A DNA stretch of 20,810 nucleotides from contig NZ_JBHSTI010000005.1 in the NCBI RefSeq assembly GCF_042660085.1, positions 334 to 21,143 on the forward strand, in the 5' to 3' direction. Under the pieces are notes generated by a model. It saw nothing but the letters and a program-made list of their open reading frames with translations. It ran no database searches and was not told the DNA's origin. Every line of letters begins with the position of its first letter. Within the stretch, counting starts at the first letter, position 1. The position numbers and the translations under genes were made by a program. The DNA is from Longivirga aurantiaca. Its GTDB lineage: Bacteria > Actinomycetota > Actinomycetes > S36-B12 > CAIYMF01. Positions 1-20,810 of the stretch are shown piece by piece.

Positions 1-1
1 C

Positions 2-688
2 ATCCTCAAGCATGCCGTGAAGGAGATCGCGGCCAAGCACGGCCACACTGCGAGCTTCATGGCGAAGGTCCGACCCGAGTGGGCGGGATCGTCCGGCCAT
101 GTCCACCAGAGCCTGACGACGCTCGACGGGAAGCCGGCCTTCGCCAACCCGGACGACCCCACCTCGCTCTCGGCGGTAGGCAAGTCGTATGTGGCGGGCC
201 TTCTCGAGCTCGCTCCCGCGCTGACGGCCTTCTTCCTGCCGACCGTGAACTCCTACAAGCGAACGGAAGGCGGAGCCTGGGTCGGATCCGCGGCCACGTG
301 GGGCAAGGACAATCGCACGGTGGCGATGCGAGCGATCCCGTCCGACGGGCCGCCGGCGCGCATCGAGAACCGCTTGGCCGGCGCGGACGCCAACCCCTAC
401 CTGGTGCTCGCCGCGAACATCGCCGCAGGGCTCCATGGGGTGCGGGGCCAGCTGACTCCGCCCGAGCCGCTGACGGGGAACGCCTTCGTGGCTCCCGTCG
501 AGGTAGCCCCGCCCCTGCCCAACACGCTGGCGGCGGCCACGGCGGAACTGCGCGCGTCCGAGGTGGTGCGAGGCCTCCTCGGCGAGCAGTTCGTGACGCA
601 CTACGCGGAGACGCGGGACTGGGAGATCTCGCAGTTCGCCAAGCACGTCACCGACTGGGAGACCGAGAGGTACCTCGAGATCATCTAG
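2..688 (+). CDS. Glutamine synthetase family protein, C-terminal part (5' end outside window); possibly a GlnA3/PuuA-like gamma-glutamyl-amine ligase
   Basis: The reading frame is open from the window edge (ILKHAVKEIAAKHG...). GS catalytic-domain C-terminal motifs are present (NRTVAMRAIP, ENRLAGADANPYL). Stop at 686-688. A PuuD-like hydrolase gene follows directly. Confidence 0.85.
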   Translation: MLKHAVKEIAAKHGHTASFMAKVRPEWAGSSGHVHQSLTTLDGKPAFANPDDPTSLSAVGKSYVAGLLELAPALTAFFLPTVNSYKRTEGGAWVGSAATWGKDNRTVAMRAIPSDGPPARIENRLAGADANPYLVLAANIAAGLHGVRGQLTPPEPLTGNAFVAPVEVAPPLPNTLAAATAELRASEVVRGLLGEQFVTHYAETRDWEISQFAKHVTDWETERYLEII

Positions 689-837
689 TACGCGCGTTCC
701 GCCGGAGGATCGAACGTGCCGCTCCTGGCTCTGGCCCCCATCCAGGATGCTCGACGTACCCGTCGCTCGGGCACATCGCGAGAGCGCGGCATCCCCACCC
801 TCGCCTCTCGCCGACAGCACCTCGTGAAGGGACCACC

Positions 838-1632
838 GTGGTCGTGCCGCGCTACCTGACACCTGAGGACGTCATGCCGGAGGACGAGGGGGCGCGAACC
901 GGCCCCGTGGTCAACGTGCACGTGTCACTTAACTTCCCCGAGATGACGGCCCACACCGCGGACCTCATGCGGAAGTCGATCCGCTCGGCGCTGACCGCGC
1001 TCGCTGAGCGCGACGGGGACTGGCGCCTGGTCGACACCTCGGGGGAGCTCCCGGAGCCGCGCGAGTGCCTCGGCGACGGCGTTCTGGTGCTGGGCGGCGG
1101 CGACGTCGACTCGGAGCTCTACGGCGTGCCCGGCCCGGTGCCGCACGAGTTCGGCGTGGACGAGCGTGCGGACCGGTTCACCATCGCGGTTCTGAGGGAG
1201 GCCCTGGGCGCCGAGGTGCCCGTCCTCGCCGTGTGCCGGGGCGCCCAGCTCCTCAACGTGGCGCTGGGGGGCACGCTGGTCCCGCATCTCGACGATTCTC
1301 AGCACCTGCACCGCGGGGCCAGTGCGGACGATCTCTTCGTCGACGAGCACGTGGTCGTCGAGCCGGGGACCAGGCTCGCCGAGCTGTTGGGCCACCGGGA
1401 GTGGACCGTGCGGGCGGCGCACCACCAGGCCGTCGACGTCGTCGCTCCCGAGCTGCGTCTGGCCGCGAGGTCGGTGGACGGCGTGGTGGAGGCGGTGGAG
1501 CACCCGGACAAGTGGGCCTTCGGAATCCAGTGGCACCCGGAGGACGACGACGGCCACGGCCACGACCTCGCCCTGCTCTGGGGCGCCCTGTGCCAGGAGG
1601 CGGGCCGCGCCCGCAACCTGTCGGAGCCGTGA
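838..1632 (+). CDS. Class-I glutamine amidotransferase-like hydrolase (peptidase C26, gamma-glutamyl-GABA hydrolase/PuuD family)
   Basis: Nucleophile Cys context AVCRGAQLLNVALGG, plus HHQAV and GIQWHPE motifs. The first 250 aa of track ORF 79..1632 are Arg/Pro-rich shadow sequence, so I moved the start to GTG 838, which is preceded by GAAGGGA. ATG 874 is an alternative start. Confidence 0.8.
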   Translation: MVVPRYLTPEDVMPEDEGARTGPVVNVHVSLNFPEMTAHTADLMRKSIRSALTALAERDGDWRLVDTSGELPEPRECLGDGVLVLGGGDVDSELYGVPGPVPHEFGVDERADRFTIAVLREALGAEVPVLAVCRGAQLLNVALGGTLVPHLDDSQHLHRGASADDLFVDEHVVVEPGTRLAELLGHREWTVRAAHHQAVDVVAPELRLAARSVDGVVEAVEHPDKWAFGIQWHPEDDDGHGHDLALLWGALCQEAGRARNLSEP

Positions 1633-1791
1633 GCCCGACGGCCCTCCGTCGAGCCGCCCACCCGTCGCCCAACCCAGTTGCGCAGGCCGCACGGTGATCG
1701 TGAGGGCGATCATGGCCAAGGAGCCGGGTGGGCGAGCCGACGCTGCTCGGTCGCTCGGGGGCGCCGTCCTCGGCGCTGAGGCCCCGGCGGG

Positions 1792-2172
1792 TCACGCCTC
1801 GAGGACCGCCCCCATGAGCTCCAGGGTGGCGGGCATGCCGCCGTTGCCCCGCAGGGCCTTCGCGACGTAAGGGACCGGCTCCCTGCCCGCGGGGCTTGTC
1901 GCGGTCTCGGTGGCCAGGACCGCGTCGTACGTGCTCTCGACGCACCTCGCCTCGCTCGAAGTCCCGGGTGGGCCGTCACGGCGAGGGGAAGGCTCCAACC
2001 ACTCGGTGGACACGGTCAGCACGTCGACTACGGCATCCGGCCATGTGCCAGCCGCGGCCACCGTGCCTGGCGGCCTGACCAGCACTGCAGCAGAACACTG
2101 GTCGACGTCCCTCAAGGTCGGCCAGAACAGGTCATTCAGAGGATGGACTGGGGTGTCGAGGAGACTCGTCAT
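1792..2172 (-). CDS. Hypothetical protein (126 aa)
   Basis: Intact ORF with G/C-biased third codon positions. Its ATG at 2172 lies 1 nt after the stop (2174-2176) of the upstream small ORF, suggesting a coupled pair. I recognise no family motif. Confidence 0.5.
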   Translation of the reverse strand: MTSLLDTPVHPLNDLFWPTLRDVDQCSAAVLVRPPGTVAAAGTWPDAVVDVLTVSTEWLEPSPRRDGPPGTSSEARCVESTYDAVLATETATSPAGREPVPYVAKALRGNGGMPATLELMGAVLEA

Positions 2173-2173
2173 G

Positions 2174-2386
2174 TCAACTCTTCATGAGCGGCAGCTGTTG
2201 CGAGCGTCCTCGAAGCTCTGCTGCCGCCCACCGGCCCCAACTGTCCACGAGTGCCGTCGAAACCACGACTCGATGCCATCCAGTGGCGACTTCAAGCGAC
2301 TCTTGGGTGTACTCCTGGCCGGACTTGTACGAGTCGGTCCAGACAAACAGGCGAACGAGAAGGAAGGCCGTGTCGCCACACGGCAC
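2174..2386 (-). CDS. Hypothetical small protein (about 70 aa; start uncertain, alternatives TTG 2440 or GTG 2530)
   Basis: The C-terminal two thirds (VPCGDTAFLLVRLFVWTDSYKSGQEYTQESLEVATGWHRVVV...) look protein-like, while the upstream part of the track ORF is Arg-rich junk. GTG 2386 is preceded by GAGGATACGAGAAG. The stop abuts the next ATG. The DNA here is locally more AT-rich. Confidence 0.35.
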   Translation of the reverse strand: MPCGDTAFLLVRLFVWTDSYKSGQEYTQESLEVATGWHRVVVSTALVDSWGRWAAAELRGRSQQLPLMKS

Positions 2387-2699
2387 CTTCTCGTATCCTC
2401 GAGCCCCTCCGGAAACGCCACGGTCCTCGCAACTCCTCAAATCGAGGTGTTGCGAGGACCGCGTGAACCCGTCTCGAGGTCGGGGCCGTCGTCGTTCGTC
2501 GGGCTTCCTGTCCCGCTGTTCTCGGCTCACCCGAACGAGGCCGTCGCCAGGCGATGCCGCGTGCGGAGGCCGAGCTGCGTCGGGCCCTCCACCCGGGTGC
2601 TTCCGCCTCTGCGCTCAGGAGCGGAGCGAGCCCGACGGGTCGACGTGTCGTCCCGCGGCGCTTCGGGCGCCGGCGCTGCGTCTCGGGCGTTATCATCCG

Positions 2700-2713
2700 A
2701 TCAATCGATTGAT
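2700..2713. promoter_or_regulatory. Perfect 14-bp palindrome ATCAATCGATTGAT, candidate TetR operator
   Basis: The sequence equals its own reverse complement. It lies 43-56 nt upstream of the TetR ATG (2756) in an AT-rich patch (TTATCATCCGATCAATCGATTGATTGATTGC) of an otherwise GC-rich region. Confidence 0.5.
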
Positions 2714-2755
2714 TGATTGCTGGTGAGGGGTCTGGGCGGGAGGAGGCACGGCGGG

Positions 2756-3412
2756 ATGAAGTCCGACGACGTGCTCCGGGCCGCGGTGCTGCTGTTCGCG
2801 CGACAGGGTTACGCCGCGACGGGTATCCGTGAGATCGCGCGTGAGGTCGGCCTGAACTCCGCGACGCTATACCACTACGCGAACGGCAATGAGGGGCTGC
2901 TCGTCGCCGTCATGCAGAGCTGCCTCGACGAGCTCCTCCGCTCGACCGACGAGGCCCTCCGTCACAGCGACGACCCGCAGGTGCAGCTCGGGCGGCTGAT
3001 CCGGGCCCATGTCGGGCTCTCGGCCCTCAACCCGCTGTCCTCCCGTGTGACGGATCAGGCGTTCCGTTCCTTGGGGCCTGCCAACCGCGCATCGCTGCTG
3101 GTGCTGCGGGACAGCTACGAGTCGCAGCTGGGTGCCGTGATCGATGCCGGCGCCCGAGCCGGTCTCTTCGATGTCGCCGACCCTCGGCTCACCCGGCTGG
3201 CGATCCTTGAGATGTGCAACGGCGTCGCGAACTGGTACCGCCAGGCCGGCCGCCTGCCGATGCGGGCCGTGCAGATGCAGTTCGTCGACTTTGGCTGCCG
3301 CCTCGTCGGTGCGCCGGTGATGGACGAGGCGGAGCTGGGCCCCGTGCAGACGCCGCACCTACTTCGCTGCGAGCCGTACGCCTCACCCGACACGATGGAG
3401 GACCTAGGTTGA
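2756..3412 (+). CDS. TetR/AcrR family transcriptional regulator
   Basis: N-terminal HTH signature LRAAVLLFARQGYAATGIREIAREVGLNSATLYHYA. ATG 2756 is preceded by GGGAGGAGG. The track start TTG 2717 only adds a Gly/Arg-rich leader. Confidence 0.9.
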   Translation: MKSDDVLRAAVLLFARQGYAATGIREIAREVGLNSATLYHYANGNEGLLVAVMQSCLDELLRSTDEALRHSDDPQVQLGRLIRAHVGLSALNPLSSRVTDQAFRSLGPANRASLLVLRDSYESQLGAVIDAGARAGLFDVADPRLTRLAILEMCNGVANWYRQAGRLPMRAVQMQFVDFGCRLVGAPVMDEAELGPVQTPHLLRCEPYASPDTMEDLG

Positions 3413-4290
3413 ACATCACCGATGCGCGCGTCCGACTCCCGCAGGACCGACGGACCAGTGCGAGCTACTCGGCTCCGGCCCGGCAGACGGAGCAGTACGA
3501 CCGCGTCCTCGGGCTGACCGACAAGATGAACGGCGGCACGCTGTCCGGCCTGCTGAAGGAGATGGACGCCGTCGGCATCAGCCGCGCCGTGATGCATGCC
3601 GAGTCCGAAGGGGGCGAGGACGCCGATGCGCTCAACACCGCTCTGCGCTCCGTGCTCGACGAGCACCCCGACCGGTTCTTGGGCGTGGGCTGCGTCGACG
3701 TGACCCTGTCATCGCCGACCGCGATCGCGGCGCAGGCCGCGCGCGCGCAGGACCTCGGGCTGCTGGGGGTGTCGTTCCAGCCTGCATTCTTCGGCCTCGA
3801 CATCGACGACCGCCGTCTCTACCCGCTCTACTCCAGGGCGGAGGAGATCGGCCTCGTCGTCGCCGTCCACACGGGGATCAACTACAGCCGCCTGCACCCG
3901 ATCAAGCACGAGCGCGCGGAGAACCTCGATCAGGTCGCCTGCGACTTTCCCGACCTGCGGCTCATCGCCTGCCACGCGGGCTGGCCCTGGGTGACCGAGT
4001 TCGCGGCTGTTGCGCGGCGCCATCCGACGGTCTTCCTCGAGTACGGCGCCATCGCACCCAAGTACGTCGCGAGGCCTGGCACGGGTTGGGATGTCCAGTT
4101 CGCCATGATGGCTAACGTCCTTCGGGATCAGGTGCTCTACGGGAGCGATTGGCCGATGATCAGCCCGAGCCGGGCCGTGCAGGAATGGCGGGACTCCGGT
4201 CTGCCGGACGCGGCGCTGGAGGCGCTGCTCTCGCGCAACGCCGAGCGGCTCTTCGGTCTTGAGGGCGGCGGCGTGGGACTGCCGACGTGA
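3409..4290 (+). CDS. Amidohydrolase-2 family (PF04909-like metal-dependent hydrolase/decarboxylase)
   Basis: Motifs VAVHTG, IACHAGWPW and LYGSDWPM. TTG 3409 overlaps the TetR stop (TTGA) and follows GGAGGA at a 7-nt spacing. The upstream part of track ORF 3214.. overlaps TetR in another frame and looks like shadow sequence. Confidence 0.85.
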   Translation: MNITDARVRLPQDRRTSASYSAPARQTEQYDRVLGLTDKMNGGTLSGLLKEMDAVGISRAVMHAESEGGEDADALNTALRSVLDEHPDRFLGVGCVDVTLSSPTAIAAQAARAQDLGLLGVSFQPAFFGLDIDDRRLYPLYSRAEEIGLVVAVHTGINYSRLHPIKHERAENLDQVACDFPDLRLIACHAGWPWVTEFAAVARRHPTVFLEYGAIAPKYVARPGTGWDVQFAMMANVLRDQVLYGSDWPMISPSRAVQEWRDSGLPDAALEALLSRNAERLFGLEGGGVGLPT

Positions 4291-5807
4291 CCCTGACCCT
4301 GTCCTCGCAGCTCCGTACGGCAGCGGAGGACTCCCCGGACAGGGTGTTCATCCGAACCATGGGCGAGGAGCTCACCTACGCCGAGACGTGGACCCGCGTG
4401 CGGGTGCGCGCCGGGCAGCTCCGGGAGGCCGGGATCCGGCGCGGGGACTCCGTGGCAGTCGTAATGGACAACAGCGCCGATCAGATCGTGATCTGGTTCG
4501 CCCTGAATGCACTGGGTGCCCTGCATGCAGCGCTCAACACCGCGTTCACCGACGCACGGCTGGCGCACAACCTCAGGGTCTCGAAGGCATCGTGGGTGCT
4601 GGCCGACGACCAGTACCTGGCAGACGTCCAGCGCGGCATCGGGACCCATGAGTTGCCCGCGCGTGTGATCCCCTCGAGTGCCGTCGGCTCGCTGCCGGGG
4701 GCACCGGTGGACGAGGCGGAGCAGGTCGACGACCTGGCCACGGCCACCCTTCTGTTCACCTCGGGCACCACGGGCGCGTCGAAGGCGTGCGCCCTGTCCA
4801 ACCGCTACCTGGTCCGGGCCGGCCAGCTGCACGTGACGTACCTTGGGCTGACGTCCGACGACGTCCTCTACAGCCCCTTCCCTCTCTTCCACATAGACGC
4901 GGCGACCCTCACGGTGTCGGCCGCCCTGGTGGCCCGAGCGACCGCGGCGATCGGGCTGCGGTTCAGCGCCTCACGGTTCTGGGACGAGGTGCGGGCCATG
5001 GACGCCACCGTCTTCAACTTCATGGGCGCCACGCTGACGATCCTGTGGAAGCGCGACCCCGACCCGCGCGACAGCGACCATCGGGTCCGGCTCGCCTGGG
5101 GCGTGCCGATCCCCGAGTGGAAGGCCGAGTTCGAGCACCGGTTCGGGTTCCCGCTGTTCCAGGTCTACGGGCTGACCGATGGAGGACTTCCCGCCTACGA
5201 CCCCATCGACGGCTCGCAGCGGCCGGGGTTCGCCGGGCGCGTGATCCCCGAGTACGAGGTGCGCATCGACACCGCCGCGCGACGGCACGGCGACCCCGAG
5301 GGCGTGGGCGAGATCCTCATGCGCTCCCGGGAGCCGGGTCTGATGATGAACGGGTACTTCGGGGACCCCGCAGCGACCGAGAAGGCGATCGTGGACGGGT
5401 GGCTGCGTACGGGCGACCTCGGGCTGCTCGATGGTGACGGCTATCTGGCCTTCCACGGTCGTCTGACGGACTCTATCCGCCGTCGAGGCGAGAACATCTC
5501 CGCCTTCGAGGTCGAAGAGCTCGTCGGATCCCACCCGGACGTGGTCGAGGTCGCCGCGGTCGGTGTGCCCAGCGACCTGACCGAGGAGGACGTGCAGGTG
5601 TGGGTCGTTGCGCGCCAGGGCAGCGGACTCACGGCCGAGACCCTCCACCGCGATCTGGCCGAACGTGGTCCCCGCTACCTCGTTCCCCGCTACTACGCGT
5701 TCGTTCCGGCCCTCCCGAAGACGCCGACGGAGAAGGTGGAGAAGTTCGAGCTGCGGTCGGCGGGCACGAGCACGTCGTGGGACTCCGAGGCCACCAGCGG
5801 CGACTAG
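4287..5807 (+). CDS. AMP-dependent synthetase/ligase (acyl-CoA synthetase, CaiC-like)
   Basis: AMP-binding motif LLFTSGTTGASKA, and GDLG..DGDGYLAFHGRLTDSIRRRGENIS. GTG 4287 overlaps the amidohydrolase stop (GTGA). Confidence 0.9.
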   Translation: MTLTLSSQLRTAAEDSPDRVFIRTMGEELTYAETWTRVRVRAGQLREAGIRRGDSVAVVMDNSADQIVIWFALNALGALHAALNTAFTDARLAHNLRVSKASWVLADDQYLADVQRGIGTHELPARVIPSSAVGSLPGAPVDEAEQVDDLATATLLFTSGTTGASKACALSNRYLVRAGQLHVTYLGLTSDDVLYSPFPLFHIDAATLTVSAALVARATAAIGLRFSASRFWDEVRAMDATVFNFMGATLTILWKRDPDPRDSDHRVRLAWGVPIPEWKAEFEHRFGFPLFQVYGLTDGGLPAYDPIDGSQRPGFAGRVIPEYEVRIDTAARRHGDPEGVGEILMRSREPGLMMNGYFGDPAATEKAIVDGWLRTGDLGLLDGDGYLAFHGRLTDSIRRRGENISAFEVEELVGSHPDVVEVAAVGVPSDLTEEDVQVWVVARQGSGLTAETLHRDLAERGPRYLVPRYYAFVPALPKTPTEKVEKFELRSAGTSTSWDSEATSGD

Positions 5808-5938
5808 CCTCGATCTTTCGCGCGGGGTCTGATCTGGTGGCGTGACACGGGTCTTGAAAGCACGGAAGTGCCTGTCCTGGTTGGGAAACTACTGATTGTC
5901 AAGGTCAGCAAGTTCCCAGCGAGGAAGGCACTCCGTAG

Positions 5939-6229
5939 GTGAAGAATAGCCGCCGGGTCGTCCCGGTCATCATGGACCCGTCGAACGAGTCGCTGATCTC
6001 CTCCGCGGGTGGGTCGCTGTTGCTGGCCACAGCTCGGGCGACCGGCCTGGATCGGGCGCTGTCAGCGGGGTTGGCTCCGTGGCGGGTACCGCGGGCGGTC
6101 CACGACCCGGGCAAGGTGATCCTTGATCTCGCGGTCGCGTTGGCCCTGGGCGGGGACTGTCTCGCGGATGTCGCGGCCCTGCGTGCCCAGCCGACACTCT
6201 TCGGTGCGGTCGCCTCGGATCCGACGGTG
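5939..6229 (+). pseudogene. IS1380-family transposase, N-terminal ~97 codons only (truncated remnant)
   Basis: SLISSAGGSLLLATARATGLDRALSAGLAPWRVPRAVHDPGKVILDLAVALALGGDCLADVAALRAQPTLFGAVASDPTV matches my recollection of the conserved N-terminus of actinobacterial IS1380-type transposases. The similarity stops near 6229 and no DDE domain follows in any frame. Confidence 0.6.
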
Positions 6230-6620
6230 TTGAACCACCCTGGGTTGCTTGGAGGCTCCATCAAACCCAGGGAGGTTCACCGAGGCCGGTCCGACGGCCC
6301 TGGGACCGGTGGCGAAGGACGCCACGTGCATCGAGACACTGCGCGCAAGCCCATCCCTGTCCCCCGCGGCATCAGGTTCTGGTGACGGGCTCGAAGCCAC
6401 GACCCCGGTCACGCGCCCGGCACCGCCAATCACATGCCCACCCGCGTCCTGCACGCCGCCACCGACCAATACCCAGGAGCGTCAGCCGTTCGCCCGCGCG
6501 TGGACCGCGTGGGCTCCCCTTGGGCTAAGCCATGGCCACAAGGGGCCAAACAAGGCCAGCAGAGGGCAAGAGGCTGTTGGGTGAAATTCCCGGAACCCCT
6601 ACAGGACATGGAATCTGTGG

Positions 6621-6663
6621 GGAGCGGGTGACGGGAATCGAACCCGCACTGTCAGCTTGGGAA
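6621..6663 (-). other. 3' fragment of tRNA-Gly(CCC), anticodon loop to acceptor end; att-type remnant, not a functional tRNA
   Basis: The minus-strand sequence reads TTCCCAA GCTGA CAGT GCGGG TTCGATT CCCGT CACCCGC T CC. This gives an anticodon loop with CCC, a 4-nt variable loop, a T-arm, an acceptor 3' strand and the Gly-typical U73 discriminator. The sequence 5' of the loop (GCAAG) cannot pair with GCTGA, and there is no D-arm or 5' acceptor strand. Confidence 0.65.
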
Positions 6664-6685
6664 CTTGCCGGCCTTAGTTCCCAAG

Positions 6686-7660
6686 CTACCCGTTGCTCGC
6701 CGAAGCGATGGCCTCGACGAGGTGGCTGAGGTCTTGGTCGATAGCGGTAACTTGAGCGGTAACGGCGGCAGTAATTGCTGCATCGGTGGCGAGAGCAAGA
6801 CGACCGCGAACCCAAGAGAGGAACTTCCGTGCGGCGCCACCGTCGGGGCGGGCCGACTGCAGGTCGGCCTCGGCGGCGGCCACGAGCTGCTGCCCCTCTT
6901 CTGAGTCACCCGCCAGCTCGAAGCGGCCAAGGATCTTGACCAGGCCACTCATCGCCAAGACGAGTTGCTCACTGGTCACGTCCACGTTCATGACCTGTCG
7001 CGCGTTGTCGCCCGTTGCCACCTGCACCTGTTGGCCGCTGACGTTCCAGGTGATTTGCTGCAACGTCACTGCTTCCCGCGAGCTCACGTACGCGTCGGGG
7101 TCCGAGTCGTACTGCTCCACGCAGACTAGGCCAGCGTCGGTGAGCCGCGGTCGAATAGGCCCGTTGTTGCCGTTCGAGCGCGGACCGTCTATCAACTGCG
7201 TTCGTGCAAGCCACCCTGCCGCACGATCCGATTCTTCGACGGTGAACGGATCTCCGTAGAAGCGGGATAGCCTGCTAAGGCTCCAATCACCCCAGTTCGC
7301 GAACTGCCCGCTTTCCTCCGTGGCGTCCGATTCTGCAAGCCATCGGAGGATGCCGCGTCGGACGGCAGCGCGGCGGCCGAGGACGTCACTGCGTTGTAGG
7401 TGGCGGCGAGTCACGGCGGAACGACCCTCCGGCGTGACCTCTGCAGCCATTCCTGGTAGCCCACCCATCCCGCTGTGGTCACGGATCAAGCCTGCCGCAG
7501 TCAGGCGTGACACGTCCTGATACGCGATACGCGTGTTTTCGGGGTCATTGTCGTAGAAGCCTGCGAGGTATGGGATTCCCTCAGCCTGCTCCACCATCCA
7601 CTCCAGCAGGCGGTGGCCACGCTCAGCGTCGGGGTCGGTATCGACCCAAGGGAAAGTCAT
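6686..7660 (-). CDS. Hypothetical protein (324 aa) with two winged-helix-like repeats and an Ala-rich helical C-terminus
   Basis: Start moved to ATG 7660 (MTFPWVDTDPD...) because the upstream 50 codons of the track ORF are Arg/Cys-rich junk. There is no SD, but TATGAT sits at -12..-7 relative to the ATG, which fits a leaderless mRNA. Internal repeat: LLEWMVEQAEG..AAGLIRD..VTPEGRSAV versus ILRWLAESDAT..GWLARTQLIDG..LTDAGLVCVE. Confidence 0.7.
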   Translation of the reverse strand: MTFPWVDTDPDAERGHRLLEWMVEQAEGIPYLAGFYDNDPENTRIAYQDVSRLTAAGLIRDHSGMGGLPGMAAEVTPEGRSAVTRRHLQRSDVLGRRAAVRRGILRWLAESDATEESGQFANWGDWSLSRLSRFYGDPFTVEESDRAAGWLARTQLIDGPRSNGNNGPIRPRLTDAGLVCVEQYDSDPDAYVSSREAVTLQQITWNVSGQQVQVATGDNARQVMNVDVTSEQLVLAMSGLVKILGRFELAGDSEEGQQLVAAAEADLQSARPDGGAARKFLSWVRGRLALATDAAITAAVTAQVTAIDQDLSHLVEAIASASNG

Positions 7661-7939
7661 GCGCCGATCATATTGAGGTTCCCGCAGCTGCCCGAGGCTT
7701 GAGAATGGCGTTGTGACACCGCTACGGCGGCGCTTGTCGTGGCCTCGACGGCGGCAGCGCAGAACAGCGACCATGTACCGGCGGTCTCGTTCTTCGCACA
7801 GGGTCGTCATTTCGGAGTTGAGAGTGGCCGGTCTCGTTGCCGGCGGGATAGACCGGCGGCATAGAGAGGACGCCGCTTCCCGAGCGACACGTCGAGCGCA
7901 GAGCCACCGCCGTCGGACCCACCCGTCAGAATCATTCGT

Positions 7940-8623
7940 ATGCCTGACTCCTGGGTCGCGTTATTGATCGCACTGTTGGCTGTCGTACCCGGCTTTCTGA
8001 CAGTGACCATTTGGGCTAGGTCGCGGACATGGCGGGGTCCGACTGGTGACCTTCGGACCATCCTTCAAGCACTGGCAATTAGCGCCGTGATCCAGGTGGT
8101 GCTGTTCCCGCTCACTGTCATGGTCGTGTTGCCGCATTGGCGCTCGCCGGATGACTACGCCGTCTCACTTGGGGCATGGCTCCTCCTTACGGTTCTCGCG
8201 TTCCCAGTGGTGTTGGGTCTTGGGACGGCGCGGTTGACCGACTGGGTCTTTCCACTCAGGACGGCCGATACGAACTTCGGCTGGCTCCGACGATTCCTAC
8301 GCGGCGCGATCAAGCCGGTCGCGCCTCCGACGATGTGGGATTGGTGGCTCACCGAAGGTGTCCCGAATGGGCGATTCGTCCTTGCCAAGTTCCGTGATGG
8401 CTCGTATATCGGTGGCGTCTTCTCAGATGGTTCTATGGCGCTGACATCCCCGGAGCCGCACGGCATCTATCTGGCGAGTGAGTGGCTTGTGGATGAGGCA
8501 GGGGACTTCGTGGGCGAGATTCCGCAAACTGGCGGTGTGCTGCTGCCGCTCCGAGAAGACATACTGTGGCTACGGGTTCAAGGCGATAACGGGACGTCAG
8601 AGGTTGGTGACGATCGTGCCTAG
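7940..8623 (+). CDS. Membrane protein with 3 N-terminal TM helices and a C-terminal soluble domain; DUF6338-like (from memory)
   Basis: TM segments WVALLIALLAVVPGFLTVTIW, ILQALAISAVIQVVLFPLTVMVVL and LGAWLLLTVLAFPVVLGLGTA. The C-terminal part is PTMWDWWL..GRFVLAKFRDGSYIGGVF..PEPHGIYLASEWLVDEAGDFVGEIP. Transcribed divergently from 6686..7660. Confidence 0.75.
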   Translation: MPDSWVALLIALLAVVPGFLTVTIWARSRTWRGPTGDLRTILQALAISAVIQVVLFPLTVMVVLPHWRSPDDYAVSLGAWLLLTVLAFPVVLGLGTARLTDWVFPLRTADTNFGWLRRFLRGAIKPVAPPTMWDWWLTEGVPNGRFVLAKFRDGSYIGGVFSDGSMALTSPEPHGIYLASEWLVDEAGDFVGEIPQTGGVLLPLREDILWLRVQGDNGTSEVGDDRA

Positions 8624-8735
8624 TCAGAAGGCGCTGCCGGCGGCGCAGGAGACAAAGGGTCAAGCGCCAGGGTCAGGCAAGGTGCCCTCGACGCCGCCAC
8701 CTCCGAAGCCCAGTGCGACGAGGCGAGGAGCGTGA
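8616..8735 (+). CDS. Mini-ORF 1 (39 aa) VPSQKALPAAQETKGQAPGSGKVPSTPPPPKPSATRRGA
   Basis: GTG 8616 overlaps the stop of 7940..8623 by 8 nt (GTGCCTAG). It shares the G-x-VP-x-x-PPPPK core with the next two mini-ORFs, even though the DNA has diverged. Confidence 0.35.
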   Translation: MPSQKALPAAQETKGQAPGSGKVPSTPPPPKPSATRRGA

Positions 8736-8741
8736 CAGTCG

Positions 8742-8855
8742 ATGGCTGACGATCAGGGGCAGAGAGGCTCGGTCCTCGGCAATGGTCGGGTTCCGAAGAC
8801 CCCGCCTCCTCCCAAGGCAACGCCTCCCAGCAAGCCAAGCGGTAGCAAGTCCTAA
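8742..8855 (+). CDS. Mini-ORF 2 (37 aa) MADDQGQRGSVLGNGRVPKTPPPPKATPPSKPSGSKS
   Basis: ATG 8742 has AGGAG 11 nt upstream. It is in the same frame as mini-ORF 1, separated only by TGA plus two codons. It carries the conserved core GRVPKTPPPPK. Confidence 0.35.
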   Translation: MADDQGQRGSVLGNGRVPKTPPPPKATPPSKPSGSKS

Positions 8856-8874
8856 CGTCGGCGGAAGCGGACCA

Positions 8875-8991
8875 GTGGGAAAGAAGGTGACGGGAGGCGC
8901 CGTCACTGGCAAGGGCGGCGTGCCCAGCAATCCGCCCCCGAAGGCGGGCGACAAGGGAGCTGGGTCCAGGAAGCCGCCGCACGGGGCTTAG
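8875..8991 (+). CDS. Mini-ORF 3 (38 aa; alternative GTG 8887) VGKKVTGGAVTGKGGVPSNPPPKAGDKGAGSRKPPHGA
   Basis: Third copy of the core (GGVPSNPPPK), in a different frame from copies 1 and 2. It forms the C-terminal part of track ORF 8713..8991, whose N-terminal part is Arg-rich shadow sequence. It overlaps the antisense tail of the integrase ORF. Confidence 0.3.
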   Translation: MGKKVTGGAVTGKGGVPSNPPPKAGDKGAGSRKPPHGA

Positions 8992-10525
8992 CCAAAGCAG
9001 GACGGGCCGCGATCCTGGTCACTCGTCCCCGTCTCGTCCCCCAGCAACGATCATGGGTTGACACGAGAGGGCCCATTGGCGCTCGCATCGGGCTGTTCTG
9101 GTACATCCGCGCAAGCGTGACGCCTGCCTGCGACGCCCTCGTAATGCGTAGGTCATCGGTTCGATTCCGATAGGCGGCTCCATCTTCAAGTCTCTGACCT
9201 GCGGCGATGCTGTCGGGGTCACCCTCGGGATCGTCGTCTGAGGGCGAGTTGCTCACATGTTGCTCACGGACTCGCTGGGATGCGTCGTCTGCGCGCGGCA
9301 CGAGGGACCACGCCTTGGCAGCTGCTTCGCTTCCGACGCCGGGCAGCAGGTGGGTGTAGGTGTCCGAGGTGATGGCCACGGAGGAGTGTCCGAGCCGCTT
9401 GCTGACCACGACGATGTCGACGCCGGCGGCGAGCATGAGCGAGGCCTGGCCGTGGCGCAGGTCGTGCAGTCGGATGCGTCGTAGCCCGATCTCTTCGGCG
9501 AGTTCCTGGAAGCGGTCGGAGAGCCGGTCGGGGTGCAGGGGTACGCCGTCGGGCCGGGGGAACACGAGGTCGTGGTCGTTGTAGGCGTCGCCGAGCGGCG
9601 CGCGGGCGGCGTCCTGGCGCAGGCGGTGGGCGAGCAGCACGCCGACCGTGTGCGGGTCGAGGTCGACGACGCGGTCCTCTCCGCTGGCGGTCTTCGGTCG
9701 CCCGAATGCGATGCGCCCGTGGTCGGCGCCGCACTGCGCGCACGGGCGGGAGAAGCGCGCGGTGAGGGTGACGACCTGCTGGCGTACGTGGAGCCGGTTG
9801 CGTTCGAGGTCGACGTCGGACCAGCGCAGCCCGGCCGCCTCTCCGCGGCGTAGACCGGTGGCGGCCAGGAGCTGGAACGCGGGCCCGAGCGGGTCGTGGT
9901 CGGCGTGGTCGAGGAACCGGCCGAGCTCCTCGGGCTCCCACGGGCGCACGCGCGGACGCGGCACCGACGGCAGGTCGATGTTCGCGGCCGGGTTCGTGGG
10001 GATCAGGCGCGACTTCACCGCCGAGCCCAGCGCCGAGCGGAGCGAGGCGTGCACGCGGCGCAGGGTGGCTGGCTTCATCTGACGGTCGGCCTGGATGGAG
10101 CGCAGGGCGCTCTCGACGTCGTGGGGGCTCAGGTCGCGCAGGCGCACGTGCCCGATGCGGGGGATGAAGTACTGATGCACGTGCGCGGTGTACGTCGCGG
10201 CGGTGGTGGGCCGGACGCCGTCGGCGACCTTGCCGGCCAGCCAGTCGAGCAGGAACTGCCCGACGGTGATGCTGTTGACCGCGACGCCGACGCCGCGGGA
10301 GCCGGCGTCGATCACCTCGGCGAGCGCCTTCTCCGCGTCCTTCTTGGTCGCGAACCCGAACCGGGTGAGCTGACGGCGCGCGACGTGCTCGCCGTCCGGG
10401 TTCGGTCCCGGCCCGAGGTCGACGGTGTAGCCCCAGGACCCGTGCTTCTCGGAGCAGGCCTTGCGCCGGCCGCGTGAGTCGAAGACGGCGGGGCACTGGC
10501 AGCGCTTGCGAACGGTTCCGCGCAT
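8903..10525 (-). CDS. int: Tyrosine recombinase / phage-type integrase (ORF runs to the first stop; the last ~130 codons cross the tRNA-Thr fragment and look non-native)
   Basis: N-terminal Cys/His arm-type domain (KRCQCP...CSEKHGSWGYTVDLG). Catalytic residues in context: GLRRGEAAGLRW, HDLRHGQASL, LGHSSVAITSDTYTHL. ATG 10525 is preceded by GAGGGAGGA. Confidence 0.9.
   Translation of the reverse strand: MRGTVRKRCQCPAVFDSRGRRKACSEKHGSWGYTVDLGPGPNPDGEHVARRQLTRFGFATKKDAEKALAEVIDAGSRGVGVAVNSITVGQFLLDWLAGKVADGVRPTTAATYTAHVHQYFIPRIGHVRLRDLSPHDVESALRSIQADRQMKPATLRRVHASLRSALGSAVKSRLIPTNPAANIDLPSVPRPRVRPWEPEELGRFLDHADHDPLGPAFQLLAATGLRRGEAAGLRWSDVDLERNRLHVRQQVVTLTARFSRPCAQCGADHGRIAFGRPKTASGEDRVVDLDPHTVGVLLAHRLRQDAARAPLGDAYNDHDLVFPRPDGVPLHPDRLSDRFQELAEEIGLRRIRLHDLRHGQASLMLAAGVDIVVVSKRLGHSSVAITSDTYTHLLPGVGSEAAAKAWSLVPRADDASQRVREQHVSNSPSDDDPEGDPDSIAAGQRLEDGAAYRNRTDDLRITRASQAGVTLARMYQNSPMRAPMGPLVSTHDRCWGTRRGRVTRIAARPALAKPRAAASWTQLPCRPPSGADCWARRPCQ
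9138..9182 (+). other. 3' fragment of tRNA-Thr(CGT), anticodon loop to CCA; att-type core next to the integrase gene
   Basis: The plus strand reads CTCGTAA TGCGT AGGTC ATCGG TTCGATT CCGAT AGGCGGC T CCA. Upstream there is no GCCGCCT acceptor 5' strand and no D-arm, and the 5' anticodon-stem strand ACGCC pairs at only 4 of 5 positions. Confidence 0.6.
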
Positions 10526-10547
10526 GACTGGTCCTCCCTCGGTGCTG

Positions 10548-10811
10548 CTACTGCGATACCGGACCGGCGACGGTTGCGCCAGCGCTGGGCGGTGAGCCTG
10601 CGGACGACACGCCGGCGCTGTCCGAGTCGTCGACGAGGCGTAGCAACGCAGCGGTGGGGATCCGGATGAGCTTGCCGACGCGCAGGACCGTGGTGGGCCA
10701 CAGGTCGGCTTTGACGAGCTCGTAGGCCAGGGTGCGTCCGATGCCCAGCACGCGCGCGGCTGTGGGCAGGTCGACCAGGGGTGGGAGCTGCTCTATCTCG
10801 GTGCGGTTCAC
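10548..10811 (-). CDS. xis: Excisionase-family helix-turn-helix DNA-binding protein
   Basis: LVDLPTAARVLGIGRTLAYELVKADLWPTTVLRVGKLIRIPTAALLRLV is the typical MerR-like excisionase HTH. GTG 10811 is preceded by AGGAGA at a 5-nt spacing. It ends 22 nt upstream of int. Confidence 0.8.
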   Translation of the reverse strand: MNRTEIEQLPPLVDLPTAARVLGIGRTLAYELVKADLWPTTVLRVGKLIRIPTAALLRLVDDSDSAGVSSAGSPPSAGATVAGPVSQ

Positions 10812-10942
10812 GGGGATCTCCTGACTGTCCGTTGCCCCGCGGCAGCGGTGGCACGACAAGGTGCGCACCGAAGGGCACCGACACGCGTCGGACGCAGACG
10901 GCTGCGTCGCCAGCTGCGTTACCTGGCGGTGTCGGTTGCTGG

Positions 10943-11168
10943 GACTCCGTCACGCGACTCCGCCGCCGCCGCGCTGACTGTCATGGACTCCGTCACCGAC
11001 TCCGTCACGGACTCCGTCACCGGGTGGGGGCCGTCCTCCGACTCCGTCACGGCGCTGACGGCGGTGCCAGCGCTGTCACGGAGTCCGTCATTGACTCCGT
11101 TACGGCGCCGAGGTTGGTGCCCGGGCTGTCGTGGAGTCCGTCACCGACTCCGTCACCGACTCCGTCAC
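10943..11168 (+). repeat. Iteron array: 11-bp motif GACTCCGTCAC, 7 perfect and 3 one-mismatch copies, all in one orientation
   Basis: Perfect copies start at 10943, 10986, 10998, 11010, 11040, 11146 and 11158. One-mismatch variants start at 11081 (GAGTCCGTCAT), 11093 (GACTCCGTTAC) and 11134 (GAGTCCGTCAC). A degenerate copy lies at 10956. Two triplets (10986/10998/11010 and 11134/11146/11158) and one pair (11081/11093) are in 12-bp phase. Confidence 0.9.
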
Positions 11169-11338
11169 GTGTCACTGGGCTCCCTCACGTTGAAGGCCCC
11201 GACCCCAGCCCCCGGCATCGAGGACGCGCCTCCCTGGTCCGGCGAGCCCTTCAGCACGGCGTGTCGTCCACAGCCGGTGGTGCGGCGCTGACGCCGGGCT
11301 TCTTCGCCAACTGTGACCCTGGCTAGCTGGAGGTGAGG

Positions 11339-11701
11339 ATGGTCGACGTCGACGATGGGGGAAGCCGCGCGCGGGCGGCGCTGGAGTGCGCGTTGGTGGG
11401 CCTTCTGGCCGATCTGCGCCAGCACTGGCGCGACCACGCCGTGTCCCTCGGTGTCATCGGCGCCACAGAGCGTATGAGCGCGATCCTGCGCGCTCCGAGC
11501 TCGGGGAAGGTAGGCCACGGCGCGCTCTCCGGCGGGCCGGCCGAGCGCTTGGTGTCGGCGCGTGCCGCGGTGGTCTTCCTCGTCGACAACGCCGAAGCCT
11601 TGGACCTGTCAGCTGAACTGCTCCTGCTGCTTGCCCGGGCGGCGCACGCGCTCTCGGCGGCCGAACGTGTGCTGCTCCCCGGCTCCTGGGAAGCACGCTG
11701 A
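11339..11701 (+). CDS. Hypothetical protein (120 aa), predicted helical
   Basis: ATG 11339 is preceded by GGAGGTGAGG. Third codon positions are strongly G/C-biased throughout. I recognise no motif. It is divergent from xis-int across the iteron region. Confidence 0.55.
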
Positions 11702-11774
11702 CGGACGTACGACGACCCCGCCGGAATGAGGGGTATCCAGATGCCAGCGCGTGCGGTGGTTCAGGTCTTGCTCG

Positions 11775-11785
11775 TGACGGAGTCG
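11775..11785 (-). repeat. Isolated inverted copy of the iteron (GTGACGGAGTC)
   Basis: It is the exact reverse complement of GACTCCGTCAC and lies 74 nt downstream of the 11339..11701 ORF, so that gene sits between the direct array and one inverted copy. Confidence 0.55.
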
Positions 11786-12219
11786 CCGACCGTCGCTGTC
11801 AGCGTCGCGGCTGGGTTCCTGTCGCCGGCATGGTGCACCGCGACCGCGCGGGGTCAGCTGACGATCCGGGTTCGTGTCGTGCCGGGTTGTCACATCACGT
11901 GCTGCCTGGTTCGGGCGCGAAAGTGCCTGTTGTGAATGCGGAATCGGATGATGACGGCCGTCCGCTCCTTGGAGCCAGAGGAGTGGCTGGCGGTGACGGG
12001 ATCGACGCGTCAGCCGATCGGCGCTGCGCGTTGTTGGTCGGGGAGACTCGGTACCTCGTCGTCGACGCGACTGAGCCTCAACGACTCACCGGGACAACGC
12101 CGCGTCCGGCGTTCGGGCTGCTCACCAGCCGCTCGGGTGCACGAGCCGTATGGCGTCATCGCCCGCTGACCGCCGGGCTCAAAGGGAGCGAGGTACACCC
12201 GGTCAGTAGCGTCAACGCC

Positions 12220-13332
12220 ATGTCTGCCGACCACCTTGCCGACCTGTCCGCCGCCGGAGTCTCGATCTGGCTCGACGACCTCGACCGCAGCCGCCTGTCG
12301 GGCGGCGGTCTGGCCGCCCTCGTCGCGGGGTCGCACGTCGTCGGTGTGACGACGAACCCGTCCATCTTCGAGAAGGCGATCGTCTCGGGCGCCGCGGCGT
12401 ACGCCGACCAAGTGCACGACCTCGCGATCCGCGGCGTCGACCTGGGCGAGGCGGTGCGGGCGATGACGACGTACGACGTGCGCTGGGCCTGCGACGTTCT
12501 GGCACCGGTGTACGAGCACTCGGGCGGTGTCGACGGCCGGGTGAGCATCGAGGTCGACCCGCGGCTGTCCGCCGACACCGAGGCCACGGTGGCCGAGGCC
12601 AAGGCGCTGCACTGGTCGGTCGACCGTCCCAACCTGCTGGTGAAGATCCCCGCCACCATCGAGGGCCTGCCCGCCATCACCGAGGTGCTCGCGGCCGGCA
12701 TCAGCGTCAACATCACGCTGATCTTCTCGGTCGAGCGCTATCGGGGTGTGCTGGACGCCTGGCTCGCCGGGCTGGAGAAGGCGCAGGCCAACGGCCACGA
12801 CCTCGCGACCATCGAGTCGGTGGCGTCGTTCTTCGTCAGCCGCGTCGACTCCGAGGTCGACAAGCGCCTCGGACCCGACTCCCCGCTGTGCGGCACCGCC
12901 GCCATCGCCAACGCGCGCATCGCGCACGAGGCGTTCGCCCAGGTGATCGCCTCGGACCGGTGGACGGCGCTGGCCGCGGCCGGGGCGCACGTGCAGCGAC
13001 CGCTGTGGGCCTCGACCGGGGTCAAGGACCCGGCGTACTCCGACACCCGCTACGTCATCGACCTCGTCACCGCCGACACCGTCAACACGATGCCCGAGGC
13101 GACCCTGGACGCCGTGCGCGACCACGGCGCGGTGCAGGGCGACACCGTGGTGCCCGAGTACGCCGCGGCCCACGCCGCGCTCGACGCGCTGACCGCCGCC
13201 GGGATCGACCTCGACGACGTCTTGCAGGTGCTCGAGGACGAGGGCGTCGACAAGTTCGTCCAGTCGTGGAACCAGCTCCTCGAGGCCGTCACCACCGCGC
13301 TCGCCGAGGCGCGCGCGGCTGCAGGGCGCTGA
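12220..13332 (+). CDS. tal: Transaldolase
   Basis: [33 protein letters not shown] and LLVKIPAT (active-site Lys context). At 370 aa it matches actinobacterial Tal length. The track ORF start at 11830 is an unsupported N-terminal extension. Confidence 0.92.
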
Positions 13333-13369
13333 GCCCTGACTGCACGCTGCGCTGATTCAAGGAGAATCT

Positions 13370-14395
13370 ATGGCTCTACGGCTCGGTTACAAGGCGTCCG
13401 CGGAGCAGTTCGGCCCTCGCGACCTCGTCGAGTTCGCCGTCCTGGCCGAGCAGGTGGGCCTCGACAGCGTCGTGACCTCCGACCACTTCCTGCCCTGGCG
13501 CGAGACCGGCGGGCACGCGCCCTTCGCCCTCGCGTGGATGGCGGCCGTGGCCGAGCGCACCGAGCGGGTGATCATCGGCACGAGCGTGCTGACGCCGACG
13601 TTCCGCTACAACCCCGCGGTCATCGCGCAGGCGTTCGCGACGATGGCGCTGCTGGCGCCCGACCGCATCATGCTCGGCGTCGGCACGGGCGAGGCCCTCA
13701 ACGAGATCGCGGTGTCGGGCCGCGAGTGGCCGGAGTTCAAGGAGCGCTCGGCCCGCCTGCGCGAGGCGATCGACCTCATGCGCCAGCTCTGGACCGAGAG
13801 CCACGTCGACTTCCGCGGCGAGCACTACACGACCGTCGGCGCGAAGATCTACGACAAGCCGGCCGAGGCCCTCCCCATCTACATCGCGGCGGGCGGGCCG
13901 CAGATGGCCAAGTACGCCGGCCGCGCCGGCGACGGCTTCATCTGCACCTCGGGCAAGGGCATGGACCTCTACACCGAGCAGCTCATGCCGGCGCTGCACG
14001 AGGGCGCGACCTCGGTCGGCCGCACGGTCGACGACCTCGACCGCATGATCGAGATCAAGATCTCCTACGACCGCGACGCGTGGTCGGCCCTCGAGAACAC
14101 GCGCTTCTGGGCACCGCTGTCGCTCACCGCCGAGCAGAAGCACGACGTGTCGTCGGCCGAGGAGATGGAGTGGCTGGCCGACCAGCTCCCCATCGAGCAA
14201 GTCGCGAAGCGCTGGATCGTCAGCAGCGACCCCGACGAGACCGTGGCGATGATCAAGCCGTACATCGACGCCGGCCTCAACCACCTCGTGTTCCACGGCC
14301 CCGGCCACGACCAGGCCCGGTTCCTGCACCAGATGGCAGAGGACGTCATCCCGAGGCTTCGCGCGATGGAGGCCCCACCTCGTCGGCCGGCCTAG
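13370..14395 (+). CDS. fgd: F420-dependent glucose-6-phosphate dehydrogenase (luciferase-like monooxygenase fold)
   Basis: [42 protein letters not shown]...[10 protein letters not shown]...[27 protein letters not shown] is the characteristic Fgd1 sequence. RBS AAGGAGA lies upstream of the ATG. Confidence 0.9.
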
Positions 14396-14404
14396 GGCAG
14401 CGTC

Positions 14405-14427
14405 CGCGAGCGCCGCTCGCGTTGTGT
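14405..14427 (+). terminator. Candidate intrinsic terminator after fgd
   Basis: CGCGAGC-GCC-GCTCGCG (7-bp GC stem, 3-nt loop) starts 10 nt after the fgd stop and is followed by TTGTGT. The U-tract is weak. Confidence 0.4.
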
Positions 14428-14609
14428 CACCGCTAGCGACCGGGCCAATGCCGCTGCGGAGTCCAAGACGGGGGCATGTCGGGTAGTCGTCGCCCTCGGC
14501 TCCAGCCGCAAGCCGTCGCGAATCACCGCGTTGGGCGCCGGGCTGTACATCGTTGGCGCACCAAGCGCGCGAGCGGAACGAATCCAACGCTCGGGGCGGC
14601 GTTGTCGGG

Positions 14610-15386
14610 TCAGGCCAGGACGATGTCTCCTCGACCGTGCGCTTCCTGCAGCATGGGCACGAGCACGTCCGGATCCGCGAACAGCCGCTCCACCTGCTTC
14701 GGGTCGCGGCGCCAGAGCTCCGCCACGAAGCGCGAGACGCCATCCGGGAAGATGTCCTCCTCGCCAGCGTCGATGCCGTCGAGGATGCCTTCCGCCACCC
14801 CTCGTGCCGACGACTTCAGGGTGTCGAACTCGCGGATCATGTCCGTGTCGACACCGCCAGGGTAGGCACCGCTGATGCGAATGCCGAGAAGCTTCAGCGC
14901 GGGGCGCATCGATTGGGTGAGGGACTGCAGCGCCGCCTTGGAAGCGGAATACCCGTCCCATCCGTTGGAGCCCGAGAACGCCTGCAGGGACATGACGTTC
15001 ACGACGACTCCGCCGCCGTTCGACTCCAGGACGGGTGTGAAGGCTCGGATCACATCCAGCGTGCCGAACGTATTCGTCATGACCATCGACACCATGGTCG
15101 CTCGATCGCTAAGCAGAGCGGATCCAGTGCTGAGTGTCGCGGCGTTGTTGATCAGCAGAGTTACGTCCGTGGCGACGCTGGCAGCCTCGACGATCGAGGT
15201 CGCGTCCTGGAGGTCGAGGTGAAGTGCCACGACCTTCTCCGGGTAGTCACTCACCAGTGGCTCCAACGCGGCGAGGCTGCGTCCGGTGGCGTAGACGCGG
15301 CGCGCGCCTCGCCGGACAAGCTCGGAGACGAGTTCCCGGCCGACTCCTCGATTCGCGCCTGTGACGAGTGCCGTCTGGCCGGTCAT
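14610..15386 (-). CDS. Short-chain dehydrogenase/reductase (SDR)
   Basis: TALVTGANRGVGRE (TGxxxGxG), NNAA, and YSASKAAL (YxxxK). ATG 15386 is preceded by GGAGGGAG. Confidence 0.88.
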   Translation of the reverse strand: MTGQTALVTGANRGVGRELVSELVRRGARRVYATGRSLAALEPLVSDYPEKVVALHLDLQDATSIVEAASVATDVTLLINNAATLSTGSALLSDRATMVSMVMTNTFGTLDVIRAFTPVLESNGGGVVVNVMSLQAFSGSNGWDGYSASKAALQSLTQSMRPALKLLGIRISGAYPGGVDTDMIREFDTLKSSARGVAEGILDGIDAGEEDIFPDGVSRFVAELWRRDPKQVERLFADPDVLVPMLQEAHGRGDIVLA

Positions 15387-15616
15387 GCCGCTCCCTCCAC
15401 GTGGGAGCCGGAGACTACCGGGCGCCCGACAGACCTGCAATGGCTTGAACGGTATCGGTTTTGGAGACTTCAGCTACCGCATCGAAACGGTCTCGATTCG
15501 CCTGAGTCTTTCGAGCGCCCGGTTGACGGGGTGTGTGACGGCCACTACATTCCGGCGCGGTGGGACCCGAGGTCCTGCTTCGCGCACGTCCTGCTCACCG
15601 ACCCTTTGGAGTGTCG

Positions 15617-16942
15617 ATGTTCGTTCCTGGCAAGCACCTGGCGACGGGAGTGATGGTGGCTTCGGCAGCCCTCCTTCTCACGGCGTGTGGCAGCAAGTCC
15701 GATGACACCGGCTCGTCAACGAGTGCGGCGCCCGCCGACTCGACATCGGCCTCGGCCTCCGCCACCGGCGGCATCGACCAGGCCATGATCGATCTCGGCG
15801 TGAAGTACACCGGCGGAACCGCTGGCGCTGCGGACACGTCTCTGTCGCCCGTGAAGATCGGCTTCGTCAACCAGCAGGGCGGCACGCCAGCCTTCCCCGA
15901 GTACGAGGCTGCGACAGAGGCGGCGGTGCAGTTCGCCAACGAGAAGCTCGGCGGCGTCGCGGGGCACCCGATCGAGCTGGTCAAGTGCGTGCTGCAGACG
16001 GAGGAGGACGGTCAGAAGTGCGGCGCCCAGCTGCTCGCCGATCCCGAGGTCAAGATCGCGATCCTCGGCACGTCGGTCGTCGGCAATGCGACCTTCTACA
16101 AGACGGTCAACGGGAAGTTCCCTGTCCTGGTCTCGGCAGCCGGCGGCGTAGCCGACAGCACCACGCCGCACGTGTACGAGCTCGACGGGGGTAGCGCCGC
16201 GATCCTTCAGGCGTTCGCGGCCACGGCCAAGGCCAAGGGTGCGAAGACCGCCGCGATCGTGTCGACGGGCAACGCCGGCGGGAAGTACGTCGCGGGCCAG
16301 GTGCTCGACCCGGGCATGAAGGCAGCGGGCATCACGCCCAAGGTCGCCTATGTGTCCGACACTGCAACCGCGCCCGAGTACACCTCTGCCATGCAGGCGG
16401 CCGGCGCAGCCAGCTCGGACGTCGTGGTCCTCATCGCCTCCGGTGCGGACATGTGCGTGAACTTCTACAACGCGCTCGCCGAGGTGGGTTCGACGGCACC
16501 GGTCCTGACGGCCTACGGCTGCTACGGAGACCCGGTCCCCGACGCAACGGGCGGTGGCCCAGTGGGCTGGACGTTCTTCGGCCTCAACGAGAACCAGCGC
16601 GCGGCCACGTCGCCTGAGGCGAGCCTCTACCGCGCGGTGATGCAGGAGACCGGGAAGGGCGAGTTCACCAACGTCGCCGCCGCTCCGATGGCGTTCGCCG
16701 ATGTCTTCGCGATCGCGCAGATGGCGAACAAGCTCGGCGTCGACGGTCTGAGCGGATCCGCGTACGAGGCTGCGATCAAGGAGCTCACCGCACCGCTGTT
16801 CCTGGTGCCTGGAAACATCAAGTGCGGCAGCTACCCCGACCCGGCACAGCTCGGTCTGTGCGGTGACTCTGCAGCGGTGTCGATCTACAACGGCTCCGAG
16901 TGGGAGATCTCCGAACCGTTCAAGGCAGTCACCCTGAAGTAG
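15617..16942 (+). CDS. ABC transporter substrate-binding lipoprotein, Leu/Ile/Val-binding (Peripla_BP_6) family
   Basis: Signal peptide with lipobox (AALLLTAC). KIGFVNQQGG..PEYEAATEAAVQFAN is typical of LivK-like binding proteins. ATG 15617 is preceded by GGAG. Confidence 0.88.
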   Translation: MFVPGKHLATGVMVASAALLLTACGSKSDDTGSSTSAAPADSTSASASATGGIDQAMIDLGVKYTGGTAGAADTSLSPVKIGFVNQQGGTPAFPEYEAATEAAVQFANEKLGGVAGHPIELVKCVLQTEEDGQKCGAQLLADPEVKIAILGTSVVGNATFYKTVNGKFPVLVSAAGGVADSTTPHVYELDGGSAAILQAFAATAKAKGAKTAAIVSTGNAGGKYVAGQVLDPGMKAAGITPKVAYVSDTATAPEYTSAMQAAGAASSDVVVLIASGADMCVNFYNALAEVGSTAPVLTAYGCYGDPVPDATGGGPVGWTFFGLNENQRAATSPEASLYRAVMQETGKGEFTNVAAAPMAFADVFAIAQMANKLGVDGLSGSAYEAAIKELTAPLFLVPGNIKCGSYPDPAQLGLCGDSAAVSIYNGSEWEISEPFKAVTLK

Positions 16943-16998
16943 TCCGGCAGGCTCGCAACGGCTGCACGTCGACCGCCACGTCGAAGGGCATCACGACC

Positions 16999-19140
16999 AT
17001 GAACATGGAATCGACCGTCCCCAGCGCCCAGCGCCGAGGTCCGCGGTTCATCGGTCGGCCTCTCGGCGTGGCGGTCGCGGTCGTTGCAGTGCTCGCACTG
17101 CTGCTGGCATCGGGCCAGGGCACCATCCAGAGCGCCCTGCTGGGGGCCGGGAGCGGAGCACTGATCGGCGCACTGGCTCTGGGGGTCGTGGTCGTCTATC
17201 GCGGTTCCGGCGTCATCAATGTCGCGAGCGGTGCGATGGCGATGTACGCGGCCTACGTGTTCAACTCGCTGAACGCCAAGGGCGAGTTGCTCATCGTCGC
17301 CTGGCGTGTCGACCTCGGTGACCCGTGGCCGTTCGTCCCCTCGATGCTGGGCGCGATGGTCGTAGCCGCACTCATGAGCGCCGTCTACTACTTCGCCGTG
17401 TTCGGTCCGCTCCGATCGGCCTCCCCGGTGTCCAAGCTGGTGGCCTCGGTGGGACTGCTCCTCACCATCCAGGCGATCGTGGTCCTGGCCTATGGCGCGC
17501 GGCCTATCCCGGTCAAGGCTACTTTCCCGAAGACGCCGATCAGGCTTCCGGGTGGGCTCTTCATCTCGACCGCGCAGCTGACGCTCGTAATCGCCGTGGT
17601 CCTCGTGGGAACGGCGCTCTGGGCGGTGTACCGATTCAGCCTGTTCGGCCTTCTGACGCGGGCGTCAGCGGAAGACGGCCGGCACCTGATGCTGATCGGT
17701 CGCTCACCGCTCGTGGTGGGCGTGGGGAACTGGCTCTTCGCGGGAGTGGTCATCGCACTGATGTCGGTCCTCTCCACACCCATCGCAGGCACGGTGAACC
17801 CCACGACCTCCACCTTGCTCGTCGTCCCGGCGTTGGCGGCCGCCGTACTCGGTCGGTTTGTCTCGTTCGCGTGGGCCGTCGGCGGCGGCCTCGCGATCGG
17901 CATGCTCCAGGCGATGGCGCAGTACTGGACCGCCCAGCCCTGGTTCCCTCAGGCTGACAACCTGCCTCTCCCGGGCCTCGCCGAGAGCGTTCCCCTCATC
18001 GTCATCGTCGTCGCACTCCTGGTGCAGCGTCGGAGCGTGACGGGTCGCGGATCTCTCGACGGCGCGGGGCTTCCGTTCGCACCCCCGAGCAAGCATGTGA
18101 TGCGGAAGCTGGCGATCGGGCTCGTCGTCGGCATCGCGGCCTTCCTGGTGCTTGACTCCGCCTGGCGACTCGCCACGATCAATACGCTGGTCGGAATCGC
18201 AATCTGCCTGTCGTTCGTGGTGCTGACCGGCTACGTCGGCCAGGTCTCCTTGGCCCAGATGTCGCTCGCCGGCGCCTCAGCCTTCATCTTGGCCAACTTC
18301 GCCACCAAGTTCGGAATCGGATTTCCGCTAGGTCCGATCCTAGGTGCTCTCGGGGCGATGGTCGTCGGACTGCTCGTGGGATACGCAGCGCTGCGGGTGC
18401 GCGGGGTCCAGCTCGCCATCGTCACTCTGGCGTTCGCCGTCGCGATCACGGCCGTCGTCTTCCAGAACGCCGCATGGTCCCGTCAGGGCGCCGGTGCGGA
18501 GGTACCGGCACCCAGCATCTTCGGCTGGGAGTTCGGCCCGGGCTCCGCCGCGCCCTTCGGTGACAGCGAGCTCCCCAACCCCGTCTTCGGCATGTTCGTC
18601 CTCGTCACGGTGCTGCTCCTCTGCTGGATGACCTACTCGATCCGGGACTCAGCCTGGGGACGTCGGATGCTTGCGGTTCGCATCAACGAACGCGCAGCCG
18701 CCGCGGCAGGTGTGTCCGTCCGCAACACCAAGCTCATCGCTTTCGCGGCCTCGGGATTCATCGCCGGCATCGGTGGGGCACTCTCCGCCTACCGGTTCGG
18801 TGTCGTCACGCCCGAGTACTTCGGCGTCTTCGCGTCCCTCTCCTTCCTGGCGTTCGCCTACATGGGTGGGATCTCGAGCGTCGGGGGCGCGGTCATCGGA
18901 GGATTCCTGGTGACCAACGGTCTCGTGTTCACCGCTCTCGAGCAGTGGCTCGGGCTCTCCCCGAACTTCACGCTTCTCGTCGGCGGTCTCGGTCTCGTCC
19001 TCACGGTGGTCATGAACCCGGACGGCATCGCCGGCACGGCGGGCGCCCAGATCAAGGGCCTGCTGGGGCGGCGTGGGAAGGCGGGCGGACCCCCATCGAA
19101 CGTGGTGACCGCCGACGTCGTGACGGGGGCCGCGTCATGA
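16999..19140 (+). CDS. Fused branched-chain-amino-acid-type ABC permease (LivH-like N-half plus LivM-like C-half)
   Basis: About 713 aa and highly hydrophobic. The first half has YRGSGVINVASGAMAMYAAY. The second half has LTGYVGQVSLAQMSLAGASAF and RINERAAAAAGV. Confidence 0.88.
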   Translation: MNMESTVPSAQRRGPRFIGRPLGVAVAVVAVLALLLASGQGTIQSALLGAGSGALIGALALGVVVVYRGSGVINVASGAMAMYAAYVFNSLNAKGELLIVAWRVDLGDPWPFVPSMLGAMVVAALMSAVYYFAVFGPLRSASPVSKLVASVGLLLTIQAIVVLAYGARPIPVKATFPKTPIRLPGGLFISTAQLTLVIAVVLVGTALWAVYRFSLFGLLTRASAEDGRHLMLIGRSPLVVGVGNWLFAGVVIALMSVLSTPIAGTVNPTTSTLLVVPALAAAVLGRFVSFAWAVGGGLAIGMLQAMAQYWTAQPWFPQADNLPLPGLAESVPLIVIVVALLVQRRSVTGRGSLDGAGLPFAPPSKHVMRKLAIGLVVGIAAFLVLDSAWRLATINTLVGIAICLSFVVLTGYVGQVSLAQMSLAGASAFILANFATKFGIGFPLGPILGALGAMVVGLLVGYAALRVRGVQLAIVTLAFAVAITAVVFQNAAWSRQGAGAEVPAPSIFGWEFGPGSAAPFGDSELPNPVFGMFVLVTVLLLCWMTYSIRDSAWGRRMLAVRINERAAAAAGVSVRNTKLIAFAASGFIAGIGGALSAYRFGVVTPEYFGVFASLSFLAFAYMGGISSVGGAVIGGFLVTNGLVFTALEQWLGLSPNFTLLVGGLGLVLTVVMNPDGIAGTAGAQIKGLLGRRGKAGGPPSNVVTADVVTGAAS

Positions 19141-19910
19141 CCGCCCTGCTTGAGACTCGCGGACTCACCGTCACATACGGGGGGATCAACGCCAACGACG
19201 ATGTCACCATCAGCGTGGAACCGGGCACGATCGTCGGACTGATCGGCGCCAACGGCGCGGGGAAGACGACCTTCATTGACGCCATCACCGGCTTCGCCCG
19301 GGTGTCGTCCGGAAGGGTGACGTTCGCCGGCGAGGACGTGACCGGACTGCAGCCGCACCCTCGGTCGCGCCGTGGGCTTGTGCGCACCTTCCAGTCGCTG
19401 GAGCTGTTCGAGGACCTGACGGTGTGGGACAACCTGCTCGTGGCGTGCGACACCACTCGCTGGTGGACACTGCTCCCCGACCTGCTACGCCGTTCCCAGG
19501 GCGACAAGGTCGCCTCCCAGGCGCGCTGGGCGCTGGCCACCGCAGGAATCGAGCACCTTGCGGACAGGCTTCCGCAGGAGCTGTCGCACGGTCAGCGCAA
19601 GCTGGTGGGTGTGGCTCGGGCGCTCGCGGCCCGACCGCAACTGCTGTTGCTCGACGAACCCGCCGCGGGCCTGGACGCGGTCGAGTCGGCCGAGCTCAGC
19701 ACCCGACTCCGCGGGCTCGTCGAGGAGGGCGTGACGATGTTCCTCATCGACCACGACATGGGTCTCATGATGACCGTCTGCGACTACGTCTACGTGCTCG
19801 ACTTCGGTCGCATCATCGCGCACGGCACTCCCGCCGAGGTTCGAAACGACCCTCGAGTGATCGCCGCCTACCTGGGTTCAAGTCATGGCCCGACCGAGGG
19901 GGAAGCATGA
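19137..19910 (+). CDS. ABC transporter ATP-binding protein (LivG-like)
   Basis: Walker A GANGAGKTT, signature LSHGQRK, Walker B LLLLDEPAAG. The ATG overlaps the permease stop (ATGA). Confidence 0.9.
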   Translation: MTALLETRGLTVTYGGINANDDVTISVEPGTIVGLIGANGAGKTTFIDAITGFARVSSGRVTFAGEDVTGLQPHPRSRRGLVRTFQSLELFEDLTVWDNLLVACDTTRWWTLLPDLLRRSQGDKVASQARWALATAGIEHLADRLPQELSHGQRKLVGVARALAARPQLLLLDEPAAGLDAVESAELSTRLRGLVEEGVTMFLIDHDMGLMMTVCDYVYVLDFGRIIAHGTPAEVRNDPRVIAAYLGSSHGPTEGEA

Positions 19911-20638
19911 TCACGCTCGAGGGCGTGGCTGCCGGCTACGCAGGGTCGGCAGTCGTGCGCGACCTGTCCCTCGAGGTGAGGGCGGGCGAGGTCGTCGGGC
20001 TCCTCGGACCGAACGGGGCCGGGAAGACCACGACGCTCCTGACCATCTCGGGCATCCTCCGGCCGTTGGCCGGCACAGTGACCGTGCTCGGGCAGCAGCC
20101 ACAGACTCGGTTCCCTCACCGACTCGCCAGGCAGGGCGTGGCCCACGTGACCGAGTCGCGCAACCTCTTCTACGAGCTCACCGTGGACGAGAATCTGCGC
20201 ATTGCTCTGCGAGGCTCGAAGGCTGACAAGCAGGCACGGCGTGACGAGGTGGACGAGTTGTTCCCCGCCCTGCGTCCGCTGCGCAAGCGCAAGGCAGGGC
20301 TGCTGTCCGGTGGCGAGCAGCAGATGCTCGCCATGGCACGGGCGCTGGCGTCCAAGCCACAAGTCCTGCTCCTGGACGAGATGAGCCTCGGTCTCGCACC
20401 GATCATCGTGGAGCGACTTCTGGCCACCGTGCGCGAGCTCGCCGACCGAACAGGCTGCGCAGTGCTGCTGGTGGAGCAGCACGTGCCGCTGGCGCTCGAG
20501 GTCGTCGACCGCGCATACGTGCTCGCGCACGGCAACGTCGTTCTGTCAGGTACCGCCGAAGAGCTGCGCGGCAACGCCCAGGTGCTCGAGTCGAGCTACC
20601 TGGGTGACTCGGTGCTCGCCGATGAGCCGGGGCCCTGA
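19907..20638 (+). CDS. ABC transporter ATP-binding protein (LivF-like)
   Basis: Walker A GPNGAGKTT, signature LSGGEQQ, Walker B VLLLDEMSLGL. The ATG overlaps the previous stop (ATGA). Confidence 0.9.
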   Translation: MITLEGVAAGYAGSAVVRDLSLEVRAGEVVGLLGPNGAGKTTTLLTISGILRPLAGTVTVLGQQPQTRFPHRLARQGVAHVTESRNLFYELTVDENLRIALRGSKADKQARRDEVDELFPALRPLRKRKAGLLSGGEQQMLAMARALASKPQVLLLDEMSLGLAPIIVERLLATVRELADRTGCAVLLVEQHVPLALEVVDRAYVLAHGNVVLSGTAEELRGNAQVLESSYLGDSVLADEPGP

Positions 20639-20643
20639 TCGAC

Positions 20644-20810
20644 ATGGCCGTCACCCGTGCCACAGCGCGCAACGCGACCGACCCGGCCGGCCGCCGCGGG
20701 CGGACGAACTCCGCCGGATCCGAGGGGGAGTCCGCCAAGGAGCTGCGTACGCGCAAGGCGATCGCGCGGGCGTGCCGTGAGGGGTCGCGGCTGTTCGCGG
20801 AGAAGGGTTA
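20644..20810 (+). CDS. Probable TetR-family regulator, N-terminal part (3' end outside window)
   Basis: Open frame from ATG 20644 to the window edge. TRKAIARACREGSRLFAEKG resembles the start of a TetR HTH domain. It is absent from the ORF track because no stop falls inside the window. Confidence 0.55.
   Translation, partial: MAVTRATARNATDPAGRRGRTNSAGSEGESAKELRTRKAIARACREGSRLFAEKG

Follow-up and report, generated by a model that had tools for sequence, protein, structure and literature searches.

Probable seam of two islands stacked at tRNA-Thr(CGT) in Longivirga aurantiaca, with an orphan tRNA-Gly att-like site

Introduction

Site-specific accretion of ICEs, IMEs and CIMEs has been reviewed, with examples such as ICESt1/ICESt3 in Streptococcus thermophilus and the Streptomyces pathogenicity islands (PMC5704250). 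AICEs with integrases of different subfamilies are found in tandem in one tRNA gene, with tRNA remnants as integration sites, as for Sav3708/Sav3728 in tRNA-Arg of Streptomyces avermitilis and Fean5518/Fean5534 in tRNA-Lys of Frankia (PMC3218068). For mycobacteriophage L5, the part of the source drawn on here describes a tyrosine Int, an attB in a tRNA-Gly gene, a 43-bp common core and a 29-bp minimal attB (PMC7142372).

The locus described here is best explained as a whole as the seam of two islands, T2 and T1, stacked at tRNA-Thr(CGT), with an orphan Gly site inside T2, to which we assign a probability of roughly 65%. So read, it resembles tandem AICEs in having two elements in a row at one actinobacterial tRNA 3' end, each with its own tyrosine integrase, and a tRNA 3' fragment as the middle att site, and the integrase subfamilies may likewise differ. 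Unlike tandem AICEs, each island here carries, close to its far end, one more att site with a second specificity. A further difference is that no Rep or FtsK-like Tra family was seen by Pfam among the ORFs of the analysed stretch, where the combination defining an AICE (Int + Rep + FtsK/SpoIIIE-like Tra) was thus not found, the remainder of T1 (the start of contig C8, possibly also C9) being only partly annotated; these are therefore treated as islands or mobilizable elements rather than demonstrated AICEs. In ICESt1/ICESt3-type accretion internal sites share one specificity and orientation, whereas here an inverted Gly site recurs 1–2.5 kb from the Thr attR. With L5 the locus shares a 43-nt identity segment with tRNA-Gly and tandem arm-type repeats on both arms of the Gly family, a likeness at the level of the tRNA-Gly gene, as the L5 isoacceptor, on the part of the source drawn on, may differ from Gly(CCC). 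Unlike L5, the carrier is a genomic island and not a phage, and the Gly site has a P' arm only.

Sequence material and naming

The window (W) is the whole stretch analysed, 20,810 nt of L. aurantiaca (GCF_042660085.1, NZ_JBHSTI010000005.1, positions 334–21,143, forward strand). It lies on contig C5 of a 71-contig draft, G000; C-numbers denote contigs and other G-numbers (e.g., G018, G007) the other genomes compared. T1 and T2 are two tRNA-Thr island families distinguished by integrase type (int_T1 and int_T2, 28%–30% identical to each other), and int_G is the Gly-type integrase.

Results and discussion

Both tRNA 3' fragments reported by the first-pass annotation are real, with their 3' ends pointing outward, and a genome-wide search located the intact genes. 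The Gly fragment, 6621–6663(-), is identical at 43/43 positions to the 3' end (anticodon loop to discriminator) of tRNA-Gly(CCC) at C2 c6231–6303, the only such gene in G000, and the Thr fragment, 9138–9182(+), is identical at 45/45 positions to the 3' end of tRNA-Thr(CGT) at C3 26817–26893 (52/53 over the longer alignment, 9130–9182). Exact matches of 43–45 nt cannot be due to chance. The window holds no complete tRNA, as had been claimed: ARAGORN called none, and the Rfam tRNA model gave no match at the Gly piece and only a sub-threshold one at the Thr piece (9092–9179; 23.8 bits against a gathering score of 29). In this match the D arm is interrupted by a 25-nt insertion and the acceptor stem is G-U/mismatched, and the Thr locus is therefore not a tRNA gene. 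The same annotation was right that both pieces are att cores from site-specific recombination, that one simple integration cannot give the layout, and that the int-xis pair goes with the Thr core.

The Thr fragment as a probable middle att site

The features at and to the right of the Thr fragment are:

8992–9137, plus: island T2 P arm ("type 1"), in which CTCGTCCCC occurs as a tandem repeat at 9022–9030 and 9033–9041
9138–9182, plus: tRNA-Thr(CGT) 3' core, 45 nt, read as attR of island T2 and attL of island T1
9183–9300, plus: P' arm of island T1, with TCTGACCTGCGG at 9193–9204 and TTGCTCAC at 9249–9256 and 9260–9267
8903–10525, minus: tyrosine integrase int_T1, conserved part ~9183–10525 (PF00589, PF22022, PF14657, PF14659)
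10548–10868, minus: excisionase-like HTH protein, xis (HTH_17, E = 3e-4; TIGR01764 weak)
10781–11701, plus: two conserved ORFs (181 aa and 122 aa) from the proximal part of the island, with no assigned function
11830–20810, plus: body of island T1 (Pfam)

The integrase is a tyrosine recombinase with an arm-binding domain (PF00589, E = 2.9e-23; PF14657, PF22022 and PF14659), in which HDLRH and TYTH motifs are visible (P0001). Its open frame, first placed at 9264–10496(-), was corrected to 8903–10525(-), as it continues through the Thr core to 8903. It is 79% identical in amino acids to an integrase of G005 and 96% identical to that of G039:C92, both beside intact tRNA-Thr. The xis product is 56%–66% identical in amino acids to those adjoining int_T2 or other integrases, and region 10781–11701 has nucleotide identity of 75% to C3 28245–29511 and 74% to G018:C1. 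The T1 body encodes a transaldolase, a luciferase-like monooxygenase, an SDR (minus strand), a 460-aa protein without assignment, an ABC permease for branched-chain amino acids and two ATPases, and a TetR gene begins at the contig end (~20744–20810).

Arm-type repeats separate the two island families. The CTCGTCCCC pair occurs at +61/+72 after the core wherever int_T2 follows (C3, G018, G007, G044; +69/+80 in G043) and at -116/-105 in the P arms of W, G007:C44, G018:C1 and G043, the latter spacing being confined to arms paired with int_T2. The TTGCTCAC pair occurs at +67/+78 wherever int_T1 follows (six sites), a layout found after the intact tRNA-Thr at every occurrence of int_T1 there (G005, G004, G011, G039:C92 and G042), and at -137/-126 in the P arms of C8, G039:C77, G041 and G042. 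Integrase and arm are paired on single contigs in G018:C1 (33.7 kb, int_T2 with a type-1 arm), G043:C3 (28.7 kb) and G041:C125 (7.8 kb, an int_T1 remnant with a type-2 arm). The Thr core of the window has a T2-type CTCGTCCCC pair at -116/-105 and a T1-type TTGCTCAC pair at +67/+78, a combination of T2 motif upstream and T1 motif downstream found there only among the tabulated Thr sites; outside that table, G039:C3 has a T2 pair upstream and ~35 nt of a T1 P' arm downstream. Related junctions, comprising a type-1 arm, the core and the first 16–35 nt of the T1 P' arm, are present in G007:C44 and G039:C3, and the P arm at 8992–9137 is 64%–70% identical to those of G018:C1, G007:C44 and G043. The P arm of an upstream element is thus joined to the P' arm and integrase of a downstream one, and these two arms from different families fit the prediction for a tandem junction; the missing 5' half of the fragment would follow from its place as the displaced middle site of an array. 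We also considered the Thr piece as an unrecombined attP and found this unsupported, as the P and P' repeats are not those of one cognate integrase and the arms represent two families. The first-pass option of such an attP, with the whole element captured at tRNA-Gly, is unsupported on the same point. Arm-type repeats can accordingly tell, without experiments, whether a site is a tandem junction or an unrecombined attP, and can order draft-genome contigs across an island array.

Exactly three Thr(CGT) cores exist in G000 (intact on C3, in the window, and on C8), the number that a two-element array needs: one intact tRNA and at least two more 3' cores, one of them between the elements. Upstream of tRNA-Thr, the C3 flank shares synteny with G018 (82%–95% amino acid identity), and the gene outside the C8 Thr fragment is orthologous to that outside the fragments of G018 and G007. 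The three sites lie on three contigs that are not joined in the assembly. The C5 end encodes a TetR N-terminus and the C8 start a TetR C-terminus; only C9 shares these ends, the last 67 nt of the window, which encode the TetR N-terminus, being identical to the end of C9. We infer the C3-to-C5 link entirely, and the C5-to-C8 link from this split paralogous TetR gene. A clean empty site was not found, which counts against the array, the flanks downstream of tRNA-Thr in the apparently empty G009, G046 and G010 being non-syntenic with the C8 flank.

The proposed order would be tRNA-Thr on C3, island T2, the window, island T1, the Thr fragment on C8, and chromosome. Island T2 would begin at the intact tRNA-Thr on C3 with int_T2 and xis, and the left 9.1 kb of the window would be its distal end, closing in its P arm and the 45-nt Thr core. 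Directly after this core T1 would start with its P' arm, an apparently intact int_T1 and xis, leave the window through the split TetR gene into the start of C8, and terminate there with its P arm and another Thr fragment, followed by conserved chromosome. Such an array arises when a newcomer integrates into the intact tRNA regenerated by a resident element. As a fusion, this would be tandem accretion of the ordinary kind at tRNA-Thr, islands stacked at one tRNA being already known. The earlier suggestion of two fused decayed elements came closest in spirit, except that the second is not evidently decayed, its int and xis being apparently intact.

The Gly fragment, probably inside island T2

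The features at and to the left of the Gly fragment are:

1184–6498, no strand given: tRNA-Gly-type island body, named "X2", lying within the distal part of Thr island T2
2717–3412, TetR; 3214–4290, amidohydrolase; 4287–5807, AMP-binding enzyme; 5939–6385, DDE transposase fragment: X2 genes (Pfam)
6499–6620, minus: P' arm of a Gly-type att site, with TAGCCCAAG at 6519–6527 and GAGCCCACG at 6508–6516 (minus-strand reading), a tandem arm-type pair
6621–6663, minus: tRNA-Gly(CCC) 3' core, 43 nt, an orphan attL-like site

The sequence to the left of the Gly core is not plain chromosome following tRNA-Gly but a P' arm and the body of a Gly-type element. The X2 body is 97.4%–97.7% identical to C2 1–5946, the DNA following the intact tRNA-Gly(CCC). 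The Gly arm pair (TAGCCCACG) lies at +94/+105 to +95/+106 after the core in W, C8 (C8-9k), G018:C1 and G039:C77, at about the same offset after intact tRNA-Gly genes, including those of C2 and G018, and at -81/-70 beside int_G in C58 and G018:C2; empty tRNA-Gly sites lack it. The left neighbor of the core is CAAG in the window and CAAC, CAAG or CATC across the fragments, never the CAGC of the tRNA. On the cargo side of the window core there is no P-arm motif, and no matching attR was found for this site. The complete tRNA followed by a P' arm that would mark the attL of a tRNA-Gly element is not what the window holds: the P' arm is present but cargo lies on the 5' side and no tRNA is called, and the site is therefore named attL-like and orphan. 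An 11-bp perfect inverted repeat (6654–6664 and 6677–6687, with a 12-nt loop; 6654–6687, minus strand) links the part of the core that holds the anticodon loop with the stop codon of a cargo gene and, from its sequence, may act as a terminator hairpin.

The fragment is thus the core and P' arm, in attL arm layout, of a tRNA-Gly(CCC)-specific family with a distantly L5-like integrase, with cargo where the tRNA 5' half belongs, and it would lie inside T2 at 2.5 kb from its distal end. The int_G on C58 is ~32% identical to cluster-A (L5-type) mycobacteriophage integrases. The Gly-type inventory of G000 comprises three P' arms, one P arm and one int_G; the fully assembled G018 island has no int_G. 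We infer that recombination by a Gly integrase at the core linked a Gly-type element, whole or in part, to the Thr island (nested accretion or capture). In related Thr islands without a Gly core, no naive Gly "landing pad" was found; this, like the counts of arms and int_G above, counts against it.

Recurrence of the bracket and alternative explanations

Outward Gly/Thr pairs occur at five loci in four genomes of the genus, in both island families, around unrelated low-GC cargo of 1.1–2.5 kb. Their Gly cores are identical at 43/43 positions at four of the five loci (42/43 at G007:C44), while the adjoining P' arms are mostly 56%–76% identical (44%–60% for G007:C44). No description of a recurrent dual-att bracket was found in the literature. 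What appears to be new is therefore an inverted att site of second specificity recurring in four species 1–2.5 kb from an island end and enclosing fast-changing low-GC genes.

This recurrence, with differing cargo, raises the idea that the bracket is a functional module rather than a scar, the orphan Gly site being kept as a second docking or exchange site of Thr islands for hitch-hiking on a Gly integrase, capture of Gly-type elements or cargo swap between heterospecific att sites. Near-identical cores beside diverged P' arms are in keeping with it, as is a P'-side partner that varies by genome (in G000, a copy of the resident Gly element), a pattern suggestive of recurrent recombination at the Gly core. 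We nonetheless consider it unlikely. Core identity is equally expected if every junction is young, the window Gly site has no P arm, a second Gly integrase is absent, and related Thr islands in G041, G043 and a metagenome contig do without a Gly core. That the two outward sites form a maintained two-site module at the far island end is somewhat more doubtful still, and as doubtful is that such a module would allow docking to, or movement by, an L5-like Gly integrase or a cassette swap of the 1–2.5-kb cargo. If true, recombinase-mediated cassette exchange between heterospecific sites would have a natural analogue here. An active Gly site would give islands of differing integrase specificity an added route to merge or capture each other's DNA, and would allow exchange of small accessory (possibly defense) cassettes. 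Should it be no more than a scar, the locus is a well-resolved, ordinary case of island accretion in a little-studied actinobacterial genus.

The 97.5% match of the left flank to DNA beside the real tRNA-Gly also fits a tRNA-Gly array and thus counts against stacking at tRNA-Thr. It would be expected if one composite element had integrated between tRNA-Gly(CCC) and the resident Gly element, with the Gly fragment as outer boundary and the Thr site, which does have element-type DNA on both sides in a P-core-P' layout, as its own attP beside int-xis. This is distinctly improbable on several counts: the P arm repeats belong to the int_T2 family and not to int_T1; int_T1 elements bounded on one contig, or in G039, carry type-2 P arms; the C3–C8 island would be left with mismatched arms; the tRNA-Gly of C2 is already flanked by its own copy, and two copies are needed regardless; and the right end of C5 leads to C8, the end of the Thr array, not to tRNA-Gly.

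With cores occurring three to four times across the 71 contigs of the draft, and contig breaks clustering in island DNA, C5 could also have been mis-joined at the repeated 43–45-nt cores. However, such cores are shorter than ordinary reads, each of exactly three Thr junction contigs spans its core, and similar junctions are present in independently assembled genomes of other species (G007:C44, G039:C3, G018:C1, G039:C77), making a chimera very improbable. Loss by deletion of the 5' halves from two tRNA genes that were once complete, another earlier suggestion, has nothing in its favor beyond the missing halves and is scarcely credible, as at 10/10 fragment sites examined tRNA identity stops no more than six bases from the anticodon loop and the adjoining sequence, in several genomes, is a conserved element arm and not tRNA upstream flank.

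Cargo between the fragments

Under the stacked-island explanation, the 2.5-kb cargo would be the variable accessory end of T2, between two conserved att arms. GC content between the fragments is 61%–66%, against about 69%–75% in the surroundings. The cargo comprises:

6686–7660, minus: cargo gene 1, P0005, uncharacterized family, 324 aa from Met51 of ORF 6686–7810
7940–8623, plus: cargo gene 2, DUF6338 membrane protein (PF19865, E = 1.8e-28)
8620–8991, plus: three small proline-rich ORFs, motif G-VP-x-PPP(P)K, conserved together with DUF6338

Accessory or defense-gene hotspots at the ends of integrated mobile elements are a general concept, and the cargo is like them in consisting of short, low-GC, rapidly exchanged genes beside an att site. 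It is unlike them in being bounded by two att sites of different specificity and in lying below curated defense thresholds, none of the cargo genes reaching that of a defense family. P0005 had no match in Pfam, NCBIfam or PADLOC, and P0003 and P0004 had no anti-phage defense match in PADLOC or NCBIfam. The P0005 family has 460 representatives at E ≤ 0.001, and its N-terminal part is elsewhere fused to CHAT, Ser/Thr kinase or pentapeptide repeats. A metagenome contig carries a complete tRNA-Thr island of 5.3 kb whose distal end holds an 80%-identical homologue of the DUF6338 protein, in support of the stacked-island reading on the Thr side, and window positions 7912–8944 are 70.6% identical to L037 4202–5231. 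Across the bracket loci, the cargoes include one Hypoth_Ymh protein, one protein with a weak GapS1 match and one with a domain elsewhere fused to CHAT/kinase.

Probable tandem islands at the tRNA-Thr gene

The window covers almost the whole of contig C5 (21 kb) of a draft, high-GC actinobacterial assembly (3.67 Mb, 71 contigs), and the features on which the argument turns are as follows.

6621-6663, minus: final 43 nt of tRNA-Gly(CCC) (Gly core)
6686-7660, minus: cargo gene, 324 aa, orphan family
7940-8623: DUF6338 gene
8620-8991: three small proline-rich ORFs in the 2.5-kb cargo
8903-10525, minus: frame of the integrase int_T1, reading through the Thr core
9138-9182, plus: final 45 nt of tRNA-Thr(CGT) (Thr core)
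10548-10868, minus: HTH_17 excisionase-like gene, after int_T1

The two opposed tRNA 3' pieces of the first-pass annotation, Gly(CCC) on the minus and Thr(CGT) on the plus strand, proved to be exact matches to the 3' ends of the sole tRNA-Gly(CCC) gene of the genome (C2, c6231-6303) and its sole credible tRNA-Thr(CGT) gene (C3, 26817-26893). The absence of a complete tRNA from the window was likewise confirmed: ARAGORN called none there, and the Rfam tRNA model matched only at 9092-9179, where 23.8 bits fall short of the gathering score (29) and the D arm holds an insertion of 25 nt. The genome-wide scan that the annotation proposed located both intact genes and more cores. Two ARAGORN calls of tRNA-Thr(cgt) on C8, at 607998 and 1946381, are oversized (94 and 86 nt), lie in coding-like DNA and are probably false positives.

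Flanks were compared at 20 Thr sites. Two island families, T1 and T2, can be told apart, with integrases (int_T1 and int_T2) 28-30% identical. Where an intact tRNA-Thr is followed by int_T1, the P' arm of the att site begins TCTTCAAGTCTCTGACCTGCGG and bears a tandem TTGCTCAC pair at +67/+78; the int_T1-type integrases after such intact genes share 79% (related genome G005) and 96% (G039:C92) amino acid identity with that of the window. Where int_T2 follows (C3 and the relatives G018, G007, G044 and G043), a CTCGTCCCC pair lies at +61/+72. The P arms divide in the same manner, with TTGCTCAC at -137/-126 (C8, G039:C77, G041 and G042) or CTCGTCCCC at -116/-105 (the window, G007:C44, G018:C1 and G043), and each repeat pair is found in one kind of P arm. 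That the CTCGTCCCC stretch to the left of the Thr core is a remnant of an integrase 3' end was considered and rejected, as pairs on both arms fit arm-type sites better. The pairing of integrase and arm is cognate in three islands contained on single contigs.

Single-contig Thr islands with cognate pairing
G018:C1, 33.7 kb, int_T2 with CTCGTCCCC arm
G043:C3, 28.7 kb
G041:C125, 7.8 kb, int_T1 remnant with TTGCTCAC arm

Among the tabulated Thr sites, that of the window is the only one to join a T2 P arm to a T1 P' arm with a complete int_T1. Judged by the arm sequences, this combination is the mark of a T2 island whose right end adjoins the left end of a T1 island. Similar junctions occur at G007:C44 and G039:C3, with the T1 arm reduced to 16-35 nt.

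Exactly three Thr cores exist in the L. aurantiaca genome (C3, the window and C8), and we infer the joins between these contigs. DNA upstream of tRNA-Thr on C3 is syntenic with G018 (82-95% amino acid identity), the synteny extends 2.5 kb into the C3 island (int_T2, xis and one ORF), and the gene outside the C8 Thr fragment is orthologous to that outside the G018:C1 and G007:C44 fragments. Contig C5 breaks off within a TetR gene, after its N-terminal part, and C8 opens with a TetR C-terminus; both ends are shared by C9 only, so that C5 would lead into C8, directly or via C9. The array would thus start on C3 with tRNA-Thr, int_T2 and the beginning of island T2, continue in the window with the T2 distal end, the Thr core, int_T1 and the beginning of island T1, and finish on C8 with the T1 distal end, the Thr core and chromosome. 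Read in this way, the array is of the standard two-element kind, with T2 as the later arrival. A search of relatives for the C8 flank beside an unoccupied tRNA-Thr found no clean empty site. For Actinobacteria, tandem AICEs whose integrases come from different subfamilies have been described in a single tRNA gene (PMC3218068), and accretion in general has been reviewed (PMC5704250). The core phenomenon, tandem accretion, is already known.

Several smaller observations concern these contigs. The last 67 nt of C5 (window 20744-20810, TetR N-terminus) also end C9, and the first 122 nt of C8 (TetR C-terminus) also begin it; the assembly is broken here by a pair of paralogous TetR genes, and C9 (49 kb, 69% GC) belongs to island T1 or else is a circle. 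The int_T1 frame (8903-9182, minus) runs about 90 codons further through the Thr core than in G005, where it ends within the intact tRNA, indicating that the C-terminal tail of the integrase is set by its junction. A 43-nt direct repeat (10978-11020 and 11126-11168; 93% identical, 148 nt apart) in the conserved proximal ORF region, with a related stretch at C3 28496-28584, may serve regulation or replication in the core module of the island. ARAGORN also called a tRNA-Gln(ctg) in G018:C1 (L014 7650-7726) and G007:C22 (L015 7832-7908), where L014 and L015 number the stretches examined; some 900 nt from tRNA-Thr and seemingly speaking against an island there, it lies within the int_T2 gene and is probably a false call.

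A recurring Gly/Thr bracket

Further cores in the genome comprise Gly cores at C8 8992-9034 and C58 28401-28443, a partial one at C8 642 kb, and a Thr core at C8 11367-11411. The C8 pair also runs Gly(-) then Thr(+), 2.3 kb apart, and the intervening DNA is unrelated to that of the window. When 63 genomes of the family were scanned separately for each core, five outward-facing pairs were found in four genomes.

Outward-facing Gly/Thr pairs and the gap between cores
G000:C5 (L. aurantiaca, window), 2474 nt
G000:C8 (L. aurantiaca), 2332 nt
G007:C44, 1100 nt
G039:C77, 1671 nt
G018:C1, 2007 nt

Both island families share one design: Gly P' arm, Gly core, variable cargo, Thr P arm and Thr core. The Gly cores are identical (43/43) at four of the five loci and match at 42/43 at G007:C44, the P' arms are 56-76% identical across pairs (44-60% for G007:C44), and the P'-side partner DNA varies between genomes. 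Near-identical cores with divergent arms and varying partners suggest that the core has recombined repeatedly or is under selection. That the bracket is a functional dual-att module is unlikely, since related Thr islands in G041 and G043, and a 5.3-kb metagenomic island with a homologous DUF6338 module at its end, do without the Gly core. The recurrent heterospecific bracket itself is modestly new.

At 2.52 Mb on G018:C3 (stretch L016, 6808-9495), an intact tRNA-Phe and its own integrase are followed by a Hypoth_Ymh gene abutting a Gly(CCC) core. This Ymh gene and core together are homologous to the unit of G007:C44, so that islands of a third specificity carry the unit as well.

Origin of the Gly site

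In G010, G046 and G008 the tRNA-Gly gene is unoccupied, and past it come a terminator and the motif GAATCGGGAGGA. A conserved Gly arm with a TAGCCCACG pair at about +95/+106 after the core is found in the window, near 9 kb on C8, and in G018:C1 and G039:C77, and also after the intact tRNA-Gly of L. aurantiaca (C2), G018 and G009. The same pair recurs at -81/-70 beside the only Gly-type integrase (int_G, on C58) and beside a 96%-identical homologue of it at G018:C2; there the core gives way to true chromosomal flank. L. aurantiaca accordingly contains a single canonical Gly island, its attL lying on C2 and its attR on C58. The C58 integrase shares about 32% identity with mycobacteriophage integrases of cluster A (L5 type); the L5 common core is reported as 43 bp (PMC7142372).

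The Gly piece of the window consists of core and P' arm only, with neither P-arm repeats nor the tRNA 5' half, and its crossover context (CAAG; CAAC or CATC elsewhere), set against CAGC in the tRNA, is by sequence that of an element. DNA left of the core is a 97.5% copy of that adjoining the real tRNA-Gly. This flank is not simply chromosome downstream of tRNA-Gly, as it has Gly arm repeats where empty sites carry the terminator and GAATCGGGAGGA; nor does the match to C2 come from a second strain that was co-assembled and has its site empty, as most small contigs are unique, so that the duplication is internal to one genome. In G018 the whole arrangement lies on one contig, and the Gly site there is set 2 kb inward from the distal end of the T2 island. 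The site is therefore an internal feature of these Thr islands rather than their outer edge. The earlier interpretation holds in part.

The simplest reading is a nested or captured Gly-type element. A complete nested element was rejected: L. aurantiaca has one int_G and one Gly P arm, with no second copy of either, and G018's island has no int_G. No naive Gly landing pad was found in Thr islands lacking the Gly core.

The C2 copy of the duplicated DNA contains about 1 kb (898-1914) absent from the window copy (compare 2080-2200); it overlaps a 411-aa minus-strand ORF, and an inserted IS may account for it. The actinobacterial sRNA Ms_IGR-7 of Rfam has a sub-threshold match in the interval that separates the AMP-binding gene from a transposase fragment (5834-5935, minus; 24.5 bits against a gathering score of 45, E=0.37).

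Cargo between the cores

GC content across the 2.5 kb between the two cores is 61-66%, compared with about 69-75% around it. Cargo differs at every Gly/Thr pair, usually with GC below the surroundings, and elsewhere includes a protein of 643 aa that matches GapS1 weakly (C8), a Hypoth_Ymh protein (G007:C44), and an HTH protein with a 283-aa unknown. Searches of cargo proteins against curated defence models returned no match above threshold. The family of the 324-aa protein is unnamed, with 460 representatives at E<=0.001, and its first ~200 residues are fused elsewhere to CHAT protease, Ser/Thr kinase or pentapeptide-repeat domains, fusions that are frequent in conflict systems. A conserved gene pair was discounted, as DUF6338 occurs without a P0003-family partner.

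The three consecutive mini-ORFs after the DUF6338 gene (~35-40 aa) each carry a G-VP-x-PPP(P)K motif and, being kept (~70% nt) in the metagenomic tRNA-Thr island (L037 4900-5300), may be real small proteins. A perfect 11-bp inverted repeat at 6654-6687 (AGCTTGGGAAC / GTTCCCAAGCT, 12-nt loop), in which the anticodon-loop part of the Gly core pairs with sequence overlapping the cargo gene stop codon, may be a terminator made from an att core; at C8 the repeat is weaker (6 bp).

Follow-up and report, generated by a model that had tools for sequence, protein, structure and literature searches.

Accessory segment and its borders

The window, that is, the whole stretch of 20,810 nucleotides of Longivirga aurantiaca DNA that was analysed, contains an accessory segment in which gene (i), the DUF6338 gene, the mini-ORFs and the tRNA fragments were all found at or near the positions where an earlier note on this DNA had placed them. 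The features are listed below; L001 denotes the locus that carries the nearest relative of the DUF6338 cassette (80% identity).

5939..6385, plus strand: IS1380-family DDE transposase, N-terminal fragment, about 100 aa matched (Pfam, NCBIfam)
6621..6662, minus strand: 3' 42 nt of a tRNA-Gly(CCC), from anticodon loop to acceptor end, att-type remnant
6686..7660, minus strand: gene (i), 324-aa soluble protein (ORF, NCBI annotation, homologue alignment, AF2)
7661..7939, no strand: intergenic region of 279 bp between the divergent gene (i) and DUF6338 gene
7940..8623, plus strand: DUF6338 membrane protein, 227 aa (Pfam PF19865, AF2)
8616..8735, plus strand: mini-protein 1, 39 aa (...GSGKVPSTPPPPK...), GTG start, L001 orthologue
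8742..8855, plus strand: mini-protein 2, 37 aa (...GNGRVPKTPPPPK...), AGGAG-like ribosome-binding site upstream, L001 orthologue
8875..8991, plus strand: mini-protein 3, 38 aa (...GKGGVPSNPPPK...), translation, L001 orthologue
9130..9185, plus strand: 3' 56 nt of a tRNA-Thr(CGT), att core, 98% match
9264..10525, minus strand: tyrosine integrase (Pfam, PHROGs)
10548..10868, minus strand: excisionase-like HTH_17 protein upstream of int (Pfam, NCBIfam)

The IS1380-family transposase fragment marks the left border of the accessory region. It aligns with profile positions 18-103 of 435 of Pfam DDE_Tnp_1_4 (E 8e-12) and with NCBIfam transpos_IS1380 (E 1e-14), the latter with a score far below the cut-off because the match is truncated. 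The DNA is richer in AT than its flanks, as had been noticed earlier, with a GC content of 0.61-0.65 across 6500-8750 compared with about 0.69-0.75 on either side. The GC content at third codon positions (GC3) is 0.68-0.72 in the cargo (0.72 in gene (i), 0.68 in the DUF6338 cassette), compared with 0.90-0.96 in host genes.

The tRNA-Gly(CCC) fragment shares 97.6% identity with the 3' portion of a tRNA-Gly(ccc) gene that ARAGORN calls in Nonomuraea, and 24 nt separate the fragment from the stop codon of gene (i). The tRNA-Thr(CGT) fragment shares 98% identity both with the tRNA-Thr gene of L001 and with the attR-type copy at that locus; it scores 23.8 bits against the Rfam tRNA model, below the gathering score, and its 5' half is not tRNA-like. 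Neither an intact tRNA gene nor a second copy of either core was found in the window.

The tyrosine integrase (Pfam Phage_integrase, E 3e-23, plus Phage_int_M, Arm-DNA-bind_4 and SAM_3; PHROG_1 integrase, E 1e-78) is placed on the 3' side of the truncated tRNA-Thr core. Its reading frame stays open through the att core, reaching 8903, and its GC3 of 0.92 corresponds to host-like codon usage. The excisionase-like protein matches Pfam HTH_17 with E 3e-4, below the cut-off, and TIGR01764 excise with E 0.009.

Gene (i)

The NCBI annotation of L. aurantiaca gives an identical 324-aa product for gene (i). Its homologues share the start Met in the alignment, and the longer 374-aa ORF from 7810 is unnecessary because they align from this residue. 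The AF2 model (pLDDT 91) contains two winged-helix units at about residues 10-200 and, at the C terminus, a four-helix bundle; the ITWNVSGQQVQVATGDNARQ segment between them (201-229) is conserved and is disordered in the model (pLDDT below 50). The linker pattern N-x-S-G-x-x-V-Q-V-A-x-G-D-x-x-x-Q is kept among the homologues. The two winged-helix segments had been described as internally similar, which holds for the fold but not for the sequence, as BLASTP between the two halves finds zero similarity.

An exhaustive HMMER search retrieved 460 cluster representatives at E<=1e-3, with a best identity of 54%, and gene (i) is a member of an uncharacterised actinobacterial family. Foldseek returned only local MarR/PadR winged-helix matches (probability up to 1.0), with no whole-protein match at E below 0.01. 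Searches of Pfam, PADLOC, PHROGs and NCBIfam were empty for gene (i) and for the mini-ORFs, in agreement with the initial reading that no enzymatic motif is visible.

Gene (i) resembles the tandem winged-helix proteins SarS, MukE and ScpB in having two winged-helix units. The Q/V/N/G-rich segment, with its phi-Q-phi core and modelled disorder, is also reminiscent of the RHIM/BASS3 amyloid motifs (bioRxiv 10.1101/2020.01.06.895854); however, it reads V-Q-V-A-x-G instead of G-phi-Q-phi-G and lies within the protein, not at an end. Next to gene (i), the window has no NLR partner whose motif would match. Homologues of gene (i) are found next to genes for an HExxH protein, a SLFN helicase, an integrase with PIN_3 and a transposase, as well as on a Streptomyces plasmid and in ORFan-dense regions. 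The protein is organised as a tandem winged-helix nucleic-acid-binding head, a conserved flexible linker and an exchangeable C-terminal module, which is the four-helix bundle in the window and, in relatives, a CHAT protease, a Ser/Thr kinase or pentapeptide repeats.

The DUF6338 membrane protein

The DUF6338 pattern that had been proposed for the 7940..8623 product was borne out by a full-length match to PF19865 (E 1.8e-28; 100 bits against a cut-off of 26.5). PF19865 is an uncharacterised family, and neither its entry nor the literature found records partner peptides, a fold or a genomic context. No PADLOC, PHROG or NCBIfam model matches the protein, and, as in the earlier note, no named system fits.

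The AF2 model, of moderate confidence only (pLDDT 76), agrees with the proposed three transmembrane (TM) helices (residues 5-28, 38-66 and 74-103) and soluble domain, the soluble part being beta-rich. The positive-inside rule predicts an N-out, C-in topology. In the modelled soluble domain (about 130-214), a helix leads into a strongly bent barrel of five strands, for which Foldseek indicates an Sm/LSm relationship with a probability of 0.95-1.0 and a TM score of 0.5-0.6, although with weak E values (0.01-0.1). The domain is predicted to be a cytoplasmic, acidic, aromatic-rich Sm-like beta-barrel. The net charge of the beta domain is -7 in the window and averages -6.5 over 24 homologues, with 7-11 aromatic residues in 86 aa; W133, D134 and E181 are invariant in the alignment and W182 nearly so.

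At these E values of only 0.01-0.1, an Sm-like fold would be common to this domain and the Sm/LSm/Hfq ring proteins; RNA-binding motifs are absent from the DUF6338 domain. A ring-forming fold joined to three TM helices, as modelled, would point to an oligomeric assembly in the membrane. A layout of three TM helices and an Sm-like beta-domain resembling that predicted for DUF6338 is found in MscS channels; Pfam MS_channel gives no match for the protein.

Proline-rich mini-proteins

The GTG start of mini-protein 1 at 8616 overlaps the DUF6338 stop by 8 nt, the overlap by which the earlier note had joined the two genes, and mini-protein 1 is translationally coupled to DUF6338. For mini-protein 3, GTG 8875 is a more probable start than 8878, which is not a start codon. 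The three products are basic and proline-rich, as had been claimed, with net charges of +5, +4 and +6 and a Pro content of 16-23%. Mini-proteins as a group carry net charges of +1 to +7, opposite to the acidic DUF6338 beta domain, and are basic, disordered peptides.

An orthologue of mini-protein 1 lies at the equivalent position in L001. Between the window and L001, mini-protein 1 differs at 12 synonymous and 12 non-synonymous codons (17 of 32 base differences at codon position 3), mini-protein 2 at 13 and 11 (19 of 33) and mini-protein 3 at 14 and 6 (20 of 27), respectively. The peptides share the core motif [KR]-G-x-x-x-G-[RK]-G-x-[AV]-P-x-x-P-P-P-P. In its strict form, this motif was counted 46 times within 900 nt downstream of DUF6338 genes, whereas 1.05 Mb of other strand sequence yielded 11, so that it is 84-fold enriched just after DUF6338. 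It was found in 23 of the 60 DUF6338 loci with room downstream, and at least 14 additional loci contain a looser proline-rich basic ORF starting between -31 and +18 nt of the DUF6338 stop. Of 25 instances, 22 have Gly at motif position -9, though the search pattern left that position free. Moreover, the motif is conserved through different codons in loci that lack an att site or integrase.

A comparable arrangement has been reported in Pseudomonas stutzeri, a gammaproteobacterium, where "operon 9" comprises a DUF6338 gene (Pstu14405_RS12030) and genes for three newly described small proteins rich in proline (Anal Chem 2023, PMC10433244). These peptides are 36-47 aa long and are encoded immediately downstream of the DUF6338 gene. 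They were sequenced by MS and are expressed constitutively; the authors reported no conservation of them beyond P. stutzeri and put forward no function (PMC10433244). As in the window, DUF6338 is followed by three same-strand ORFs for basic, proline-rich peptides, which end in ...PPPPKK or ...PPPPPKKGG. By the published description, this DUF6338 protein is shorter, at 194 aa, and the peptides lack the actinobacterial G-x-G-x-V-P motif head.

The unit that is conserved comprises the DUF6338 gene and one to three small genes in the same orientation, which often overlap, and DUF6338 and the mini-proteins almost certainly form a real conserved operon with translated peptides.

Mosaic origin of the segment

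Co-occurrence was analysed by scanning the window and 82 fetched loci with HMMs. DUF6338 was present at 70 loci and the gene-(i) family at 13 (eight of them independent besides the window); among the scanned loci, only the window contains both. The earlier note had treated gene (i) and DUF6338 as one candidate module, to be rejected if they were not jointly conserved elsewhere, and this proposal is not supported: none of the 69 other DUF6338 loci carries gene (i), and none of the eight other gene-(i) loci carries DUF6338.

The two att-like tRNA fragments are genuine tRNA 3' ends, as proposed, but cannot be attL and attR of one element because their parent tRNAs differ and the fragments are on opposite strands, each with its 3' end directed outwards. 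The arrangement indicates instead the ends of two different integrative elements, now joined. Gene (i) occupies the extreme end of the remnant abutting the tRNA-Gly(CCC) fragment, and the DUF6338 gene with its three mini-protein genes the extreme end of that abutting the tRNA-Thr(CGT) fragment. The junction of the two unrelated remnants probably falls within 7661..7939, where no promoter of the sigma-70 type could be recognised. As a whole, the 6.6-9.2 kb segment is a mosaic rather than a single module, and the proposed gene pair a chance junction of what the two elements left behind.

L001 is a complete 5.3-kb tRNA-Thr island with the order tRNA-Thr, MTase, int, DUF6338, three mini-protein genes and att fragment. 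It shares 70.6% identity with the window over 7912-8943 only, plus the att core. The same cassette lies against the same tRNA-Thr(CGT) 3' core, which closes the island immediately after the cassette, with a tyrosine integrase nearby. The window differs from this tRNA-targeting island in having no intact tRNA and no second copy of the core. Its integrase is also distinct from that of L001 (34% identity over 209 aa with the window protein as query, 26% in the reciprocal comparison), lies on the opposite side of the tRNA-Thr core and has host-like codon usage.

A three-part defence or exclusion module, with gene (i) as the DNA-binding sensor or regulator of DUF6338 and the mini-ORFs, would be consistent with the divergence of both genes from a common intergenic region, with their similarly foreign composition, with winged-helix domains that might bind an operator and with the presence of both families on mobile DNA. 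However, the co-occurrence result nearly refutes it. In addition, the homology to the closest cassette ends at 7912, 28 bp upstream of the DUF6338 ATG, with an integrase in L001 where the window has gene (i), and the two parts adjoin att fragments of different tRNAs. Such a module is therefore very unlikely. Regulation of either gene by the other across the divergent region is possible, but gene (i) and DUF6338 are very probably no dedicated pair. Gene (i) is a separate single-gene cargo, unrelated to the DUF6338 cassette.

Distribution of the DUF6338 cassette

The DUF6338 and mini-protein operon recurs in Actinomycetota, Chloroflexota and Pseudomonadota, carried by integrative islands, plasmids and one phage-plasmid. 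On an Acinetobacter plasmid and the Klebsiella phage-plasmid, DUF6338 is followed by ORFs ending in ...PP[KR]KP. An integrase lies directly beside the cassette in the window, L001 and L014. The membrane protein with its PPPPK mini-ORFs is real and conserved integrase-linked cargo, as suggested.

Proximity to integrases and known defence genes in other genomes, which the earlier note had proposed to look for, was seen repeatedly, as counted in a small, unsystematic sample of loci. One cassette is embedded between hsdR and hsdS/hsdM of a type I R-M locus (L010), another lies immediately downstream of a UG32 DRT-type RT (2.6e-142), and others immediately downstream of an AriA/OLD/GajA-like ATPase or an E1-JAB fusion. 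Further copies are at most two genes from a type IV or type III restriction enzyme, or near RepA with a TrwC relaxase, or else close to ArdC or to SLFN_AlbA_2. Several stand amid housekeeping genes (L027 and the P0010 contig), and the gene upstream of the cassette varies in almost every locus.

Small conflict membrane effectors and membrane toxin-antidote pairs likewise place a 2-3-TM protein beside defence sensors or enzymes, as some DUF6338 cassettes do; SLATT-type effectors, for instance, adjoin UG/Abi reverse transcriptases (PMC9226505). DUF6338 has no sequence or HMM relationship to any of these systems, and the likeness is an analogy of working mode only. To our knowledge, a cytoplasmic Sm-like barrel with dedicated polyproline peptides is not known from SLATT-type or toxin-antidote systems.

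Proposed function and alternatives

Taken as a whole, the locus is best read as a mosaic junction carrying a conserved DUF6338/mini-protein operon with a proposed conflict role, gene (i) being separate (probability about 0.6). A defence or exclusion role of the operon is plausible from its genomic context, and the chance that it serves conflict between elements or with phages is put at somewhat less than even. DUF6338 would be a small inner-membrane protein, N-out and C-in, whose acidic, aromatic-rich cytoplasmic Sm/SH3-like barrel may oligomerise and bind the polyproline-plus-lysine tails of the mini-proteins. This binding of the peptides to the Sm-like domain is a tentative candidate interaction. 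The mini-proteins could be co-translated regulators of a membrane-acting effector, e.g., a labile antidote or trigger, and the mobile element might use the effector to exclude phages or plasmids, for abortive infection or to secure its own retention.

Alternatively, the operon could be a physiological membrane module, such as a small channel, a transporter or a peptide-regulated stress device, devoid of any conflict role. The copies among housekeeping genes, the lack of matches to defence HMMs and a weak match to Pfam SBF (bile-acid symporter; E 0.003, below the cut-off) agree with this. DUF6338 has also been noted in biosynthetic clusters, and the P. stutzeri peptides were well expressed in both tested growth conditions (PMC10433244), a constitutive expression that is compatible with a physiological and with a conflict role alike. 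This alternative is unlikely given the patchy, strain-specific distribution and foreign composition of the cassette, its copies at element ends beside att sites and on plasmids and a phage-plasmid, and its repeated position beside or within R-M, RT, OLD-like ATPase and E1-JAB genes.

It is highly improbable that the mini-ORFs encode precursors of peptides that are exported or modified (RiPP-like, bacteriocin-like or signalling), with DUF6338 as exporter or immunity protein. Several paralogous small ORFs in tandem, alike in their core but variable in their flanks, would suit such precursors, as would the biosynthetic-cluster copies and the idea that proline-rich peptides can be antimicrobial (both raised in PMC10433244). 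Nevertheless, the mini-proteins lack any signal or leader-cleavage motif, neither a conserved modifying enzyme nor a conserved ABC exporter was found beside the cassette, and the peptides detected in P. stutzeri cell extracts were essentially of full length (coverage of up to 100%). Non-genic repeated DNA, e.g., arm-type integrase-binding sites between cargo and att core, is barely conceivable: three copies of a similar motif of about 30 nt do lie 120-560 bp from the att core, next to integrases with an arm-binding domain, but the substitutions are synonymous-rich and biased to codon position 3, the peptide motif is kept with other codons away from att sites and integrases, and equivalent peptides were seen by MS in P. 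stutzeri (PMC10433244).

Organization of the Accessory Region

The window spans nearly the whole of its 21-kb contig, and its host belongs to the Actinomycetota (Sporichthyaceae). Two blocks of housekeeping genes enclose an accessory stretch of about 6 kb, in which all of the features described in the earlier note are present:

79-5807, left housekeeping block: GATase/peptidase C26, TetR, amidohydrolase and acyl-CoA synthetase (4287-5807)
5939-6385, IS1380 transposase fragment
6621-6662 (-), tRNA-Gly(CCC) fragment
6686-7660 (-), gene (i), winged-helix protein
7940-8623 (+), gene (ii), DUF6338 membrane protein
8616-8735 (+), mini-ORF 1
8742-8855 (+), mini-ORF 2
8875-8991 (+), mini-ORF 3
9130-9185 (+), tRNA-Thr(CGT) fragment
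8903-10525 (-), tyrosine integrase ORF, followed by an excisionase-like HTH gene (-)
10959-11180, 12-nt repeat array
from ~12.3 kb, right housekeeping block: transaldolase (~12265-13332), luciferase-like monooxygenase and branched-chain amino-acid ABC transporter

The cargo had been described as lower in GC than its flanks, which is borne out by a GC of 0.61-0.65 across it. GC3 is 0.68-0.72 over the cargo, with values of 0.66-0.79 for gene (i) and the DUF6338 cassette (the DUF6338 gene plus the three mini-ORFs), compared with 0.90-0.96 in the host genes. The integrase (0.92, host-like) and the excisionase-like gene (0.86) are both unlike the cargo, and this gap points to a different origin or residence time for the recombination genes and the cargo. 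A scan of the region for promoters and terminators gave nothing usable.

A Conserved Operon of DUF6338 and Mini-Proteins

The assignment of gene (ii) to DUF6338, suggested in the earlier note, is firmly supported by Pfam: the match to PF19865 covers positions 1-193 of the 205 in the profile and scores 100 bits (E 1.8e-28), where the cut-off is 26.5. Mini-ORF 1 is coupled to it as described, its GTG start overlapping the DUF6338 stop codon by 8 nt, and the start of mini-ORF 3 is most likely the GTG at 8875 rather than 8878. The three mini-ORFs encode 37-39 residues with a charge of +4 to +6 and a PPPPK or PPPK motif, positioned -8, +119 and +252 nt relative to the DUF6338 stop, and none of them has a match in Pfam, PHROGs or NCBIfam.

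L001, a metagenomic contig carrying a complete island of 5.3 kb, encodes the closest DUF6338 protein (80% identity). This island starts with an intact tRNA-Thr(CGT), after which come a DNA methyltransferase, a 358-aa ORF and recombinase fragments, an integrase, DUF6338, three mini-ORFs and a 49-nt copy of the tRNA-Thr 3' end. The window and L001 can be aligned over 7912-8943, starting 28 bp before the DUF6338 ATG, and over the att core, but nowhere else. All three mini-ORFs have orthologues in L001 in the same order, and the place of gene (i) is taken there by the integrase.

The base differences between the mini-ORFs of the window and L001 fall largely at codon position 3 (17/32, 19/33 and 20/27), and synonymous codon changes are at least as many as the non-synonymous. 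It could be supposed that these small frames are nothing other than arm-binding sites of the integrase; this substitution pattern excludes that as their only role, and the motif is also kept in loci away from att sites.

The arrangement can be defined as a DUF6338 gene followed within a few tens of nucleotides by one or more same-strand ORFs of fewer than 60 aa, basic and proline-rich, with PPP(P)K. The window fits this definition, as do L001, a plasmid of Acinetobacter and a phage-plasmid of Klebsiella, and one to three same-strand small ORFs lie 3' of DUF6338 in most loci. The actinobacterial mini-proteins share the motif [KR]-G-x-x-x-G-[RK]-G-x-[AV]-P-x-x-P-P-(P)-P. A strict form of it was counted 46 times within 900 nt downstream of DUF6338 and 11 times in 1.05 Mb of all other strand sequence, an 84-fold enrichment, and it is present in 23 of the 60 loci with room downstream. 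A glycine stands nine residues before the anchor proline in 22 of 25 distinct instances, though the pattern does not demand it. At least 14 more loci carry a looser basic, proline-rich ORF starting between -31 and +18 nt of the DUF6338 stop.

Phylum boundaries are crossed as well. In an Acinetobacter soli plasmid, DUF6338 is followed by three ORFs ending ...QPPKKP, ...SPPKKP and ...SPPRKP, while the Klebsiella phage-plasmid pJN2-26 carries a single mini-ORF after DUF6338, ending ...SPPPKKP. The gammaproteobacterial mini-proteins (L031 4553-5045 and L028 4569-4700) all end in PP[KR]KP directly before the stop codon and contain G-Y-Q-P repeats. A C-terminal proline before the stop codon slows termination.

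Peptides of this kind have been detected once before. A proteogenomic analysis of Pseudomonas stutzeri sequenced three new proline-rich peptides of 36, 47 and 41 aa by mass spectrometry (PMC10433244). Their coding sequences come right behind Pstu14405_RS12030, a DUF6338 gene, and two of the peptides end ...APPPPKK and ...PPPPPKKGG (PMC10433244). They were stated in 2023 not to be conserved past that species (PMC10433244). Comparison with the present loci shows that the arrangement is widely conserved, whereas the exact peptide sequences are not. That the small proteins are produced is supported indirectly, by the codon-position bias between the window and L001 and by the mass-spectrometric detection of the P. 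stutzeri counterparts. The single-species observation is thus extended to Actinomycetota, Chloroflexota and Gammaproteobacteria, on plasmids, a phage-plasmid and integrative islands.

Judged by sequence comparison, DUF6338 and its mini-proteins form a real, conserved and mobile operon with a defence-like neighbourhood. The cassette of the window is a new member of this operon type, which corresponds to no named system. These conserved small genes are systematically missed by annotation pipelines. Among viruses, the phage collection gave one DUF6338 phage-plasmid and BFVD one uncharacterised phage protein; no DUF6338 relative was confirmed in the IMG/VR scan. Literature searches on PF19865 and on the partners of UG32 yielded no functional information on DUF6338.

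Genomic Company of the Cassette

The earlier note placed gene (i), DUF6338 and the mini-ORFs in a candidate defence or exclusion module without a named counterpart. HMM searches leave the second half of that statement standing and lend the first half no family match: neither gene (i) nor DUF6338 matches PADLOC-DB v2 at E<=0.1, and the sole PADLOC match in this test was a weak one of the excisionase-like HTH gene to mad1. The proposed link to integrases does hold, as cassettes lie directly beside integrases at island ends in the window, L001 and L014. Another cassette, on a plasmid-like contig, has RepA and a TrwC relaxase as neighbours, and one more adjoins ArdC.

Several cassettes adjoin known defence genes, as listed in the table.

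Defence-adjacent DUF6338 cassettes (locus, coordinates, neighbour)
L010, 7274-9796: type I R-M, the cassette embedded between hsdR and hsdS/hsdM
L017, 6048-9320: UG32 defence-type reverse transcriptase (PADLOC E 2.6e-142), the cassette immediately 3'
L018, 6347-8790: AriA/OLD/GajA-like ATPase, the cassette immediately 3'
L031, 2623-5045: E1-JAB fusion, the cassette immediately 3'

Further cassettes are found no more than two genes from a type IV Mrr enzyme, or from a type III enzyme with its methylase, and another beside a Schlafen/AlbA_2 protein. In this small sample, known defence genes are adjacent or at most two genes away in L010, L012, L017, L018, L025 and L031, and some cassettes lie among ordinary genes. 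The association with conflict loci is suggestive, and DUF6338 might be an effector or accessory shared by several different systems. At about 1.1 kb, the cassette is a compact candidate for defence-system screens.

Predicted Structure of DUF6338 and a Possible Mechanism

In the structural model of DUF6338 (pLDDT 76), three TM helices are accompanied by two short helices and a beta domain. The conserved loop W-A-R-x-R-T-W-K-G-P and the C-terminal domain are predicted by the positive-inside rule to be cytoplasmic. The beta domain, modelled with a pLDDT of ~75-88, resembles Sm/LSm/Hfq-like barrels with a probability of 0.95-1.0 and a TM score of 0.5-0.6, but with E values of 0.01-0.1; an Sm fold is defined here by an N-terminal helix and a five-stranded bent barrel. 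Across 24 homologues, the net charge of this domain averages -6.5, and 7-11 of its 86 residues are aromatic; W133, D134 and E181 are invariant and W182 nearly so. The mini-proteins carry a net charge of +1 to +7.

Barrels of the Sm and SH3 types form rings and bind extended ligands, and grooves that are aromatic and acidic classically bind polyproline with a basic residue after it. Our best guess is that the mini-peptides would bind the cytoplasmic barrel of an oligomeric DUF6338 and set its activity. From the binding step onward, we infer that mobile elements might carry DUF6338 and its peptides for exclusion, abortive infection or self-retention. In its fullest form, the proposal is that DUF6338 and the polyproline-lysine mini-proteins are an unrecognised, cross-phylum, mobile defence/exclusion family, in which disordered peptides would gate a ring-forming three-TM effector through its Sm/SH3-like barrel. 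The PPPP runs would tie peptide synthesis to translation capacity. If the peptides were lost as a phage takes over the cell, the effector would open and the infection would be aborted. We give this reading a probability of roughly 0.2.

For DUF6338, the comparison provides an obligate-looking partner and a fold hypothesis of three TM helices plus an Sm-like barrel. The putative interaction between the acidic, aromatic barrel and the basic polyproline tail is testable.

Gene (i) and Its Family

The proposal that gene (i) and DUF6338 constitute a single module, a sensor with a membrane effector, was examined through their co-occurrence. The DUF6338 loci came from genomes, metagenomes, exact look-ups, plasmids and phages; those of gene (i) from exact look-ups plus a Streptomyces plasmid found by plasmid tblastn. 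All six reading frames were scanned with HMMs of both families; many of the contigs are short, and several extend 6-8 kb on either side. DUF6338 was present in 70 loci and gene-(i) relatives in 13 (8 of them independent besides the window), and the two families met only in the window. This is the lack of co-conservation elsewhere that the earlier note had itself named as grounds for abandoning the module. Gene (i) and DUF6338 are thus very probably no dedicated pair, and their proximity is a local accident, so that the two-gene module is removed as a false lead.

NCBI annotates gene (i) with the same 324 residues, and the homologues share its start methionine, in agreement with the length first reported. 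It initially looked like an orphan, as a word-indexed protein search returned only the protein itself and a profile search 4 matches; exhaustive HMMER overturned this view, retrieving 460 cluster representatives at E<=1e-3, mostly of 305-325 aa. The AF2 model (pLDDT 91) comprises two winged-helix units, a disordered stretch and a four-helix bundle whose last helix is rich in Ala, Thr and Val. The two internally similar winged-helix segments noticed earlier are therefore present as folds, but an internal duplication of sequence is rejected. The disordered stretch is the best-conserved part of the family, and N206, V207, V212, Q213, A215, G217, D218 and Q222 are invariant in close relatives.

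Gene (i) has no Pfam match over the cut-off (only the DUF2582 wHTH appears, with 14 bits against 24.2) and none in PHROGs or NCBIfam. Comparison with PDB structures gives local winged-helix matches only, those to the tandem winged-helix proteins SarS, MukE and ScpB being weak, while sequence searches of solved structures return only compositional helical-bundle and weak MarR matches. Gene (i) does not qualify as a MarR/PadR regulator: no family HMM exceeds its cut-off, the similarity is local, and the protein has a tandem winged helix joined to a linker and a bundle, where those regulators are dimers with a single winged helix.

The linker was also compared with RHIM/BASS3 amyloid motifs, with which it shares a phi-Q-phi core. 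Those motifs are terminal, read G-phi-Q-phi-G and have a copy in an adjacent NLR, whereas gene (i) has an internal V-Q-V-A-T-G (201-229) and no NLR is found in the window. The G-phi-Q-phi-G pattern being absent, the position internal and the NLR partner missing, the linker does not qualify as such a motif, and the likeness to RHIM/BASS3 is kept as a lead only.

In some relatives the tail is exchanged: what follows the head is a CHAT protease, a Ser/Thr kinase or pentapeptide repeats, and the bundle is absent. Two relatives (P0048 and P0074) retain head and linker, while the match to a third (P0082) ends at residue 195. This suggests that the family is a modular sensor-effector, and a head with an exchangeable tail is a pattern typical of conflict and signalling proteins. 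The neighbours of gene-(i) relatives elsewhere include an HExxH protein, a Schlafen-type helicase, an integrase with PIN and HTH genes, a transposase and plasmid genes. With its winged-helix head and swappable CHAT, kinase or helical-bundle tails, the family is a second, independent candidate of the conflict type.

tRNA Fragments and the Origin of the Junction

The right fragment corresponds to the 3'-terminal 56 nt of a tRNA-Thr(CGT) gene (98% identity) and the left one to the 3'-terminal 42 nt of a tRNA-Gly(CCC) gene (97.6%). They lie on opposite strands with their 3' ends facing outwards, and the window contains no second copy of either core and no intact tRNA. The earlier note placed the cargo between these two att-like fragments. 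A single integrative element would be bounded by direct repeats of one tRNA 3' end, with one repeat completing an intact tRNA. Given different tRNAs, opposite strands, single copies and the lack of an intact tRNA in the window, the fragments cannot serve as attL and attR of the same element. Each looks like a displaced 3' copy marking the far end of a tRNA-integrated element. The stop of gene (i) is 24 nt from the Gly fragment, and between the stop of mini-ORF 3 and the Thr fragment lie ~140 nt. In the simplest reading, deletion or recombination within 7661-7911 joined a tRNA-Gly element, or what remained of it, to a tRNA-Thr element or its remnant.

The integrase is a tyrosine recombinase (catalytic domain PF00589, 83 bits against a cut-off of 27.1; the Phage_int_M, Arm-DNA-bind_4 and SAM_3 domains, PF22022, PF14657 and PF14659, also over their cut-offs; PHROG_1, E 1e-78). 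Its ORF of 540 aa has no stop where the protein should end, ~20-40 aa past the catalytic Tyr region; it crosses the tRNA-Thr core and continues antisense into mini-ORF 3. An ORF open through the att core is consistent with a non-native junction there. The integrase and excisionase genes to the right of the Thr core probably belong to another decayed element or a tandem insertion, as indicated by their host-like composition and their position on the side where the intact tRNA would be expected. In L014 (1769-3820), an integrase (+) is followed by the truncated 3' part of a tRNA-Pro-like sequence, which lies on the other strand, and then by DUF6338. The geometry of integrase, core and cassette is like that of the window, but the tRNA and the integrase differ.

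A 29-nt imperfect direct repeat (5860 and 11915) was considered as an island boundary and dismissed, its 72% identity and 10-mer seed being at chance level for 6.5 kb. An 18-nt inverted repeat (5901-5918 and 6658-6675, 89% complementary) flanks the IS1380 transposase fragment; on the right, it overlaps the tRNA-Gly fragment in the anticodon stem as well as the hairpin after gene (i), and it may be due to chance or be a remnant of IS ends. Just downstream of the acyl-CoA synthetase gene, 5834-5935 (-) weakly resembles Ms_IGR-7, an actinobacterial sRNA family (24.5 bits, E 0.09; the gathering score is 45).

A 12-nt tandem repeat (GACTCCGTCACC/G, ~9 copies) forms two clusters in 10959-11180, a short way upstream of the excisionase-like gene. 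Since most frames are interrupted by stops, these look like DNA-level iterons to which Xis, Int or a replication protein would bind, and not like a coding repeat. Finally, the 500-aa 'transaldolase' ORF carries an N-terminal extension of 145 aa (11830-12264) with a GC3 of 0.69, compared with 0.96 in the TAL domain. The real start of the transaldolase is probably near 12265, which would leave ~1.4 kb (10870-12265) as further, unassigned accessory DNA.

Follow-up and report, generated by a model that had tools for sequence, protein, structure and literature searches.

A DUF6338 gene followed by three mini-ORFs

The DNA analysed here, which we call the window, is a stretch of 20,810 nt from Longivirga aurantiaca. 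It represents nearly all of a 21-kb contig, in a high-GC actinobacterial genome of 3.67 Mb. On the plus strand, at 7940..8623, lies a gene for a 227-aa membrane protein that matches the Pfam family DUF6338 (PF19865) with an E-value of 1.8e-28 and a score of 100 bits, the cut-off being 26.5. Directly downstream, and on the same strand, are three mini-ORFs. ORF1 runs from a GTG at 8616 to a TGA at 8733-8735 (39 aa), ORF2 from an ATG at 8742 to a TAA at 8853-8855 (37 aa), and ORF3 from a GTG at 8875 to a TAG at 8989-8991 (38 aa). Re-reading of the sequence reproduced these coordinates and lengths, and the cores shared by the peptides, as an initial annotation had given them, together with its observation that ORF1 and ORF2 are in one frame, with only the TGA plus 6 nt between them, and that ORF3 is in another. 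The junctions are tight throughout: the start of ORF1 overlaps the stop codon of the DUF6338 gene (TAG 8621-8623) by 8 nt, ORF2 follows ORF1 after a 6-nt gap, and ORF3 follows ORF2 after a gap of 19 nt. A Shine-Dalgarno-like GAGGAG on the plus strand (8725..8730), inside the end of ORF1, precedes the ORF2 ATG by 11 nt; ORF1 and ORF3 are preceded by only weak sites of this type.

The predicted peptides are rich in proline and glycine, each with 6-9 prolines, 3-4 hydrophobic residues and a net charge of +4 to +6. Inspection of the three sequences revealed no hydrophobic segment, signal peptide or double-glycine leader, and none of the Pfam, NCBIfam or PADLOC models matched them. Common to all three is the core G-x-G-x-VP-x-x-PPP(P)-K, which extends to a fuller conserved core, [KR]-G-x3-G-x-G-x-V-P-x-x-P-P-P(P)-K. 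When the complete genome was translated in six frames (7.33 million residues), the pattern G.G.VP..PPP appeared three times, all at the three ORFs, which is far beyond chance. No DNA direct-repeat family was found beneath the three cores, in agreement with the earlier view that they are conserved as protein and not as DNA. A search against Rfam gave no matches, a scan for promoters and terminators found nothing exceeding shuffled controls, and folding of the spacer between ORF3 and the att fragment described below gave z = 0.85.

Conservation of the mini-ORFs in related loci

The DUF6338 proteins closest to that of the window are metagenomic, with identities of 80%, 72% and 62%, and the contigs that encode them served as comparison loci (L013, L014 and L015). 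ORF1 and ORF2 have counterparts in all three and ORF3 has counterparts in L013 and L014; directly 3' of DUF6338 there are three small ORFs in L013, three in L014 and two in L015. The initial annotation had offered two readings of the region, a set of mini-ORFs or a single repeat protein that a nonsense mutation and a frameshift had split, and alignment of these closest relatives shows separate mini-ORFs. The order of the paralogues is kept across the three loci and their relative frames differ from those in the window: in L013, ORF1 follows in the frame of DUF6338 after just one TGA, and the frame of ORF2 is different. Each ORF in L013 and L014 has an ATG of its own. That of ORF3 lies further upstream than the start given above, at a codon that is GTA in the window, so that the start of ORF3 in the window is uncertain; a GTG at 8887 is an alternative, with a 34-aa product. 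At the position preceding ORF2, sites of the AAGGAG or GGAAGGAG type are found in L013, L014 and L015, and AAGGAG-like sites in all four loci. Two of the three mini-ORFs of L014 had already been predicted by the gene caller; in this locus the peptide genes are intact and the DUF6338 frame contains a premature stop.

When all ORFs were scored pairwise between loci, the best matches were ORF1 to ORF1, ORF2 to ORF2 and ORF3 to ORF3. Since each ORF pairs with its positional counterpart, the triplication predates the split between the window, L013 and L014, all copies having been kept. Substitutions at codon positions 1:2:3 were distributed as 20:22:58 between the window and L013 (103 aligned codons) and as 36:30:67 between the window and L014. 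By the Nei-Gojobori method, dN/dS of the mini-ORFs was ∼0.17-0.19 (against L013, 0.29 for ORF1 and 0.12 for ORF2) and that of DUF6338 itself 0.05, values that are rough because dS is saturated. With dN/dS of ∼0.2 and third codon positions changed the most, the alignments show the mini-ORF frames to be under purifying selection, as the annotation had proposed in arguing that selection acts on the peptide.

A profile was then built from the cores, iterated, and run on six-frame translations of 61 DUF6338 loci (284 kb), which had been collected from genome and metagenome collections by alignment of DUF6338. The profile, to which ORF1 of the window matches with an E-value of 6e-10, found 45 copies of the motif at E<0.01. 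All 45 lie in a zone of about −40 to +560 nt, counted from the DUF6338 3' end, which makes up 14% of the 284 kb, and at least one match was present in 22 of 50 distinct eligible loci. A search for the motif downstream of DUF6338-like genes had been proposed in the initial annotation. In the window's subfamily, the position of the peptide genes is locked to the DUF6338 3' end. Among 39 distinct copies, the entropy of the codons for the invariant glycines and prolines is zero at the first two positions and 1.4-1.9 bits at the third. This test is partly circular because the copies were chosen by peptide similarity; the positional specificity of the matches and the comparison of orthologues are the non-circular evidence. 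Together, these comparative data support the suggestion that the ORFs encode a family of disordered peptides, small and basic, and show its linkage to a DUF6338-like gene.

Other arrangements were found in more distant relatives, where two copies of the motif may lie inside one ORF of 56-65 aa. In one locus (L016), two peptide genes are convergent to DUF6338, one of them predicted by the gene caller. Against 1.84 billion database representatives, the peptide profile retrieved only 13 small predicted proteins, none of them named and none with a Pfam domain. Three large profile matches (P0032, P0034 and P0035) were rejected as members of the family, being unrelated repeat proteins.

Mobile-element context

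The plus strand at 9130..9183 carries a partial copy of tRNA-Thr(CGU), extending from the anticodon arm to the CCA end, which we take as an att fragment. ARAGORN found no intact tRNA in the window. Of the fragment, 53 nt match an intact tRNA-Thr(CGU) on another contig (C3:26817-26893), which is followed there by a paralogous integrase, and 46 nt match a third, fragmentary copy (C8:11366-11411). A tyrosine integrase ORF (8903..10525, minus strand; Pfam Phage_integrase, Phage_int_M and Arm-DNA-bind_4) continues across the att fragment and ends in a non-native tail of ∼100-150 aa, its catalytic domain ending at residue 393 of 540. On the same strand, at 10548..10868, is an excisionase-like gene with a weak match to HTH_17 (Pfam E 3e-4, under the curated cut-off). 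The mini-ORF region had been described as antisense to the integrase tail; this holds for 8903-8991 only, and the remainder is antisense to a 120-aa ORF (8620-8982). That the motif might be a by-product of a gene on the minus strand is countered by the fact that the 120-aa ORF is not kept open in L013 and L014.

Signs of a similar setting were found in the closest relatives. The excisionase-like gene is 52% identical to a gene adjacent to the cassette in L014, where an integrase homologue (35% identity) also lies beside it; in L013 the same att fragment is found behind the peptide genes; and in L015 an intact tRNA-Thr(CGU) lies 134 nt upstream of DUF6338. In more distant loci the neighbours include a plasmid RepA, HsdR (the R subunit of a type I restriction system), an ArdC-like protein, another integrase, DUF1016, a methyltransferase and metabolic genes, and only DUF6338 and the peptides are constant across loci. 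The cassette sits in mobile-element contexts. A search of a plasmid collection gave no match. A DNA search of 41 related genomes with the 401-bp region yielded nothing useful, and DUF6338 was found at the Pfam cut-off in no other genome among the 63 of the family; because of this absence, the locus is regarded as an import, foreign to the lineage.

In its location between island genes and the att, integrase and excisionase-like genes, the window cassette resembles the integrase-proximal 'moron' slots of tRNA-integrating actinobacterial elements. The likeness is one of location alone, as other cassettes lie beside RepA, HsdR, ArdC-like or housekeeping genes. A gene for a 374-aa protein (6686-7810, minus strand) was considered as a further part of the cassette and rejected, since no homologue was present in any related locus. 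The defence models of PADLOC 2.0 matched neither DUF6338 nor the three peptides, nor three of the four neighbouring ORFs tested; a more distal ORF (13370-14395) matched PDLC01078, an oxidoreductase model of a candidate system.

The DUF6338 partner protein

An AF2 model of the DUF6338 protein, computed with 24 homologues, had a mean pLDDT of 76. It places three long helices at residues 5-28, 38-66 and 74-103 and a C-terminal beta domain at residues 145-214, the latter with pLDDT of about 75-90. When the C-terminal domain was compared with the PDB using Foldseek, the best 50 fold matches were all Sm/LSm proteins (E ∼1e-2, TM-score ∼0.5-0.6 on the target); at the sequence level, the DUF6338 profile had no significant match among solved structures. 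DUF6338 has conserved surfaces at T-S-P-E-P-H-G and W-D-W. As modelled, the partner of the peptides would thus consist of three membrane helices and a cytoplasmic Sm-like barrel. In its predicted fold, this domain would resemble Sm/LSm proteins such as the archaeal SmAP (PDB 1th7, 1i8f), but in DUF6338 it is tethered to three membrane helices and has no sequence match to solved structures.

Clusters of arginine and lysine follow helix 1 and helix 3, which by the positive-inside rule suggests that the beta domain is cytoplasmic. The peptides, having no hydrophobic segment, should share its compartment. We also modelled the L013 read-through product, in which DUF6338 continues into ORF1 with the TGA taken as Gly. 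The peptide part had a pLDDT of 37-39, and pLDDT, the only measure considered for this model, rose to 55 over V-P-S-V-P-P-P-A-K-S.

Generality of the pairing

DUF6338 is patchily distributed in the class, occurring in 28 of 401 genomes and 20 of 174 genera. An unbiased class-wide sample gave 26 other DUF6338 loci, with at most 33% identity to the window protein. The window-type peptide profile matched none of the 26; inspection by eye showed that only about 11 of them have a small ORF coupled to DUF6338, and its pattern is of another type, K-R-G-G-Y...P-P-P. A strict regular expression, written post hoc, matched 4 of 25 class-wide loci, a 12-fold enrichment. With no profile match in this sample and about 11 coupled ORFs, the pairing of DUF6338 with a peptide is not obviously universal.

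Discussion

The four genes described here probably form an operon-like cassette, made up of a DUF6338 gene and, close behind it, three densely arranged paralogous micropeptide genes that are each translated by themselves. A comparable arrangement has been published for Pseudomonas stutzeri ATCC 14405, also named Stutzerimonas stutzeri, where 'operon 9' comprises the DUF6338 gene Pstu14405_RS12030 followed by SEP1, SEP5 and SEP2 (PMC10433244, Anal Chem 2023). These small proteins, of 36, 47 and 41 aa, gave 85, 114 and 44 spectral matches, respectively, when analysed by mass spectrometry without digestion; they were assigned no function, and the authors judged them not conserved beyond P. stutzeri and possibly of de novo origin (PMC10433244). 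As in the window, a DUF6338 (PF19865) gene precedes three tandem small ORFs in two frames with abutting or overlapping ends, and the SEPs are, by eye, similar to the window peptides in being basic and proline-rich, with PPPP(P)K close to the C-terminal end. The two sets differ in the spacing of their motifs, the G-x-G-x-VP of the window core ending 2 residues before the proline run whereas the Gly-rich part of the SEPs is 15-25 residues away from it. They differ also in their distribution, since the SEPs were called species-limited whereas the window-type peptides are conserved across many loci, and in translation, which mass spectrometry shows in P. stutzeri and which is predicted in the window, with purifying selection as indirect support.

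A further annotated pair is present in the Klebsiella phage-plasmid pJN2-26 (MZ779062.1; UAV86085.1, UAV86086.1), a mobile replicon whose DUF6338 homologue shows 25% identity across 84% of the query. An annotated gene for a 43-aa Lys/Pro-rich protein ending in PSPPPKKP begins 10 nt after this homologue. Here, however, there is one peptide gene and not three, the motif is G-G-Y-Q-P-P-K-K ... P-P-P-K-K-P, and the host belongs to another phylum.

With an upstream PF19865 gene, tandem ORFs of ∼35-50 aa and basic, proline-rich peptides carrying PPP(P)K, the window cassette is a new actinobacterial member of a cassette type for which there is a single published example, and its compact motif is its own. 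Micropeptide genes of such size are almost never annotated. What the window adds to the published case is a subfamily whose core of 18 residues is sharply defined, whose three paralogues diverged anciently and whose genes are clearly under purifying selection. It shows the DUF6338-peptide pairing to be an inherited, mobile, two-part unit and not an accident. Being made of four small genes, it would also offer a compact and tractable system for studying the roles of polyproline micropeptides and the ligands of membrane-anchored Sm-like domains.

What might the peptides do? SH3-like barrels commonly bind proline-rich ligands, and the Sm-like domain predicted for DUF6338 would be a barrel of this kind. 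One may tentatively propose that the peptides remain in the cytoplasm, that their proline-rich core binds the cytoplasmic Sm-like domain, and that the bound peptides tune or neutralise the activity of a DUF6338 membrane protein that is probably oligomeric. We regard such modulation through the core as a possible role, and as the one to be preferred among those considered here. More doubtful, and frankly speculative, is the suggestion that the activity so modulated is a membrane-directed exclusion, abortive-infection or addiction function that serves the mobile element. A bolder version, which we consider improbable, is that DUF6338 forms a ring pore by means of its Sm-like domain and that the micropeptides are its stoichiometric cytoplasmic plugs or gates. 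According to this version, a fall in peptide supply, caused by phage takeover of translation or by loss of the element, would open the pore, because synthesis of the peptides needs efficient polyproline translation. If true, integrative elements, plasmids and phages would carry a peptide-gated module of a new kind, for exclusion, abortive infection or addiction.

The peptides might, on the other hand, have no partner at all. Proline runs are established EF-P-dependent stall sites, and PPP or PPPP is retained in every copy of the motif; it is conceivable that the ORFs are translated as stalling elements that act in cis, setting mRNA stability or the relative expression of genes in the operon, and that the released peptides have no partner. 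We think this improbable as well. The ORFs lie downstream of DUF6338, unlike an upstream leader peptide, and selection also acts on the Gly-x-Gly, the Val-Pro and the paralogue-specific N-terminal residues. The peptides of P. stutzeri accumulate, as their 44-114 spectral matches indicate. Moreover, the peptide genes of L016 cannot be cis elements of the DUF6338 mRNA, because they are convergent to it.

Tandem paralogous peptide genes next to a gene for a small membrane protein also resemble bacteriocin loci, and an antimicrobial role was named as one possibility for proline-rich small proteins by the authors of the P. stutzeri study (PMC10433244). The peptides would then be exported, with DUF6338 as exporter or immunity protein. 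This appears quite improbable for the window, whose peptides have none of the export signals or hydrophobic segments looked for above; neither the island of the window nor the related loci contain an ABC transporter, a peptidase or a modifying enzyme, and inspection by eye revealed none of the PRP-type repeats that known proline-rich antimicrobial peptides have.

A further reading is that of a decayed gene, in which a nonsense mutation and a frameshift have interrupted either a repeat protein, as in the second reading of the initial annotation, or a C-terminal tail of DUF6338 that was rich in proline. The single stop and 6 nt that part ORF1 from ORF2 in one frame would fit such a history, as would the two motif copies per ORF in distant relatives, a database protein (P0041) that resembles an in-frame DUF6338 C-terminus plus peptide, and the tail in locus L092 with its R-G-K-G-A-A-P-R-P stretch. 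This reading is nevertheless very improbable and, for this clade, did not survive the comparison of loci. The same split into three ORFs recurs in L013 and L014, at 72-80% DUF6338 identity, in other frame relations and with an ATG for each ORF, and each of the three pieces has a dN/dS well under 1. Across the 61 loci, not one of the 45 copies of the motif is in frame with DUF6338, and in P. stutzeri the peptides were seen as separate products by mass spectrometry. An in-frame fusion to DUF6338, which had been suspected from profile matches starting at its 3' end, was likewise rejected in 61 of 61 loci.

Finally, the ORF region lies 140-510 nt from the att core and the integrase has an arm-DNA-binding domain, but that the motif is a feature of the DNA, namely arm-type integrase-binding sites or the shadow of a minus-strand gene, has next to no probability, given that codon positions 1-2 are fixed and the third is almost free, that no DNA repeat family underlies the cores, that the motif tracks DUF6338 and not att sites, even where the flanks hold no related integrase, and that in L013 and L014 the antisense frames have not stayed open. 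Position, orthologues, frames, the orientation of L016 and the lack of conservation of the antisense ORF together dispose of the pseudogene, DNA-site and antisense-shadow readings, so that a decayed gene and DNA arm sites are essentially excluded as explanations of the cassette. A better candidate for the arm sites is TCGTCCCC, which occurs in tandem at 9020-9045, outside the ORFs.

Genomic setting of the cassette

The DUF6338 membrane protein gene and the three peptide mini-ORFs lie within what looks like a small decayed island, spanning roughly 5.9-11.5 kb of the window. GC content is 61-66% at positions 6500-9000, compared with about 69-70% in the flanks, where the genes are ordinary metabolic ones (amidotransferase, AMP-binding enzyme, transaldolase, luciferase-like monooxygenase and ABC permease). 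A fragment of a DDE transposase gene, matching the first ~100 of the 435 positions of profile PF13701, is found on the forward strand at 5939-6385. The 374-aa ORF at 6686-7810 on the reverse strand matched nothing in Pfam, NCBIfam and PADLOC searches, and was ruled out as a conserved member of the cassette because a homologue was absent from all 60 related loci searched.

Besides the partial tRNA-Thr(CGU) copy at 9130-9183 on the forward strand (the att fragment), the window contains a second tRNA-like 3' fragment, consisting of a T-arm and acceptor end from a tRNA other than tRNA-Thr, at ~6618-6650 on the reverse strand, directly past the stop of the 374-aa gene. The two fragments, in inverted orientation, flank this gene, the DUF6338 gene and the peptide genes. 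The tRNA-Thr(CGU) att segment occurs three times in this genome: in the window, on contig C3, where the intact tRNA-Thr(CGU) and an accompanying integrase gene occupy C3:26817-28071, and on contig C8, where a 46-nt copy (C8:11366-11411) adjoins ORFs without a Pfam match. These three copies suggest tandem or serial integrations at tRNA-Thr(CGU).

The tyrosine integrase ORF of the window (8903-10525, reverse strand) is stop-free up to the att fragment and runs through it, gaining ~100-150 additional codons by this read-through. Its relatives on C3 and in L014, a related metagenomic locus with three peptide genes, are 380-385 aa long. Recombination at the att site may have changed the 3' end of the integrase gene in the window. 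To the left of the att fragment, a 25-nt stretch with tandem TCGTCCCC (9017-9041) recurs on C3 (26949-26973) with 24 of 25 nucleotides identical. There it falls in the 3'-terminal part of the integrase paralogue, at a distance of 56 nt on the downstream side of the intact tRNA-Thr gene. The stretch is a candidate arm-type site.

Relation of the peptides to the DUF6338 protein

In L014 (positions 1998-2700 of a Logan contig) the DUF6338 frame carries a premature stop at the position of a Trp in the window's protein (E-W to E-stop), and despite this stop all three peptide genes are intact. The stop could reflect decay, a sequencing error, or a function of the peptides that is independent of DUF6338. 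In P0041, a 74-aa database protein matched by the peptide profile, the last ~30 residues of a DUF6338-type protein appear to be followed in frame by a peptide resembling those of the window, and the DUF6338 tail in locus L092 contains R-G-K-G-A-A-P-R-P. Both are possible natural fusions of a DUF6338 protein with a peptide.

Follow-up and report, generated by a model that had tools for sequence, protein, structure and literature searches.

The closest described counterparts of the locus presented here come from conjugative systems. At the oriT of pED208, TraM tetramers contact palindromic GANTC motifs placed 12 bp apart and bridge to the coupling protein (PMC3159463), and the name iOriTs has been given to relaxase-less islands that have nothing but an oriT in common with their helpers (bioRxiv 10.64898/2026.01.13.699239). 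Both the iOriTs and the SXT-dependent mobilizable genomic islands resemble our island in being tRNA-integrated, in carrying int together with an RDF-like gene, in lacking relaxase and mating-pore genes, and in sharing essentially only a short non-coding block beside the helper's relaxase gene (here with an element on contig C29 of the same genome). The movement of relaxase-less genomic islands is a current open question. Short repeats in one orientation beside a xis-type gene are also found in the X1-X1.5-X2 sites of lambda Xis, in the P2 Cox boxes and in the sites of 186 Apl and L5 Xis, where they show one-face phasing and lie in a divergent promoter region, as they do here. Same-face phasing is typical of Xis/Cox filaments, and dual-function RDFs such as 186 Apl and P2 Cox repress their own promoter and bend DNA for excision. 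In Streptomyces, the clt loci are cis-acting short direct repeats, sometimes overlapping coding sequence, that consist of 8-bp TraB recognition sequences. To our knowledge, almost nothing is known about the oriT regions and relaxosome accessory factors of T4SS-type elements in Actinomycetota.

The window, by which we mean the whole stretch of 20,810 nucleotides that was analysed, belongs to contig C5 of a 3.67-Mb, 71-contig assembly. It holds what would be a small, tRNA-integrated island with int and xis, in which an att-type tRNA site accompanies the integrase gene and no relaxase or mating-pore (MPF) genes were found in the window. Its features, in window coordinates, are as follows.

9130-9182, plus strand: 3' fragment (53 nt) of a tRNA-Thr(CGT), from the anticodon loop to the CCA-proximal end, read directly; an att-type junction adjoining int
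8903-10525, minus strand: tyrosine integrase ORF (Pfam Phage_integrase, 2.9e-23; Phage_int_M; Arm-DNA-bind_4; SAM_3)
10548-10811, minus strand: gene for a Xis-like HTH_17 protein of the excisionase family (Pfam HTH_17; weak match to the NCBIfam excise domain)
10943-11188, plus strand: array of 12 GA(C/G)TCCGTCAC boxes, in 12-bp phase within clusters and with about 53 bp between clusters
11189-11332, plus strand: promoter-like leader of orf122, conserved in six loci; its promoter role is putative
11339-11701, plus strand: orf122 (120 aa from its ATG), with coding bias, for an orphan protein predicted to form four helices (AF2 model)
11774-11784, minus strand: single exact inverted box, at the same place in every homologous locus
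11785-11961, no strand: non-coding conserved stretch of ~180 bp separating the inverted box from the dyad, from an alignment of the window with loci L001, L015, L053, L020, L024 and L060; no Rfam match
11962-11986, plus strand: dyad block CCGCTCCTTGGAGCCAGAGGAGTGG, a candidate oriT core, identical to part of the C29 relaxase leader; homology to related loci stops here

The tRNA fragment is 98% identical to the 3' part of an intact tRNA-Thr on contig C3 (C3:26817-26893), and ARAGORN found no whole tRNA in the window. The integrase frame remains open across this fragment, and the native C-terminus of the enzyme probably lies near 9290. Alignment with homologues suggests that xis likely starts with the GTG at 10811-10809, which is preceded by AGGAG. 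The product of orf122, which has no Pfam, PHROG or NCBIfam match, is restricted to 19 protein clusters in 5.8 billion sequences, all of them at least 71% identical, and its AF2 model (pLDDT 71) consists of four helices. Beyond the dyad lie genes for a transaldolase and then an F420-type dehydrogenase. A second copy of the tRNA-Thr 3' end was found neither in the window, nor on C3, nor in the 8-kb loci; among the homologues only that of G034, a near-complete relative, is delimited, being bounded by a tRNA-Ser and a 25-bp repeat. This G034 island is 17.5 kb long and IS-ridden, and has no relaxase or T4SS gene. In the window copy the tRNA is present as a fragment only, the int frame runs through that fragment and the putative oriT is devoid of its distal ~95 bp; this copy of the island may be a remnant.

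The array consists of 12 copies of an 11-bp box, all on the plus strand: seven are exact copies of GACTCCGTCAC (starting at 10943, 10986, 10998, 11010, 11040, 11146 and 11158), two have one mismatch (11093 and 11134) and three have two (10956, 11081 and 11178). The original prediction of a dense same-orientation array, with two triplets and one pair at 12-bp spacing, was borne out, since the triplets 10986/10998/11010 and 11134/11146/11158 and the pair 11081/11093 are in exact 12-bp phase. A further box with one mismatch lies on the reverse strand within the array region, at 11075-11085. The exact inverted copy that had been placed beyond orf122 also exists, with its coordinates shifted by one (11774-11784, not 11775-11785). 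Matches with up to two mismatches number 32 in the whole window versus 14.4 +/- 3.9 in shuffled sequence, and none of 100 shuffles reached 32; genome-wide, 27 exact boxes were counted versus about 2.2 expected from base composition, with 17 of the 27 in three clusters. A higher-order period, absent from the original prediction, is superimposed on the 12-bp phase: the anchor boxes 10986, 11040, 11093 and 11146 follow one another every ~53-54 bp, or about five helical turns. The same geometry recurs across 18 arrays, in which the most frequent same-strand spacings are 12 bp (51 pairs), 53 bp (31) and 106 bp (19). The consensus of 135 sites reads G-A-(C/G)-T-C-C-G-T-C-A-C, nearly invariant except at position 3, and can be described as a palindromic GANTC core followed by CGTCAC.

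This lattice of 11-bp DNA boxes is real and conserved. When six loci organized like the window (type A, see below) were aligned, box columns were 94.5% identical versus 58.8% for spacer columns, and the box starts occupy all three reading frames (10943 mod 3 = 2, 10986 = 0, 11134 = 1); judged from these comparisons, the array is under selection as DNA. The two ORFs that span it have neither a Pfam match nor coding bias and the boxes fall in three frames, so the array is not a repeat protein, and a peptide repeat, which the original prediction had named as a finding that would undo it, was rejected on these grounds as well as on codon usage, which runs contrary to it. A putative multi-site protein-binding platform, non-coding and located on an integrative element, is what the original prediction got right. 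A search against Rfam (E up to 1, window 10600-12400) returned noise only.

To see where else the box occurs, two 12-bp-phased boxes were scanned for in one genome per species, over 185,579 species, which gave 66 loci. The actinobacterial ones, from MAGs labelled Nanopelagicales or Actinomycetota, come in three settings: (i) type A, with int, xis, array and orf122, as in the window; (ii) type B, with int, a xis-like gene, orf127 (a distant homologue of orf122), orf460, the array and then Tad-pilus genes, as on contig C58 of this genome; and (iii) type C, with boxes in MobF relaxase genes, in the linker that joins the TrwC relaxase and AAA_30 helicase domains. Doublet matches in Myxococcales and other non-actinobacterial genomes were set aside, their spacings on one strand being multiples of 6 and giving them the look of coding repeats, and the doublet occurs in two of 2.9 million viral contigs, which gives no link to phages. 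Within this genome, box arrays occupy two other loci, on C3 and C58. The C3 paralogue, a module of xis, array, orf120, inverted box and dyad that adjoins the intact tRNA-Thr, encodes a Xis 66% identical and an orf120 product 78% identical to those of the window, and an integrase only 29% identical. Among 28 genomes of the genus, six carry arrays and one more (G025) a variant, and there are none in 35 genomes from the rest of the family; this patchy distribution disfavours a housekeeping regulon of the host. Homologues of orf122 occur in just three other genomes of the genus, each beside the same array and inverted box; orf122 is missing from two loci, L024 and L060, in which array, inverted box and dyad are all retained. 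The number of boxes per array varies between loci.

Searching the genome and its relatives for the motif, as the original prediction had proposed, led, in addition to the counts given above, to genes for MobF relaxases that contain or adjoin the boxes. The TrwC+AAA_30 relaxase genes with the box in their linkers, 35-59% identical, belong to at least three clades, and in two loci (L032 and L098) a ~300-bp box array lies directly upstream of the relaxase start rather than in the linker. Translated, the linker box reads as DSVT, as LRH (frame 1, in relaxases of the C29 type) or, reversed, as VTES, and the orientations are mixed within one gene. In the relaxases, 16 of 18 DSVT peptides are encoded by exactly GACTCCGTCAC, versus 7 of 30 elsewhere in this genome, a codon choice that points to a constraint on the DNA and not on the peptide. 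G034 has eight box clusters, six in or at MobF relaxase genes, and two in relaxase-less int-xis elements that also have the dyad. In related bacteria the same box is a mark of relaxase genes, on conjugative as well as on mobilizable elements. Our analysis extends the original prediction by the relaxase link, the shared dyad, the element on C29, the tests of frame and codon use, and the finding that the box does not co-vary with Int or Xis.

A relaxase of this kind resides in the genome under study. Its single relaxase, on contig C29, is a MobF enzyme by NCBIfam NF041492 (241 bits versus a cut-off of 100), and the same contig encodes a VirD4-type coupling protein with a TraG-D_C domain, TrbL/VirB6 and ArdC, as well as an MmeI-type enzyme, an Lsr2-like gene and a weak VirB4-like match. 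A relaxase, a coupling protein and mating-pore genes (VirB6-like and weak VirB4-like) are all present, on C29. Among its small ORFs no RHH or TraM/TrwA-like gene was recognised, which need not mean that none is encoded. Some segments of the assembly are near-duplicates: C5 matches C2 at 97.5% identity along one stretch, and tal and fgd recur on C8 as copies with 88% identity, so part of the apparent co-residence of elements could be strain mixture.

What connects the island with C29 is the dyad. Window positions 11962-11986 are identical (25/25) to C29:18206-18230, and 31 of 32 positions match over 11955-11986; the C29 copy sits about 90 bp upstream of the start codon of the MobF relaxase, and the dyad is found in all type A loci. 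In G034 the same block precedes a relaxase 93% identical to that of C29, and there 96 bp, 86% identical, are common to the relaxase leader of the conjugative element and the type A island. The core GACTCNTCTGGCTCC and a CAAGATC box are retained at the same position where the relaxases are only 56-59% identical; in those loci the core lies within 12-20-bp inverted repeats of locus-specific sequence that fold as ssDNA with z of -4 to -6. The window dyad folds as ssDNA into an 8-bp stem of -9.6 kcal/mol with z of -1.5, which is not significant, and a strong hairpin was rejected for this copy; also missing from the window is the distal ~95-bp part of the putative oriT with its CAAGATC box, which relatives keep. 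Identity between C3 and C29 is 92-95% on the far side of the dyad, except for IS110-family insertions bounded by an 11-bp repeat, and on the near side C29 has the relaxase and T4SS genes where C3 has orf120, array, xis and int, so that the dyad marks a module junction. Its position and conservation make the dyad a putative oriT core for relaxases of the C29 clade. A C29-clade relaxase accompanies the array in 6 of 6 array genomes, which are related and not independent samples, and a C29-type coupling protein was matched in 4 of the 6, the exceptions in a strict search of reduced sensitivity being G023 and G026; G010 has both the C29-type relaxase and the coupling protein and no arrays.

None of the proteins encoded by the island tracks the invariant box. 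The integrases of box-bearing elements are 17-41% identical, with N-terminal (arm) domains (17-34%) no better conserved than the rest, and the tRNA genes that these elements target differ (Thr, Ser, Leu, Met and Gly); the HTH_17 Xis-like proteins are of three divergent groups that differ in their recognition helices; and L024, L060 and the relaxase-bearing elements have no orf122. As a binder or accessory protein, the orf122 product was rejected: it has no family match, its four-helix model found no fold match in the PDB, and it shows no similarity to the product of the 125-aa gene downstream of the C29 relaxase. A regulator gene common to all box-bearing elements was not found. Since Int, the Xis-like proteins and orf122 do not follow the box, its binder is probably supplied in trans, from a helper element, as these comparisons suggest and in line with the dependence on a trans factor raised by the original prediction, which had also considered Xis or the orf122 product as the binder, options that are now weakened. 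A trans-acting binder of host origin is less likely.

We read the array as a putative docking lattice within a wider region that would control transfer and excision of a relaxase-less mobilizable island, a tentative reading to which we assign a probability of roughly 0.42; that the array is a protein-docking platform tied to conjugative transfer, and not a replication origin, is the most likely general assignment. The island, small, integrated in a tRNA gene and endowed with int and xis, would bear a copy of the presumed oriT core of the T4SS element on C29. We infer that a sequence-specific DNA-binding protein, encoded not by the island but by the helper or by another member of the guild, coats the 12-bp-phased boxes, which the 53-bp super-period would keep on one face of the helix. 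The resulting nucleoprotein complex would link the nearby putative oriT to the relaxase or coupling protein of the helper, and the same complex would determine how active the divergent xis-int and orf122 promoters on either side are. Several observations weaken this reading: (i) on C29 no RHH or TraM/TrwA-like gene was recognised; (ii) the distance from array to dyad in the window, 0.8-1.0 kb, exceeds that of the accessory sites in F or R388; (iii) the Tad-island arrays (L002, L014 and L045) have no recognisable relaxase or dyad nearby; (iv) the window copy of the putative oriT, truncated at its distal end, may be a decayed remnant; (v) the hairpin of the window dyad is not significant; and (vi) arrays are absent from G010 in spite of its C29-type genes, and G023 and G026 have no coupling-protein match.

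The likeness to the TraM sites of pED208 and F (sbmA-C) extends to the GANTC core (here GA(C/G)TC), the 12-bp phasing and the presence of several clusters near an oriT, which here is putative. In the F-like system the bound protein autoregulates its own synthesis and bridges oriT to the coupling protein, and a TraG-D_C coupling protein exists in this genome. The differences are also considerable: (i) no TraM or RHH homologue was found here; (ii) the box is an asymmetric 11-mer, GASTCCGTCAC, present in up to 12 copies with a 53-bp super-period and 0.8-1 kb from the putative oriT core; and (iii) the host is actinobacterial, the relaxase is a MobF enzyme and boxes also occur inside its coding sequence. 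We therefore see a resemblance in logic and, as no TraM-like protein was found, do not claim membership in the TraM family. With respect to the iOriTs and the SXT-dependent islands, the shared block is 25-32 bp in the window (96 bp in G034), mobilisation is here putative, and there is in addition a box array common to several relaxase clades, which has not been described for those elements. Of the functions first proposed, a transfer site of some kind comes closest, in view of the MobF link and of the putative oriT core 0.8-1.0 kb away; the clt type, in contrast, does not hold. The array shares with Streptomyces clt the arrangement in cis of short direct repeats on an actinobacterial integrative or conjugative element, whereas no TraB is encoded in this genome, PF01580 having its single match in an 875-aa frame on C8 that is the chromosomal FtsK, and the associated machinery is a relaxase with a T4SS, which transfers single-stranded DNA.

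The array is a concrete cis element that has stayed invariant while integrases, excisionases and relaxases diverged to 30-60% identity; it neighbours a candidate oriT common with a co-resident conjugative element, and it also represents DNA-level information within relaxase coding sequence. If the box is read by a protein of the helper, numerous hitchhiking islands would in this way rely on a single conjugation machine, and the box would be a sequence tag with which to detect them in uncultured actinobacteria. A wider form of the docking-lattice reading, which we consider speculative and rather improbable as it stands, is that the GASTCCGTCAC lattice serves as a shared 'address label', read by one helper-encoded or coupling-protein-associated factor. 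Such a label would give elements that are otherwise unrelated access to one type IV secretion system, its users being islands with relaxases of three MobF clades, relaxase-less int-xis islands and a Tad-pilus island, and in many of them it would be written into the inter-domain linker of the relaxase as dual-use coding DNA, in any frame or orientation that fits.

Among the alternatives, a bank of operators with a purely transcriptional function survives best, and we hold it to be doubtful though worth serious attention. It supposes a regulator, repressor or activator, shared by the guild of mobile elements and perhaps derived from one master element, that would control xis-int, orf122, the relaxase operons and the Tad-island genes with no role in DNA processing. 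The position of the array between divergent genes in the window is what such a function would predict, as are the L032 and L098 arrays ahead of the relaxase start and the existence of arrays on elements with no recognisable oriT; in the Tad islands, moreover, the boxes lie directly ahead of genes, with recurring sets of direct and inverted boxes flanking a 48-bp spacer, and look like a promoter-operator. However, most of the G034 clusters lie ~1.2 kb inside the relaxase coding sequence, which is odd for operators unless there is an internal promoter or a roadblock, the elements have no regulator gene in common, and a consensus scan of the region for sigma-70 promoters and for terminators found nothing. 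An operator role at the divergent promoters is possible and compatible with the transfer reading; were the array an operator bank only, it would define a regulon joining excision, relaxase and pilus genes across elements.

Docking of the adjacent Xis-like HTH_17 protein on the array, as a dual-function RDF that would repress its own promoter and bend DNA for excision, is unlikely. The location is suggestive, as the array starts 132 bp upstream of the xis start, i.e. on the promoter side of the predicted RDF gene; the HTH region of Xis is nearly invariant in the type A loci and in L018 and L042; and the phasing on one face is that of Xis/Cox filaments. Yet the same box is found with clearly different HTH_17 proteins, whose recognition helix reads VRFVRRLVA in L002 and L060 and RTTVYALMR in L032 and L039. 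Unlike the lambda, P2, 186 and L5 arrays, this one does not co-vary with the Xis-type protein and is remote from the att core, with 1.8 kb between it and the tRNA core and a position outside the att arm, and its box is also found in relaxase genes and in a pilus island; where an element has a relaxase, its boxes lie within that gene, ~2.3 kb upstream of xis.

A replication origin built from iterons, or a partition centromere of the excised element, which the original prediction had listed, is very improbable. Dense direct repeats would suit it, and the orf122 leader contains a single DnaA-box-like nonamer (TCGTCCACA, 11264-11272; TTGTCCACA in the C3 paralogue), but no Rep, primase, ParA/ParM or ParB/ParR gene was found in the window or in the 17.5-kb G034 homologue; genes for a ParA/ParM NTPase and a centromere-binding protein are missing from the paralogous loci too, the only ParA-like gene being the TadZ-like one of the C58 pilus cluster. 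Iterons are ~17-22 bp long and spaced by ~22 bp, a layout unlike that of 11-bp boxes at 12 and 53 bp; there is no AT-rich unwinding region, GC being ~0.70 throughout, and the same boxes occur inside relaxase genes. We give as little credit to a functionless, slippage-prone minisatellite spread by recombination: the copy number does differ by locus and the tract does sit in tolerant places (linkers and intergenic DNA), but conservation is much higher in box columns than in spacers, the super-period of 53 bp persists, a single inverted box holds a fixed position in all loci, and frame and orientation vary where the sequence does not. Arm-type sites for the N-terminal domain of the integrase are scarcely credible: the Int of the window matches Arm-DNA-bind_4, and the arm sites of lambda and L5 are likewise ~10-11-bp repeats that occur in either orientation and as neighbouring pairs or triplets, but one identical box is found on elements whose integrases and tRNA targets differ as described above, and the array, instead of flanking the att core, stands ~1.8 kb away from it with int and xis in between.

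Contig C29 of the L. aurantiaca assembly represents part of a conjugative element of the T4SS type. Read as two loci (L079, 1-9999, and L078, C29:10000-22995), it encodes DUF6112, TrbL/VirB6 and VirB4-like proteins, together with ArdC/M78 and an Lsr2-like gene, and the following features:

C29 5172-7712, VirD4-type coupling protein
C29 11057-13939, MmeI-family restriction-methylase, 960 aa
C29 14786-18112, minus strand, MobF relaxase

A second clade of MobF relaxases carries a different, strongly conserved block, CAGACATGTGCATTGTCGGCG...AATCGGTTGCGCTGCAACGGATT, about 100 bp upstream of the genes (loci L042, L087, L090, L094-L097 and L100), and the linkers of these relaxases, too, hold GACTCCGTCAC boxes. 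Since its GTGCATTGTC part is similar to the nic region of R388, the block is probably the oriT of this clade. In the relaxase leaders of three genomes (L083 150-290, L084 and L085 4740-4860, from G012, G010 and G033), perfect inverted repeats of 12-20 bp, the sequences of which vary from locus to locus, contain in their loop a ~50-nt conserved core (CAAGATC...GACTCNTCTGGCTCC), and the ssDNA folds of these leaders score z -4 to -6. Because the arms covary between loci, the sequences suggest a structured oriT or 5' leader.

The DNA that flanks the dyad, the 25-bp candidate oriT core of the window, looks like an insertion hot spot. In the paralogous module on C3, a segment of about 3 kb, bordered by the 11-bp direct repeat AGTGGACGCTG, directly follows the dyad block (L001 9518-12580; C3:29518-32580) and contains an IS110-family transposase gene (391 aa) plus a 187-aa fragment; the near-complete relative G034 has an IS21 in the equivalent position. 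In G025, a genome in which only distant relaxases were found, 1.2 kb separate a dyad block from a variant of the 11-bp box array, in which box position 1 is A instead of G:

G025:C19:20997-21087, eight consecutive 12-bp units reading (G/C)AACTCCGTCAC
G025 C19 22261-22281, dyad block

A DnaA-box-like nonamer keeps its position about 70 bp upstream of orf122 in the window and in the C3 paralogue, and a similar nonamer, GTTGTCCCCA, precedes orf127 on C58:

window 11264-11272, DnaA-box-like nonamer TCGTCCACA
L001 ~8786-8794, DnaA-box-like nonamer, a perfect TTGTCCACA

Parts of the window recur elsewhere in the genome. Its left part (1184-6663; C5:1517-6996) matches the start of C2 (C2:1-6273) at 97.5% identity, and its transaldolase and F420-dependent dehydrogenase genes (12229-13336 and 13381-14371) have second copies on C8 that are 88% identical; these near-duplicates are due either to a mixture of strains within the assembly or to recent duplication or cargo. 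A 43-nt 3' fragment of tRNA-Gly(CCC) is present in four copies besides the intact gene on C2, which suggests repeated or tandem integrations at this tRNA gene. On C8 the layout of tRNA-Thr and tRNA-Gly fragments mirrors that of the window:

window 6621-6663, minus strand, tRNA-Gly(CCC) 3' fragment
C58:28401-28443, tRNA-Gly(CCC) 3' fragment
C8:8992-9040 and C8:642271-642305, tRNA-Gly(CCC) 3' fragments
C8 11367-11411, tRNA-Thr 3' fragment, 2.3 kb from a tRNA-Gly fragment

The 11-mer of the box array also occurs in Myxococcales MAG contigs (L010, L027, L040, L041, L043, L046, L050, L051 and L061), in long single-strand runs with spacings that are multiples of 6; these are probably in-frame peptide repeats bearing no relation to the actinobacterial arrays.
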